A stretch of 61,664 nucleotides of DNA, filler included. It is 9 parts of 9 records of this genome, joined end to end, with 100 filler letters (N's around TTAATTAATTAA, not from the genome) between each part and the next. Parts side by side here need not be neighbours in the genome. Positions count along the whole stretch, not along the records: positions 22,286 to 28,703 come from SRR31147125_279426; 8 more parts are not named here. The stretch is one strand, 5' to 3'. Both the position numbers and the translations under genes were made by a program. Positions 1-61,664 of this stretch are shown piece after piece (the stretch's first letter is position 1; every line of letters begins with the position of its first letter). The notes beneath the pieces were generated by a model, which saw only the letters and a program-made list of their open reading frames with translations, ran no database searches and was not told where the DNA came from.

Positions 1-13
1 TAAATCCATATCA

Positions 14-85
14 TCCTGGTCCAAAGCAAATAGACGGCAAAAAGATACCGATGCACGCTGGACAAAGAAGAACGGTAAATTCCAT
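14..85 (+). pseudogene. Short relic of an IS5-family transposase
   Basis: Translates as SWSKANRRQKDTDARWTKKNGKFH, matching the IS5 'W..K.RQKD.DARWTKK.G' motif. Similarity stops after it and the contig edge is just upstream. Confidence 0.6.
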
Positions 86-532
86 ACCTGCTCATCAGGG
101 GTCAGCTCTGACGAATACGGCTGAAGGTAGAAAAATCTCAAGTTACCTTCTGTGCTCTGAACAAACTCCTTCACTGCTTTAGATCTGTTTTCCTTCCGTC
201 ACATTCATTTATGGACAGAGTACAACATATATTCGCTAAATTTTTAGCTTATTTATAATTTTCTTGATTTGGCTATACTAGCTTCTGTGGGAACACTAGA
301 GGTCACCCTATACTGTCAGTATTGTGTCATTCCTGAGATAAGGTGAACCGCTAACAGTGCTTAGTTGACTCTTCCGTCCGCTAAAAGCGTCAGATACGTT
401 TTGTGTTCGTGCGACTTTTCTCCAGCCGCAAAACTGTAAAGCCAAGGTGTCTATCGTGAGGGAACACCTAAGTGACTGAATGGGGGGCTTGTCAATGTGC
501 ACTTCCTCTCGATTGGCTGTATTCTTGTAGCG

Positions 533-2137
533 CTACTGCCCGCTGGTTTCCCTCTCAAGCCGCTCCATTTTTTCGGCAAGCAACCGTCTCGCGGTAGGAG
601 TAACGCCCAACCCTCCGCGGGAAGAAGCCCGAAGCTCGACTGGCATGAGTTTTTGGACGTTGCAAAGGGCCATGATTACTTCATCAGCCGGGATTGCGCT
701 CTCTATTCCCGCGCGAGCCATATCCGCCGCCACAAATGCGTTCGCAATGCCCATTGCATTGCGCTTGATGCAGGGGACTTCGACAGCTCCGGCGACCGGA
801 TCGCAAACAAGACCCAGTACATTCTTGAGAGCAATTGCCATTGCATGTGCCACCTGGGAAGGAGTCCCTCCGTCAAGCTGGACCAATGCTGCGGCAGTCA
901 TTGCTGAGGCCACGCCAACCTCTGATTGACAGCCGCCCATCGTTCCCGACACCGGGGCAGCAAGAGCAACCACTGAGCCAACCACAGCAGCGACGAGGAG
1001 GGCGTCTACGACTTGGGATTCGCTTGCCTCCAGAGCCTCTGCCGCAGTGATTAGCGCCCCGGGGATGACCCCAGCGGCGCCTGCGGTGGGAGCTGCTACA
1101 ACACGTCCCATACAGGCATCGCATTCCATACACGCTAAGGCGCGTGCGGCCGCCATGGATATCGTTCTGCCGCAAAGCGACTGTCCGTCCTCAGCACGCT
1201 TCGCTAGGCGGAACCCTGCATCTCCAGGAACCAGGCCGCTTAGCACTGCGTTCTTCCCTTTGACTCCGTGTCCAACCGAGGCTCCCATGACTTTCCAGAT
1301 TTCGCCGGCCATTTGCCGCACTTGGAGTTCGGACAAACCGCTCCTTTTCTCCTCGTAAGCGATAGCAGCATCAACCATCGTCATACCCTTATTCTCACAG
1401 AGAACTACGATCCCGGCTATGCTGCTAAAAAGGGGGGCGGCGTTTACCAACTTGTAACCGAGAAGGTTTTCAAATCCAGAGACACGGGTAACTTCAGGCA
1501 AACGTTTCACTTCATCGATTGAAGCCTCGTTAACAGGGTTTGCCAAGGTTCCTATATATAAATACCGGGTCTCTTTTTTAATCTTTTCTAAAGAAGAAAG
1601 GTTTTTACCGAAAACCTCGCGCAACGAAGTTTCAAGAGTACCCGAATCAGAAAAAACCAAAAAGCCGTCATTGTTACCCTGGATCTCAATCGGGTATCCA
1701 TCGATCTCAACCATGACGATTTCGCTGCCGCCGACGGAGAGCCCTGTGACATGAATTGAATCTGCGCCTCGCCTGAGCTTCATCTCGATTTTTATAGGCT
1801 GAGGCTCGTCATCCGGTTGCGATGTCTCTTCGGCCTTGATCTCAATGGAAACTTTAATTCCACGAGTGGCGGCTATTTCACGGGCCTCAATGATTTCCGG
1901 GGCATCCATGGCAAAGCCCATAAGCCCGGCTGTGACGGCTGCATCGGTTGAATTCCCCCGATACTTGCAACCGAATGTCTCAGAAAAATAGAGACCCACT
2001 TCTTCAGGCTCGCCCCCAAGGAACATTCTTCCCATCCGACCGATTTTTACCGCACCAGCGGTTGCGGAACTTGAAGGTCCGGTCATGATGGGACCCAAAA
2101 CATCAAACAGGCTCAGCAATCTTGCTTTTTCCGACAT
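533..2137 (-). CDS. sdaA: Fe-S L-serine dehydratase, single-chain beta + linker + alpha fusion
   Basis: N-terminal SLFDVLGPIMTGPSSS.TAGA (beta); C-terminal GRVVAAPTAGAAG, GGCQSEVG, LGLVCDPVAGAVEVPCIKRN (alpha, three Fe-S Cys). Confidence 0.9.
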   Translation of the reverse strand: MSEKARLLSLFDVLGPIMTGPSSSATAGAVKIGRMGRMFLGGEPEEVGLYFSETFGCKYRGNSTDAAVTAGLMGFAMDAPEIIEAREIAATRGIKVSIEIKAEETSQPDDEPQPIKIEMKLRRGADSIHVTGLSVGGSEIVMVEIDGYPIEIQGNNDGFLVFSDSGTLETSLREVFGKNLSSLEKIKKETRYLYIGTLANPVNEASIDEVKRLPEVTRVSGFENLLGYKLVNAAPLFSSIAGIVVLCENKGMTMVDAAIAYEEKRSGLSELQVRQMAGEIWKVMGASVGHGVKGKNAVLSGLVPGDAGFRLAKRAEDGQSLCGRTISMAAARALACMECDACMGRVVAAPTAGAAGVIPGALITAAEALEASESQVVDALLVAAVVGSVVALAAPVSGTMGGCQSEVGVASAMTAAALVQLDGGTPSQVAHAMAIALKNVLGLVCDPVAGAVEVPCIKRNAMGIANAFVAADMARAGIESAIPADEVIMALCNVQKLMPVELRASSRGGLGVTPTARRLLAEKMERLERETSGQ

Positions 2138-2456
2138 ATCTTAAACTCTAAAAGTATAACAATCGTAATAATTTTTTCTGACAGATTCGCAGGAGATCTC
2201 GAACTTGATTACAATCCAACGAGAACATAGTAGTTTCTCTCTAGGGCACCTGGGACAGTGCATGAAGGCATCGTCAATTTCTGGAATGGTTTCCCGGCGA
2301 ACACGGTACTGACATATGAGTTGGTATCGATTTATACGTCAGTGATGGCCTTGGACTTTCTGAAAGTAACCACGTTCTCTAAGCCCTTACTCAGGGACAT
2401 GACCATATAGTGGTTCATGTCCCTGAGCACTGTTTGTTTCAGTTTGACGTCTTTCG

Positions 2457-3466
2457 TTATTCCAGGACAAATGTCGAGGTTAATTCCTCAAACACCTTGT
2501 CTCCAATTATCTTTTTCATTTCCGGCCAAGCAACTTCGCGTCCGCGTTCTGCGAAAGCCTGTTGCTGTTCCGGCGTCAAGGTGAAGGTTTTCACCCCGGC
2601 ATCACTCAATAGATTCTCGTAACGAGTTTGATCCTTCTCGGCCTTCACCCAACGATTAGCCTCCATTTCACTAGCTTTTAGGACCAGAATTTTACGATCT
2701 TCAGGAGAGAGAGAATTGTAGACGTCCAAGTTAATCGTAATCGGCCAACATTCGAAGTGTGTGTTTGCCGCAACAAAAACTTTATAAGATCCCTGAAGGT
2801 AACATAGTAGTTCTCAGCACCCCCTCCCATGATACCGTCAACCATTCCTGTTTGCGCAGCCGTGAAGAACTCAGAGAAGGGCAGCGGCGTAGCCTGATAG
2901 CCCAAAGCGTTACCGAGAGCCTCCCAGCTCTTCATGGTAGGAACCCTGACTTTGAGATTTTGCTTTCCTTCTGGGTTGGTCGGGTCGGCAGGTTTCTTCA
3001 ATAGGCCGATGCCACCGAAATAGACTGGCCAATAGCCAAGGACCTTGATATTCTGTTTCTCATAAACTTTATCTATATAGTTTGCAAAAGGAGTTCCAAA
3101 GGCATAGTTTTTCTTGGCCATCTTGTAATTGCTGACCAGATACGGCAAGGTCAAGGCCATTCCTCGCTTGTCGATACTGGAGGACATCGGCATACACGCC
3201 ATCTCCACTGCACCAAGCCCGATCCTTTCCTGCACAACAGTATAGTCGCCAAGTTGGTTAGACCCGTAGATGTTAATTGTGATCCGGCCATCGGTTGCGG
3301 CTTTCATGTCCTCGGCGAATTTCTTGAGATCCTTATCTATCTCCGCTCCCGCAGGACGAATGTGGGCAATCTTCCATGTGTAGTTTTTCTCGGCCGCAAA
3401 GGTAGACCCACTAGCCAGGACTGTGAAACCCATAACAACAGCAAGAAAAATTGATAATTTTTTCAT
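2457..3466 (-). CDS. dctP: TRAP transporter substrate-binding protein DctP (apparent frameshift near 2775)
   Basis: Signal peptide MKKLSIFLAVV with GGAG RBS; ATDGRITINIY, NLKVRVP, PLPFSEFFTAAQTGMVDG. The C-terminus continues in ORF 2457..2729. Confidence 0.88.
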
Positions 3467-3584
3467 AATCTTCTCCATTACTTGTTTGATTTTACTTGTT
3501 TCAATTCGGCAACAGTTACGTCCGGATTCATCCTCTGTCTGTATCGGACCTTATGAAATAACTTCTCTTTCTATGAAATACGGT

Positions 3585-4883
3585 TCAACGCAGTATTTTC
3601 TCGCTTTCCCTTTCCCGTTCAAAGATCAAGCGACACATCTTTTCATCAGCCTTCGCTAAACCTTCCCTGGCCATGCGCCCCATCAGGCGGATTGTGTCAT
3701 CGGCAGTATTGCAAACAAACCCCTCACCTCCTTGGATTGACGAGTCCTGCATGGCTAGGTAGGCAGACTCTATCGCTGCTCCAGTGGCTGCAGCCAGTTT
3801 TAAGGCACAACCGTGTTTGGCCCCATCACAGAGCACCCCGAGGGTACTCCCAACAACGCTCCGTATGGCCCCGTCTACATGCTTATTGTTCCCTCCCAAA
3901 AGCAGAATCATTCCCGCCGTGATGCCAATACTCGAAGCAATGGCACAGGCACAGAAAGCGGAATAGCGGCCGATATAGCTTTTGATTTGGATAGTCAGGA
4001 GGAAACTGAGGGCAATCGCCCGCAGCAGCTTCTCTTCGCTGAGCTTCAACTCCTCTGCCATGACTACCAGAGGAACCGAAGCCGTGATACCCACGTTTCC
4101 GCTCGTGGCACAACTCATCGCCGGCAAACTTTCTCCTGACATGCGGGCGTCGGCCGCTGAAGCGGCCATGCTCTTAGCCTTCAGGATTGCGTTCGTGGAC
4201 GGGATGGTCAAAAAAGCGGTGCCAAAGTTCTCCCCGATTCCTTCCTGAAGACCCTGCTTGGCCAGAGCCATGTTCATGGTCACGGTTTCTCTGAGGAACT
4301 GGAGGTTTCCCAGAGGCTCCTCTGAGGCAAAGAAGAAAAGGTCTCTAACAGAAGATGATCGGATTGGGTCGTTGGTTTCGTCGGTGACCTCCTTGAACCC
4401 GGCTGGATAGCCTCCCTGGACCAGTTCTCCGTTCACCTCAACAAAGATAATCTGGTCGTGTTTCTTGGCTACGAGTGCGTGTCCTGTGCCACGATCAGTC
4501 TCCACCCAGGTTTCGATGTAGAGACCTACACCATTAAAATCCCATTTGATGTCGACGCATACAGACGGGAGCAAAGCTTTAGCTTTTTCAGTGTCGGCGG
4601 CAGTTACCTTTTCCAGGACTTCTAATCCAGCTTCCGAGACCCCTGCAACAGCACCGAGGGAGGAGGCGATCGGTATGCCCCTTGCCTCGATCCCGGGAAT
4701 CCCGACGGCACTGTTTTTAACGTACGTATCTTTATCCATCAGGACCCTGACGCTGCTAGGGGTTCCACCGACCGCGTCCTTTGATACGGCAACCGCGAAA
4801 GCAACGGCTACCGGCCCCGTGCAACCTAGAGCAGGTTTCACTTCTGATCGTAAAATTTCAATTAATCTGGTTTCTTTACACAT
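3585..4883 (-). CDS. L-cysteine desulfidase / YhaM (serine dehydratase alpha-like) family protein
   Basis: EVKPALGCTGP, ADARMSG, SGNVGIT, GRYSAFC, GVLCDGAKHGCALK motifs. Confidence 0.85.
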   Translation of the reverse strand: MCKETRLIEILRSEVKPALGCTGPVAVAFAVAVSKDAVGGTPSSVRVLMDKDTYVKNSAVGIPGIEARGIPIASSLGAVAGVSEAGLEVLEKVTAADTEKAKALLPSVCVDIKWDFNGVGLYIETWVETDRGTGHALVAKKHDQIIFVEVNGELVQGGYPAGFKEVTDETNDPIRSSSVRDLFFFASEEPLGNLQFLRETVTMNMALAKQGLQEGIGENFGTAFLTIPSTNAILKAKSMAASAADARMSGESLPAMSCATSGNVGITASVPLVVMAEELKLSEEKLLRAIALSFLLTIQIKSYIGRYSAFCACAIASSIGITAGMILLLGGNNKHVDGAIRSVVGSTLGVLCDGAKHGCALKLAAATGAAIESAYLAMQDSSIQGGEGFVCNTADDTIRLMGRMAREGLAKADEKMCRLIFERERESEKILR

Positions 4884-4936
4884 TTTCTTTTTCTATGTCT
4901 CCGGTTTGGTTAAAGGGAAATGGCTGATATTTCGCC

Positions 4937-6240
4937 CTAGACGTATCCTAGGAGCCCTGGAAGCCAGAGGGAAAGCGGTGGCCAATACGTGGTTATTAGC
5001 ATGACCGGGATGTAGCCCAAGATAAAGATCCCAACCGGTGGGAGGATATCTGCGAAATCGACTTTGCCGACCCGTATTCCAAGATAAAGAAGACTTGCAT
5101 AAGGGGGGTAACGGCACCGATAGCCATGTTCGTGACGAACATGGCCGCGTACTGAATGGGATTAATTCCGATCGCCTGAGTTAGCGGTAGGAGAAGTGGG
5201 GCAACCAGGATAATACCAGTCGTATCGTTCACTATCATTCCGACGAAAAGTAAGGCAAGATTGATAATGAGCAGAATAACGAACTTGTTATCTGTCAGGC
5301 CGAACACTACGTCTACGATATGCTGGGGGACTTGGAGCAGGACGTAGGTCTGGCTGAGCATCATGCTGCACATTATCATCACCATGATGGTGCCGGTAGA
5401 ACCGGCAGCACTTTTGGAAACATTATAGAAACTTTTTATGGATAAGCCTCTGTAGACCCAAAAACCTACCGGGATGCTGTAAATGACTGCCGCAGCTGCA
5501 GCTTCGTTCGGGGTCATCATTCCGCCATAGATCCCGCCCAGGATGATGATCGGCATCATGAGGGCAGGCAGGGCACCCCAACTCTTGGTGAGGATTTCCC
5601 GTTTCTTTTCTTTAGATGAGATAGGGGGAGGTATTACCAGGTTAATCTTCCGTACCATAAAACGGTTGATTGCACAGTAAATCAAGACGACCAGGACACC
5701 AGGAATCACTGTTGACAAGAAGCAGGCAAGCACACTCGTCCCGGTGACCCACCCGAAGATAATCATCGGGGTGCTCGGAGGAATAAGAACCCCGAGAATC
5801 GAGGAAACCGTCACGAGGGCTGTGGCAAATGGACGCGGATATCCCCGCTTTTCCATTTCCGGGATGAGGATGGCTCCTGTCGCGGCAACTCCAGTGAACG
5901 TGCTTCCCGAGATGGCTCCGATAATTGCGGAGGAGACTGTTGCAACATAACCAATTCCTCCTTTGACTCTGCCAACAAAGATGTCGACAAAGTCGAGAAG
6001 GTACTTTGCGATCCCGCTATTACTCATAAGCGCTCCAGCAAATATAAAAAGCGGGATACATAGGAGTGCGGGACTTAGGATTTGTTGGAGCCCCCACATC
6101 ATCATGCCCTTCATGGAGATGTCACCGACAATACTCATGAACAAGAGGGACCCGCTGAAGCAGAAAGCGACAGGAACTCCCACAGAAAGAAGGCCCATGA
6201 GGATTAAGAGAGAAATGATTGAAAGAGTTACTCCGTCCAT
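4937..6240 (-). CDS. dctM: TRAP transporter large permease DctM (frameshift near 5100)
   Basis: Highly hydrophobic; IPLFIFAG, GAISGS, LIPPS, GGIYGG.MTPNEAA. A shifted frame gives the end ..TPPYASLLY..WPPLSLWLPGLLGYV* with the stop at 4937. Confidence 0.88.
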
Positions 6241-6242
6241 AC

Positions 6243-6778
6243 CTATAACCTCTCCTCGAGTGCCTTTGCCTGCGACAGGTCTTTAATCTTGTATAATTGG
6301 AAATAATCGAAGATTTCGACAACGGTGTAAAAAAGCATCAAAGCAAAAGAAATAAACACGGCGCCTTCAGCCAAAGTCCAACGGATAAAAAGAGTGTCGG
6401 TCAATTTTTCAACCCGTAACGAATACCTGAGCAAGTCGTAGCCCCAATAGGTCAGCCACATCAGGATGCCCGTACTGACAATTGCCGCAAAGCAGCGAAG
6501 GAGATAGATCTTCCGTCTGTCCTTTATGAAAATCTCAAAACTCTCGCGTATAGCTGACTCTTTTCAGACGATGCATAGGCGGAAGCGAAAAGGTAGAGCC
6601 AGGTTGCAGGGAAATAACATAGTTCTTCGATTCCCAAGAGGGGTGACCTAAATACGTAGCGCATAAGGACTTGCGTAAAAACGAGCAAAGCAAGCGCCAA
6701 GATGTTCAATGCGATAAAGAAACCCACTACTTCGTTAAAATAGGAGATCAAAGTGCGTGGTAGGTTTTTCTGCATCAA
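6243..6778 (-). CDS. dctQ: TRAP transporter small permease DctQ (frameshift near 6550)
   Basis: QVLMRYVFRSPLLGIEEL motif; four TM helices split over ORFs 6524..6778 and 6243..6461; directly upstream of dctM. Confidence 0.8.
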
Positions 6779-7382
6779 CGCTGTCCTCCACTATTTAAAG
6801 GATGTATTCTGACGCCCTCGTTGTCCCAATCTACTACCCACAACGCTTTAACGTAGGCCCCAAAGAGACGATAGAGAAAAAACAAAAGCCTTTTCACCAT
6901 TTTCCAGAATAGCTTTATATATCATCAAAAATACAACTATATAAGACCTTGCCGAACCTTGAGCCAACTCGGTTAATTGTCGAATTGCCTTAAGGCTATT
7001 GTCTTATTGCCTACAATTAATAGAATTGAAAAAGTTTGTCAAGGACATTCTGTTGTCTTTCGCAAAGACGAGTTAAGCTAAAAAAAACTGACACAAATTT
7101 GTCACATAGGCACTCGATGCAGAGTTTGTTTCCTTCGAAATGTCTAACCTGTAAAGAAACGACTCCGAAAATAACAAAGGACAAATTGGTGAAAATCTTA
7201 ACCATCCTCCGTTACGCGGCAATTAAGGGGTGTCATGATCAAATATTTGTTTTCAGGCGGAATTTACATCGGAGAATCAAACGGTTACAAACCATAGGCT
7301 GTAAATTGTATTGTTCACATCATCTTAGGAATATTGAGAAGACAACAGAAGGTGAGCAGCCCATAGTTTCTATACCAGTCTG

Positions 7383-7482
7383 NNNNNNNNNNNNNNNNNN
7401 NNNNNNNNNNNNNNNNNNNNNNNNNNTTAATTAATTAANNNNNNNNNNNNNNNNNNNNNNNNNNNNNNNNNNNNNNNNNNNN
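7383..7482. other. Artificial contig linker
   Basis: N44-TTAATTAATTAA-N44, with stop codons in all six frames. Confidence 0.99.
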
Positions 7483-7636
7483 TTTTTGTGCCGATTCCAC
7501 GCTTGAGGGCACCCAACGCGGCGAAACTGGAGATGCCCGCCGGTTTGTCCAGCAGGAACACTCTGGAAACGGGAACAGCGATAGTTCCGTTACCCGTCGG
7601 CACCTGAGTCGGTGCCGGCATCGTCGGGATCCGCAT
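7483..7636 (-). CDS. truB: tRNA pseudouridine(55) synthase TruB, N-terminal fragment
   Basis: VFLLDKPAGISSF motif; follows rbfA; cut off by the contig end. Confidence 0.8.
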
Positions 7637-7992
7637 TGGGCCTGTCCGCTCCCAGGGCCTTGTCGATCAACTGATTCACTTCAAGCCCTTCCCGGATGGA
7701 ATCATCGGCATTGAAATAAAGTTTCGGCGTATTCCGCATCCGGAGTTCCCGGCCGATCATCGACTGGATGAAGCCTGCAGCGTTGTTCAGGCCTTTCACC
7801 GCCCGGCGGGTGGCGTCCTCTCCTCGAAGAACTCACCCATATCCGGGCGGAGGCCAGGTCTCTGGCGGCCTTCACCCTTGTTAATGTCACCGAAGCGTCA
7901 ACCCTGGGGTCCTTCACTTCGCCACGCATAATAAGGGTGCTGACTTTCTCGCGCAGGAGACTTTCCACCCTTTTGAGGCGGATCTCATTCAT
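7590..7992 (-). CDS. rbfA: Ribosome-binding factor A (frameshift near 7820)
   Basis: MNEIRLKRVESLLRE..VKDPRV..ARDLASARIWVS, then GLNNAAGFIQ..LRMRNTPKLYF.D in a second frame. Confidence 0.9.
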
Positions 7993-10813
7993 TGTTCTTG
8001 GGCTCTCCGAGTTTCTTGGCGATTTCCTTCATCTCGAAGACCTCGAAGACGTCGCCGACCTGAACGTCGGTGTAGTTCTCCAGACCCACACCGCATTCGA
8101 AACCTTCCCGGACTTCTTTCGCGTCGTCCTTGAAACGCCTGAGCGATGCCAGGCCGCCGGTGTGGATAATCACATCGTCGCGCACCAGATGGACCTGGCT
8201 CTTGCGGGTGATGTATCCGGAGGTGACCATACAACCGGCGATTGTGCCGATTTTAGGAACCTTGAAGGTTTCGCGTACTTCCACCTGCCCCACGGCGACT
8301 TCCTCGAAGTCGGGTGCAAGCATGCCTTCCATAGCGTCTCTGATTTCCTCGACGGCGTCGTAGATGACATTGTATTTGCGGATCTCGACCTTCTCCCGGT
8401 CGGCGACCAACTGTGCTTTCGCCGTCGGCCGGACATGGAATCCGATGATGATGGCTTCGGAAGCGGCGGCCAGAATCACATCGTCCTCGATGATGGCACC
8501 GGCGGCGCTACGGAGACAGGTCAGTCGTATTTCATTGGTGCTCAGCTTCTCGAGTGCCGCCTGCAGGGCCTCGACCGACCCATGGACGTCACCCTTGATG
8601 ATGACTTTCAGTTCCTGGACTTCTCCGTCCTGAATGGAATCATAGAGGTTGTCCAGGGTTACTTTCTTGACGTTCCTGGCAGTCTCCATTTTCTTGAGTT
8701 CCTGCCGTTTTTCGCCGTACTGCCTGGCTTCACGCTCGTTTTTGGTCACCTGGAACGGATCACCGGCGTCCGGGACTCCGGAGAATCCGAGAATCTCAAC
8801 CGGCATGGAGGGGCCGGCGACCTTGACGGAGGTTCCCATGTCATCGAACATCGCCCGAACCTTTCCATGGAAAATACCGGCCACGAAGGCGTCTCCTACT
8901 TTCAGGGTACCTTTCTCCACCAGGACGGTCGACACGATACCTCGCCCCTGGTCCACTTTTGACTCAATCACTTTGCCCTCGGCCTTGCGGTCGGGATTAG
9001 CTTTGAGCTCAAGCATCTCGGATTCGAGGATAAGGATGTCCAGCAGGCCGTCGATGCCTTCGCCCTTGAGGGCCGAAAGCTCCACAAACTGCGTGGATCC
9101 GCCCCAGTCCTCCGGCATCAGCTCATATTCCGAGAGCTGCTGCTTCACCCTATCAGGGTTGGCTTCCGGCAGATCCATCTTGTTCACCGCGACAATGATG
9201 GGAGATCCGGCCGCCTTGGCGTGCTGGATGGCTTCCACCGTCTGGGGCATCACGCCGTCGTTGGCGGCAACCACCAGCACAACGAGGTCGGTTATCTGGG
9301 CGCCCCTGGCGCGCATCAGGGTGAACGCCGAGTGTCCCGGTGTATCCAGGAAAGTGATGTTTCCCTTGGCAGTGTGAACCATGTAGGCACCGATGTGCTG
9401 GGTGATTCCTCCGTGTTCGCCGGCGACAACGTCGGCGTTCCGGATGGCATCCAGCAGTTTGGTTTTACCATGGTCGACATGACCCATGACGGTTACGATC
9501 GGCGGTCTGTGGGACAGGTCCGCGTCTTCGTCCGCGTCGGACTCAATGATAGTTTCGTCATACAGGCTGACGATTTTCACCTTGCAGTCGAAATCATCCG
9601 CAAGGATTGTGGCGGTTTCCGCATCAATCTGCTGGTTGATGGTCACCATCATGCCCATGCCCATCAGTTTGGAAATGAGGTCCGACGCCTTGAGGTTCAT
9701 CTTCCGTGCCAGTTCGGACACGGTGATGTTCTCCATGATGTCAATTTCCTTAGGCACCGGATTGGCGGGAGCCACCTGCTTCTTCTTGGCGTACTGGTAG
9801 AGCTTCTCCTGCTCTTCCTTGTGCTTCTCGTAGGTCTTCTTGGCCTTGTAGAACTTCTTGCTGCGGTTTGCCGGGGGAGGCCCTGCCGGGGATCCTCCGC
9901 CGAAGCCTCCCGGCCGTCCTCCGGAGCGTCCACCGGGTCGTCCTCCTGAACGCCCGCCGGGCCTGCCGCCTCCGGGCCGGTTGTAGGGCCCGCCGCTTCG
10001 GCCGCCGGAGCGTCCACCGTAGCCGCCGGTTCTGCCGCCGGGTCTGCCACCGGGTCTGCCACCGGACCTGCCGGAGCGTCCGCCGTAGCCGCCGGAGCGG
10101 CCGTCGCGGTCGTATCCGCCGGCACGGCTGCCATCAGCGTTCCGGCCGCCCACAACACCGGCCCTTCCGCCGTTGGCCCTGTTGAAGCCACCGTCAACAC
10201 GCCGGCCTGCGACAACGCCGGCCCGTCCACCGGTCCGTTTGGTTTCCAGTACCTGAACGCCGGGTCCCCTCCGCGGAGGAGACGCGACTGTGTCTTTGCC
10301 GGAACTGATTTTCTCAGAGGAAGTGCTTTCCTCCGCTTTCGGCGTGTCTTCTTTTTTCTCAACTTCCGCCGCGGGCTTTTTCTCCGCCGCAGGTTTAGCC
10401 GCTTTGGGTTCGTTCACGGCGGTTTCGGCACCACCGTCGCCAGCGGTTGCTTCAGCAGTTTTTTTGACCGCTGTTTCAGCTGATTCGGTTTTTTTCGGCG
10501 CAGCGGGTTTCTTGTCCGCAGCCGCTGGTTTGTCCTCCGCCGGCTTCTTCGCGGGAGCGGCTTTCTTGCCATCGACACCGGATTCGGCTTTCACGGTATC
10601 TCTCTTTGCCTCGGCCGCCGGTTCCGCTGCTTTGTCATCCACTACAGGGACGGCTTTGGGCGTCTTCTTGACGACAACCTTCTTCTTGACTACGACAACT
10701 TTCTTCTTCTCAGTTGCCGGTGCCGCATCGGGAGCTGTGGGTTTGGGAGCTTCCTTGCGATGCTTTATCAGTGTCGCCTTGGGTTTTTTCTTATCTTCTG
10801 TTTCTTCTGACAT
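7985..10813 (-). CDS. infB: Translation initiation factor IF-2
   Basis: RPPIVTVMGHVDHGKTKLLD, FLDTPGH, NKMD, KGDVHGSVEA, EGFECG; long low-complexity N-terminus. Confidence 0.98.
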   Translation of the reverse strand: MSEETEDKKKPKATLIKHRKEAPKPTAPDAAPATEKKKVVVVKKKVVVKKTPKAVPVVDDKAAEPAAEAKRDTVKAESGVDGKKAAPAKKPAEDKPAAADKKPAAPKKTESAETAVKKTAEATAGDGGAETAVNEPKAAKPAAEKKPAAEVEKKEDTPKAEESTSSEKISSGKDTVASPPRRGPGVQVLETKRTGGRAGVVAGRRVDGGFNRANGGRAGVVGGRNADGSRAGGYDRDGRSGGYGGRSGRSGGRPGGRPGGRTGGYGGRSGGRSGGPYNRPGGGRPGGRSGGRPGGRSGGRPGGFGGGSPAGPPPANRSKKFYKAKKTYEKHKEEQEKLYQYAKKKQVAPANPVPKEIDIMENITVSELARKMNLKASDLISKLMGMGMMVTINQQIDAETATILADDFDCKVKIVSLYDETIIESDADEDADLSHRPPIVTVMGHVDHGKTKLLDAIRNADVVAGEHGGITQHIGAYMVHTAKGNITFLDTPGHSAFTLMRARGAQITDLVVLVVAANDGVMPQTVEAIQHAKAAGSPIIVAVNKMDLPEANPDRVKQQLSEYELMPEDWGGSTQFVELSALKGEGIDGLLDILILESEMLELKANPDRKAEGKVIESKVDQGRGIVSTVLVEKGTLKVGDAFVAGIFHGKVRAMFDDMGTSVKVAGPSMPVEILGFSGVPDAGDPFQVTKNEREARQYGEKRQELKKMETARNVKKVTLDNLYDSIQDGEVQELKVIIKGDVHGSVEALQAALEKLSTNEIRLTCLRSAAGAIIEDDVILAAASEAIIIGFHVRPTAKAQLVADREKVEIRKYNVIYDAVEEIRDAMEGMLAPDFEEVAVGQVEVRETFKVPKIGTIAGCMVTSGYITRKSQVHLVRDDVIIHTGGLASLRRFKDDAKEVREGFECGVGLENYTDVQVGDVFEVFEMKEIAKKLGEPKNNE

Positions 10814-10822
10814 AGGCGCTTT

Positions 10823-12335
10823 CTATTCCTGCTCCTCGACTTCTTCCACTTCGAAACTCAGCCCGACACCGCAGTTGGGACAGGCGTCCATGTCCGCCGT
10901 GATCGGCTGGGAACACTCGGGACATTCGTAGGTTTCGACTTCATCTTCGTCTTCCGCTTCGGTATCGGCCGCGTCTTCCGCTTCGACATCTTCGCCGCCG
11001 TCCTCTTCGTCGAGGCCTTCCTCATCACTCTCGATAATTTCAACGTTATCTTCGATGATTTTCTGAATCTGTTCAACATCGGCGGGCGTCAGACCGGTCA
11101 GCCCTTGAAGTTCATCTGTGCTCAGGCTGATAAGGGTCTCGATAAGTTCGATTCCGTTCTCCTTGAGCAGGGTGACCAGCCGTTCCGATATATCGGGCAG
11201 TTCGCTGATTCTGGTGATTTCCTCTTCACCTTCACCGATTCCGCTGAACAGGTCGGTCGCGGCACCTCGTATCTCCTGGGAAATATCCATTTCCTGGAAT
11301 TGCGCTTCGGTTTTAACGTCGATGTTCCAGTCGGCCAACCGGTTGGCGAGCCTGACATTCAGACCCTGTTTACCGATGGCGAGTGATAGCTGCTGTTCAG
11401 GCACGATGGCCAACGCCTGGCGTTTGGATCCATCGAGAACAACGATGTCCTGGACTTCCGCCGGGCTGAGGGCATTCCGCATGAAGGTGATGGGATCGTT
11501 GTCGTACTTGAGGATATCGATCTTTTCACCCTCGAGTTCCCGTACGATCGCCTGAATCCGAACGCCTTTGAGACCGACGCATGCTCCGACGGGATCCACG
11601 TCATCCCGAGTGGAGTAAACTGCCACCTTTGTCCGATAACCCGGTTCCCGGACAATTTTGAAAAATTTCGACGGTGCCATCGTAAATCTCGGGCACTTCA
11701 AGTTCGAATATCCGTTTGACGAACTCTCCATGGGACCGCGAAAGAATAATCTCCAGTCCGGTGGGAGCTTTTTTCACTTCGGCGATCATCGCTTTGATCC
11801 GGTCGCCGTGGTGATATTCCTCCCGGGGAGACTGGAAGCGCCGTGGAAGTATTCCCTCAGTTTTTCCGAGGTCGACAAAAATCGTGCCGTTCTTCTCTCT
11901 CTGGAAGTACCCGATAATCATCTCTCCGACCTTGTCCTTGAACTCGGAATAGAGAGTATCCTTCTGAATTTCCCTGAGGTTCTGCCGAGCTTTCTGCTTG
12001 GCGCTCTGAACGGCTCCCCGATCGAAGTCCTTCGGATCTATCTCGATCAGGAGCTCGTCACCGATTTCGCACTCATCAACAAGTTCCAGAGCGTCCTTGA
12101 GCTCAATCTCGGCCACGGGATCGTAGAGGTCGTCATCTTCAACAATTATTTTTTTTGCGTAGATCGCCACCTCACCGCCGGCTTCCGAGAAGTTGACGAC
12201 GGCGTTGTCCGATGTACCGAAAGTCTTTTTATAGGCGGCCATCAGAAATTCTTCAATGGTGGCCAGGACAAGGTCTTCGGTGATGCCCCTGTCGGTCTGA
12301 ATCTGCCTTATGGAATCAACAAAATCGGCATTCAT
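10823..12335 (-). CDS. nusA: Transcription factor NusA (frameshift near 11660) with a C-terminal Zn ribbon
   Basis: ELEVPEIYDG, REPGYRTKVAV, DPVGACVG, LAIGKQGLNVRLA; tail CPEC..CPNC. Confidence 0.95.
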
Positions 12336-12357
12336 TACCGGTTTTCTCCTTTTCTAC

Positions 12358-12783
12358 TCAGTCGAGTTTGGCCTTTCTGATATCGGCTAGGGGAATCGTC
12401 CGCTCCCCGCCGTCCTGTTTCAGGACAACTTCCGAACCGGAGGTGTCCGTAAGGACTCCGCTGATCCATTCGTCGCCGATCAGCAGACGGATTCCCCGGC
12501 CGGTGAAAATCCCGTATTCCCTGCTGCTCTTGATTACCCGCGACATCCCCGGCGAGGAGATCTCCACCGACAGCGAATCCCGGTCGTACTCCAGCTCCAG
12601 CCGGGGCCTGAGGATTTTCTGCGCTTTGGTCAGATCATCCAGGCTGATACCGCCTTCCCTGTAAAGGACGAGGTTCACCTTCACATCTCCCCGGTGCTTT
12701 CCGATGGAGAGTTCCACGAGGGAAAGGCCCATCCCCTCCAGTAGGGGGTTGAGTATATGCTCCAGGCCTTCAACAGTATCCAT
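12358..12783 (-). CDS. rimP: Ribosome maturation factor RimP
   Basis: VEISSPGMSR motif and a DIRKAKL end; upstream of nusA. Confidence 0.9.
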   Translation of the reverse strand: MDTVEGLEHILNPLLEGMGLSLVELSIGKHRGDVKVNLVLYREGGISLDDLTKAQKILRPRLELEYDRDSLSVEISSPGMSRVIKSSREYGIFTGRGIRLLIGDEWISGVLTDTSGSEVVLKQDGGERTIPLADIRKAKLD

Positions 12784-12914
12784 AGCACCTCTTGCTCAAG
12801 TCTGACGCTGAAGCCAAAAAAGAGACCGCAGTGCGGGCTCTTTACCTCTTCAGTCCTAAAGCTGATGGAGCATCATACCTTCGGTCTACAGATTCGTCAA
12901 GCATCGGGCACCTG

Positions 12915-13579
12915 TCAATCCCGGCACACCACCAGTCCGTAAACACGCTGCGCGCCGGCGTCACATAGAGCCGACGCACATGCTTCCAATGTCGCCCCTG
13001 TGGTGTAGACATCATCCAGCAGCACACAGTTCCCGTCAATCGACATGCTTTTTCTGCCGATTCGGTAATCCAGAGCACCCGATGCCAGCCGCTCGCTCCT
13101 ACCCAGGCTTTTCTGGGTTCTGCTCCCCACCCTGATCAGCGCCCTGTTGATTTCTACTCCCCGCCGTTCCAGGTGACAGGCCAGGCCGTTCACGGGATCA
13201 AATCCCTTTTCCTCAATCGCTCCAGCCTTGGCGGAACAGGAACAACGGGCAGGCCCGGCCATTTCGCCCTCAGGAGCGTCAACAGAAGTTCGGCAAGGTA
13301 GTCTCCCATCCGGACATCTCCGCCGTATTTGTAGACCGACAGCCACTCCCGCAGCGGTCCCCGCCAATCTCCCGCCGCATCCAACGCCAGCAGAATCCTT
13401 TCGGCCGACCGTTCCCTGCAGCTGGTGCAGAGTCCGTTACCGCCGGCAAGATCAATGCCGCATCTCGGACATCTGTCGCCTGGCCGGTACTCTATGATAC
13501 GGCGGCAACGGCCGCAGGGCCGGAAAGGACCGTCGGACCCACGGCCGCAGACAGGACAGAGATCTGTTGGATCATACAT
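12915..13579 (-). CDS. comF: ComF family phosphoribosyltransferase with double Zn ribbon (frameshift near 13215)
   Basis: CPVC..CGRC..CPRC..CTSC, VPVP, VLLDDVYTTGATL. Confidence 0.85.
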
Positions 13580-13612
13580 ACAGATTATATCCGGCCGCGG
13601 CAGTCGGACGCT

Positions 13613-13901
13613 TCAGCTGCCGGAAAGAAGATCCTTCTTCCAGCCGGACAGGGCTGTGAGTGCTTCCAGGGGAGTCATCCCGTCCAGATCCGCTGAGCGG
13701 ATTCCTTCAAGAACGAGTTCCTTCGGATCAAAGAGCATTGGAGTTATCGGTGTGCTCTCAACCGGCGGCCCGCCGCCGCTGCCGCCGACCGTCTGCTCCG
13801 GTGTGTTCGGGATTCCAGCGGCAGACGGATCCTCCATCACCTCTCGGGCACGATCCACAACCTCATCCGGAAGACCCGCCAGGGCGGCCACATGAATCCC
13901 A
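13613..13901 (-). CDS. mutS: DNA mismatch repair protein MutS, C-terminal fragment
   Basis: GIHVAALAGLPDEVVDRAREV and DLDGMTPLEAL motifs. Confidence 0.85.
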
Positions 13902-14001
13902 NNNNNNNNNNNNNNNNNNNNNNNNNNNNNNNNNNNNNNNNNNNNTTAATTAATTAANNNNNNNNNNNNNNNNNNNNNNNNNNNNNNNNNNNNNNNNNNN
14001 N
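13902..14001. other. Artificial contig linker
   Basis: N44-TTAATTAATTAA-N44. Confidence 0.99.
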
Positions 14002-14002
14002 C

Positions 14003-14215
14003 AGGCCGCGTGTTTTCGAAGGGAGTAGCGTTCCGGACGTTTTATTCAGCGGCGATCACCGGAAAATCCAGGAGCACCGGTTTCTTGAGTCGGTGAAACG
14101 GACGCTGGAGAGACGACCGGATCTGCTGGACCGGGCAACCTTCAGTCCCGAGGAGAAGAAGCTGCTCGCCAGACACGGAATGTACCCGGACAGGAAGGGA
14201 GAGACCGGACAGTGA
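14003..14215 (+). CDS. trmD: tRNA (m1G37) methyltransferase TrmD, C-terminal fragment
   Basis: Manual translation RPRVFEGSSVPDVLFSGDHRKI..RTLERRPDLL; synteny with rplS. Confidence 0.9.
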   Translation, partial: RPRVFEGSSVPDVLFSGDHRKIQEHRFLESVKRTLERRPDLLDRATFSPEEKKLLARHGMYPDRKGETGQ

Positions 14216-14784
14216 ACACACACCAGTTGTCGATAGCCCTGCTTCACCACCCGGTCCTGAACAAAACCGGGGAAACGATCGGGTCAGCGGTTACCAATCT
14301 CGATCTGCACGATATCAGCAGGTCGGCGAGGACCTACGGGCTGAACGATTTCTTTGTCGCAACGCCCTATGAAGATCAGCGTGCGCTGGTCGAAGAAATT
14401 GTTGATCACTGGCTCAACGGTCATGGGGCAACTGCCAACCCGGCACGCGGCACGGCGTTGTCGATCGTGCGACCGGTTGCAAACCTCGAAGAAATTCGCA
14501 CCGTCCTGGCGGAACGTTCCGGTATGGATCCGCTGCTTATCGCCACCAGCGCCCGACCGCAGCCCGGAGAGATCAGCGTCGCCGAACTGCAGCAGCGAAT
14601 CAGCGACGGAGACAGACCGATTTTACTTCTTTTCGGTACGGCTCACGGGCTGGCACCGGAAATTATAGCAGAAGCGGATGCGGTGATGCCGCCTATCGGT
14701 GCACAATCGGATTACAACCACCTCTCGGTTCGATCGGCAGTATCGATTATGCTGGACCGTCTGGTGGGTACAACAATAGAATAA
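14212..14784 (+). CDS. SPOUT-class RNA methyltransferase (TrmD-associated)
   Basis: AVTNLDLHDISRSARTY, LLFGTAHGL, DYNHLSVRSAVSIMLDRL. Confidence 0.85.
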   Translation: MNTHQLSIALLHHPVLNKTGETIGSAVTNLDLHDISRSARTYGLNDFFVATPYEDQRALVEEIVDHWLNGHGATANPARGTALSIVRPVANLEEIRTVLAERSGMDPLLIATSARPQPGEISVAELQQRISDGDRPILLLFGTAHGLAPEIIAEADAVMPPIGAQSDYNHLSVRSAVSIMLDRLVGTTIE

Positions 14785-14891
14785 GAGCAACAGAGAAGAT
14801 TAAAGGGTACCTTGAATACATCGGGTTTTGAACCGAAAGGAACGTATTCAAGGTTTCCTCAACACAAACCGCGAAACAAAGAGATACCGTT

Positions 14892-15242
14892 ATGAATCCA
14901 ATAATCCAGAAAATTGACCAGGAACAGATGCGCTTCGACACCCCGGAATTTCGTCCGGGTGACACCGTCAAGGTACACATCCGCATCATCGAGGGAAGCA
15001 AAGAGCGTATCCAGGTTTTCCAGGGCGTCGTGATCAAGCGCAAGCGCGGTGATATGGACGCCTCCTACACCGTCCGCAAAGTATCCCACGGCGTCGGCGT
15101 CGAGAAGACCTTTGCTCTGCACAACCCCCGCATCGAGAAAATCGAGCTGGTAACGAGGGGCCGCGTCAGGCGATCCCGTCTGTTTTACCTCCGCGAACGC
15201 AGGGGCAAAGCTGCCCGTATCCGCGAGCGTGGCATCCGCTAG
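14892..15242 (+). CDS. rplS: 50S ribosomal protein L19
   Basis: [33 protein letters not shown]. Confidence 0.98.
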
Positions 15243-15307
15243 AGAACGCCCGTATCTTCAAATCAGCCGTTGCCTGCATCACCAGCAGGCAACGGCCGGC
15301 TGAACTG

Positions 15308-15970
15308 ATGGATTCACTTATCCCGGGTAATCCCCCAGGGGATACCTTCCAGTTCGAACGCATGCTCCGCAACCGCGGCTTCATGCATATTGCCGGTGCC
15401 GATGAAGCAGGGCGGGGCCCTCTTGCTGGCCCGGTCGTCGGTGCTGCGGTCATTCTCCCACCCGACTGTGATTTCACCCCCTTCTGCGACTCGAAACAGA
15501 CCAGTAAAACGCAACGCTATCGACTCCGCGATCTGCTGCTGAAGATCGGGGCGCATATCGGTACCGGCGTCGTTTCCACCGGTACCATCGACTCGATCAA
15601 CATCCTGCAGGCTTCGTTGCTGGCCATGAAGACAGCGGTAGAGGAACTGGACAGTCCCGGGGCCGAACCCGATTTCATCCTGGTTGACGGCAATCAACGG
15701 CTGTTCATCGAGACGCCGCAGGAGGCTCTGGTCAAGGGGGATGCACGCTCCGCATCGATCAGTGCAGCGTCGATCGTGGCCAAGATCCTCCGGGACGAAA
15801 TCATGGCCGAGCTGCACGGCTGCTACCCGGATTATAACTTTATCGCCAACAAGGGGTATCCGACCGCCGAACACCGGCGCATCATCAAGGAGATCGGACC
15901 GAGTCCCGCCCATCGGAGAAGTTTCAGGGGAGTCAGGGAATATGTCGACACAGCGGATCGCCCTCGGTAA
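15308..15970 (+). CDS. rnhB: Ribonuclease HII
   Basis: AGADEAGRGPLAGPV, DSK, VKGD, ISAASIVAK, NKGYPT. Confidence 0.96.
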   Translation: MDSLIPGNPPGDTFQFERMLRNRGFMHIAGADEAGRGPLAGPVVGAAVILPPDCDFTPFCDSKQTSKTQRYRLRDLLLKIGAHIGTGVVSTGTIDSINILQASLLAMKTAVEELDSPGAEPDFILVDGNQRLFIETPQEALVKGDARSASISAASIVAKILRDEIMAELHGCYPDYNFIANKGYPTAEHRRIIKEIGPSPAHRRSFRGVREYVDTADRPR

Positions 15971-16307
15971 GCGTGGTGAAGCGATTGCCGCCTCGCACCT
16001 GAAAGAGCGTGGATATCGGATTCTCGCGCGCAATTTCCGGCATAAAAGCGGTGAAATCGATATCATCTGCACTGACGGAGACTACTATGTATTCGTCGAG
16101 GTCAAAACCCGCAGGGACGCAACTTTCGGCGCCCCGGTCGAATCGGTTACCGCCCGCAAGCAGCGCCAGATCATCAGAGCAGCATCCGTGTACCTCGCAC
16201 GAAATGATCTCGCCGACGTTGCGGTGCGATTCGATGTGATCGGGATTATCCTGGACGGGAAAAAGACGGAGCTCACCCACATCGTCGATGCATTCGAAGG
16301 CGGGTAG
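15942..16307 (+). CDS. yraN: YraN family endonuclease-like protein
   Basis: MSTQRIALGKRGE..GEIDII..VFVEVKTR..RFDVI; follows rnhB. Confidence 0.9.
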   Translation: MSTQRIALGKRGEAIAASHLKERGYRILARNFRHKSGEIDIICTDGDYYVFVEVKTRRDATFGAPVESVTARKQRQIIRAASVYLARNDLADVAVRFDVIGIILDGKKTELTHIVDAFEGG

Positions 16308-16435
16308 GCCGGCTGTGCGCCGAAACTGATTCCCTGCATACAAGACGACGGCGGAGCCAATGAACCGGGATACATCTACGAAATAACAGCTATCAACTGG
16401 AAACAACTGCAAACTACCAGCATCCACCTATCACC

Positions 16436-17074
16436 ATGACCGGAAACGCACCAGGGTTGTTCATCGTCTTCGAAGGAATCGACGGATCGGGAAAGTCGAC
16501 ACAGATCAAGCTGCTTGCCGAACATTTACAGGAACGGGGGGTGAACGTCGTCGAGACGTTTGAGCCGACAAACGGTGAGTTCGGTCGACGCATCCGGGAA
16601 CTGTATGCGGACCGCAGCTCCGTATCCCCGCAGGAAGAACTCGAGCTGTTCATCAAAGACCGGAGCCGCCATATCGAGCAACTCATCGGTCCGTCCCTCG
16701 CTGCCGGCAGCGTGGTGCTCTGCGACCGCTATTTCCTCTCGTCAGCAGCCTACCAGGGGGCAGCAGGACTCGACCCCGTCGATATCATTGCCCGGCACGA
16801 CTTCGCTCCTACCCCTGACCTGGCACTCATTATCGAAATAGCCCCGGAAGAATCGGTGCACCGTATCACCGAAAAACAGGGGGACGTTCTCAACGATTTC
16901 GAACAACTCGAATCGCTGAAAAAAGTCGATGGTATTTTCAAGCGGTTAGACTTACCGTATGTGAAACGAATCGACGGCTCCTCTTCAGCAGAGACGGTTC
17001 ATCAACAGATCGTCCGCCATGTGGAAAAGCTGCTGCCCGACATCCATCTATCCAGCAATCGAGACAACCGGTGA
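16436..17074 (+). CDS. tmk: Thymidylate kinase
   Basis: FIVFEGIDGSGKSTQ, CDRYFLSSAAYQG. Confidence 0.95.
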   Translation: MTGNAPGLFIVFEGIDGSGKSTQIKLLAEHLQERGVNVVETFEPTNGEFGRRIRELYADRSSVSPQEELELFIKDRSRHIEQLIGPSLAAGSVVLCDRYFLSSAAYQGAAGLDPVDIIARHDFAPTPDLALIIEIAPEESVHRITEKQGDVLNDFEQLESLKKVDGIFKRLDLPYVKRIDGSSSAETVHQQIVRHVEKLLPDIHLSSNRDNR

Positions 17075-18828
17075 CCAGACGACTTCACTATCACAATACG
17101 CTGCAGCAGCTCCCCCTGCTGCTGGTGTTCATATTATTTATAGCGATACTGGTCGGCGGCTGCGCCAGCCAGCCTACCGTAGACAATCCACGCCAGACAG
17201 AAGACACGCCCCCGGACGGAAGTGAAACCGTCGCTGTCAAGCGGGATCTGTCATGCTCCTATTTTTATTTCCTGTGGGGCAGTCACGCCGAATACCGGGG
17301 CAGCTTCGAGGAAGCGGCTGCCGCCTACCAGAAGGCCCTCGTATGTGATCCTACCACCCGCCATATCAAGCACAAACTCCCGCTGGTGCACCTGAAAAAC
17401 GATGATCTCGATCAGGCCATGGCGGTACTGACCGACAATGTTCGGCAGGAGCCGGACGATGCCGCATCCCGCATGCTGCTTGCCAGACTCTACGTGCAGC
17501 AGCAAAAATACTTTCCCGCAATCGCCGAGTACGAAGCGATTCTTGATCGCGAACCAGACAACGAACAGGCACTGCTCCGCCTCGGCATCCTTCTGGACCA
17601 GATCGATGACAGTAAACGGGCCCGTTCCGTCCTCACGAAACTCATCGAGCTCAACCCCGAATCCTATCTCGGTCACCTCGCACTGGCCCGCACGGCCACT
17701 TCCCGTTCGGATGCGATCGAACACTATGACCGGGCACTGGAACTCAACCCGTCGATCGAACTCACCAACGAGATATCCCAGTACCATATAGACAGAAAGG
17801 ATTACGACACGTCGGTGGAGACGCTTAACTCCGCACAGAAGCGCAACCTGGTCAACGATCAGAGCCGACTGCTGCTAGTCCTGTCGCTGCTCGGCCAGGG
17901 CCGTGAAGAAGCGGCTGCCGTCGAACTCGGCCTGCTCCCCCAGTACCGGAACAACCCCGCGCAGATGACCATGGTCATCGGCAAGCTGTACGTACGGCTC
18001 GGCAATTACCCGATGGCCATCGCCCACCTCAGCGAACTGCTGGACGGTACCGGCACCTCGGAAGCCCGCTACCTGCTCGGGGTCATCTACTCGGATCTCG
18101 ATCAGCTCGACGAAGCACTCCGGGTTCTCGAACCGATAGGGCCGGATACGGAAGAGTTCGAGGATGCCGTCTACCTGCGTGCGAAAATTCTGCACCGGAC
18201 CGAACGCACGGACCAGGCCCTCGCGATACTCGAACGCGCGCTGTCATCCGAGAAAACGGTACGACCGCTGTTCTCGATCGTCGCGGCATCGCTGTACAAG
18301 GACAGCGGCCGAATCGACAAGTCGCTCACGGTAATTCGCGACGGCTTGACCCGCTACCCCGACAATGAACGCATCCTCTTCGAATACGGATTGCTGCTCG
18401 AAAACAGTGATCGCATAGACGAGGCGATCGCCATCATGGAGCGGCTGCTGCAAATCGATCCGGAACACGCGGAGGCGTTGAACTTTGTTGGTTACACGTG
18501 GGCCGACAACAACCAGCACCTTGACAAAGCGTTCGATTATATCGTCCGTGCGGTGCAGCTCAGGCCCGGCAACGGCTACATCCAGGACAGCCTCGGCTGG
18601 ATCCATTTCCGCCTCGGCAACCTCGAACGTGCGCTGGACGAATTGCTCTACGCCGCCGAGCTCCTGCCCGCGGATCCGCATGTCCACGATCACCTCGGAG
18701 ATGTGTACCGGGCACTCAACGAGCAATCCAACGCGGTGAAGTCATACCGCCAGGCCCTGCGACTGTTCGACGAAGACGACCAGAAAAACCAGGTCCAGGA
18801 AAAGATCGATGCGCTGCAGAACCGGTAG
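17071..18828 (+). CDS. Tetratricopeptide-repeat lipoprotein
   Basis: Lipobox-like VGGC; TPR repeats; ALNFVGYTWAD and YIQDSLGW motifs. Confidence 0.88.
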   Translation: MTRRLHYHNTLQQLPLLLVFILFIAILVGGCASQPTVDNPRQTEDTPPDGSETVAVKRDLSCSYFYFLWGSHAEYRGSFEEAAAAYQKALVCDPTTRHIKHKLPLVHLKNDDLDQAMAVLTDNVRQEPDDAASRMLLARLYVQQQKYFPAIAEYEAILDREPDNEQALLRLGILLDQIDDSKRARSVLTKLIELNPESYLGHLALARTATSRSDAIEHYDRALELNPSIELTNEISQYHIDRKDYDTSVETLNSAQKRNLVNDQSRLLLVLSLLGQGREEAAAVELGLLPQYRNNPAQMTMVIGKLYVRLGNYPMAIAHLSELLDGTGTSEARYLLGVIYSDLDQLDEALRVLEPIGPDTEEFEDAVYLRAKILHRTERTDQALAILERALSSEKTVRPLFSIVAASLYKDSGRIDKSLTVIRDGLTRYPDNERILFEYGLLLENSDRIDEAIAIMERLLQIDPEHAEALNFVGYTWADNNQHLDKAFDYIVRAVQLRPGNGYIQDSLGWIHFRLGNLERALDELLYAAELLPADPHVHDHLGDVYRALNEQSNAVKSYRQALRLFDEDDQKNQVQEKIDALQNR

Positions 18829-19732
18829 ACTCACGCCCCCTGCCCTTGTGCTGCTGTGCGTCGCCGCATTTGGCGGCTGCGCCCGGGTCCCGTGGACAGC
18901 TCTGGTCGAAGACGAACGCCGGGACACGATCGAATCCGCCTACCGAGACTTCGCCGCCTCCCAGAGCCGCTGCACGTCCGGATGGGATGCAGATGCGGTG
19001 GTCGACTGGCAGTCATCACTTGCTGACTATTCGTTCAGCGCCTACCTCCAGGCGCTGCCGCCCGCCTACTTCAAGCTCGTCGTCGCCAACCCTCTGGGCC
19101 AGCCGCTCAGAATTCTCGCCACCGACGGCGGCTCCTACCGCTATATCGATGTCACGTCACGCTCGAGTGTCTACGGCAGTACACGCTCCTGGGCGATACG
19201 CTATGATCTGCCCTACACGGTAGTCAAACGTTCCTGGCCGGACTGGCTGCAGGGGCGCCCCGACGGCGGCAGGCAGAGGATCATCACCGAAATACGGCAG
19301 GACAGCTCGGACCGTGGCGTATGGCTTACCGTTGCCGATGCGGAACTCGAACCTGATGCGGAACAGGAGATCGTCGAGCAGGATATCGTGATCATCCCCG
19401 CGGCTTCACCCATGCAGGACTCTGACCTGGACGGGAAAAGCGAACCCGAACCGGATTATCCCGTCTACGAATACCTGCTGGTGAATGGAGAAACCGGAGT
19501 CGTGAAGCAGCAGATCGTGGTCGACGAACAGGAGAAGCCCCAGGCAACCATTTCCTACAACAGCTGGCAGCAGATAGACACCTGCCTGTACCCGGAAGAG
19601 ATCGTCATAGACGACCTGCCCTACAACGCGACGATCCGCCTCCAGTTCTCCACCATCCTCCAGACAACCCTCACCCCCGAAGACTTCACGATACGTATTC
19701 CCCAGGGCTTCAGCCGCACGATGATGCCGTAA
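18809..19732 (+). CDS. Lipoprotein, LolB-like/DUF4292-like fold (tentative)
   Basis: Lipobox FGGC, VVANPLGQP; follows the TPR gene. Confidence 0.55.
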   Translation: MRCRTGRLTPPALVLLCVAAFGGCARVPWTALVEDERRDTIESAYRDFAASQSRCTSGWDADAVVDWQSSLADYSFSAYLQALPPAYFKLVVANPLGQPLRILATDGGSYRYIDVTSRSSVYGSTRSWAIRYDLPYTVVKRSWPDWLQGRPDGGRQRIITEIRQDSSDRGVWLTVADAELEPDAEQEIVEQDIVIIPAASPMQDSDLDGKSEPEPDYPVYEYLLVNGETGVVKQQIVVDEQEKPQATISYNSWQQIDTCLYPEEIVIDDLPYNATIRLQFSTILQTTLTPEDFTIRIPQGFSRTMMP

Positions 19733-19899
19733 ACGGCTGTATCACCCGCTTCTATCCACCATTTCCCAAGATGCAAACAGTCGTACTTTAGAGATTACAA
19801 AAAAGTCGCAGGCACCTTCCTAGCGGCGTTTGGAGACGGCCTGCAGGTCGAGGAGACGTGCATGAGGTTATAGACGAAGGATTGCAGGCTGCCCTCCGC

Positions 19900-20978
19900 T
19901 CATTCCTCAAGCTCATTAACGATTACTACGAAAAGATTGTCTTCTTTGAAAAAAAGCTGCTGGAGGTCGTAATGATGATTAGTGGCGAGTTCGAGTTCAA
20001 CCCGTACCTTCTTCGGGTCGGTCATTCCGGTCACCGTGATTCGGGTGACGTACGTGCCGCCTGAATCGATCACCGCCGGGACCTTCGCCTTCACCTCGCC
20101 TCCGATGAAATCGCAAACGACGCGTGGGGTGCCTTTTTCGATACCGAAGACCAGCGGCGGATGGAAGTGGCTCAACTTGAACAGCACTGTTTCGCTGTTG
20201 TTGATCGACTCTTCGAAGGAGATATCGAGAATTACCGGCGGATCCAGCTCTACTTCGCCGCCCGTATCGCTTTCGGCGGATTCGACGACCGAATCCGCTG
20301 CTCCTTTCTGTTTCTTGCGATCTGCGTCGAGCACAACGAGCTTGGCTGGAGATTCAGCTGGTACGGAGATTTCCGGCTCTTTTTCTGCAGCTTTCGTCTT
20401 TTCCTCTGCCGTTTCCTGCTTATCTTCTGCTGCTGCAGTATCGGCGACCGTGTCCGCCGTGCGGACGATTTTCAGGCTTTCCGCCCGGAGGTGCTGCCTT
20501 TTGCCCGCCTCCAGAGCTTCCGGTTCAACGGGCTGAAAGCGTATCTCCAGGCTGTTGCTGGACATGTCGAATAGCTGATCGTACTGGTACGTACTCCCCG
20601 GCACAATGTCGACGACAATCCGGGTTTTCTGGGGATTGTCGTGGCGGCCGACGCGGATACCGGATATTATATCTCCGCCCGCACCTGCAATTTTGAGTTT
20701 GTCGAAGAGGTAGCGGACGTTGTAAAAATCGAAAACCAGGCGGGGACGCTGCCCGTCCAGCTGGAAGGTCTTCGGGAATGGGATGCGTTGAGCCTGATGA
20801 GCATCTTCTCGGGCTGGCCCTCTGCGGCCACAACCGAGATGGACACGATCGCCGGAGCATGGTTTTCACTCTGGGCGCCGGCTGTGAGCGGCAATACCAG
20901 AAGAAAAAGTATGCAGATATGTGCTAATCGCTGTAAAGGAAGAAAGACCATCATCAGAATAAGGTATTGTTCTGGCAA
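19900..20978 (-). CDS. Exported protein with two AMIN-like domains (frameshift near 20775)
   Basis: Signal peptide; domain 1 RPRLVFDF..GIRVGRH..KTRIVVD (recovered by frame shift) and domain 2 TPRVVCDF..KVRVELEL. Confidence 0.65.
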
Positions 20979-21088
20979 ATTACCAGTCTATTTCAATACC
21001 TTATACCTTCTTGAAAAGTCAACCTATTTCCGGTAAATCTTGGCAACCCCGATACCGGAAACAACCCGCACCCGCACCACAGGAAACC

Positions 21089-22185
21089 ATGTCAGATACC
21101 ACGCAGACCAACCGCCTCCTGCCGCTCGTCAGCCGTCCAGGACGCTACCTTGGCAGTGAATTCAACAGCTCGCCCGCACCCGCATCACCCGCTCTCTCAT
21201 GGACGCTTATCTTCCCCGATCTTTACGAGATAGGCATGTCCCACCAGGGTCTGCAGATCCTCTACCACATCATTAATAACGGGACGTATAGCGCAGAGCG
21301 CTGCTATTGCCCGGCACCAGACGCCGAGTCGATCATGCGTGCTCAGCAGATCGGACTGACCACGCTGGAAACCGGCAGGGACGTCATCGACTGTGATGTG
21401 ATCGGCATTACGTTGCCCCATGAACTCTGCTACACCAATATTCTCACAATACTCGACCTGGCCGGCATCCCTTTTCATTCAAGGGACCGGGAAGAACACC
21501 ACCCGATCATCCTCGGCGGCGGCACCTGTGCGTTCAACGCGGAACCGGTTGCCGATCTCTTTGACGTCATCCTGGTCGGAGACGGCGAACAGGCGGTGAT
21601 TGAGATCAGCGATCTGATCACGTCGATGAAGGCCGCTGGAGCTGGCAGAGATGAGATCATGGACGGCCTTGAGGCGGTAACCGGTGCGTATCTTCCCCAC
21701 CGCTACCAGCCGCACTATAAAACAGACGGGACGATCGAAGCAATCACACCGGCTGTGGGGTCCCCTGCACGAGTACAGCGGCGGGTTCTCTCCGATCTTG
21801 ACCACCTCGAGCATCTCCACCACCCGCTGGTGCCCAACGCTAAAATCGTGCACGACCGGTTGTCTGTCGAAGTTGCCCGGGGCTGCACCCGCGGCTGCCG
21901 CTTCTGCCAAGCGGGCATCACCTACCGCCCGGTCCGGGAACGCAGTACGGAGCAGATCATCGAACTGGCGACGAAAGGTATCGCCCATTCCGGGTTTGAC
22001 GAATTGTCGCTCCTGTCACTCTCGACCGGCGATTATAGCTGCCTGCCGGAAGTGCTGCCGAGGCTGATGCAGCAGTTCGCCCACCAGAAGATATCGGTAG
22101 CAATGCCGTCAATGCGGGTCGGCACCCTTACCAAAGACCTGATGGACCAAATATCCCGGGTTCGCAAAACCGGTTTCACGCTGGC
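21089..22185 (+). CDS. B12-binding radical SAM protein, TIGR03960-like (3' truncated)
   Basis: FPDLYEIGMSH, EVARGCTRGCRFCQAG (CxxxCxxC), RKTGFT. Confidence 0.9.
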
Positions 22186-22285
22186 NNNNNNNNNNNNNNN
22201 NNNNNNNNNNNNNNNNNNNNNNNNNNNNNTTAATTAATTAANNNNNNNNNNNNNNNNNNNNNNNNNNNNNNNNNNNNNNNNNNNN
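22186..22285. other. Artificial contig linker
   Basis: N44-TTAATTAATTAA-N44. Confidence 0.99.
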
Positions 22286-22896
22286 GGTATGATTTAACCG
22301 GACTCACTAACCGCTTGATGACCTACCGTTGTGAGTTGCACACACTGGAGAAAAACCACCACTGTGCAGCAGCCATGCTTTCACTACTTCATAACGCCAT
22401 GCCCAAAGCCATGGGGCTCTCTCGAATGCTATCGGACTCTCTACTTAGGGAGTGTGAAAAGGTCGTGATCCATGGCGACTTTCAGTCGTCGAATGTCCTG
22501 GTGGATGAACAAGGTCAAATCAAAGCCTTTTTAGATCTGGACGATGCCCGGGAAGATCTCAGAATTTATGATATTTTCCAATTAGCACTCTACTGCGTTG
22601 AGCAAGGTTATGGTGCTGATGAGAATCAAAGTGATAGCAGAGCCCAAAGCTGGCATCAGTGCGTTCCTCTGATTATAGAAGCCTATGGCGGTGTCGAGCA
22701 GTTGAGTGAAGCGGAACTCAAAGCGTTTCCCGCTTTGGTTCAGATAAACTTCTTGCAAAAGCTGGGCGATGAACGACTCGATATTACCGATGGTCAAGCC
22801 GATGAAGCAGTAGTAAAACTCCAACGCGCCATGGCCAGCCTGGAAGAAGATACCCAAACCCTAACAGAGATCAGCGAGAAGCTGCTGGCGCAATAG
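22286..22896 (+). CDS. APH/homoserine-kinase-II family phosphotransferase (probably 5' truncated)
   Basis: Brenner motif IHGDFQSSNVL and FLDLDDA. Confidence 0.75.
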
Positions 22897-22940
22897 GGCT
22901 TCACGGCATAACAAGCTTTTGTTGCCTAACACTACTATCT

Positions 22941-23978
22941 GACCTTGTTTCCTAAACCGATTGAACTTTCAGCCCTTGCGTTGATCAGATCCTGAAACCA
23001 ACACAAAAGGAACCAGGTTCATGGCCAAGGCAAAGTACAAAGTTCATAACTGGAGTGACTACAACAAAGCACTAGTGAAACGTGGCTCAGTGACCTTCTG
23101 GCTCGACCAAGAAGCAATAGAGGCATGGCATGACTGTCAACCTAATGGTCAGCGAGGACGGGATAACAAGTTCAGCGATAAAGCGGTCACAGCAGCGCTA
23201 ATGATACAGGCTGTCTTTGGTTTAACGCTTCGTCAAACCCAAGGCTTTATCGATTCAATCTTTGAACTGATGGGCGTGGAGCTTTGCTCTCCTACTTATA
23301 GCTGCATCAGCAAACGAGCGAAAAGCGTTGAGGTTGATATTCGCCGCCCGAAAGGTGCTGTTGCTCATTTGGTCTTCGATGCCACCGGCCTAAAAGTTTA
23401 TGGCGAAGGTGAATGGAAGACGCGTAAGCACGGCAAGGAGAAACGTCGCACATGGCGGAAGCTGCACTTAGGCGTTGATGCTCAGAGCCATAGCATCATC
23501 TGTGCAGAGATGTCACTGGAGAGCGTCGGAGATAATCAGGCTTTGCCAAGTTTGCTTAGGCCCCTGCGTCGACAGATAGGAACAATTTACGCTGACGGGG
23601 CTTATGACACCAAGCAGTGCCATAAAGAGATAGCGAGAAAGAAAGCTAAGCCCTGTGTTCTCCCAGAAGTAATGCGGGTTATTGGGAAGATGGGCATCCG
23701 AGGAATGAGGCTGTCAGCGCTCTCAAAGAAGGCTCATTAGAGCAGTGGAAAGTCGAGAGTGGCTACAATTGGCGAAACAGCGATGTGGCGCTACAAGGCT
23801 CTAACGGGAGATAAGCATCGGCTTCGTAGCTACAACGCTCAGGTCGGCGAAGCGCTGGCCCGTGCGGCAGTGTTGAACAAAATGACCGCTTTAGGCATGC
23901 CAGTAAGCGAAATGGTTCGTTAATAGGAAGTTGGGTAAGGGAAACAGCGCCTTACCCAATGATTTGATCAACAAGGCC
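22941..23978 (+). mobile_element. IS5-family (IS903 group) insertion sequence, degenerate
   Basis: 1038 bp. Right end GATTTGATCAACAAGGCC resembles the IS903 IR; left end GACCTTGTTTCCTAAACC matches it at 12/18; transposase inside; no target duplication seen. Confidence 0.85.
23021..23923 (+). pseudogene. IS903-type DDE transposase, disrupted
   Basis: NWSDYNKALVKRGS, DATGLKVYGEGEW, RRTWRKLH, ADGAYD. Frameshift near 23662 and a second lesion near 23770 where the usual 'Y.RRS..ETAM' stretch is shortened; ends NKMTALGMP..*. Confidence 0.85.
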
Positions 23979-24019
23979 CTTTCGCAGCACTCGCTTTTTC
24001 ATCAAATTAGCCTGAAAGA

Positions 24020-24078
24020 AGTTTCCAACTTCAATGTCTCTAATCAACAGCTGATCAGAGACATTGAAGCAGGAAACT
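24020..24078. repeat. Long intergenic inverted repeat
   Basis: AGTTTCC-aa-CTTCAATGTCTCT ... AGAGACATTGAAG-ca-GGAAACT (7-bp and 13-bp perfect stems). Confidence 0.75.
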
Positions 24079-24445
24079 CTGGCAGCTTTCGTTAGCCTCG
24101 ATGAAGCAGTTGAAGTTGGAAACCGCCACGCAAAGAAAAAAACTCACTTTTGGACATAATTGTTTTGGCACTGTTAGCTAAGGTAACTTCTTCGGCTTTT
24201 TTCTTATCCGGACGCAATGACACATCAACCAGTTGTGAAGAAAAACTTCATTTAGTAGCAAAGAAAAGATCATAAATATCAACTAGCTTCCACACCCGAA
24301 AGACGCAGCCAGGATCATTTGCAGTACGCATCTCATCAAACAGCTTAAGCGTTTTAAAAGCTACCCCTTCTAAATCACGCAAGCGGGTATTGCTTGTTCT
24401 CGTTCGTTATTTTTCGTTAAAGAGTTCAAAAATTAAGGAACTACT

Positions 24446-27095
24446 ATGAGACTCCATGGATTAGCAATAGCCATTGCTTCATTGCTATCAACTCAGACCT
24501 ACGCCGATATTCTTATTTCAGAATATATTGAGGGTAGCTCGTACAATAAGGCCATTGAACTGGCAAACACTTCAAATACACCAGTAACGCTAACAGGTTA
24601 CACATTACAGAAATCAACTAACGGTGGTGGAAGCTGGACCCAGTCTATGTCTCTGGATGATGTCACCATTCCAGCAAATTCAGCTTTTGTTATTTCTCGT
24701 ACCGATGCCAATACAGCCATTCAAGCCGTAACCGATAAGTTTGAGACCTCCAAACAAGTCATTAACTTTAACGGTGACGATCCTGTGGGCCTCTTCTTGA
24801 ATGGTACGCTGATCGACATGGTTGGTGTAATGGGAGACATTAACTTTGGTAAAGATAAGACGCTGCTCGTCGCACTCTGGTACCAACAGCAAGCTATGAC
24901 AGCGGCCAGTGGGAAGTATTTACCAAAAACAATAGTGAAAACCTAGGATTTTTAGATGGTGCCGGTGATCAGCCTCCAGTTGAGGAGCCAGAACTCACCA
25001 AAGTAACCATTATGGAGATTCAGGGTAACTCCTGAGCTCACCTCTTATCGATTCAGGTTTTGAATCCGATGATAAGTTCCAAGTAGAAGGCATTATCACT
25101 GCCATTCAACCTAAACAACTGGGTAACGACATTAGTGTCGGCTTCTTTATTCAAGATGAAAATGGCGATAATGATCCTCTGACCTCAGATGCCCTTTTTG
25201 TCGAAGCCGATATCACAGGACTAAATACAGGTGATAAAGTCTTAGTCACTGGTAAGGTTTATGAAGATTTCGGCTGGACTTCCCTGATTCAAACACAGGT
25301 AGAAGTCTTAGGCTCTGGATTTGAGATTGCGGCTACGCCAATTCGCACTCTTGCCTCCGATGAGAGCTTCCGTGAAGCATTAGAGCGTCATGAAGGTATG
25401 CTGGTTCAGCTGGATCTGACGGCTAATCTTCGCGTAACCCGCACTTATGGCTTTGATTATGGCCCATATCGTAACAACATGGTGGTTGCACATGAGCGTG
25501 TAAACCTTCATCCGAATCAGCTGAACGCTCCCTCTTCTGACGAAGCCAAAGCACAAACATCCGAAAATAGAGATCGCCGAATCTTCGTTGAGAGCTTTGA
25601 AAAAGCTGCCAATGGAGTGGTGCCTTGGTACCCAGAGTTTGGTTTAACCGATATTGATCAAGACGGCTCCACTGAAGATTACATACGTATTGGCGATCTC
25701 GTTAATGGCTTAGAGGGCGTACTGGGTTACTCGTATTCAGAATTCCGACTTTATGTGACAAATGAAGCCGATCAAACGACTTTTGTGCGTCAGTCCAATG
25801 AGAGAACTCAAGCGCCAGAGCTTAAAGAGGGAGACCTTAAAGTCGCCACCTTTAACGTACTAAATTACTTTAACTCGCCATTTGGTGGTGCGGCTAACCC
25901 ATTGGGTCAGAATCGTGGTGCAACTAAGTTTGAAGACTTTGAGCTCCAGGCAGCCAAGATTGTCGCGGCATTAAAAGCCATGGATGCAGATATCATAGGC
26001 TTAATGGAAATTGAAAATAATGGCTTTGATAGCAACTCTGCCATTGTCGACTTAGTTACTCGCCTGAATACGGAGCTGACCGATAAGAAGCAATACAGCA
26101 TTGCTTGGGATGGTCAGATCACTCAAGTGGGCGGCGATGCCATCACCAACCAGGTCATTTACCGTCCATCAAAAGTGAGCATTGAGACCCTAAGAGTAAT
26201 TAAAATGCCAGAGCAGCATGCTCCTGCTGTGGATAGCGAAGATGGTAACAACTATCAACGCGATGCCATCACTCCGACCTTTAATATTAAGGGTACAGAT
26301 GAGCTGCTCACCATTGCGGTCAATCACTTTAAATCTAAAGGCTCTACCTGCTGGGAAGATGTTGCCTTACAAGGTGGCCAGGATCCCAACCTTCAGGGCT
26401 CTTGTGAACACTTGCGTGTCTCAGCTGCTTATCACTTAGGTGAATCCTTAGAAGCCCTGCCAGGACATAAGCTGATCATCGGCGATCTGAACGCCTACGG
26501 TAAAGAAGATGCTATTAGCGTTTTAACAAACCGCAAGCATTTGCCAGAGAGCTACGAAATTAAAGCCGCAAGAGATACCTGGGTGGGTGAGACACCACTT
26601 CACGGAGAAAATGGTGCCATTATCGAAGGCTCATATGACTACATCAATGTGGTTCAAGAGTTACATCCTGAAACCTATGGTTACTCATTTAACGATGAAG
26701 TGGGCACTCTGGATTACATCCTTGCCTCAGCTAGCTTAAGCGAACATGTTGTCGATGCCGCAGAGTGGAACATCAATGCCGTTGAGTCCAAGCTCTTTGT
26801 CTATTCACCTAAGTACACAGGTGACTTGCCGAAATATGCCGATGCATTTAGCTCCTCGGATCATGATCCAGCCCTTGTTGTGCTGAGCTTTGAAGCCGCT
26901 CAACCAGAGTTGCTCGGAGACTTAGACAGCGACCAAGACGTAGACCGTATGGACCTGAACCTTTTCTATCAGGGGATTCGTGCCCAAACCTTCACAGATA
27001 TGGCCTATGACTTTAATCAAGATGGTCAAATCAACCGATACGACCTTCGAGGCCTAATGTCACTTTGTACGCGTGCCCGTTGTGCAACCCATTAA
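24446..27095 (+). CDS. exeM: ExeM/NucH-family extracellular endonuclease (LTD + OB-fold + EEP) with a C-terminal dockerin-like domain; two apparent 1-nt deletions (near 24862 and 25034)
   Basis: Signal peptide; ISEYIEGSSYNKAIEL (lamin tail); GFFIQDENGDNDPLTSDALFV and LERHEGMLV (OB); ATFNVLNYFN, LMEIEN, NHFKSKG, GDLNAY, LDYIL, SSDHDP (EEP); then GDLDSDQDVDRMDL..DFNQDGQINRYDL. Confidence 0.9.
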
Positions 27096-27110
27096 TAAAC
27101 GGAGTTAAAC

Positions 27111-27620
27111 ATGAAATACATAATTGCACTCTTTACCCTAATGCTGACACTGCAGGCCAATGCCGCTCTAGTCAACTTAGAAGCAAGTGAGACTCACTAT
27201 AATGCGGGTGAGTTAATCTCGATTAGCCTGTTTGTCGACAATACCCAAGGTGATGTGGACAGCGTGTTTTATGACTTAAGCTTTAATGAGCTATTAGCCG
27301 ACTACCTTAGCTTTGATTTTTACCCGAACATTGATTTTGATGCCTTTGCGGTTGCAGATCTAAGTCTTGCTGCCAGCAATGTTCTTGAAGTCACAGCACT
27401 TTGGTTTGAAGACTTTGTGAACCCAGGCAGCTTCTTTACGCCCAGTGGAAAGTTTGAATTGGGTCAGGCTCATTTCCTTGCGACCTCTGATCTAACACTT
27501 GATACCAGCAAAGAAGGACTGTTCTCTTCAGCTGCAGATATCCCAGAGCCAGCTAGTCTGCTGATCATGCTTGCAGGCATAGCTCTTCTAGCACAACGCA
27601 GAATGAAAAAGAGCTTTTAA
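27111..27620 (+). CDS. PEP-CTERM protein with a putative cohesin-like beta domain
   Basis: Signal peptide ending ANA; C-terminal IPEPASLLIMLAGIALLAQRRMKK; central G..ISISLFV..FYDLSFN..L..ELGQAHF pattern. Confidence 0.8.
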   Translation: MKYIIALFTLMLTLQANAALVNLEASETHYNAGELISISLFVDNTQGDVDSVFYDLSFNELLADYLSFDFYPNIDFDAFAVADLSLAASNVLEVTALWFEDFVNPGSFFTPSGKFELGQAHFLATSDLTLDTSKEGLFSSAADIPEPASLLIMLAGIALLAQRRMKKSF

Positions 27621-27763
27621 GACCAATCAGTATCGATTCATGAGCTGTTGCTGGGGGGAAATTTTTCCCCCACTCCCAACAGGAGAGGCCGAATGAACTC
27701 ACCCCTACAACTCACTTGATACGAGGTTCGCTATAAGGCCGAAGTTTGATAAGAACTTTAATT

Positions 27764-27800
27764 AACCCCGCCACTGAAAAGTGGCGGGGTTTCTTTTTCT
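27764..27800 (+). terminator. Rho-independent terminator
   Basis: AACCCCGCCACT-GAAA-AGTGGCGGGGTT followed by TCTTTTTCT. Confidence 0.9.
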
Positions 27801-27983
27801 TGATTACTGATGAAGCTCTGTCATACCTTCCGTTGCCGGTCTCGCTCATCCGTACAACTCGATGTTCTTGCTGTTTCTGATATTGTTCACATCTCTGTCA
27901 CGCAATTGCCATTGAACTGTCTTGAATTTCCCTTGATATAGACCGCAGGTATTTCACCCTACAATCTTAATCAAGGAATTGAC

Positions 27984-28703
27984 ATGAAGGGCTTTAAGCA
28001 ACTGGCAATCGCTGGTTTGGTAACCGCAGCATTGGCAGGCTGTAACGACAGCGACGACAAGGCAATTAACGTCACCTTGTTGCATATGAACGACCATCAT
28101 TCTCACATCGCAGCTGATGATTTTGATTACGATGTTTCTGCTCTGAACCTCTCGGCAACTAATGAAGCAGGTCAAGCAATCGAAGAAGTTGAAGTCACAT
28201 ACGGTGGCTTTGCGATTATGAAAACCCTGTTCGATGAGATGACCGCATCGAGTGTTAACCCAATCAAAATTCACGCCGGTGATGCCATTACGGGCACGCT
28301 TTATTACAGCTTGTTTGAAGGCGAAGCAGATGCCGCCGTAATGAACGACATCTGTTTCGATGTGTTCGCTTTGGGTAATCACGAGTTCGATGATGGTGAC
28401 GTAGGCCTTGCCAAGTTCCTTGATTTTCTCAGTAGCGATAGTTGCGATACGCCAGTTCTGGCGGCCAATGTGGTACCGTCCTCTTCTTCCGCAATTGCCG
28501 AAGGGTACATTCAGCCTTACACCGTGATGCGCTTTCAAGGCGAAAAAGTTGGTCTGATCGGTATTGATATTGCCGACAAAACTAAGAATTCATCACAACC
28601 AGATGAAGGCACTGAATTCCTCAATGAAATGGCTACGGCGCAGCAATACATTGATGAATTGCGTGACGAAGGCGTTGCGCATTACCACGATGCAGATCAG
28701 TCA
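27984..28703 (+). CDS. 5'-nucleotidase / NAD nucleotidase (UshA/NadN-like) lipoprotein, 3' truncated
   Basis: Lipobox LAGC; LHMNDHHSH, HAGDAITGT, LGNHEFD, VLAANV. Confidence 0.9.
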
Positions 28704-28803
28704 NNNNNNNNNNNNNNNNNNNNNNNNNNNNNNNNNNNNNNNNNNNNTTAATTAATTAANNNNNNNNNNNNNNNNNNNNNNNNNNNNNNNNNNNNNNNNN
28801 NNN
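28704..28803. other. Artificial contig linker
   Basis: N44-TTAATTAATTAA-N44. Confidence 0.99.
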
Positions 28804-31166
28804 GCTGACGTGGCAGACGCGGGGACCAGAGGACACAGAAGGTGTGGTGACCTTTCATAGACCACCAGAAGAGATGGGCGTGTACGAGGTTCGTCTGGTA
28901 GCGGGTCGTCTGGTGTTTGAGACCAAGGCCGTCTCGGCTCCCATTCATCTCGTCCATCCCGGGTGTACGTCTTCCTCCTCCCTCTCATATGCTTTGACAC
29001 GTTGTGTGTATGATAGCGCTAGACGTAAATCCACTGATTCTTGTGCCTGGGGTGGGTGGATCGGTTCTTCATGCTCAGGATAAGGAGACAGGATCCGAGA
29101 AACGTGTATGGGTTGAGATGATCCGTACGTTACCTGCCACCTGGGTTCCTTGTCCGTGTTAACAATCCTGTTTAGCACACCCCGATCAAGACTTTCGATC
29201 GTATGTGCTGGGGACGTACAATGAGGAGACGGGATCGGTTGACTCTCTTGACCACAACATACGAATCACTTTTCCAACAGAGGAGAATGGCCTTAAGGTG
29301 CGCGCCCGCGCGTCCTCGAGGACGAGTGATGACCATGGTTTCAGGCGATTCGCGTGTTAGATCCAGAGTTGGAGGGTATACGCTCCGAGTGGACCGAGAC
29401 GGCCTTCTACTTTCACGATGCAGTTCACAGCTTCACCTTAAACGGGTGAGCATCCGAATATGTCACGACACACGGAATTGATCGTTCTTAATCCACAGAT
29501 ATGATGTTGGAGAGACGTTGTTTGGGTTTCCGTATGATTGGCGCCAGTCGAATGATTATCCAGACACTCAGACGCGGTTGGAAGAGGTGCTCTACCACAA
29601 ACAACTATACACTCCCAGTAGCTGAGAGTCCGTCTCCTAGCTGATTAATAATACCTTCGAGCGCACGCGGCGGCGTGTTGATCTTGTCTCGCATTCCATG
29701 GGAGGATTGGTTGTCGCTACGTATCTTGCTCGTCATTTCGCAGAGGCCACTCGTAAGGTGGGACTACTGTGGAAGATAGGGAAGACTCTTCTTATGTGTA
29801 CGTACAGGTTCGATCATGGGTTGCCATTGCCTGTCCGTTTCACGGAGGTGCGGGTCTTGTTTATCGGGCTTGGCTGCACGGCTACAACTTTGGGAATATT
29901 TTTGTACGCGATGAAACGGCCCATGTGCGTGTGTGTGTGTGCGTACGTGGATTAGAACTTAGTGCTCCGTATGTACAGTCCATGTCTCTTCAATCTCCGT
30001 CCACGTACCAACTTGCACCTGATCCCTCCTTCTTCTTGCCAAGTGTATCCTTCACACTGAACGGAGAAGAGAAATGTCTTTCCGGATATGATCTGGTTCC
30101 CGTCTTTGCGGAGGCCTTAAAGGTAGTTGGTCCAGTGAATGTCAACTCCCAACTCACTTATTGATGTTAGGACAACGTTGTGGAGGATGATGACGCTAAC
30201 ATTCCCATGCCATGGCTGACAACGCTTTGGGATCGCGCGCAAATCCTACGCCAAGAGTGGGAAACACTTGAGGCAAAGCTTGGGAGTGATGTGCAGGTGT
30301 GTGTGTTGGAGGGGGAGTGGGTGCCCGGCTGTGGCCAACAACACATTCCTGACACAGTCCACCTTCCTCTTTTTCAATTTGTTTGGACACGGGCTTGATA
30401 CCCCGTATGTATGGGGTGCTTACCCTTCTTACCCTCTCACGCCAGGACCGTAGATACAATTGCACCTTTGAAGATGATCTCTCGTCTCTCTCGGATCTTA
30501 CTGTGCAGAAAATCAGCGAAACATACGGTGCGCCGTGTTATGGTAAGACGATGACTCATTGGCGGAGGCATACTGTGCAGTGGATGGCGACGGTACTGTC
30601 CCCAGGACATCCGCGGCAGATCCATTTCTGAAAGCCACCTTGGATCTGTCGTTCGAGGGCGAGCATCAAGCTCTTGTCAAGAATGGCATGGTGTTATCGG
30701 TGCGTGTATGTGTCCCAACTTCCTTGTGGTCATGGTCCCTCTGCTCAGCGCATCCTGGAGATCTGTGCACCCTGTCCGCATGACTGCAATCAACATGGGG
30801 CATGTCACCAAGGCGTGTGCCGGTGTGAACAGGGCTTCTCTGGGGTGGATTGTGGAGGAGAAAAGGGTACGGCCGTACGCGGTTGTTCTGGTTGTGATGA
30901 CGCCGGTCTCCTTAGACATTCCAAGGAAGGCCAAGAGACGCGAGGATACTACCTCTGTTCTTACAATCAGTACGCGGAGATGCATCTCCCCCCACTGCTG
31001 CATTCTCGTAACCACCACCTCCTTCCTAGTATTGGCTGTTCTGGGGTCCTTCGCCCTGGCGGCTCTGGTCGGTGCACTGATCGTGAGCCGTGTCCGGCGG
31101 CGTAGTGCTACATCCAGACTTTATTCTCTTGATGAGGTGGGAGATATGGCCCTTTGTAACTTGTAG
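28804..31166 (+). CDS. Eukaryotic multi-exon LCAT-family phospholipase/acyltransferase with EGF-like domain and C-terminal TM (5' truncated)
   Basis: Exons encode PLILVPGVGGS, LFGFPYDWRQ, VSHSMGG, IACPFHG, DGDGTVP, CPHDCNQHGACHQGVCRCEQGFSGVDC and a hydrophobic helix followed by RRR; short GT-AG introns. Confidence 0.8.
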
Positions 31167-31187
31167 AATGGCCCATGTGTACAGAAA

Positions 31188-34112
31188 TCATTGGCCGTCT
31201 GTGAATTCACGGAGTGCCTGAACGTATGCATCGGGGGTTCCAAAGTGATAGCGGCGTCCCTCAACCATAAGTCCTCGTGCCTCGTGCTCGTGGCTGTAGG
31301 GCAGGGTAGGGTAGGGTAGGAATTAATTCACAGTGGGTGGCGAGGGGCGCACCGCACCGGAGACGTTCCAGTGCCAACGTCAACTGGAATTCCCCATGCT
31401 GTCGGACATTTTGCCGCTGCAACTCCTGGAGATAGTCGAAAATGTTAGGTGTCAGAACATACTGACCAAAGAGGGTGAGGAACCTAATCTCGTTCCGTGT
31501 CACGTAAGATCGCTCACAAGCCAACAACGTTTCACATACTCATCATCTGCCAATCCCGTTACGTGTAGATTGTTGCGTGCATACTCGGAGTTGGGTTTCT
31601 CCACAAACTCCGTCACCATTAACACCAAATCCTCGACCTCCCTGCCCAACGAATCTATATATCGGGCGTCCCAATGAACTCTTCACGCACCACACCCCCG
31701 TTACCGCTCCAAATAGGGGAAGCACTCTCTCAGGGGTCTTCTTAAGTCCCACCACACATCCGGCGTATTGCTGATACGCTGCTAGGAGTTGTCCCGCACA
31801 CGAAACGCCACAAGATGAACGATACACATGATCCCCCAACATCAAAAGGAAGGGTTCGTTTCCAATCGTGTCTCTGGAGAGGGATGGTCGTGTGTGTGTG
31901 CCTGCTCCGCTACGATTGTGTACATACCTCGCACAAAGAACAGCGTGCCCCAATCCTTCTTGCATCTTCTGAACAACAAAATGGACGTGGCGACCAATTT
32001 CCAACAAACGATCGGCGTAGTCCTGCGGGAAATGTGAAACACATACACACATATATACACATCAATCAATCGCGGTACTTTGAGATGTTTGGGCAAACGA
32101 TTCTTGTTTTCTGGTCGCAAGTGCTCTTGGAAAAAGAACTGAAAGGACGCCAGATCTTCTTGTTGCACAACAATCACAACGTCCTCAATTCCAGCATCCA
32201 ACGCCTGTGTTGAATGTCTCCTTCATCCATCTATCCATTTTATCGATCCACCCACCTCTTCCACCAGGAGCAGGAACGCAGGTTTGCAGATTCCATTCAC
32301 AACAAATGGGAAAAACTCCTGACAAGCGTGCGTTTTGTTGATCCATCAACCACTAAAGTAAGAGGTACCTTCTTTGTTGCCTTGGATGCAGGAAACACAT
32401 GAGCCCCAAATCCAGCGGCCGGGATGATTGCCTTGATTCCCTCTGCGTGTCAATGGCCCGATCCCCTAGTCCCATCTCACACCAACCTTGCGCACACGCC
32501 GCACAGGTTGAAGCGTCAGCTTCAGGGTGTCCATCTGCGTGCGCCTGAATGGAGAGTGGAAAACTCATGCCCACCACCAGCCAACCTTCAGATCCTCCTC
32601 AACAATTCGAACAACTTCCTCCTGATCTGCAGCACTCCGGGCCAAGATCTGTGCTGTTCCATCCCCTTGCGATCCCACACCCTTCGCTCCTGTACACACG
32701 AGAATGGGGGACGATCACCCTTCTGAAGCACACACCGAAGATGTGCGGCGCAAGGGCTGGATGATTGAGTAGAGAATGAAGCACAGGTGCGCACAATTCT
32801 TCTGGGCACGCAGGTGCCGCGAGTCTTTCCAGTATACCACGTACACCATATGAACAACGAGGCTGACGAGAACGAGAACGAACAGCCACATACCGATCAA
32901 ACTCACGCTGGGCTTGTACCATCAATGCTCCGAGTTCCTCGGCCACTAGTGCACGTGAGATCCCAAACGAATGGCTCGCGTCCGCACACCTTCTGCTTCC
33001 CCCTGTTCAAGCAAGACACTCGCCCTTTCCACTATTCGTTTGTTGATAGGCCCCAAGAGCTCCACAACTCCCCGCTCCACGTCATTTTGGGGTCGTGGAA
33101 AGCATCGATTGAGTGAGGCAAGAATTCTCATGGTATCCTTTGTTGCATGAAGGTCGACCTGGCGGTCAATCCGGCAGTCAGAGACGTTCAAATTCTTCAT
33201 CAATGCAGTGGGTACCACGACATAGTGAAGTGGTCGTTGAACACGAAGTTCTCGTGTATCCAGCAAATCTCCATCGAACCCCATGAGTACAGGACGACTC
33301 CCGAATGCACACGCCTGATCCATTCGTCCACATCGCTACAGATTCAATCTGTGTTCAGGAGGCGAAGAGGCTGCCTTGTGCGACAACCCACCGAGGGCGT
33401 GAGAATCTCGCCTTGATATGCCAATTCCATCTCTCCACGGATCGTGAGCTTCAGATCATAGACGCGATTGAAGGCACGCGCCGTCAATACGCAGATCGCT
33501 GCACTGTTCTACGCCATCAACAGGACGAACACCTCGACGACAGCCCCAGCACCTCGAACTAAGACCTTTCTTGATGGGTAGATCTGTCTTCCAGTTGTCG
33601 ATCGTCACTCCTCGCACCTTGTGTGCACGGAGTACCTTGATATGCATGCGTTGTTGGTATCGCAAGGCAGGTACGCCTCCCTCACAGCCGACCCCTACCT
33701 GATAGGCCACACCGGCTGCATAGGACCAAAATCCCCCTGCAGCAGCTTCCTTTCGAAGCAAGTCAGGGACCATGGGAATCGAATGCGGCCCAACACGATT
33801 TCCTGCGTTATCGGTCGACCTCAGAACGAGGGATGTTGGATGGGCGGACACCTAGCACAAGTGTCAGATGGGCAGAGGCCAACCACCAGGCGACGGACAC
33901 ACGAACACGAGCAGAGATGCCTTGGTCTGTTCCACATACCAAGCACAAACCCTTCTCAAAGGAGGAGTCAAAGCGACGATACCCTCCAGCCCAGTCGCTG
34001 TGCTCTCCGACTGCATGGATGGGTTGAGGGTCGTTATGTCTTGTCTCTCTCTCCACGTACACAGACAAATACGGCCTGGAACGAAGAGACTCAACGTGTG
34101 AGGTTCGGACAT
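31188..34112 (-). CDS. Eukaryotic multi-exon GHMP sugar kinase fused to a bacterial-type (GalU-like) nucleotidyltransferase
   Basis: Spliced exons: FVPGRICL..GEHSDWAGG, LPIKKGLSSSAA, CGRMDQ; then KAIIPAAGFGAHVFPASKATKKE, QEGLGHAV, FLLMLGDH, FGQYVLTP, GEFQLT, GRRYHFGTP..*; stop TGA at 31188. Confidence 0.8.
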
Positions 34113-34238
34113 GACAGATCTGAGAAGATCTGAGGAGAATGAGATCGTTCTTTGATGATGAGGGAAGAGCTACGATAGCAAGGGGGGAGGGAGGGAGGAA
34201 GAGATCCGACACACAGGGGACGTATAGGCAAAGATCGT

Positions 34239-35035
34239 TCATATAACTCCGAGGAAATCCTCCTTAATGGTCCCGATTGCTACCTAACTCATCCAGGAGA
34301 TGAGTCTAGCCAACCCCTCTGCGTACGTACAATCTCCGTCGTCTCAATCCGCATGCCATTGATCCGCAGTCGTACATGGGATTCTTTCTGCACGCGGACC
34401 ATCTGATCCGCCGAGACATAACAGGGAGGATTGCCGTGTGCATCGAATTCCATATCGGCCGGAATCAGCTGATGTTCTCATGGGTTCGTGGAAGGGTTTA
34501 AGGCCTGCCAACACCGCAACGTACGTGATTGGAAACAAACACCTGCAGAGGACCAGCCTCCGCAAAGAAACCCATCTTGATCTTCACATCAGGTGCTCTG
34601 TACTATCCAGAGACGTGCCTACCTTGTTCACTTGTGTCACAACAGCCACCAGAACCTCTCCGATGAACGGTCGAAACACAATGGCCTTGAAGGAAACAGG
34701 AATCGTGACAAACCCTACACCCTCCTGAATCACCCCCTCGCCAATGGATTCTACGTCTGTTACAATTACCAGAAACCTTATAGGAAGATTGGACAAAGTG
34801 TTGGTACGACCCTCACACCATCTCATCCACCGAGACACTCCCATGCCTCACCCGTAGCGACCCATACATGTCCCCTCGTACGTCTTCATAAGTTGTCGGA
34901 TGATGTGTGCATGAAGTTTCGGTCCAAAGGCTTTGGGATGAACTTGCAGACGCTTCTCCAGTGCAACCTACACGAGGAAACCCCTTCCATCACATCCTCT
35001 CGTCTCTCTACTCTGTCCCCCACCTCAAAGAACAT
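34239..35035 (-). CDS. RPB7: RNA polymerase II subunit RPB7 (6 exons, 5 GT-AG introns)
   Basis: Spliced: [78 protein letters not shown]..|[14 protein letters not shown]. Confidence 0.92.
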
Positions 35036-35406
35036 CGTCCCACGTGGGAAGCGGGAGGAGGGAATGAGACACTCCCCCCCCCTCGTTTGGTTCTGGGGTG
35101 TGGCGATGGAGGACGTTCGTCCCCCGACGTCCGAGGCAGAGGAGGAGGGAGAAACGTGGATGGGAGTGATGCCGGAGTGTTTTGATGGAGAGGACGTGCC
35201 GAGCGTTCGGTCTCAGGTGTGTGTGGGTGTGTGTGGGGTGTGTGGGGGGGTGGTCTTCTGCCTACACGCGCCTAGGAAACGGAGAGTACTCCGACTGTAA
35301 AGATCCCAGAGGAACCCCTCACCGTACGTTGGTTGACGGGTTGATGCGGTCGATTGGGTTGACGGGGTCGCTGATTCTTCGTTGCTTCTGGTAGCCACCT
35401 GAGTCC

Positions 35407-36815
35407 ATGACACCCCAACGACACACATCCTCTCCGATTCCCAACCCTTATGCACTCGACCACGACTACCACGTCACTCTTCACGTCTTGGAAGAGGAAT
35501 TGGCCGCTCTTGACGATCAACTTACAACGCTTCGTGCCATGGTCACAAGTGCTCAGGAGAAGACCGTGGAGGCACATCGCCAACACGAGCAGCGCACGAA
35601 AGAGGTGAAGGAGGAAGAGGAAGCGTTGCAAGTCGCTGTGCAACAGGCAGAAGCGTCGTTGGCAAGCAAGCAAACGGCGATCGAAGAGGCGCGGTGTCGT
35701 GTGACGGAGGCCGAGAAAGTGATGCAGTCGTCTGTGGAGAAAGTCGAGAAGGCACAACGAGAACGAGAGAAGGCAGAAAACCGTGTGTCGCCCCTGATCA
35801 AGGCGTTAGAGCAGGCTAACCAAGCCAAGGAGGTACGTGTTTCACCCTCTCGTTCTTTTCTCATACACAAGAATTCAAGGTTACGCGAACGCTACATGTC
35901 CAGCTGGGGCTCATGGAAGAAGATTTGGAACGAACAACCCTGGCACTTCGTGATGTAGAAGTTCAACTCACAGGATCTCAGAAAGCACGAGACGAGGAGT
36001 TGAAGAGTGAGGTGATGGCATTGGCCGAGGTCGAGAGACACCGCATGAAGATGCGCGCATTTCTCCGTGAGAACGTACGTGTGGCGCACGAGCTCATGAA
36101 AGAATGAATCATTCATTTCATGGTTGGACAGAGGGAAAGCGAACTTCTAAAGCTTGTGGATACTCTTCTGCCCGCCCCCTTTGATGTACACAGTGTAGCC
36201 GAGACGGCCCATCACATTGAACAGATGCACACGCGCATTGGGGCTAAGGGCAAGGAGCTGGTGGAATCTTACGATCGTTTATTTGCATTGAAGCGACAGA
36301 GACGCGCCCTGTTGAGTTTGTCGGAACAGATGAATGCACATTGTGTCTTCATGGAGGACAACAAGAAATCCCTGCAAGAGGACGTAGCGGATCTGAAATG
36401 TCAACTAACGGCGGCCAACGCGGACAAGACCAGTGTGGAGGGAGATCTTTCTCGTGTGCAAGAGGAGAATGCGACAAGTCAGCGTGTACTGGAGACCAAG
36501 GTGGATGAAGGGGTTCTCGAATCTTGACTGACTGATCTGTGTGGGGTGGTAGTGCCTGGAATTAGATTGTCTACGGCATCGTGTGAAAGATACGGAGCAG
36601 TTCTTGGAATCCCTGAGGGAACCCTTGTTACTGAGTTTGAATGTCTCTGGAAATTTGTATTGTGGCCATTCCGTTCGTGTGGTTGCTCGGTATCTCAACT
36701 GCGACGAGAGCACATGTCGATTTCGATGGCTTCGATCGGATAATGGAGAGAACTTTGTGCGGATAGCGGGTACGCCGCGCGGCATGAGAGTGAGCAGCAC
36801 CCCCACCCCCACCCC
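35407..36815 (+). CDS. Eukaryotic multi-exon coiled-coil protein followed by a possible Ig-like module (3' truncated)
   Basis: E/K/Q/A-rich heptad ORFs 35407.., 35913.., 36120.. joinable across GT-AG introns; then VSGNLYCGHSV..CRFRWLRS. Confidence 0.65.
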
Positions 36816-36915
36816 NNNNNNNNNNNNNNNNNNNNNNNNNNNNNNNNNNNNNNNNNNNNTTAATTAATTAANNNNNNNNNNNNNNNNNNNNNNNNNNNNN
36901 NNNNNNNNNNNNNNN
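36816..36915. other. Artificial contig linker
   Basis: N44-TTAATTAATTAA-N44. Confidence 0.99.
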
Positions 36916-37367
36916 CCCCGGAGCGCCGATGTAGCCGGCCCGGTAGGTGTTCCTGTCGAAACCCTCCAGGAAGGTGGTTTCCAGGAACCATTTGTCGAAA
37001 ATCCAGAGGGTGAGGGTGACATCCGGTTCCTGGTAAAAGCTTGTGCCGCTGCTGAGTCCCCTGAAGCTTGTGCCGCTGCCGACTTTCCCGAAGCTGCCGC
37101 CGGCCTGGAAGGTCATCCGCCAGTATCCCTCCCAGCGGAGGTCGACATCACTGTCTCCAAGGTTGAGATCCAGCAGGTAGGGGGAGGATTCCACCGGGTT
37201 GTTTTCGTCCGGGTCAGGGGGGCTTCGGAGGTGGATTCAGCGATTGTTTCGGCGTCCGCCGGGGCCCCGGCTTCCCCTTCCTGAGCGGAGAGGGACGCCG
37301 TGGAGGTCAGCAGAAACACCACCAGGGCGAGGGACAGGACTAAAAAAAGCCGTGCAACGCGAAGCAT
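36916..37367 (-). CDS. Exported hypothetical protein, N-terminal part (frameshift near 37200)
   Basis: Signal peptide in 37113..37367; continues in another frame (DSDVDLRWEGYW..FYQEPDVTLTLW..WFLE) to the contig end. Confidence 0.6.
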
Positions 37368-37430
37368 CCGATATTATCATGACACGTAAACAGAGTTTAC
37401 CAAACAAAAAGCGCAATAAAGCGAGATATT

Positions 37431-38356
37431 ATGAGCGTTGAACAGGATAAAGCGACAGCATTCGTCCGTCGGCTCTGGGACAATCCGTCACTGGCGGGAC
37501 TCTCCCTTTGCAGAAGGAAACGCAGCTGCAGCAGTTTCTGGAGGTGAACGCCTCAACCCTGCAGCCTACACTCACCTCACCGGCCTTTTTCGGAGACACT
37601 CCCTGGCCCGGTATATTCAAAATGCTTCTCTCGGCCCTTTCGCAGATCGCCAATGCCGCGCTGGCTCCCCTCTATGAAGCCATCATGGACAAAAGGATGG
37701 ATTTCTCCTTCGTTCAGCACATGGCTCATCGAAGTGCGTCCCCGGCGGCAGTGAAGGGCCAGCTCGGGGATTTTCTGAAAACCCTCTCCACTAGAGCCGA
37801 ATCCCGCCGGGAGCTGACCGGGCCGCTCATGGGCGTCGGTACCAGAATGATCGACCGCTACCTGGAGAAGGTGTTCCAGCGCCAGAAATACATCAGTTTT
37901 GAACTCCGCAAGGTGCAGCGTCTGAAAATCAGCCCCAATGAAGTGGCCGATCTTGTGAAAACCACCATGCTCATCAGGCCTGCGGTTCACTACTTCCAGG
38001 AATCCGGGAGCAGCGCCAACGGCGGAAGCACTCTCCTTGTATCTTCGGCCTATGCCGGCCAGGTGGCCGCCGAGACATCCCGGGTACTGAATCTGATGCC
38101 CGAGGCGGTGGTGAAAGCTGGGGTGAACAGCGCTCTGTCCTTCCAGGACAACCAGTATATGGAAAGCACAGCCCGCCTGGCGGCGGTTTTCGCTCATCGC
38201 TGCCGGAACCTGAAGCCGGGAATGAAAGTGGACCGCGGTGCCGAATCTTCGGACAAGAGCTGGTTCAGTGTCGCCCGTAAAAATTACAAGTTCTACGGCT
38301 TCGACCTGGATCTCCTGGTGGAACTCCACGGAATCGCAGCGGAAAACGGATGGTGA
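37431..38356 (+). CDS. Hypothetical protein (frameshift near 37505)
   Basis: ATG 37431 MSVEQDKATAFVRRLWDNPSLAGLS joins ORF 37508..38356; ends ELHGIAAENGW; 3 nt from the next gene. Confidence 0.65.
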
Positions 38357-38359
38357 AGA

Positions 38360-39472
38360 ATGAAACGTAAAGCCGGATCCATACTGGAATCAATTGTCAC
38401 TGTCGCCATCATCCTGGTGCTTCTCCAGACGTTGGCGGAAGATATCTTCACCGTGTTCGGCGCACCCTGGAATCTCAGGCGCCTGTTCATCTTCACCGCC
38501 GTGGCCTTCGACCTGTTGTTCACCGTGGAGTTTCTGGTACGTAGCTGGAATGCCATCCTCAACCGGACCTTCGTCCGCTATTTTTTTCGGGAAAACGGAT
38601 GGGTCGATTTTATCGCTTCAGTGCCTCTGCTGATTTTCACTTCCGGGCCCACCTTCCTGGCTCTGATGCAGGGATCCGCATTCGCCGGCACAGGCGCCAT
38701 GATCGGCCTGCTCAAGGTGGTCAAAGCGGTTCGGATGGCTCGGGTGCTGAGACTGCTGAGGCTTTTGAAGATTTTCCGGCGGATCCGTTTTGCCGACTCG
38801 GTGATGGTGCAGCGTCATACCGTCAGGATTGTCACCACCGTCGCCGCCACCCTGATTTTCACCATTACCGCTGTCGGCATGGTCTTCGCCCTGATCGACG
38901 ACGTCGGTGCCGAAGAGGTCTGGATCGCCGATCAGCGGGCCGCCGTGGAAACACTGACCGCCGGACCGTCGCCGTCAGCCGCGGCCATGGCCGAGTGGGG
39001 AGAATCCCGTCCATCGGTCATACTCATCCAGTCCGGTAATCGGACGCTGTTCTCCGCCCATGACGAGACCTACCTGACCCGGCATTTCGGTCCCGGGGAC
39101 TACTCGGTCACTGAGATCGGTGGGTTCAGTATCTGGCTCGACCTTCGTCCGGCGGCCGTGACCCTGGCCCGAACCAATATCATGGTGTTCATCGCCACCC
39201 TCGTGGTGGTCATTATGATCATGGTCACCTACAGCCCCCACTTCGCCATTACTGTCAGTGATCCGGTTAATGTGATGCTCCGTGGACTGAAGGAAAAGAG
39301 CTACAACCTGGAAGTTTCGGTACCCAGCGGTCTGGAGGACGACGATGTCTTCAGGCTGGCGGAAGCCTATAACGACGAATACCTCCCGCTGAAGGAACGA
39401 AGCAACATCAAAGATCAGGGCAGCGCCCTGGACATCAGCCTGGATGACATCAGCGACCTGCTGGGAAGTTGA
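38360..39472 (+). CDS. Ion_trans/voltage-sensor-like membrane protein with a C-terminal HAMP-like segment
   Basis: FDLLFTVEFLVR (S2), GWVDFIASVP (S3), KVVKAVRMARVLRLLRLLKIFR (S4); two more TMs; DPVNVM..DDVFRLAEAYN. Confidence 0.75.
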   Translation: MKRKAGSILESIVTVAIILVLLQTLAEDIFTVFGAPWNLRRLFIFTAVAFDLLFTVEFLVRSWNAILNRTFVRYFFRENGWVDFIASVPLLIFTSGPTFLALMQGSAFAGTGAMIGLLKVVKAVRMARVLRLLRLLKIFRRIRFADSVMVQRHTVRIVTTVAATLIFTITAVGMVFALIDDVGAEEVWIADQRAAVETLTAGPSPSAAAMAEWGESRPSVILIQSGNRTLFSAHDETYLTRHFGPGDYSVTEIGGFSIWLDLRPAAVTLARTNIMVFIATLVVVIMIMVTYSPHFAITVSDPVNVMLRGLKEKSYNLEVSVPSGLEDDDVFRLAEAYNDEYLPLKERSNIKDQGSALDISLDDISDLLGS

Positions 39473-39477
39473 CCGGT

Positions 39478-39993
39478 ATGATTCGTTTCCCCACCGGTCG
39501 TCCGATCCTCCTGGCTGTCGTCCTCTCGGTGGTTTCCTCAATGGCGGCGGCATCGCTGTCGCCCGACCAGGAACTATGGAATTCCTTCCTGAACCGCCCT
39601 GTTCAGGCGCCGGTGGTTCCCGAGGACGAGGAACTGGGGCTCCTTGCCGACCTTCGTAACCCCGACGCCGACTGGGGATCTTCCATCGGTACATGCGAGT
39701 CGGTCTTCACCGTCCTCGCCGGGGGAGGAATCCCTGAAGCGTATTTCTCGCCGGATCTCGCGGTACCGCTCGGACTGGCCTTTGAGGCGGTGATGGAAGG
39801 GGAGGGAGTGTTCCGCGCCTCACGGCGCTACGGACGCCCCGAACGGACAGGCGACCGGCTGGCGGTTCCCATTCGACTGGCGGGTGAGGATACCCTGGAA
39901 TACGGTCATATCTATCTGGTTCGCCGGGATGGGGCCTGGCTGGTGGAACAGTGGGCCGTGCACATCGCGCCCTTTGTAGAGCGGGCTGAATAA
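39478..39993 (+). CDS. Exported hypothetical protein
   Basis: Signal-peptide-like N-terminus; co-oriented and adjacent to the upstream gene. Confidence 0.6.
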   Translation: MIRFPTGRPILLAVVLSVVSSMAAASLSPDQELWNSFLNRPVQAPVVPEDEELGLLADLRNPDADWGSSIGTCESVFTVLAGGGIPEAYFSPDLAVPLGLAFEAVMEGEGVFRASRRYGRPERTGDRLAVPIRLAGEDTLEYGHIYLVRRDGAWLVEQWAVHIAPFVERAE

Positions 39994-40038
39994 AAAAACC
40001 GACTCGCAGCGGAGCCGGCTTGAAGAAGGTCAGTCTGT

Positions 40039-40587
40039 TCAGTCGGAGATTTCGATGACGGGCCGTTTCTTGGGGAACTTCTTGCCCACTGCCACCTTGT
40101 TGCCGTCGGAGGAGAAAACCACTCCTTCGTTCCAGTATTCAACGGCGGCGAACATGGCGTTCCCGCCGTCATTGTCGTCGCTCTTCTCGGTTCGCCAGGA
40201 TACGTAGTCGGCGAGTTTTATGTAGTCTTCCTTCTGCAGGCAATCCTGGCGTACGACGTTGAACTCATTCCACTCGTCGATGTTCTGGAAGCCTTCGCCT
40301 TCGTCTTCCACAATCAGCCGGGCCTCTTCGGTGGAGAACGTCCACCAGATCTTGATTTTCTTGCTGATATCGGATTTGTTACCGTGTTTAACGGCGTTTT
40401 TCACGATTTCGCTCACCTGCTGTTCCAGGAGGTTGATCTCCTTGATCTCCGGTGGAGCTTTCTGGACGATCTGCAGGGTAAAGAAACGGATCTGCCTGAA
40501 ATCGCTGGGGAACTCCTTGGAGTACATGTCCTTGCTGTCGAACAGCTTGTGTTTGTCGTCCTGGAGGATCTTCTTGATTACGCTCAT
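40039..40587 (-). CDS. RsbW-like anti-sigma factor / HATPase_c_2 kinase
   Basis: SEIVKNAVKHGN (N box), VEDEGEGF (G1 box). Confidence 0.85.
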   Translation of the reverse strand: MSVIKKILQDDKHKLFDSKDMYSKEFPSDFRQIRFFTLQIVQKAPPEIKEINLLEQQVSEIVKNAVKHGNKSDISKKIKIWWTFSTEEARLIVEDEGEGFQNIDEWNEFNVVRQDCLQKEDYIKLADYVSWRTEKSDDNDGGNAMFAAVEYWNEGVVFSSDGNKVAVGKKFPKKRPVIEISD

Positions 40588-40589
40588 GG

Positions 40590-40927
40590 TCAGTCCGTCA
40601 GTTCCTTCACCGCTTCAACCACATTCCCGGAAATCGGGAAGTAGCCCATCAGTTTTGTCAGCTCTATCACTTTCTTCACAGATCCGCGTACGTTCGCGAT
40701 CAGCAGTTTCAGGCTGAGTTTCTTGATTGTGGAACAGATGTAGATGAGTGCACCTATCCCGCTGGAGTCAATGTATTCGACGTTCTCCATGTTGATGATG
40801 AACTTCTGGATTTTTTTCTCCAGCATCTTCATCACCAGCTCCTTGAGCTTGTAGGAGTTGTAGAGATCCATCTCACCGTTGACGTCGATTATGTAAATAT
40901 CGCCGCTTTTTCGGATTTTAGTTCCAA
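40590..40927 (-). CDS. STAS anti-sigma-factor antagonist (frameshift near the 5' end)
   Basis: VEYIDSSGIGAL phospho-Ser motif; TTG at 40927 after GAGGAG gives MELKIRKSGDIYIIDVNGEMDL if one A is restored. Confidence 0.88.
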
Positions 40928-41022
40928 TTCCGTCTCCTCATTACTTCGTAATTCCAGTCTGGAATATGAATTGTCGGCTCATGAAGCTTGCGGGAAAATG
41001 ATATCACCCGCCAATTTCATCG

Positions 41023-41349
41023 TCAAGAACGGTCGTATTGTGCGACCAGCTTTCCGAAAACCCTGCTGTCCTCGTCAGAAGCGAATCCTTCGATGTGAAA
41101 ACCGTATACGAAATACGGTCCGTCCTTCTTCTCCCAGCGAAGCTGGCCGTCAACAGTGATTCGGTCCAGGCCGCTGGTTTCGTCCGGGATCACCTGGAAG
41201 GTGAGTGTCTCTCCCACCTTGTTCGGAAGGGCGCTCACCGTCACGATTTTGCACCCTTCATCGGTCAGGTTTCTCAGGTAGCCCGGCCTGGAATCAAGGA
41301 TTACCTTGGCGTAACCCTGGTTTCTCGGTTCCATTCGATGTTCAGACAT
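41023..41349 (-). CDS. PilZ-domain protein
   Basis: RMEPR (RxxxR), NLTDEG ((D/N)xSxxG-like), LRW..YGFHI. Confidence 0.75.
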   Translation of the reverse strand: MSEHRMEPRNQGYAKVILDSRPGYLRNLTDEGCKIVTVSALPNKVGETLTFQVIPDETSGLDRITVDGQLRWEKKDGPYFVYGFHIEGFASDEDSRVFGKLVAQYDRS

Positions 41350-41866
41350 CGCTCAACCTTATTCCCATGTCGATTTTCGTTCCTACAACCCCTCCCGGGT
41401 TGTAGGGAACATCCGATCCGCTGTCATCGTAGAAGCTGATCCTGAATACCGGAAAGAGCCGCCGTGCGACAATCAGGCCCATTCCGAAACGCCTGTACTG
41501 GTTCTTCTCCCGGTAACTCTGGAAACTTCCGCTGTTTGTGTCGATGTTGTCAACCGATTCATCGATGTTGTACGGAAGTTTCTCCAGGTCGAAACCACCG
41601 CCTTTGTCCATGATGGAAATCTCCAGATCCCTGTCGTCAATCTCGAGTACCGTTTTGATTGTGTCGTTGACGCCCTTCTCACGATGGGCCCTCAGGGAGT
41701 TATTGATCAGTTCCAGCATCGCATAGCGGGTATGTTCATCGTCGTGAGGACTTTCGGGTATAGTCAGCCCGTTCACCTTTTTGAGGATCTCGTGAAAGGG
41801 GGCATCACCACTGATATTCATGATGATGCGTTTGTACTTTCGGCCCTGAAATACTATATGACGCAT
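41342..41866 (-). CDS. Second RsbW-like ATP-binding protein
   Basis: ELINNSLRA, IMDKGGGFD, RFGMGL. Confidence 0.8.
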   Translation of the reverse strand: MRHIVFQGRKYKRIIMNISGDAPFHEILKKVNGLTIPESPHDDEHTRYAMLELINNSLRAHREKGVNDTIKTVLEIDDRDLEISIMDKGGGFDLEKLPYNIDESVDNIDTNSGSFQSYREKNQYRRFGMGLIVARRLFPVFRISFYDDSGSDVPYNPGGVVGTKIDMGIRLSDV

Positions 41867-41981
41867 GGGTGCTTCCGGGTTAGAATGACTCAGGATTTAC
41901 TTATGCACTCTTATTCAATTTATACCGGGATATCCCATGTAAATCAATTAACAAAACTCCGTCCGTCCCTGATTACGAAAA

Positions 41982-42081
41982 NNNNNNNNNNNNNNNNNNN
42001 NNNNNNNNNNNNNNNNNNNNNNNNNTTAATTAATTAANNNNNNNNNNNNNNNNNNNNNNNNNNNNNNNNNNNNNNNNNNNN
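41982..42081. other. Artificial contig linker
   Basis: N44-TTAATTAATTAA-N44. Confidence 0.99.
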
Positions 42082-42394
42082 AAAGGTTACCCCCACACAC
42101 AACCACACATAACCAAAAACCACCAATTTATACTTGACAAAAGTAACATTGTACCATTTATATGTACATATGTCCCTTGTGCCCGGGACCGACCGCGGCC
42201 GGAGGGCAAGGTTGACCCCATCAGCCAGTCAACCTTGTGCCTTCGGCCACCCCGCACAATGGAAAACCAATAATCGCTGAAAGGAGGTGGATGCAACCAC
42301 AACAAGAGAAACGCGGCATCGGAGATCGACCACGATCTCCTGACTGCACGACACTCCCATTTACCCCCAGCAACGTCGACAGGAGGGAAACACT

Positions 42395-44193
42395 ATGGGT
42401 GCCACAACCTGGGTCTATATTTTTCTGGGGCTCTATATCGTCTATTGCTTCTATTGGGGCCTCAAAGGCTATTTTATCGAAAAAACATCTTCCGGATATG
42501 CCATTGCCGGGCGCTCCATTCCATTCTTCGCATTTCTCCTGGCCGCCACGGCGGCCTCTTTCTCCGGCTGGACCTTCATCGGCCACCCCCACGCCATCTT
42601 CGCCAGTGGCCTGGCATATGCCTTTTGTTCGTTCTACGTTCTGACCATTCCCATCACCGGAACGTTCTTCAACAAACGCGTCTGGCTGTTGGGCAAACGC
42701 TATGGCTTCATTACACCCGGCGACATGTACGCCTACTACTTCAACAGCGAAGCGATCCGCTGGCTGGTGGTGCTGGCGGCTTTCTTTATGCTGCCATCTA
42801 CTCGGCCGTCCAACTGCGGACGGCTGCCGTACTCTTCAACGTCATCACCGGGGTCCCCATCTCCATCGGGGCGATCTTCATGGGGTTCATCGTCTGGTTC
42901 TATGTCTGCACCGGTGGATTGCGGGCCAGCACCTGGGTCGGGGTGATCCAGTTCATTCTGCTGGTCGGCGGCATTATCCTCCTGGGCATATTCGTACTGA
43001 AGTCTCCTCTGTTCGGCGGATGGAGCGGTTTTTCAACCAAATTAGGTGCCCTGGAGGAGACCTACTTGCGCGTCCCACGAGTAATCAACTTCGGCCTGGG
43101 AGGTGCCGAAGGCGAGAACTCATGGACTGCAGTCATGATATTGACCTACATGTTTGCGCTGATGGGCATCCAATCCTCCCCGGCCTTTACCATGTGGACC
43201 TTCGGCCTCAAGAGCCCCAAACCCCTTGCCTGGCAGCAGGCCTTCATGTCGACATTTGTCGTGGGTTTCGCCCTCTTCTTCTTCACCGCTTTCCAGGGCA
43301 TGGGCGCAAGACTATTGGAGGTCAGCGGTGTCCCAGCCTTTCAAAACTTGGGTTCGGACATGGTGGTACCGACACTGATGAAAGAGTTTTTGCCGCCGGT
43401 CATCTTAGGCATTGTATTTGTCGGCGCCATCGCCGCTATCCACTCGACGGCAGCGCCCTACATCGGCACCGGTGGTTCGATTCTGTTGCGTGATGTCTAT
43501 TTCAGGTACATCAGAAAAGGCAAAGCCGGCGACAGTGAACAAATCTGGGTCAACCGGCTGCTGGCCACCGCCCTCACTGCGGTAGCATTGACCATCGCCA
43601 TATCGGCCACCGGCCTTGTGGTCATTCTGGGGGCCCTGGCGACCGCCTTCGGCTTTGTGATGTACATTCTACTGGCCGGTGTCATCTGGGGGTTCAGGTT
43701 CCCCCGCGTGGGTGCGGTATTAGGCGTCATGGCGGGTCTGATCGCCGTATGGATATCAGACCAGGTATTCAGATGGCCGCTCTCCATGCACTCGGCCTTT
43801 TGGGGCGCCTTTGTGGGCTTTGTCGTCGCCTACCTCTGCAGAGGTGTCGGCATCAAGGACGATGAGGAGACCGCCAAAAGGCAAAGCGAGTTGAGGGAGT
43901 GGCTCGACAGTGTCGATGCGCCTACCGAATCCGGGATGGCCTGGCGGAAAGCGATGAAGATCGCGGTGCCCCTCTGGTATCTCTTTGCCATCGGTCCAGC
44001 CTGCATCCTTGGCAACAAGGCCTTTACGTTCGCCGGATTCCCCCATCTTTGGAGTTGGCAGATCGTCTGGTGGATTCTGGGCATCGTGATGATGTGGGCC
44101 CTCTGTTTCAAAGCGGAGATGGCCACGACGAACGATGAGCAGATCCAGCGCACCGAGAGAGAACAGATGATTGTTGTGAAAGATACCGAATAG
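42395..44193 (+). CDS. Sodium:solute symporter family protein (frameshift near 42785)
   Basis: YAIAGRSI, ATAASFSGWTFIGHP, GKRYGFITPGD, YVCTGGLRA, GAIAAIHST; AGGAGG RBS. Confidence 0.9.
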
Positions 44194-44258
44194 AAAAGGT
44201 CTTATGGAGAAACAGCAAAGCTTCCTGCGGCTTTGCTCAACCAATGGAGGTGCGCGCC

Positions 44259-44345
44259 ATGAAGAGAGAAGATATTTGGATGATAGCAATCGTCGCGTTC
44301 TGCATCCTCTGGGTATCCCTATTTGGCATCGGTGCCATGGGATAG
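44259..44345 (+). CDS. 28-aa single-TM peptide (not in the ORF track)
   Basis: GGAGGT RBS, then MKREDIWMIAIVAFCILWVSLFGIGAMG*; 65 nt after the SSS gene. Confidence 0.65.
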   Translation: MKREDIWMIAIVAFCILWVSLFGIGAMG

Positions 44346-44593
44346 AACGTCTGTTTCCCCCACCGTCGAAGACAAACCGGATCGGCTGCATCCCCAGGGG
44401 TGCAGCCGACCAAAATCCCAAGCCGCCAATCAAACGCTTCATTGAAGCAAGTCGCATGAAATAGGGTGTTTTTACCATGCGCTATGGCAATACGTCCAAA
44501 GGTGCCTATATTTCCACATTGCTGATGGGCACTGTGTCATAGCGAGGTAAATCTAAACTGCCAAAGTCCTTGGATAGATGGAGGAATCGCCAG

Positions 44594-45187
44594 ATGAGCC
44601 ACCACCCCACCGCTGCCGGCAAGAGCAGCTACGATCTGATCGACACGGATCTGTTTTGGGAGACGTTGTCCATAGCGTCCGGCATGACCGTTGTCGACCT
44701 GGCGTGCGGCGCCGGCCGCTACACCCTGCCGTTGGCCGAAAAAGTGGGGCCTTCAGGCCGCATCATCGCCGTCGATCTCTGGCCGGAGGGAATCGAACAG
44801 TTAAGTGCGAGTGCCCAGGCGGCCGGCCTTCAACAGATCGAAACCCATGTCGCGGATGCCGGCAAATCGCTGCCCATCGATTCGGGCACTGTGGATCTCT
44901 GTCTGCTGGCCACCGTGCTGCATGACTTTGCGGCAGACGGCATCGATCGTACGGCCTTGAAAGAGGTTGCCCGCGTCCTCGCACCGGACGGCATCCTGGC
45001 GGTGGTGGAGTTCAACAAGCAGGACGGCCCGCCGGGACCGCCCAAGGCAGTGCGCCTCTCCCTGCAAGATGTGACGATTCGGCTATTGCCGTTCGGCCTG
45101 ATCCGTTTCGGTGGTGTGGTCGAACTGGGCCGACACGCCTATTTCTGCCAATTCAGAAGACTTCAGCAAACCGGTCTGGCGAAGTAA
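44594..45187 (+). CDS. Class I SAM-dependent methyltransferase
   Basis: VVDLACGAG, AVD, VLHD, ARVLAPDG, GPPGPP. Confidence 0.88.
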   Translation: MSHHPTAAGKSSYDLIDTDLFWETLSIASGMTVVDLACGAGRYTLPLAEKVGPSGRIIAVDLWPEGIEQLSASAQAAGLQQIETHVADAGKSLPIDSGTVDLCLLATVLHDFAADGIDRTALKEVARVLAPDGILAVVEFNKQDGPPGPPKAVRLSLQDVTIRLLPFGLIRFGGVVELGRHAYFCQFRRLQQTGLAK

Positions 45188-45216
45188 AGGTGAACGGCAC
45201 CTGCGCGACATCCCTG

Positions 45217-46523
45217 TCAGGCACCCACTTTGGCCGCTTTGACCGGCAGGATCGAAAACAGCGAAAGGGCCAAGGAGATGAAGACGGCAACGAGTACTTT
45301 GTAGTAAGCGTCCACCGGATAGCCCTCTCCTGCCCGTCCTACAGTGTCCATCAGGTAGCCGGAAAAGGGTTGAAAGAGCGCCGTGGCCAGAAAAGCCGCC
45401 GGGTTCATCAACCCCATGGCCGTACCGGTCAGCCAGGTAGGAAAAAGCTCCTTGTTCATGGTCATGTAGAGCGATAGAGAACCGCCGCCGCATAAGCCGA
45501 TGATCAGAAAGAGTGGCGCAATGAGTATGGAGGGGGACAGCCTTTGGTCGGCAAAAACACTCCCCAGCAGGCCAGACATATGGCCAAGGCCGTAACGAGA
45601 ATCGGTTTGCGCCCTACGGGGAGTCGGTCCGCCAGCAGACCGAAAAGCGGAGAGCCAATAACAAACCCGACGGGCAGCATCATGAGCAGCCCCCCGGCCT
45701 GTACTCTACTGAAGCCATGCACATCGATCAGGTAGGGAACGGTCCAGAGCCCCTGAAACGCCAATGTCGGCCCGCCGAAAAAGAAATAGGAGCCGGTGAC
45801 CATCCAGAAATTGGGCTTTCCGAAGACGATGGCGATGCGTTTACCGGTGGTCATCCCCGGCGGCGTGTCATCGCTTTGGGTAATGGCCGCGGTATGATCC
45901 TCCACCACCGGCGGCCACCCCTTGTCTTCCGGCTTGTCCCGCAAAATAGTCCAGCAGGCCAACGCCATGAGGAGCGAGACGCCGCCAATAGCCACAAAGG
46001 ACATACGCCATCCCATATAAAGAACCAGATAGGTCAATGGCAGCGAAGCTGCCAGATTACCGGCATTTCCGGTCGCCAGAAAAATCCCGGTTATCCCGGC
46101 GAACTCTTTGGCCCGATACCACTTGGAGAACACCTTGAGGGCGGGAACGAACACCCCTCCCACACCGATGCCGATCATGCCGCGCCCCACCGTCGCCACC
46201 GTCATGTTGGGCGCCAGACCGAAGGTGACAGCACCCAGACAGGCGATCACCGTAAAGATCGTGGTGACCATTCTCGGCCCCCACGTGTCGGAAAGCAGCC
46301 CAACCGGCGGCTGTACGGCCGCATAGAGATAGAAATAGGCTGAGGACATGAACCCGAGGGTAGTGGCATCGGCGCCGAAGTCACGCACCAGATCTTGTGC
46401 GATTACGGTGGGGGAGATGCGGTGCAGGCAGGCCAGAAAATAGATGATGCTCAAGACCAGAAAGATATACCAGCGATATCCGTGAGAAGTTCTCCAATCA
46501 AACCAGCTATGGTCCTTTTTCAC
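45217..46523 (-). CDS. MFS transporter (frameshift near 45545)
   Basis: GLLSDTWGPR, GLLADRLPVGRK; last TMs lie in ORF 45217..45579. Confidence 0.88.
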
Positions 46524-46818
46524 CCAGTGCTGCTCCTTTCTCTTTTTGCCAAGTTGTGGAGAGATAGGTTGTCCCGCGATCCACTCTAAAGGGCTAAAAA
46601 TTAGCCCACTCCGAACAAAGGACCACTTTACCGAACAATGCGAAGCGACAACAACCCTTTTTTACAATTTCATCCTACCGGTGTTTCTGCTACAATACGA
46701 ATCTTTTGCGCTTCTCCGGACAGAAAATCTATACAGGAACAGACGCTGTTGCCGTTATATCCGGCTATTATAACAACAGTGTAACAACCGCGCTGCAGGG
46801 GCGAGAAGGGAGTGGCCC

Positions 46819-47382
46819 ATGGGGTTGAATCTGAAAGACTGTGAACGGCTGCACAACCGTAACATCGACATTACGACCTATGCATACGAGGCCGATGCCA
46901 TCGCCCTCGAGGGGCGCCTTTTCGACAATCGGACCAACGTCTCTTACAACATGTTCGGTGAACCGAGAGAGCCAGGCCCGGTGCACGATTTGGTCGTGCG
47001 TATGATCGTACGGCTGCCGAAACTTGTGATCGAAGACGTGGAGGTGGAGATGGTGACCGTCCCCAACACGGATTGCCCGGAGGTGCTGCAATCGCTCACC
47101 CAGCTGAAAGGAAAGAGAATTTCAGCAGGATTCACCACAAAGGTTCATCAATGGGTGGGTGGCCCCAAAGGGTGTGCTCACCTGGTGTCGCTCTGTCGGG
47201 CCATGGCGTCGGCCGCCATTCAAGGGGCCTACTCATTGGCATCACAACGACCGCCTGCCGAAGGAAACTACGGCAAACGCAGTTTTAAAAGGGTGATCGA
47301 CACATGCCACATCTGGCGTTCTGATGGACCATTGGTGGCGCGCTTGAAAAGTATGATCGAGGCTGAAGACTCCTCCTCATAG
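46819..47382 (+). CDS. DUF2889-like protein
   Basis: LHNRNI, PVHDL, P..DC, GGPKGCAHL, IDTCHIW. Confidence 0.75.
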   Translation: MGLNLKDCERLHNRNIDITTYAYEADAIALEGRLFDNRTNVSYNMFGEPREPGPVHDLVVRMIVRLPKLVIEDVEVEMVTVPNTDCPEVLQSLTQLKGKRISAGFTTKVHQWVGGPKGCAHLVSLCRAMASAAIQGAYSLASQRPPAEGNYGKRSFKRVIDTCHIWRSDGPLVARLKSMIEAEDSSS

Positions 47383-47465
47383 CATTCCATCGGCCTTTAT
47401 CAGCTGCAGAGAGATTCTCAGCGTAAGAGCTGACAGGCCGTATACTATAGAAAAAGAACACTCGA

Positions 47466-48710
47466 ATGGCTCACAAAAAGTTTTTTTATGGATGGTTCAT
47501 CGTCGCGGCCTGCTTCATGCTCTGTTTTCTTTTTGCCGGCGCCGGATTCTATTCGTTCAGCATCTTCATTAAACCGATAGAAGATGAGTTTGGCTGGGCT
47601 CGCTCAGCCATCGCCCTGACCATGTCGATCTACCTTATCGTCGGCGGACTGATGGGGCCTGTATTCGGCAAATTAATCCAGCAGTATGGTCCGAAGAGGG
47701 TAATGAACATCAGCGCTTTTTGCGCCGGTGGCTGTTTCATGCTGGTGAGCCTCACAAACTCGTTATGGTACTTTTACACCATGTACGCCCTGCTGGCCAT
47801 GTCGGTATGCGGTATCGGCGTGATCCCCAGCAGCAGCCTGCTGGCCAACTGGTTCGACAATCGACGCGGAACGGCCATGGGCATCTCCATGGTCGGCATA
47901 TCTGCCGGTGGCCTGCTGCTGGCGCCCTGTGTCGCCATGGTATCGACCGTCTATGGATGGAAAACCGCTTTTCTAGGAATCGGTCTGCTGGTGTGGTGTG
48001 TTGCACTGCCGGTCATCAACCTGGTCATCAAAAACCATCCGTCCGAAATGGGGTTGTGCCCATACGGAATGCAAAAGGGCCACGAAACCAATAGTGCGGC
48101 AAATAGAACCGAGGTGGGTAACGATTACGGCTGGCCATCCAATGTGGTGTTCCGCAGTAAGTCCTTCTGGTGTATCTTCATCTCCTTTTTCCTGGCCCCA
48201 TTCGCCCAGATGGGTGTCCTGCAGCACCAGGTTCCCATGATCATGGATGCCGGAACGACGGAAGCGATGGCAGCTACTGTGCTGGGTGTCACCGCTGGAA
48301 TCGGCGGACTGGGGAAATTGAGCTTTGGCCGCATAACCGAATCGTGGCCGTTTCGCTATGTCGTGCTGCTCTGTTTCGGGCTGCAGGGCCTGGCGGTCGT
48401 CATTTTGCTTTACGCCCACTCCACCCTTATGGTTTGGCTCTATGCGGTCATCTTCGGCTTTTCCATGGGGGGCGTGGTGGTGCTCATGCCGCTGGTGGTC
48501 GGGCACTTCTGGGGATTGATCTCTTATGGGGTGCTATTGGGCGCCATATGGGTCGCCAATTCACTGGGCGGCTCGCTGGGCACGTATATCTCAGGCTTGA
48601 TTTACGACCACTGGGGCAACTACGATTATGCACTCTACCTTTTCGTTACCGCGTACGTTCTCTCCATTGTCACTTTCTTTCTTGCCGGAAAGCCCCAATC
48701 CTACCGTTAG
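47466..48710 (+). CDS. MFS transporter (OFA/MCT-like)
   Basis: FYGWFIV, FGWARS, WFDNRRGTAMG; about 12 TMs. Confidence 0.9.
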   Translation: MAHKKFFYGWFIVAACFMLCFLFAGAGFYSFSIFIKPIEDEFGWARSAIALTMSIYLIVGGLMGPVFGKLIQQYGPKRVMNISAFCAGGCFMLVSLTNSLWYFYTMYALLAMSVCGIGVIPSSSLLANWFDNRRGTAMGISMVGISAGGLLLAPCVAMVSTVYGWKTAFLGIGLLVWCVALPVINLVIKNHPSEMGLCPYGMQKGHETNSAANRTEVGNDYGWPSNVVFRSKSFWCIFISFFLAPFAQMGVLQHQVPMIMDAGTTEAMAATVLGVTAGIGGLGKLSFGRITESWPFRYVVLLCFGLQGLAVVILLYAHSTLMVWLYAVIFGFSMGGVVVLMPLVVGHFWGLISYGVLLGAIWVANSLGGSLGTYISGLIYDHWGNYDYALYLFVTAYVLSIVTFFLAGKPQSYR

Positions 48711-48748
48711 AAGCCTTTTTACTGCACGATAAGGCATCGACATTTCAA

Positions 48749-48916
48749 ATGACGGCATTCACGAAGCTACAGACGCCCGAAATCGCGCGTAAGGCGATTG
48801 GCGATGGAAGTATTCTCTACAATCCGGAAGAGATGGACGAGACGGACTGCCTGCGGATCCTGGATCACGCCTATGAAGGCGCTCCAATGTTTAATTCAAA
48901 AGCGAAGAAGAGGTGA
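48749..48916 (+). pseudogene. Possible C-terminal relic of an iron-containing alcohol dehydrogenase
   Basis: PEIARKAIGDGSILYNPEEMD..LRILDHAY resembles the Fe-ADH terminal 'IA..A..D....NP......L..AY' pattern; no upstream body. Confidence 0.4.
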
Positions 48917-48940
48917 CACACTGAACTTACCGGTGCAGTG

Positions 48941-49318
48941 CTATTGTCCACTCGAATGGGAAGGTGCACCTTCCTCTGCCCTGTCCAGCTTGCGGCCCAC
49001 GATGTAGGCATCCACCGCGCCGAAAAGCCAGGCGCCGATGATCAGTATGAGCGCTAAATTGTATCCAAGTGTACCAGCCTCGGCTACCGCTTGGTTGGTA
49101 CTCGTCACCATCCGGTTGATGTCCATGTTCTCCGCAGCCGGACCGGCCTTTTCGACAATGGCCATTGCGGTCTGCGCCACCTTGATCATCAATAGCACCA
49201 TGCCTGCCGTAACCGCCAACACAAACACGATGCCACGCCGATACTGCTTGAGAACGATCTGCCCCAGACCGGGAAAAACCAGTCCCGACAGAAGGACCCC
49301 TTTCAGTGTTTTGCTCAT
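48941..49318 (-). CDS. Small membrane protein
   Basis: AGGAG RBS; LLSGLVFPGLGQ..W..GAVDAY pattern; 2-3 TMs. Confidence 0.75.
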   Translation of the reverse strand: MSKTLKGVLLSGLVFPGLGQIVLKQYRRGIVFVLAVTAGMVLLMIKVAQTAMAIVEKAGPAAENMDINRMVTSTNQAVAEAGTLGYNLALILIIGAWLFGAVDAYIVGRKLDRAEEGAPSHSSGQ

Positions 49319-49564
49319 GATGAATCTCCTGTGATCAGGGTTGCCGACAAATCGCACTGTTGGGCGAGATATTGGCACCATAGTGATCACAGGTCAAAGG
49401 GAAACAGGTCTATATAGATTCTTTCAATTGCAATTGTTCTGCAGCAATCTTCTATGCTGAGCGATAGGACCTTACAATGTCATTCAGGGCATTGGCCAGC
49501 CCCATGAGCGCCTCGGCGTTACGGTCTACCTGACTGCTGTCGCCGGCCACCTCGCCGGCGGCGG

Positions 49565-49664
49565 NNNNNNNNNNNNNNNNNNNNNNNNNNNNNNNNNNNN
49601 NNNNNNNNTTAATTAATTAANNNNNNNNNNNNNNNNNNNNNNNNNNNNNNNNNNNNNNNNNNNN
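49565..49664. other. Artificial contig linker
   Basis: N44-TTAATTAATTAA-N44. Confidence 0.99.
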
Positions 49665-49868
<204 letters not shown>

Positions 49869-49912
49869 TCATGGCGAAAACCGCGGCCTCAAGGGTAAAG
49901 GCTGCGGCGGTT

Positions 49913-50007
49913 CAACATGTTTCCCTTGTGGGCTGGAATTGGCACCTTGAGAAAACAGGTTGCCGGGCGGTCAGCGGGCCAGGTCCCTCTCGCCACTCTG
50001 CATGATT
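49913..50007 (-). promoter_or_regulatory. SAM-I (S-box) riboswitch
   Basis: Minus strand CATGCAGAGTGGCGAGAGGGACCTGGCCCGCTGACCGCCCGGCAACC..AAGGTGCCAATTCCAGCCCACAAGGGAAACATG matches the SAM-I core; upstream of metY. Confidence 0.92.
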
Positions 50008-50017
50008 GTGTTCGAGA

Positions 50018-50045
50018 AACGTAATCGTAGTCTGCGGATTGTCAA
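50018..50045 (-). promoter_or_regulatory. Sigma70-type promoter for the riboswitch-metY transcript
   Basis: TTGACA-16 nt-TACGTT about 10 nt before P1. Confidence 0.6.
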
Positions 50046-50061
50046 GGGGGGAGCCAACGGA

Positions 50062-50908
50062 TCAACCCGCTTCGAGAAAGTTTTTGACTTCGTGCTGGAC
50101 CCTTTTATACGTGAGCATCAGTTCCTTGATCTGCGCTTTATCGGCAAAGAAGTCGTTGAAAACATCCTGGTATACATGGTAGGCCAGCCGGTCCACACCG
50201 ATTCCCGTATCGACCATCATGGCTACCATATCGGCCAGGTACAGGGTGGTCGTGGCCGGATCGGTTCGCGAGGCCGGATTGGTCAAGTGATGGTTCTCGA
50301 TCATGTAAATCATATGGGGGCTGAAATGCCACTGCTTGGCGATGATGCCACCCAATGCGGTGTGGTCCATTCCCAGAACCTCTTTCTCGGCTTCAACGAA
50401 ACTCAACCCTTTTTCGGCGACCCGTTTCTGAATGGCCCCAAGCTGATCGGCCACGTATTCATGCAGGATGACTTTGCCGATATCCTTGAGCAGCGCGGCG
50501 GTGTATATCGCCGGCAGGCTCATCAGGTCGCGTTGACGGGCGAGGTCCCTGGCGACAACGGCGACAGCCAGGCTTTGGCCCCACAGATCCCCTTTGGCCA
50601 GTCCGTACCCTTTCTGGTCCCGGTTAAGGTTTGATGACAGGTTTTGCGACAGGACCATCTCAACGACGGTTTGCAGGCCCAGCATGGAGACGGCCTGTTG
50701 CACGGAATCAACCTTGACCGGCAATCCCATGTGGGCGGAATTGACGGTTTTCAATAGGTTGGCGGTGATGGCCGGATCGCGTTCGACCACCTCCACCAGA
50801 TCCTTCAAGGATGAGTCGGGATCATCGGCCAAGGCCAGCACCTTGTGAATCACCATGGGAATGGGTTCCAACCGGTTGACTTTTTAATATGGTGGAAAGA
50901 TTGTCCAT
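50062..50908 (-). CDS. HDOD-domain protein (frameshift near the 5' end)
   Basis: DPAITANLLKTVNSA, QAVSMLG, AALLKDIGK, EKEVLGMDH, W.F...I..HH. Confidence 0.88.
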
Positions 50909-51064
50909 TGCTATAGACATCCTTTTAGTTGTTGAAAATCGATAAAGGGGTGAAATCCTCGCGTACTGACCTAAATATCGGTCTTTTTTAGTATCGGCAT
51001 TAGCTAATTTTGCCATAACCTTGGCCAAACCGACCAATTGGATAATCCGAACGGTTAAAATGGT

Positions 51065-54000
51065 TCAGCGGATGGCGGTGGAATGGAGCCGGTTATGAAG
51101 CTGGCGGGCCTGCAGGCAGAAGGCCTCCAGCTTCGCCGTGATGATCTGGGGAAACGGCGAGCCATCGCTCTCGATGGACAGAAACGGCAGGGTGCCCACG
51201 CCGTCGAGAACCGACCGCAAGCGGTGGGCGTCCGGTGCGGTATTGAGCTTGTCGCCGGCCGTCATTACCTCACTCAGAATGGATTCGGCGATGCGATTGG
51301 GCATGCATCCGAAGGGACCGATGGAGATCACCCCGCATGTATTGGAGACGACTTCGTTCAGGGCGCTGCCGATCGTCAAGATGGCTTCGCCGAGGTGGTC
51401 CGGGGCCAGATGGGGGGCGGCATGGTTGATGATGGCCGACAGATCAATACCCGCTGCGTGGATCAGACCCGAGCCGGCCAGCCGTTGTTTCACCCCGATC
51501 TCGGCTTTGCCCATGATGTGCCGCTTGTAGGCCTGACCGATTTTCTTCCGCCAGGTCGAGTGGCCGTTGAGGGAATAGCCCTTTTTTACCAACCAGTCCG
51601 TATAGTGAATCCATTCCGTCACCGGGGCACAGCTGCAGGCAAATCCCATCCGAGCCAGCCGTTCGGTAATGAATTGCCTGGAGATGTCGTCGCGGCGAAC
51701 GAAAATTTCCCCCACCAAGGCGATGATCGGCACCTTCTCCACCGGTTGCTTCAATTCGATTCCTTTGAGCGTTTCGGCCGACCGCTCGAGTTGTTCGTCG
51801 ACGGCTCTGGGCCGTCCGGATCCGATGGCCTGGATCAACTGCTTCCATGTGTCTTCAAAACAATTCAAGGCGCTGCGGACGTCCGACGCATTGGCCAGCA
51901 GCATGCTCCGGATATCCTCCATGGCATCGGCGATGACCAATGACTGCCAGCCGCGATAGTGGATTCGATAGTCCAATCCACGGTACCCGTCTTCCGAATT
52001 GAGTGAAAACAGGCCCACGTCTTCAATTCTCCGCTCACGGATCAGATCTTCCATGAAAACACGGTACTGGCCGAAACGGCAGGGTCCTGCGCCGGTGGCC
52101 ATGAAGTAGACCAGCACATCGCCGGCGGTGCGGTCCGTTTCCAGGTATTCCAACAGGGTCCCGGTGGTCAGGATCAGCGGAAGGCATTCCTTGCAGGCGG
52201 TATTGGCCCGCCCCCGTTTCAAAACGGCTTCGTCGGCTGGCCGGGCCGCAATGCTGCGGATTCCCTGACCGGCAAACACCGCGGCCAATGCTTCGGAGGA
52301 GAGCCGACCCATGGATGGAAACAGCAAGGTCACCCGATCGTCGGACAGGGAGAGCCAACTACCGTCCGAGGTACGGATGCCGAGGGTGTCGCCCGCCGAC
52401 GACACTCGAGCCGGCCTGAACGGTGGACGCTTGCTGGGCTGGCGCTGGGAAGACTGCAGACTGCGCCAGGAGGCAACCACATCAAGGAACGCTTCGATGC
52501 GGGTTTCCAGACCCGCATCGGCCGTGTGGTTGTCCAATTCCAGGGTCAAGGATGGTTTTTGGCCCATGATATGGCGAAAATAATTGACGATAAATGAGTC
52601 CGGTCCACAGGAAAAATTGGTGATGTAGACGCCGAACAGCTGGGGATGGGCGGCCACCAGTCGCGCGGCCTGGATGATGCGCTGGCCCATGGCCCAGTAC
52701 ATATGTTGCTTGGTTGTCCAGGCGCTGGTCGGCAGGCAGTCCAGGGGCAGGGTCAGTATCCCGCGAGACGCCAGCTTGCGGGGTATGCCCATGTGGGCTT
52801 CGCAGGCCCAGGCATTGTAGGCTCGGCCGAATATCACGGCGGCCATCTGTTGGGGACGACCCGCCAGTGCCTGAAGGGCCTGTTGCCCCATGCGGTTGAT
52901 CTCTTCGACGCATTGGTTCTGAGCGGCCACGGCCCGGTCAAAGGCCTCCATTGCCCGGCGGCGGGAAATGCCCATGCGACGGGCGATTTTCACCAAGGGC
53001 GCGCGGGCCGCGGTCAGGCCCTCGGTAAGGTTCAACACCGGTTTCAGGATGTGGTCGGCGGGGATACCGATTCGCTTCAGGTGGCGGCGAAAGGTGGTGG
53101 CCAGAAAATAGGGTTCGGCCTGGACAAACGGACACAGCACGGCATGGTCGTCATGGCTCTGGCTGGGCAAGGCCTTGACGTGTGGTAAAAATAGATAGTC
53201 GGGTAAAGGGTCGCTTTCGATCAGGCGATGGAAAAATCCATGTGACAGTTCGGCCGGGTAGCAGAACGGGGCGCCACGCTCGGCAATGCCCCGCCGCGAG
53301 GGCGTGTCGGCGGTGCGCACATCCATTCCCAGACCATCAAAAAAAGTGGCGTATAGCGGGTAATAGGTGTGAAACAGAAAGCTGCGGTTGATGCCGACCG
53401 TCGGTCGGTGGGCGCCTGTGGTATTTCTGTTGGTGGTCGCAGGCGCACCGCCAAAAATAATATCTTGACGTTTTTTCACCAGATCCAACTCATCGGCATC
53501 CACTTGAATCTTTTTTTGCAAATTGTAATACCGATTGCAGGCACCTCCAAAGGGGATGGTTTTGCCTTCGATGCGAACCATGGCGATCTCGCAACGTCGG
53601 TCACAATCGTTGCCGCCGCCCCGGCAGACGAACCGCTTGCCGTAGGTTGCCTGCCGCCGGTTGAGTGTCCGCAGGTCAAATGCGGCCGGTGCCATCAAAC
53701 CGGCCTGCAGGCGCTTTTCCACTTCCAAGGCCACACCGAAGGCCCCCATCAGCCCCGGTTCGGGGGGGACCACGATGGGCTTGCCCACCAAGGCGGCCAT
53801 GGCCATGGGCACTGCGCGGTTGTAGCAGACACCGCCCTGCATGAAGATACGATGGCCGACCGGCCGGTTCCCCTTCACCCGGTTGGTGTAGTTCATGCAG
53901 ATGGAATAGACCAGTCCGGCCACAATGTCTTCACGACGGATTCCTTCGTGGATGGCGTTTTTGATATCCGAGGAGATGAATGCCGCACACTGGTCGTTGA

Positions 54001-55532
54001 AATTGGGGGCTTTCGCCGGCCAGGGCATAGCCGGCGATTGCCTGCATGTCGATCCCCAGGGTCTCCAGGGCCGATTCCTCCAGAAAACTCCCCGTCCCGG
54101 CAGAACAGGCCTCGTTCATGGCATAATCCGAAGCCACACCGGTGGTGATGTGGGTGTACTTGGCGTCCTGACCACCGATCTCAAACAAGGTGTCCACTTC
54201 CGGGTCAAAATGCACCGCTGCCGTGCAATGGGCGATGATTTCGTTGATCACGCCTTCGGTCTGTGCGTGCAGTCCCGCGATCTGTCGCCCGCTGCCGCAT
54301 ACACCCAACCCGATGATGCGTATGGTTTGCGGCCGAGCGGTTTCTCTGATCTGGTTCCACAGGGCGCCATAGCACTGTCGCGCCGCAGCCACCGGATCAC
54401 CATTGGTTCGCAGGTAGATCGACGCCAGCAGGGCGTGATTCCCCTGACGGAGCACCACCGCCTTGGTGGTGGTGGATCCCACATCGAGTCCCAACAGGCA
54501 GACATCGCCGTCAACGGCAGTGTCACGGGCCAGGGTTTTGAAGGTTACTTGGTGGCGACAATCCACAATCGGAGGAAGACGGTCCAGACTCGCCGCGGTT
54601 TCCAAAAACAGGGGCGCGGTTTCAGAATAGGTTCTTGTGGGGTGATCAAGTGCCCATAACGCGGCACCAAGGGCTTCGAAACAAGGCGCTTCCTGGGGAA
54701 TGATGAGGCGTTTAATGTGTCGGCGCAGGTGGGCGATCATCATTCGGTTGTTGGCGGTGCCACCGACCAGCATGATGTCATGGCGGGGAACGTTTTTAAG
54801 CAGATCCAGTATTTTTTCGGCCATCATGCGGCACAGGCCGGCGGCGACCCGCGCCCGGGAAACGCCCTTGTTGGTGGCGTGGGTGCAGTCGGACTTGCAG
54901 AACACGGAGCAGCGGCCGGATACCGGATAAGGCGTTTCGGTTTCCGACCACCTTGAGGCCTCCCGCAGGCTTACGTTCATGCGTCGCAATTGCTGTAGGA
55001 AGAACTCACCGGTTCCGGAGGCGCATTTGTTGCCCGTCATCACATTGGCGATGTTGCCGGCCGCATCCAGGGCATAGACCATGAATGTCTCTCCGCCGGC
55101 CGATACGATGGCCGGACAGTCGACGTCCGGCGGCTTCAAATAGCGATAGGCATAATCCACTGCTTCGGGCTCTGAAATGGAGGAGAGATTGATTCCTTCG
55201 CGCAGCCGGCGCCCCGTGATTGCCAGCCGGTCGCAGATTGAGGGATCGAAATCGGACAGGACTTTCAGCAGCGTTCGTTTAGGATCGCCCTCGTGGGGAT
55301 AGACGCCCTGCCGGACAATCCGCTTTTCGGGCGGCCCGTGGGCGTCGGAACCTGAGGCTTCCCGCATGAGTAGCGCCGCCGAGATGGTGGAGGCCCCCAG
55401 GCAAATCCCCAGCCCGATGTTTGCCTGATCCTGGCGGCGTCCGCTGGAATCGGTCTCGCCGATATCCTGGGAATCAGGGCTGCCATATGCGGTCAACGGA
55501 TTATACATAACCGTGAACTTGGTTTTTTCCAT
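51065..55532 (-). CDS. Large CoA-substrate-specific enzyme activase (2-hydroxyacyl-CoA dehydratase activator, dual ATPase + DUF2229); frameshift near 54020
   Basis: GNKCASGTG, RCSVFCKSD, GLDVGSTTTK, EIGGQDAK, MNEACSAGTGSF, NFSCGPD, GPFGCMP. Confidence 0.9.
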
Positions 55533-55863
55533 TTATCGATGAACGGGTTGATATCACGTTAAGGGGTGATATCGATTCAGGTAAGGGGTGACTTGTGTCT
55601 GCCCAAGAGGAACCGGAAGGATCCAGGATGCCCATATTAATCCGCCTGACCGCTGGCTGTCAACGATTCGGCGGGGTCCTCCCATGGTTCGCATTTGTTT
55701 TAGCGATTATATCATCAGGAAATCAAAATTGATGCATGTTAATTTGACCACTGCCACCGGCCAAATTGACATTTTAATGGGGCATCTGCCATTTCTCCGA
55801 AGGGGATGAAGAGAACTTGAGCGTCAGTGGCAATTGCGGTGAGCTCTGGGCAGAGCGACTCCT

Positions 55864-56365
55864 TTAAAATCCGGAATTGTCCTTTTCCTCCATCAAGCGT
55901 TCCAACCCGGTGAGGACATGTTTTTTCACGCGTCGGATATGGCGCGAAAGAATGGCTTGGGCGCCGGCCAGGTCACCTTCACAGATGTGGCTGAACAGCT
56001 CCTTGTGGGCCGTGTCGGCCTTGTCCAGAGAGGTGGAGAAAAGTATGTTGCCACCGTATTTGAGGTAGAGCAGGTCAAATAAAATGCGCAGAGTCTGCTG
56101 TTGGACCTGGTTGCCGGAAAGGGAGGCCAGGGTAAGGTGAAACTCCATGTCCTTGACTAATCGGTCGTGGAGGTAAATTTCGCGGGAGGCTTTCAGGTGT
56201 GCCCCCAATGCCGATTCCAGTTTCTTCAACCCTGCCTTGTCCAGGCGGACAATGGTGCGCGACAGCAGGGCCAGTTCGATCTGTTCCCGAAAATCGTAAA
56301 TCTCCTCTACTTCCTGAATGCTGACCGGTTCGGTATAGTACCCGCGATGGCGTTCGTGGCGGACT
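55864..56365 (-). CDS. GntR-family regulator (FCD domain), 5' truncated
   Basis: NRGYY..EVEEIYDFREQIE..DMEFHLTLASLSGN..HI; continues to the contig edge. Confidence 0.85.
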
Positions 56366-56465
56366 NNNNNNNNNNNNNNNNNNNNNNNNNNNNNNNNNNN
56401 NNNNNNNNNTTAATTAATTAANNNNNNNNNNNNNNNNNNNNNNNNNNNNNNNNNNNNNNNNNNNN
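56366..56465. other. Artificial contig linker
   Basis: N44-TTAATTAATTAA-N44. Confidence 0.99.
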
Positions 56466-56490
56466 CAAATTGGCCATTTCCGGATGCACA

Positions 56491-56559
56491 CTAGAGTAGA
56501 TAACCGGCGGCTCCTATGGCAAGCCACCCCAGTGGGGTGAAGGCACAAGATAGATACAT
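56491..56559 (-). CDS. 22-aa hydrophobic peptide, paralogue of 58534..58665 (possibly truncated by TAG)
   Basis: AAGGAGGT RBS; MYLSCAFTPLGWLAIGAAGYLL*. Confidence 0.5.
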   Translation of the reverse strand: MYLSCAFTPLGWLAIGAAGYLL

Positions 56560-56589
56560 CGGACCACCTCCTTTCGCAGTAGCAAGGGG

Positions 56590-56627
56590 TTGGCGGTTAG
56601 CTTTTTTATGAGGGGGCTAACCGCTAA
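56590..56627. repeat. GTTAGC/GCTAAC hairpin, copy 1
   Basis: TTGGCGGTTAGC ... GCTAACCGCTAA, just 3' of the YaaW-like gene. Confidence 0.7.
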
Positions 56628-56645
56628 AAGCGAACGGCACATAGC

Positions 56646-57464
56646 TCAATTGAACTTTCGGAAGAGGATTTCCCTTCGTCCTGTTTTCTCCTCCACGGCC
56701 TCCATGTTCTCCGGGTCGATCCCTTTTTCCCGCAAAGAGTGCAGTTGCCTCAGCATGGCAATGTGCAGGACACAGGGGATCAGTACCCGATAGGCAGGAC
56801 CCAGCACATCGAACAGCGTCCACAAGGCAGCGATGCCCAATCCCACGGCGCCGGCAAAGGCTGTTGTCCAGCGAGCCACAGACGTTCCGGCCACGAAAGC
56901 GATCCCCTGCTGAATGGACGCCCGGGCAATGGCACCGGCAACGATCAGGGAAAGTTTGTAAGAAACAATACCACCTCCGGCGATAATGGCTGTCTGCAAA
57001 AGCGTAATCGGAAATTCCTTGGGCAAATCCTCGGCGCTGGTTTCCGGCATGATCCCCTCGATCAGGGTTGCCTTCTCCTTGTCACTCATTTTTTCCCAGG
57101 ATTTTTCCAGAACTTTGATCAAAACCTGCTGCTCGATCTGATCGATGGGATCCGTTTTTCCGCACTTGACCTTCAGGCGAGAAGCCACTTTATAGACGAT
57201 CTCCCGGTAGGATACACCGACACCACCGCGTACAATGTTGAGAATTGTGTTTCCGCCGAATTTCTGGATTTCGGCGATAATTTCATCCACATATTTACAG
57301 TGGTCAGGCTGCCACCGTTTGTAGGCCCTGGTGCTCTTCAATTGTGATGAGACACCGCCTTTTTGCGTCAAATATCCGACCAGGTTCTCCAACTCCTCGC
57401 TGCTGCATTTTCTCAACAGTGGAATCAGGTCGGCATCCGGCTCCCTGAGCTTAATTTCAGACAT
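56646..57464 (-). CDS. YaaW/UPF0174 (DUF3944) family protein
   Basis: EIQKFGGNT..RGG.GVSYREI..V...LKV and GPAYRVLIPCV..IA.LR. Confidence 0.8.
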   Translation of the reverse strand: MSEIKLREPDADLIPLLRKCSSEELENLVGYLTQKGGVSSQLKSTRAYKRWQPDHCKYVDEIIAEIQKFGGNTILNIVRGGVGVSYREIVYKVASRLKVKCGKTDPIDQIEQQVLIKVLEKSWEKMSDKEKATLIEGIMPETSAEDLPKEFPITLLQTAIIAGGGIVSYKLSLIVAGAIARASIQQGIAFVAGTSVARWTTAFAGAVGLGIAALWTLFDVLGPAYRVLIPCVLHIAMLRQLHSLREKGIDPENMEAVEEKTGRREILFRKFN

Positions 57465-57471
57465 TCATTCC

Positions 57472-57921
57472 TCACTTCAATAATGTTGCGATCCGGGTGG
57501 CAAGGGATGCGCTGACCTTTTCCCCCAACCTGTTTTTTGCCGCAAAAGACCCCGCGATCAAGGTCAACAACCCCCGTACGCCGGTGACCAGTGTTTGCCC
57601 CACCTCCGGGGAGTCGAGCCCGATCTCCGAGGCAACGTCAATACTGCGGCCCGCTGCCTTAACAAGGGTTGCAAAGACATCCCACTGGTCTTTGTTCAGA
57701 GGAATCCCCTGACGTCCCAGATCGAAAAATACCTCGTCAGGATCCTTGATCAGGCCCAACACCAGGTAGAGTTGGAAAAAAAACTGCTCCCTGGGGTCGA
57801 CACCGGCTTCCCACCGTTTAACAGATGTAGCCGGTGCCCCGACCAGGGTGCCGAATTGAGCCAGCGACAGGCCATAGCGCATTCGAATGGCGGCAATTTC
57901 CTTGTTGAGCTCTACTTCCAT
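57472..57921 (-). CDS. XRE-type HTH protein
   Basis: IRMRYGLSLAQFGTLVGAPATSVKRWEAG; stop lies 7 nt before the YaaW-like start. Confidence 0.75.
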   Translation of the reverse strand: MEVELNKEIAAIRMRYGLSLAQFGTLVGAPATSVKRWEAGVDPREQFFFQLYLVLGLIKDPDEVFFDLGRQGIPLNKDQWDVFATLVKAAGRSIDVASEIGLDSPEVGQTLVTGVRGLLTLIAGSFAAKNRLGEKVSASLATRIATLLK

Positions 57922-57999
57922 GTCAACCTTTCCGTGCAGTGTAATCGTTCTACCACACGATCATAGATATCGGGCGACTTCAAATCAACGAGGAAAATG

Positions 58000-58437
58000 T
58001 TATTGGTCGTAATCTTCCAATAGATCTTTCAGGACGTCCAGATCACGCCGATACTGGTCTTTGGCCAGCCGCAACGCCAGTGGCTTGGTGTATTTAAAGA
58101 GACCAAGCTCCGCCTGGCAACGGGTTGTCAGGGCCGTTCCGGCCGGGACAGGCTCGAATTCCAGATGAAACTCTCCTGCTACCGGCCCTCGAAGGGTTTT
58201 CGCCGAAAAGGCACGGTTTTCCTGAAAAGCGGTCACCACCGCCTCGGTTTCGATGCGTTTTCCCATGAACTTTACGGTATAGCGATAGGTGGATCCGACA
58301 TCCATCGTTCCCCCCGCTGTCAGTCCGGCGTCCACCAGAATTTTCTGCCACTTGATATTGTTGTTGATATCGGTGGTAAAGGCAAACACATCCTCCAAGG
58401 GCCGAGCTATCACCACACTATTTTCGAACGTCGTCAT
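58000..58437 (-). CDS. SRPBCC/START-family protein
   Basis: SVVIARPLEDVFAF..W..DLDVLKDLLE. Confidence 0.8.
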   Translation of the reverse strand: MTTFENSVVIARPLEDVFAFTTDINNNIKWQKILVDAGLTAGGTMDVGSTYRYTVKFMGKRIETEAVVTAFQENRAFSAKTLRGPVAGEFHLEFEPVPAGTALTTRCQAELGLFKYTKPLALRLAKDQYRRDLDVLKDLLEDYDQ

Positions 58438-58467
58438 ATCGTATTGCCTTGTTTCACTGGAGCGGTT

Positions 58468-58529
58468 AGCTATTAGCCGTTAGCCGTATGGTGCAGTTGT
58501 TGATCGCGAACAGCTAACGGCTAATAGTT
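58468..58529. repeat. GTTAGC/GCTAAC hairpin, copy 2
   Basis: CTATTAGCCGTTAGC ... GCTAACGGCTAATAG (15-bp perfect stem). Confidence 0.75.
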
Positions 58530-58533
58530 CGGT

Positions 58534-58665
58534 TTACGCCTTTTCCTTTTCCGTCTTTTTTACAGCTTTCTTTTCACCGGACTTTTTACCGGCTTTGTAG
58601 AGCAGATAGCCTGTGGCTCCAAGAACAACCCATCCCAATGGGGTCACGAGTAGTGGTAAATGCAT
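58534..58665 (-). CDS. 43-aa membrane peptide with a Lys-rich tail (not in the ORF track)
   Basis: AAGGAG RBS; MHLPLLVTPLGWVVLGATGYLLYKAGKKSGEKKAVKKTEKEKA*. Confidence 0.75.
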   Translation of the reverse strand: MHLPLLVTPLGWVVLGATGYLLYKAGKKSGEKKAVKKTEKEKA

Positions 58666-58751
58666 TGTTTTATCTCCTTTGTCAAAGATAAGCGATCAGC
58701 TCTAAACTGTTCGTTCATTGCTAAAGGCAAACTGCCAATCGCTCGATTCGG

Positions 58752-58979
58752 TTATGCGGACTTTTCCGCGTCTTCTTCCTTTTTTGAAAACTCTTCACGA
58801 ACGGCCGCGGCGGCTTTTTGGGTTGCAGATTTCACTTTGGCCGCGCTTTCACAAGTGGCATCCTTCAATTTCGAAGCCTTTTCCGCGGCGACTTCCCTGA
58901 ACTTTTTCGCACTGCCGCTGTCGAGCACCAACCCTGCAATGATGAAACCGGCTGCAACACCGAGAACTGTTCTAATCAT
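58752..58979 (-). CDS. Small YtxH-like protein: N-terminal GxxxG TM plus amphipathic tail
   Basis: AGGAGGT RBS; LGVAAGFIIAG, then a K/A/E-rich helix. Confidence 0.8.
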   Translation of the reverse strand: MIRTVLGVAAGFIIAGLVLDSGSAKKFREVAAEKASKLKDATCESAAKVKSATQKAAAAVREEFSKKEEDAEKSA

Positions 58980-59042
58980 ACGATCACCTCCTTATTTATA
59001 CCTGCTTCTATGTTTGTTTTCAAACACAGTGTTACGAACTTG

Positions 59043-59078
59043 TGACACTACCATAAATACTTGACACTATGTTGTCAA
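59043..59078 (-). promoter_or_regulatory. Sigma70 promoter overlapped by an operator-like repeat
   Basis: TTGACA-17 nt-TATGGT on the minus strand; TAGTGTCA twice (19-nt period); TTGACA-N6-TGTCAA palindrome. Confidence 0.65.
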
Positions 59079-59563
59079 CTCTTTTTTAACAACTCGGATG
59101 GGTACAAGAATGATAGTTTATTTTTCCACGGCGGGAAAACAGATGACAGCGTCGGAGTGACCGGGAAATGGGGAGAATCGGTAATCGTTCGTCTGTGTTC
59201 GTCGAATGCTGGTCGCTAAACCCGGAACGGGAAGCCAAGCTCGATTTTAGCTGATTCAAGCCATCAGCACAACGACTTCAAACATTATTCTAAGTGAGAC
59301 TTCCATAAAATTGGGTAAGATCACAATCGGCTGTTTGTTTCTTTTTTTCCAGAAGGTGGCACTTTGCTGGGGATCCATATCTGCAATGACCACGGTCTTT
59401 TTCATTGTTGTGGCCAGACCCGCTCAAATAGCAAATGGTGGATTTTAACTGACAGCTCATATCCGTGATGATAGATGGAAGATGATCAAGGGAAGAAGAA
59501 CTACAATTGAAAACTGAAAGAGAAAAATTGAGGTTGACCTCGTTTTTGAACAGTAACGGATAG

Positions 59564-59609
59564 AGCGTTTAGCAGTTAGCTTTAATGCAATAGCTAACTG
59601 CTAAACGCT
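59564..59609. repeat. GTTAGC/GCTAAC hairpin, copy 3
   Basis: AGCGTTTAGCAGTTAGCT-10 nt-AGCTAACTGCTAAACGCT (18-bp perfect stem). Confidence 0.8.
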
Positions 59610-59624
59610 TAAAAAACTTACTAT

Positions 59625-59998
59625 TCAATTTTGATATTTAGCCACCAGTCCCCCAACCATCTCAAAAAAACGATCCGGATTTTTTGTAGACAGCACTTCG
59701 TCGATCCATGAGGGTTCAAAGGTGGCTGTGTTGTAGTGAATGGCAAGGGAGCGCCCCATTAGGTTCAGACGTACATGACTGATTCCGGGTAGTTGCGTAG
59801 GGCGAACTGCCTTCCCGGATAATAAGGGAAGCAGCTCTTCAGCGATAGGGTTTTTGAATCTGTCGATGGTGACTTGATCCTTTTTTTGATTTCGGGGACG
59901 CGCATCAGGTCAGTTGAGAATTTGATACGGATTCTCCCCGGTATGTGGTGTGCCACTTTCACATGCTGTCGATATTCCATCAGCTTTTGCAGATCCAT
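59625..59998 (-). CDS. HMA_2-like domain protein (frameshift in the A-run near 59885)
   Basis: VAHHIPGRIRIK, then in a shifted frame LPGISHVRLNLMGRSLAIHYN..KYQN*. Confidence 0.75.
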
Positions 59999-61664
59999 TT
60001 CCTTCGCTTTCATTTAATGTATTTCTGTTCACATTCTGGCCAGACGGCAGGGGTAGCAGAGGGGGCGAATCGTAAATAAGCAAACGACTCGAGTTGGCCA
60101 AAATCCCCAAGGTGTGCGTGATATGCACCAGACCGGCCATGACCGGAGACAACAGCCCCACGGCCCCCAGCACGACACCAACGACATTGGAGCCGGTGGC
60201 GATCCAGAAATTCTGGTGGACCACTGCCATCGTTTTACGCGAGAGGTCCCGGATGTAGACCACGCCGGCAAGATCGTCTTTGACCAGAGCGATATCGGCC
60301 GCCTCGATGGCCACTTCGCTGCCCCCTGCACCCATGGCGATTCCGAGATCGGCCTCCGCCAGGGCCAGGGCATCGTTGATGCCGTCGCCCACCATCAGCA
60401 CCCTGTTCCCGGCCTCCCTCAACCCGGCCACGATTTCCGCCTTCTCCTCGGGCAAGACCGAATAACGGCAGTCGTCGAAACTCAACCGGCAGGCCATCTC
60501 CAGGGCGGTGTATTTGGAGTCGCCGGTGATCATGGCGGTTTTTTTGATGCCGCTGTCTTTCAGCCTGGCGATCATCGATTGCAAATCCGGACGTTCCCGG
60601 TTGGCAAAGCCGATGACACCCAAAATTTCTTCGTTGCGGGCGATGAAGACCTGTGTCAAACCGTGCTTCTTGTTCTCCTCCAAAAAAGTGTCTACCACCG
60701 CGTGCTCAACACCGAAATGGGCCAGCAATTTGTGACTGCCGACCAAAACTTCGTCACCATCGATGATCGAACGCATCCCCTTGCCGAGAATGTATTCGCA
60801 GACGTCATGGCTGATGGCGCTGAGGCCCCTGCGCCTCGCTTCTTCTTTAATAGCAACGGCGACAGGGTGGCTGTTGTGGATCTCGGTGGAGTAGGCCAGT
60901 TGGAGAAGATCGTCTTCGGACAACCCGTTCAGGTTGACCAGCTGACGAATTTCAGGTTGATTGGTGGTCAGCGTTCCTGTTTTATCGAAACAGATCGTAT
61001 CGACATGGTCAATCTCTTCCAGATAGCGACCGCCCTTGATGAGGATTTGGCGTCGTGCCGCAGCACAGATGGCCGCACTGATGGCCGTGGAAGCGGAAAG
61101 AATCGTTGCACAAGGGCAGGCCATCACCAGCATAACGGCAAATGCCCGCCATAAACTGCCGGTGATCAGGAAAGTGGCCAGGGTGACGGCAAATCCGGTT
61201 TTTACGAGGTTCTGCGCCAACCGGTCGGCCACGCCTTCGATGGGGGCCCGGTTTTCCAATGAATCTTCGACCATTGTCAAAATTCGGGACAGATAGGTTC
61301 GGTCGCCGACCTCTTCCGCACAGACGTAGATGACCCCCTGCCGCACGAATGTTCCGGCATACACCTTGTCCCCGCCGCTTTTGGCAACGGGTTCGCTCAT
61401 TCCGGTGATAGAGGACTCGTCCACCACTGCCCCGCCCCGGACAACATGGCCGTCCACGGCGATCTTTTCACCGGTGTGGAGGACAACGGTGTCACCAGGC
61501 TTCACTTTGTCAACGGCGACGCTCACTTCAACGCCGTCGACAAAAAGATAGGTCTCTTTCTCTGTTACATCCAGAATGTCTCGAATGGCGCGGCGGGAAC
61601 GCTCTGTAATCCATGCCTTCAGCAGATTGCCGCCGCTCGTAATCCAAAGAATCTCAAGGGCAGC
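59910..61664 (-). CDS. P1B-type heavy-metal ATPase (5' truncated; exact 3' end uncertain)
   Basis: MACPCA, ILIKGG, FDKTGT, HP, TGD, PEEK, MVGDGIND, QNFW, HITHTLGILANS. Confidence 0.92.
   Translation of the reverse strand, partial: AALEILWITSGGNLLKAWITERSRRAIRDILDVTEKETYLFVDGVEVSVAVDKVKPGDTVVLHTGEKIAVDGHVVRGGAVVDESSITGMSEPVAKSGGDKVYAGTFVRQGVIYVCAEEVGDRTYLSRILTMVEDSLENRAPIEGVADRLAQNLVKTGFAVTLATFLITGSLWRAFAVMLVMACPCATILSASTAISAAICAAARRQILIKGGRYLEEIDHVDTICFDKTGTLTTNQPEIRQLVNLNGLSEDDLLQLAYSTEIHNSHPVAVAIKEEARRRGLSAISHDVCEYILGKGMRSIIDGDEVLVGSHKLLAHFGVEHAVVDTFLEENKKHGLTQVFIARNEEILGVIGFANRERPDLQSMIARLKDSGIKKTAMITGDSKYTALEMACRLSFDDCRYSVLPEEKAEIVAGLREAGNRVLMVGDGINDALALAEADLGIAMGAGGSEVAIEAADIALVKDDLAGVVYIRDLSRKTMAVVHQNFWIATGSNVVGVVLGAVGLLSPVMAGLVHITHTLGILANSSRLLIYDSPPLLPLPSGQNVNRNTLNESEGNGSAKADGISTACESGTPHTGENPYQILN

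Follow-up and report, generated by a model that had tools for sequence, protein, structure and literature searches.

The locus described here raises the question of how an extracellular nuclease could be kept near the cell when its C-terminus bears a dockerin in place of the sorting tail of its relatives, and when the next gene encodes a second secreted protein with a sorting signal of its own. The window, i.e. the whole stretch of DNA that was analysed (61,664 nucleotides), consists of nine short contigs joined by blocks of N, and its host has a marine setting. Both genes lie on one 6.4-kb piece (22286-28703); a comparison of the contig with a plasmid collection gave no match. The features are as follows, and they include all those of the earlier note, each where it had been placed.

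24446..27095, + strand: ExeM/NucH-family extracellular nuclease gene (NCBIfam NF033681), with the frame broken near 24865 and near 25033 in the record
24446..24505, + strand: signal peptide of the nuclease, 20 aa, putative cleavage after TYA and before DIL, read from the translation
24491..24829, + strand: Lamin Tail Domain (LTD), residues 16-128 (Pfam LTD, 61.6 bits)
25845..26756, + strand: endonuclease/exonuclease/phosphatase (EEP) catalytic domain, residues 273-576 of the 25029 frame (Pfam Exo_endo_phos, 34.5 bits)
26913..27050, + strand: dockerin with two Ca loops (Pfam Dockerin_1, PF00404)
27066..27083, + strand: C-terminal CxxxxC (CTRARC) directly after the dockerin, with C63 and C68 invariant in 19/19 tails
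27096..27110, + strand: intergenic spacer of 15 nt, with GGAG at 27101-27104, read from the sequence
27111..27620, + strand: gene for a 169-aa protein with signal peptide, single cohesin and PEP-CTERM tail
27165..27536, + strand: divergent cohesin domain, approximately residues 19-142 (PDB matches of the family profile; fold match)
27537..27602, + strand: PEP-CTERM sorting signal, i.e. IPEP, hydrophobic helix and RRMKK (Pfam PF07589, 22.7 bits, cut-off 20.7)
27764..27801, + strand: terminator-like hairpin with T tail, 12-bp stem with 8 GC pairs, downstream of both genes
27984..28703, + strand: metallophosphatase of lipoprotein type (LAGC), truncated at the contig end (Pfam Metallophos, 24.7 bits); we infer that it is probably a 5'-nucleotidase

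The first gene product matches the ExeM_NucH_DNase model (NCBIfam NF033681) with 562.1 bits over model positions 1-545 of 546 (cut-off 300), and carries an SDHDP motif just past the EEP domain. Against NF033680, the model for ExeM with GlyGly-CTERM, it scores 556 bits, under the cut-off of 1300, and the alignment stops at model position 852 of 884. No GlyGly-CTERM tail is present at its C-terminus, and no membrane tail follows the SDHDP motif, which bears out what the earlier note had read from the sequence.

The family and the tail of this gene stand as they were first described, but its frame is not uninterrupted: in the record it is broken twice, and the coding sequence is spread over three frames (24443-24868, 24865-25032 and 25038-27092). 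A Logan contig from run X1, the probable source run, differs from the record by an additional G behind 24864, a C to T change at 24866 and an additional G behind 25033, and with these three differences one frame of 883 aa extends from the ATG at 24446 up to an unchanged C-terminus. The breaks are most likely errors of the record, since an independent contig gives one frame; this evidence consists of one contig with a depth of 8.8, not of raw reads. The two breaks, together with an IS5-type DDE transposase gene 700 bp upstream, would also suit a decayed locus, in which the nuclease is a real, non-functional pseudogene beside an IS element. This is very improbable in view of the restored frame, of the catalytic and Ca-loop motifs, which are all intact, and of 70% identity over the whole length to an intact 884-aa gene of Agarivorans.

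In dockerin loops, positions 1, 3, 5, 9 and 12 are taken by acidic or amide residues, and the same holds for both loops in the last 71 residues of the nuclease (D14, D16, D18, D22 and D25; D44, N46, D48, N52 and D55, with G13 at 26916). The score of this tail against Pfam Dockerin_1 (cut-off 22.9) is 29.7 bits on its own and 23.6 bits in context, so the dockerin proposed earlier is recovered, with its two loops starting where they had been placed. Eight Ca-loop positions are invariant across 19 aligned dockerin tails.

How unusual such a tail is can be seen from the 80 closest ExeM loci: 73 have a GlyGly-CTERM-like tail, in agreement with the claim that relatives bear an anchor of their own, and a dockerin tail is found only in Agarivorans. 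In extracts of PMC6085458 and PMC6219818, ExeM of Shewanella oneidensis and Xds of Vibrio cholerae are described as cell-envelope-associated GlyGly-CTERM proteins, and as extracellular DNases that are partly cell-associated. The tree of the nucleases suggests that a GlyGly tail was replaced by the dockerin. An independent tail swap is not claimed, because a single origin of the dockerin nucleases was not rejected by the AU test (p 0.066).

The nuclease stop codon (27093-27095) and the next ATG (27111) are separated by 15 nt; a terminator search found none between the two genes, and the sole strong site, at 27764-27791, follows both. The layout is that of a two-gene operon with a shared putative terminator, as the earlier note had described it. 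The order of signal peptide, domain and IPEP-helix-RRMKK tail in the second protein is likewise confirmed, the tail exceeding the PF07589 cut-off and falling marginally below that of TIGR02595 (15.8 bits, cut-off 16).

The cohesin assignment of the domain in between had been made by eye and was named as the weakest link. The 169-aa protein has no match to Pfam Cohesin at E <= 1 (PF00963, cut-off 24.1 bits), a limit within which 8 of 23 family members do match, one of them (P0005, 25.2 bits) above the cut-off. A word-index search found no relative at E <= 0.001 and a peptide scan of genome contigs confirmed none; a full HMMER search gave 22. The profile built from the family has a cohesin, 3l8q, as its best PDB match (E 2.4e-4), and cohesin chains make up 22 of the 27 matches listed at E <= 10. 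With an AlphaFold2 model of the protein (pLDDT 80), the Foldseek matches listed against the PDB are all cohesins (best E 2.3e-4; 19 at E <= 0.001). When the same model was compared by VIA-align with 48,161 chains, the best 15 were all cohesins, with Z scores of 9.3-11.4 and rmsd values of 2.4-4.3 over 102-127 residues. The presence of a diverged cohesin is supported by these results, its identity resting on the family profile and on the predicted fold.

We propose that the two-gene operon forms a non-covalent tether of the nuclease, and put the probability of this reading at roughly two in three. The first gene would supply a Sec-exported LTD and EEP nuclease ending in a Ca-binding dockerin and then CxxxxC, and the second a Sec-exported single cohesin, whose PEP-CTERM tail would make it enter the exosortase pathway. 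In seawater, with its high Ca content, the dockerin would plug into its private cohesin, so that the nuclease would be held where exosortase substrates end, at the cell surface or in the exopolysaccharide matrix, and extracellular DNA would be degraded near the cell with no diffusion away of the enzyme. This is the same role that the GlyGly-CTERM/rhombosortase tail has in Vibrio Xds and Shewanella ExeM. The pair probably tethers the nuclease outside the cell; the cohesin would be processed by exosortase to reach its final location, which may be the cell surface rather than the matrix.

The combination recurs in relatives. Among 401 sampled genomes from a single gammaproteobacterial order, a dockerin is encoded by the adjacent gene on the same strand for 21 of 24 family cohesins, in 15 genomes, so the adjacency claimed for the window is conserved; the three without a dockerin neighbour are L111, L113 and L106. 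The count leaves out L105, L107, L108, L109, L115 and L116, whose match is confined to the PEP-CTERM end of the profile and which have other domains, as well as a partial match without a locus (G115:C1). When six genomes were scanned for all dockerins, each of the 11 above the cut-off and one of 21.8 bits adjoined a family cohesin, and one partial match of 19.3 bits did not. No protein carries more than a single cohesin, and dockerins and cohesins are matched one to one. Exosortase_EpsH (PF09721) is present in all 15 pair-holding genomes (15/15), compared to 95/401 overall, which accords with the exosortase expected from the earlier note; these are genomes of relatives, and the Agarivorans match is split over two frames.

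The cargo is an EEP nuclease in ten loci by Pfam, and additionally in Agarivorans and, by motif only, in L097; other cargoes are M9 collagenases (two loci), a glucuronyl-esterase-like protein, a LamG/GH43-like protein and others. One genome has two pairs, L094 and L112, with a nuclease and a collagenase as cargo. As the cargo varies, the cohesin is not a nuclease-specific factor. A role of the second gene as a nuclease-specific inhibitor or immunity protein was rejected, the same gene being found behind collagenases, esterase-like and GH43-like proteins. In Agarivorans, a segment of 774 bp, which starts at the first residues of the dockerin and takes in the cohesin gene, has been duplicated onto an unrelated enzyme with 97.8% identity.

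Modelling of the two partners as a complex, which the earlier note had proposed as a check, gave an ipSAE of 0.88, compared to 0.04 for the best of three controls, a mark reached by 51/78 solved complexes and 2/108 mismatched pairs. The model runs agree in 100% of contacts, with a partner pLDDT of at least 86; in this model, from which the helices are taken, each Ca loop is followed by a helix, and C63 and C68 are predicted to contact the cohesin. The modelling job included two Ca ions, which the calibration set of the tool lacked, and the score may be recall of likeness instead of evidence for this pair, because cohesin-dockerin complexes have been solved many times. Distances among dockerins and cohesins are correlated (Mantel r 0.56; 0/2000 shuffles as high), a result that we set aside since linkage alone predicts it. 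Between the window and Agarivorans the cohesins diverge much faster (33-34% identity) than the dockerins (68%).

Conservation of the predicted cohesin interface does not exceed that of the remaining domain (mean column entropy 2.30 vs 2.22, one-sided p 0.59), as would be expected if there were no cognate binding at all, with the tail acting as a Ca-dependent stabilising or matrix-binding module and the cohesin-fold protein working independently at the surface or in the matrix, its only tie to the nuclease being co-expression. The failure of the window cohesin to match the Pfam model and the three family cohesins without a dockerin neighbour point the same way, and an extract of PMC5244752, citing Peer et al. 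2009, states the functions of non-cellulosomal cohesins and dockerins to be unknown. We nevertheless rate such independence as clearly unlikely: the neighbourhood of cohesin and dockerin is kept across varied cargo, the dockerins of the six scanned genomes (all 11 above the cut-off and the 21.8-bit one) sit beside family cohesins, the duplicated unit comprises exactly the dockerin and the cohesin gene, and the complex model passes its controls. Ca-dependent binding of the dockerin by the cohesin is what we infer from the model.

If the two partners bind, they could do so already in the periplasm, and the PEP-CTERM cohesin could then be an escort, not an anchor, that is, a detachable sorting tag in trans which directs exosortase-linked export of the nuclease and possibly its later release. 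Such an escort would suit the strictly one-to-one operonic pairing, unlike many-to-one scaffolds, the movement of dockerin and cohesin as a single unit of 774 bp, the invariant extra CxxxxC that always accompanies the dockerin, and the position of the pair where relatives have a covalent sorting tag. On the other hand, no outer-membrane route for exosortase substrates is known, and the ExeM and Xds relatives, according to extracts of PMC6219818, are substrates of type II secretion or GlyGly-CTERM sorting that need no escort. The computed results suit an escort and a static anchor alike; we hold the escort to be rather unlikely and prefer the tether. More tentatively, and with somewhat less than even confidence, we suggest that the dockerin plus the cohesin/PEP-CTERM gene could be a portable trans sorting tag of ~0.8 kb, which, behind whichever secreted enzyme it is fused to, would take the place of a covalent anchor at the C-terminus (e.g. 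GlyGly-CTERM) and connect the enzyme to the exosortase pathway by a private link that is Ca-dependent and reversible.

Work on cohesin-dockerin docking has been confined almost entirely to the cellulosomes of Gram-positive bacteria. The main survey of cohesins and dockerins outside the cellulosome is that of Peer et al. 2009. Our literature search found no open-access paper on the pair and none combining 'PEP-CTERM' with 'cohesin'; the survey of 2009 may already list such proteobacterial proteins. In culturable marine gammaproteobacteria, e.g. Agarivorans, the pair makes both the role of a non-cellulosomal module and the fate of a PEP-CTERM protein testable by genetics and a DNase assay, as an easily assayed nuclease would hang on an exosortase substrate at the position of the rhombosortase tag of its relatives. 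If the trans-tag reading is true, Gram-negative bacteria would have a general means of retaining public-good enzymes, and the unit could be used to find the destination of PEP-CTERM proteins. The pair is also relevant to the question of how marine bacteria prevent the diffusive loss of extracellular enzymes that degrade DNA and polymers, and is a candidate source of small, probably orthogonal cohesin-dockerin pairs for diderm hosts.

Among known systems, a cellulosome has a scaffoldin with several cohesins and many carbohydrate-active dockerin enzymes. Here there is one plug for one socket and no scaffold, and the cargoes are mostly nucleases and proteases; the term 'cellulosome-like' in the earlier note was an overstatement. 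Closer parallels are the surface anchors of cellulosome producers, OlpA and OlpC of C. thermocellum (3ul4, 4dh2) and ScaE of R. flavefaciens (2zf9), in which, as proposed for the pair, one cohesin with an envelope anchor captures a secreted enzyme ending in a dockerin. Their chains match the cohesin model with Z scores of 9.8, 9.7 and 7.4, respectively, at 7-12% sequence identity. These proteins are anchored to the Gram-positive wall through SLH repeats or through the LPXTG signal of a sortase, whereas the signal of the pair is PEP-CTERM/exosortase and its host a diderm. In addition, every dockerin of the pairs is encoded beside a cohesin of its own, and the cargo consists of nucleases and proteases instead of being made up mainly of enzymes that act on plant cell walls. 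The Clostridium perfringens pairs (NagJ and GH33 cohesins; 2ozn, 2jh2, 2w1n, 2vo8), which rank with the best matches by sequence and by fold, also dock outside cellulose degradation. In this Gram-positive species the modules link secreted enzymes to each other, to our knowledge without a sorting-signal anchor or operonic one-to-one pairing.

With ExeM of Shewanella oneidensis and Xds of Vibrio cholerae the nuclease shares its family and the LTD plus EEP architecture, but in place of their GlyGly-CTERM, handled by rhombosortase, it has a dockerin, CxxxxC and a second gene. The 'Planctosome' hypothesis for freshwater Planctomycetes (PMC6461901), purely in silico, likewise envisages non-cellulosomal cohesin-dockerin display of hydrolases on a diderm. 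It differs by its large multi-domain anchoring/adaptor proteins, LTD tether and peptidase cargo, and extracts of PMC6461901 describe neither a PEP-CTERM cohesin nor a private two-gene cassette. Finally, the C-terminal signal belongs to the same class as that of the PEP-CTERM/exosortase system (Haft et al. 2006, PMC1569441). Unlike the known PEP-CTERM proteins, which are themselves the cargo, the PEP-CTERM protein of this pair appears to serve a second protein as its adaptor.

The gene pair lies on the piece 22286-28703 of the window (GC ~45%), for which a search of a plasmid collection gave no match. The first gene encodes a nuclease (562 bits against the NCBIfam model ExeM_NucH_DNase, cut-off 300) with an EEP domain (34.5 bits) behind a Lamin Tail Domain (61.6 bits); a hydrophobic tail was sought after its SDHDP motif and is absent. 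Against Pfam Dockerin_1 (cut-off 22.9), its last 71 residues score 29.7 bits by themselves and 23.6 in context, and the two Ca loops in this tail lie where the earlier note had placed them. The features on this piece are as follows.

Features of the gene pair (plus strand) and its surroundings
22315-22896: fragment of an APH-family phosphotransferase, upstream of the nuclease, matching the C-terminal part of the model only
23021-23740: IS5-type DDE transposase ORF of 239 aa, upstream of the nuclease
24446: ATG start of the nuclease gene, which encodes signal peptide, Lamin Tail Domain and EEP catalytic domain
27093-27095: stop codon of the nuclease
27101-27104: GGAG
27111: ATG of the next gene
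27643-27670: G6-A3/T5-C5 palindrome, 3' of the cohesin stop and 5' of the terminator
27764-27791: terminator-like hairpin, the sole strong one, 3' of both genes
27984-28703: lipoprotein-type metallophosphatase gene with lipobox LAGC, 3' of the terminator and cut by the contig end

The product of the last gene is probably a surface 5'-nucleotidase, which would fit DNA scavenging and, with the nuclease, would make a DNA-to-nucleoside pair. The window itself is made up of nine short contigs with paired 44-N blocks as joints (N blocks at 7383-7482, 13902-14001, 22186-22285, 28704-28803, 36816-36915, 41982-42081, 49565-49664 and 56366-56465), and as the GC content of the nine pieces ranges from 44% to 60%, they may come from more than one organism. 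The piece 28804-36815 contains short ORFs only, none longer than 235 aa in 8 kb, and is unlike bacterial coding DNA.

The features that the earlier note had described for the pair were recovered, but not an unbroken nuclease frame, as two breaks in the record divide it into three pieces (24443-24868, 24865-25032 and 25038-27092). These could be taken as the mark of a decayed nuclease locus or as errors in the record. A Logan contig of run X1, a possible source of this DNA (98% of sampled words shared; a single contig of depth 8.8, not raw reads), differs from the record by an extra G after 24864, C>T at 24866 and an extra G after 25033, and with these differences the nuclease forms one 883-aa frame from 24446 to the unchanged C-terminus. 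On this sequence comparison, the breaks are most likely record errors. The nearest nuclease, from Agarivorans sp. QJM3NY_25 (70% identity), is intact with 884 aa.

The second gene encodes a 169-aa product with a signal peptide ending in ANA, a beta-rich domain and an IPEP-helix-RRMKK end, with a PEP-CTERM match of 22.7 bits (cut-off 20.7) and a TIGR02595 score marginally below the cut-off (15.8 vs 16). The beta-rich domain had earlier been called a cohesin by eye. A Pfam Cohesin search with this protein alone gave no match, and word searches for its relatives found none. A full HMMER search produced 22 representatives at E <= 0.001, of about 154-209 aa save for one protein (P0018, 2036 aa) matched at its PEP-CTERM end only. 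In an alignment of 23 rows (21 of these representatives, the Agarivorans homologue and the window protein), 18 members match PEP-CTERM and eight match Pfam Cohesin at E <= 1, of which only P0005 (25.2 bits) exceeds the cut-off. The profile of this alignment, when compared with the PDB, matches the cohesin dyad 3l8q (E 2.4e-4), and cohesin chains make up 22 of the 27 sequences listed at E <= 10. An AF2 model built on the alignment (pLDDT 80) gave Foldseek matches in the PDB that, among those listed, were all cohesins (E from 2.3e-4). Exhaustive structural alignment against 48,161 chains placed cohesins in the top 15 positions (Z 9.3-11.4), followed by adhesin and pilin Ig-like domains (Z <= 8.4). 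As fold and remote sequence signal concur, the cohesin call is supported by structure and profile, though not by a Pfam match of the protein's own, and the product is best described as a diverged cohesin that falls short of the Pfam model.

The pairing recurs in other genomes of the order to which Agarivorans belongs. In a 401-genome sample of it, 20 genomes match the alignment at E <= 1e-6; after leaving out six loci matching the PEP-CTERM end only and a partial match with no locus, 24 candidate cohesins remained (23 full-length, plus locus L103). A dockerin gene adjoins 21 of these 24, in 15 genomes, as the earlier proposal of a dedicated pair had anticipated, and is absent at three loci (L111, L113 and L106). 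Dockerin_1 was found at E <= 0.01 in 18 of the 21 upstream tails scanned, 16 at or above the cut-off and two at 22.1-22.2 bits. The upstream tail at L104 has the dockerin motif and scores as EF-hand only. At L117 (G210:C91), the dockerin lies inside the upstream protein, with a PPC domain behind it and the cohesin gene after that; at L118/L119 (G115:C21) the order is reversed, the cohesin gene preceding by 528 nt a same-strand gene for a dockerin protein of 996 aa. When six genomes were scanned for all dockerins, the 11 matches over the cut-off and one of 21.8 bits all lay beside a family cohesin; one partial match of 19.3 bits did not. In all 19 paired dockerin tails aligned, eight Ca-loop positions and the cysteines C63 and C68 are invariant; the latter form a CxxxxC motif at the extreme C-terminus, mostly CTRxRCA (27066-27083 in the window), outside the Pfam match, whose end lies at tail residue 57 of 71.

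The dockerin tail is shared by the Agarivorans nuclease, and the gene behind it encodes a homologous cohesin/PEP-CTERM protein. Dockerin_1 matches this genome at exactly two places, full-length family cohesins likewise number two, and a cohesin gene lies directly 3' of each dockerin gene (2/2); the other cargo, 920 aa long, carries LamG, aBig_2 and GH43-like domains. A 774-bp duplication (97.8% identity; 2611-3384 and 7883-8656 of locus L001), its copies ~5 kb apart behind two unrelated enzymes, spans the first dockerin residues through the cohesin/PEP-CTERM gene. Because the repeat covers exactly both, dockerin and cohesin gene act as a single unit. Identity between window and Agarivorans is 70% for the nuclease and 68% for the dockerin, but 33-34% for the cohesin (27165-27536 vs L001 and L085/L086); the cohesin evolves apart much faster than its partner.

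By Pfam on the last <=495 aa of each upstream protein, the cargo is an EEP nuclease at ten loci, collagenase M9 at two, and a glucuronyl-esterase-like domain, Ig-like repeats and DUF4785 at one each; no domain was found at L110 and L097, the latter having the SDHDP motif. Characterised relatives of the nuclease were said to carry their own membrane or GlyGly-CTERM anchor, and 73 of the 80 closest ExeM loci indeed have a GlyGly-CTERM-like tail, with one dockerin plus CxxxxC, five other tails and one locus without the motif ORF. Catalytic-region trees show a separate clade of 11 dockerin nucleases, and place window and Agarivorans within an otherwise GlyGly-tailed set (98* in FastTree, 95* in the IQ-TREE quick tree, which excludes L097), suggesting a tail swap from GlyGly-CTERM to dockerin; an AU test did not reject a topology that unites all dockerin nucleases in one clade (p 0.066).

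Whether dockerin and cohesin are cognate partners, or do not bind each other at all, was addressed with a complex model that combined cohesin residues 19-142 with the 71-aa tail in the presence of two Ca ions, which lie outside the tool's calibration. The model's ipSAE was 0.88, whereas the best of three controls scored 0.04; of solved complexes, 51 of 78 attain this mark, as do 2 of 108 mismatched pairs. Contact agreement between runs was 100%, with partner pLDDT of at least 86, and the predicted contacts on cohesin residues 50-53, 76-86, 93-103 and 109 are made by the two dockerin helices as well as the CxxxxC segment. As cohesin-dockerin complexes have been solved many times, this pass may reflect likeness to those complexes, not binding. 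The predicted interface columns are not better conserved than the remainder of the cohesin domain (entropy 2.30 vs 2.22, p 0.59), and dockerin and cohesin distances correlate (Mantel r 0.56, 0 of 2000 shuffles as high), as linkage alone predicts; neither result helps the case for binding.

Exosortase_EpsH occurs in 95 of the 401 sampled genomes, among them every one of the 15 with a pair, a contrast inflated by kinship. Exosortase accompanies the pair in these genomes, as the earlier note would have it. The sole exosortase-family match in Agarivorans consists of two overlapping frames within an EPS locus (L083, 877-1878 and 1811-2326, minus strand); the split is due to a frameshift or else to faulty sequencing. 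The cohesin might serve as an escort or trans-tag for the enzyme; on the most likely reading, the pair is a private plug-and-socket tether, which would retain the nuclease where exosortase substrates go, at the cell surface or in the EPS matrix. The interpretation in the earlier note is supported as far as computation reaches, and the tether is directly testable in culturable bacteria.

A literature search found no paper joining cohesin, dockerin and PEP-CTERM, nor PEP-CTERM and cohesin. The one paper among those searched that covers both dockerin and exosortase, on ANME archaea, deals with each separately; the nearest ideas for diderms are the 'planctosome' model (PMC6461901) and a mention of cohesin- and dockerin-like ORFs in Saccharophagus (PMC2386152). 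Public relatives are named 'PEP-CTERM sorting domain-containing protein' or 'hypothetical protein', with one UniRef entry 'Cohesin domain-containing'. As a few carry precomputed PF00963 and PF07589, the architecture is already in databases, and its discussion in the literature was not found. The proposed tether would parallel GlyGly-CTERM/rhombosortase retention, a mechanism described for VesB and extended by inference to Xds and ExeM (PMC6219818, PMC6085458).
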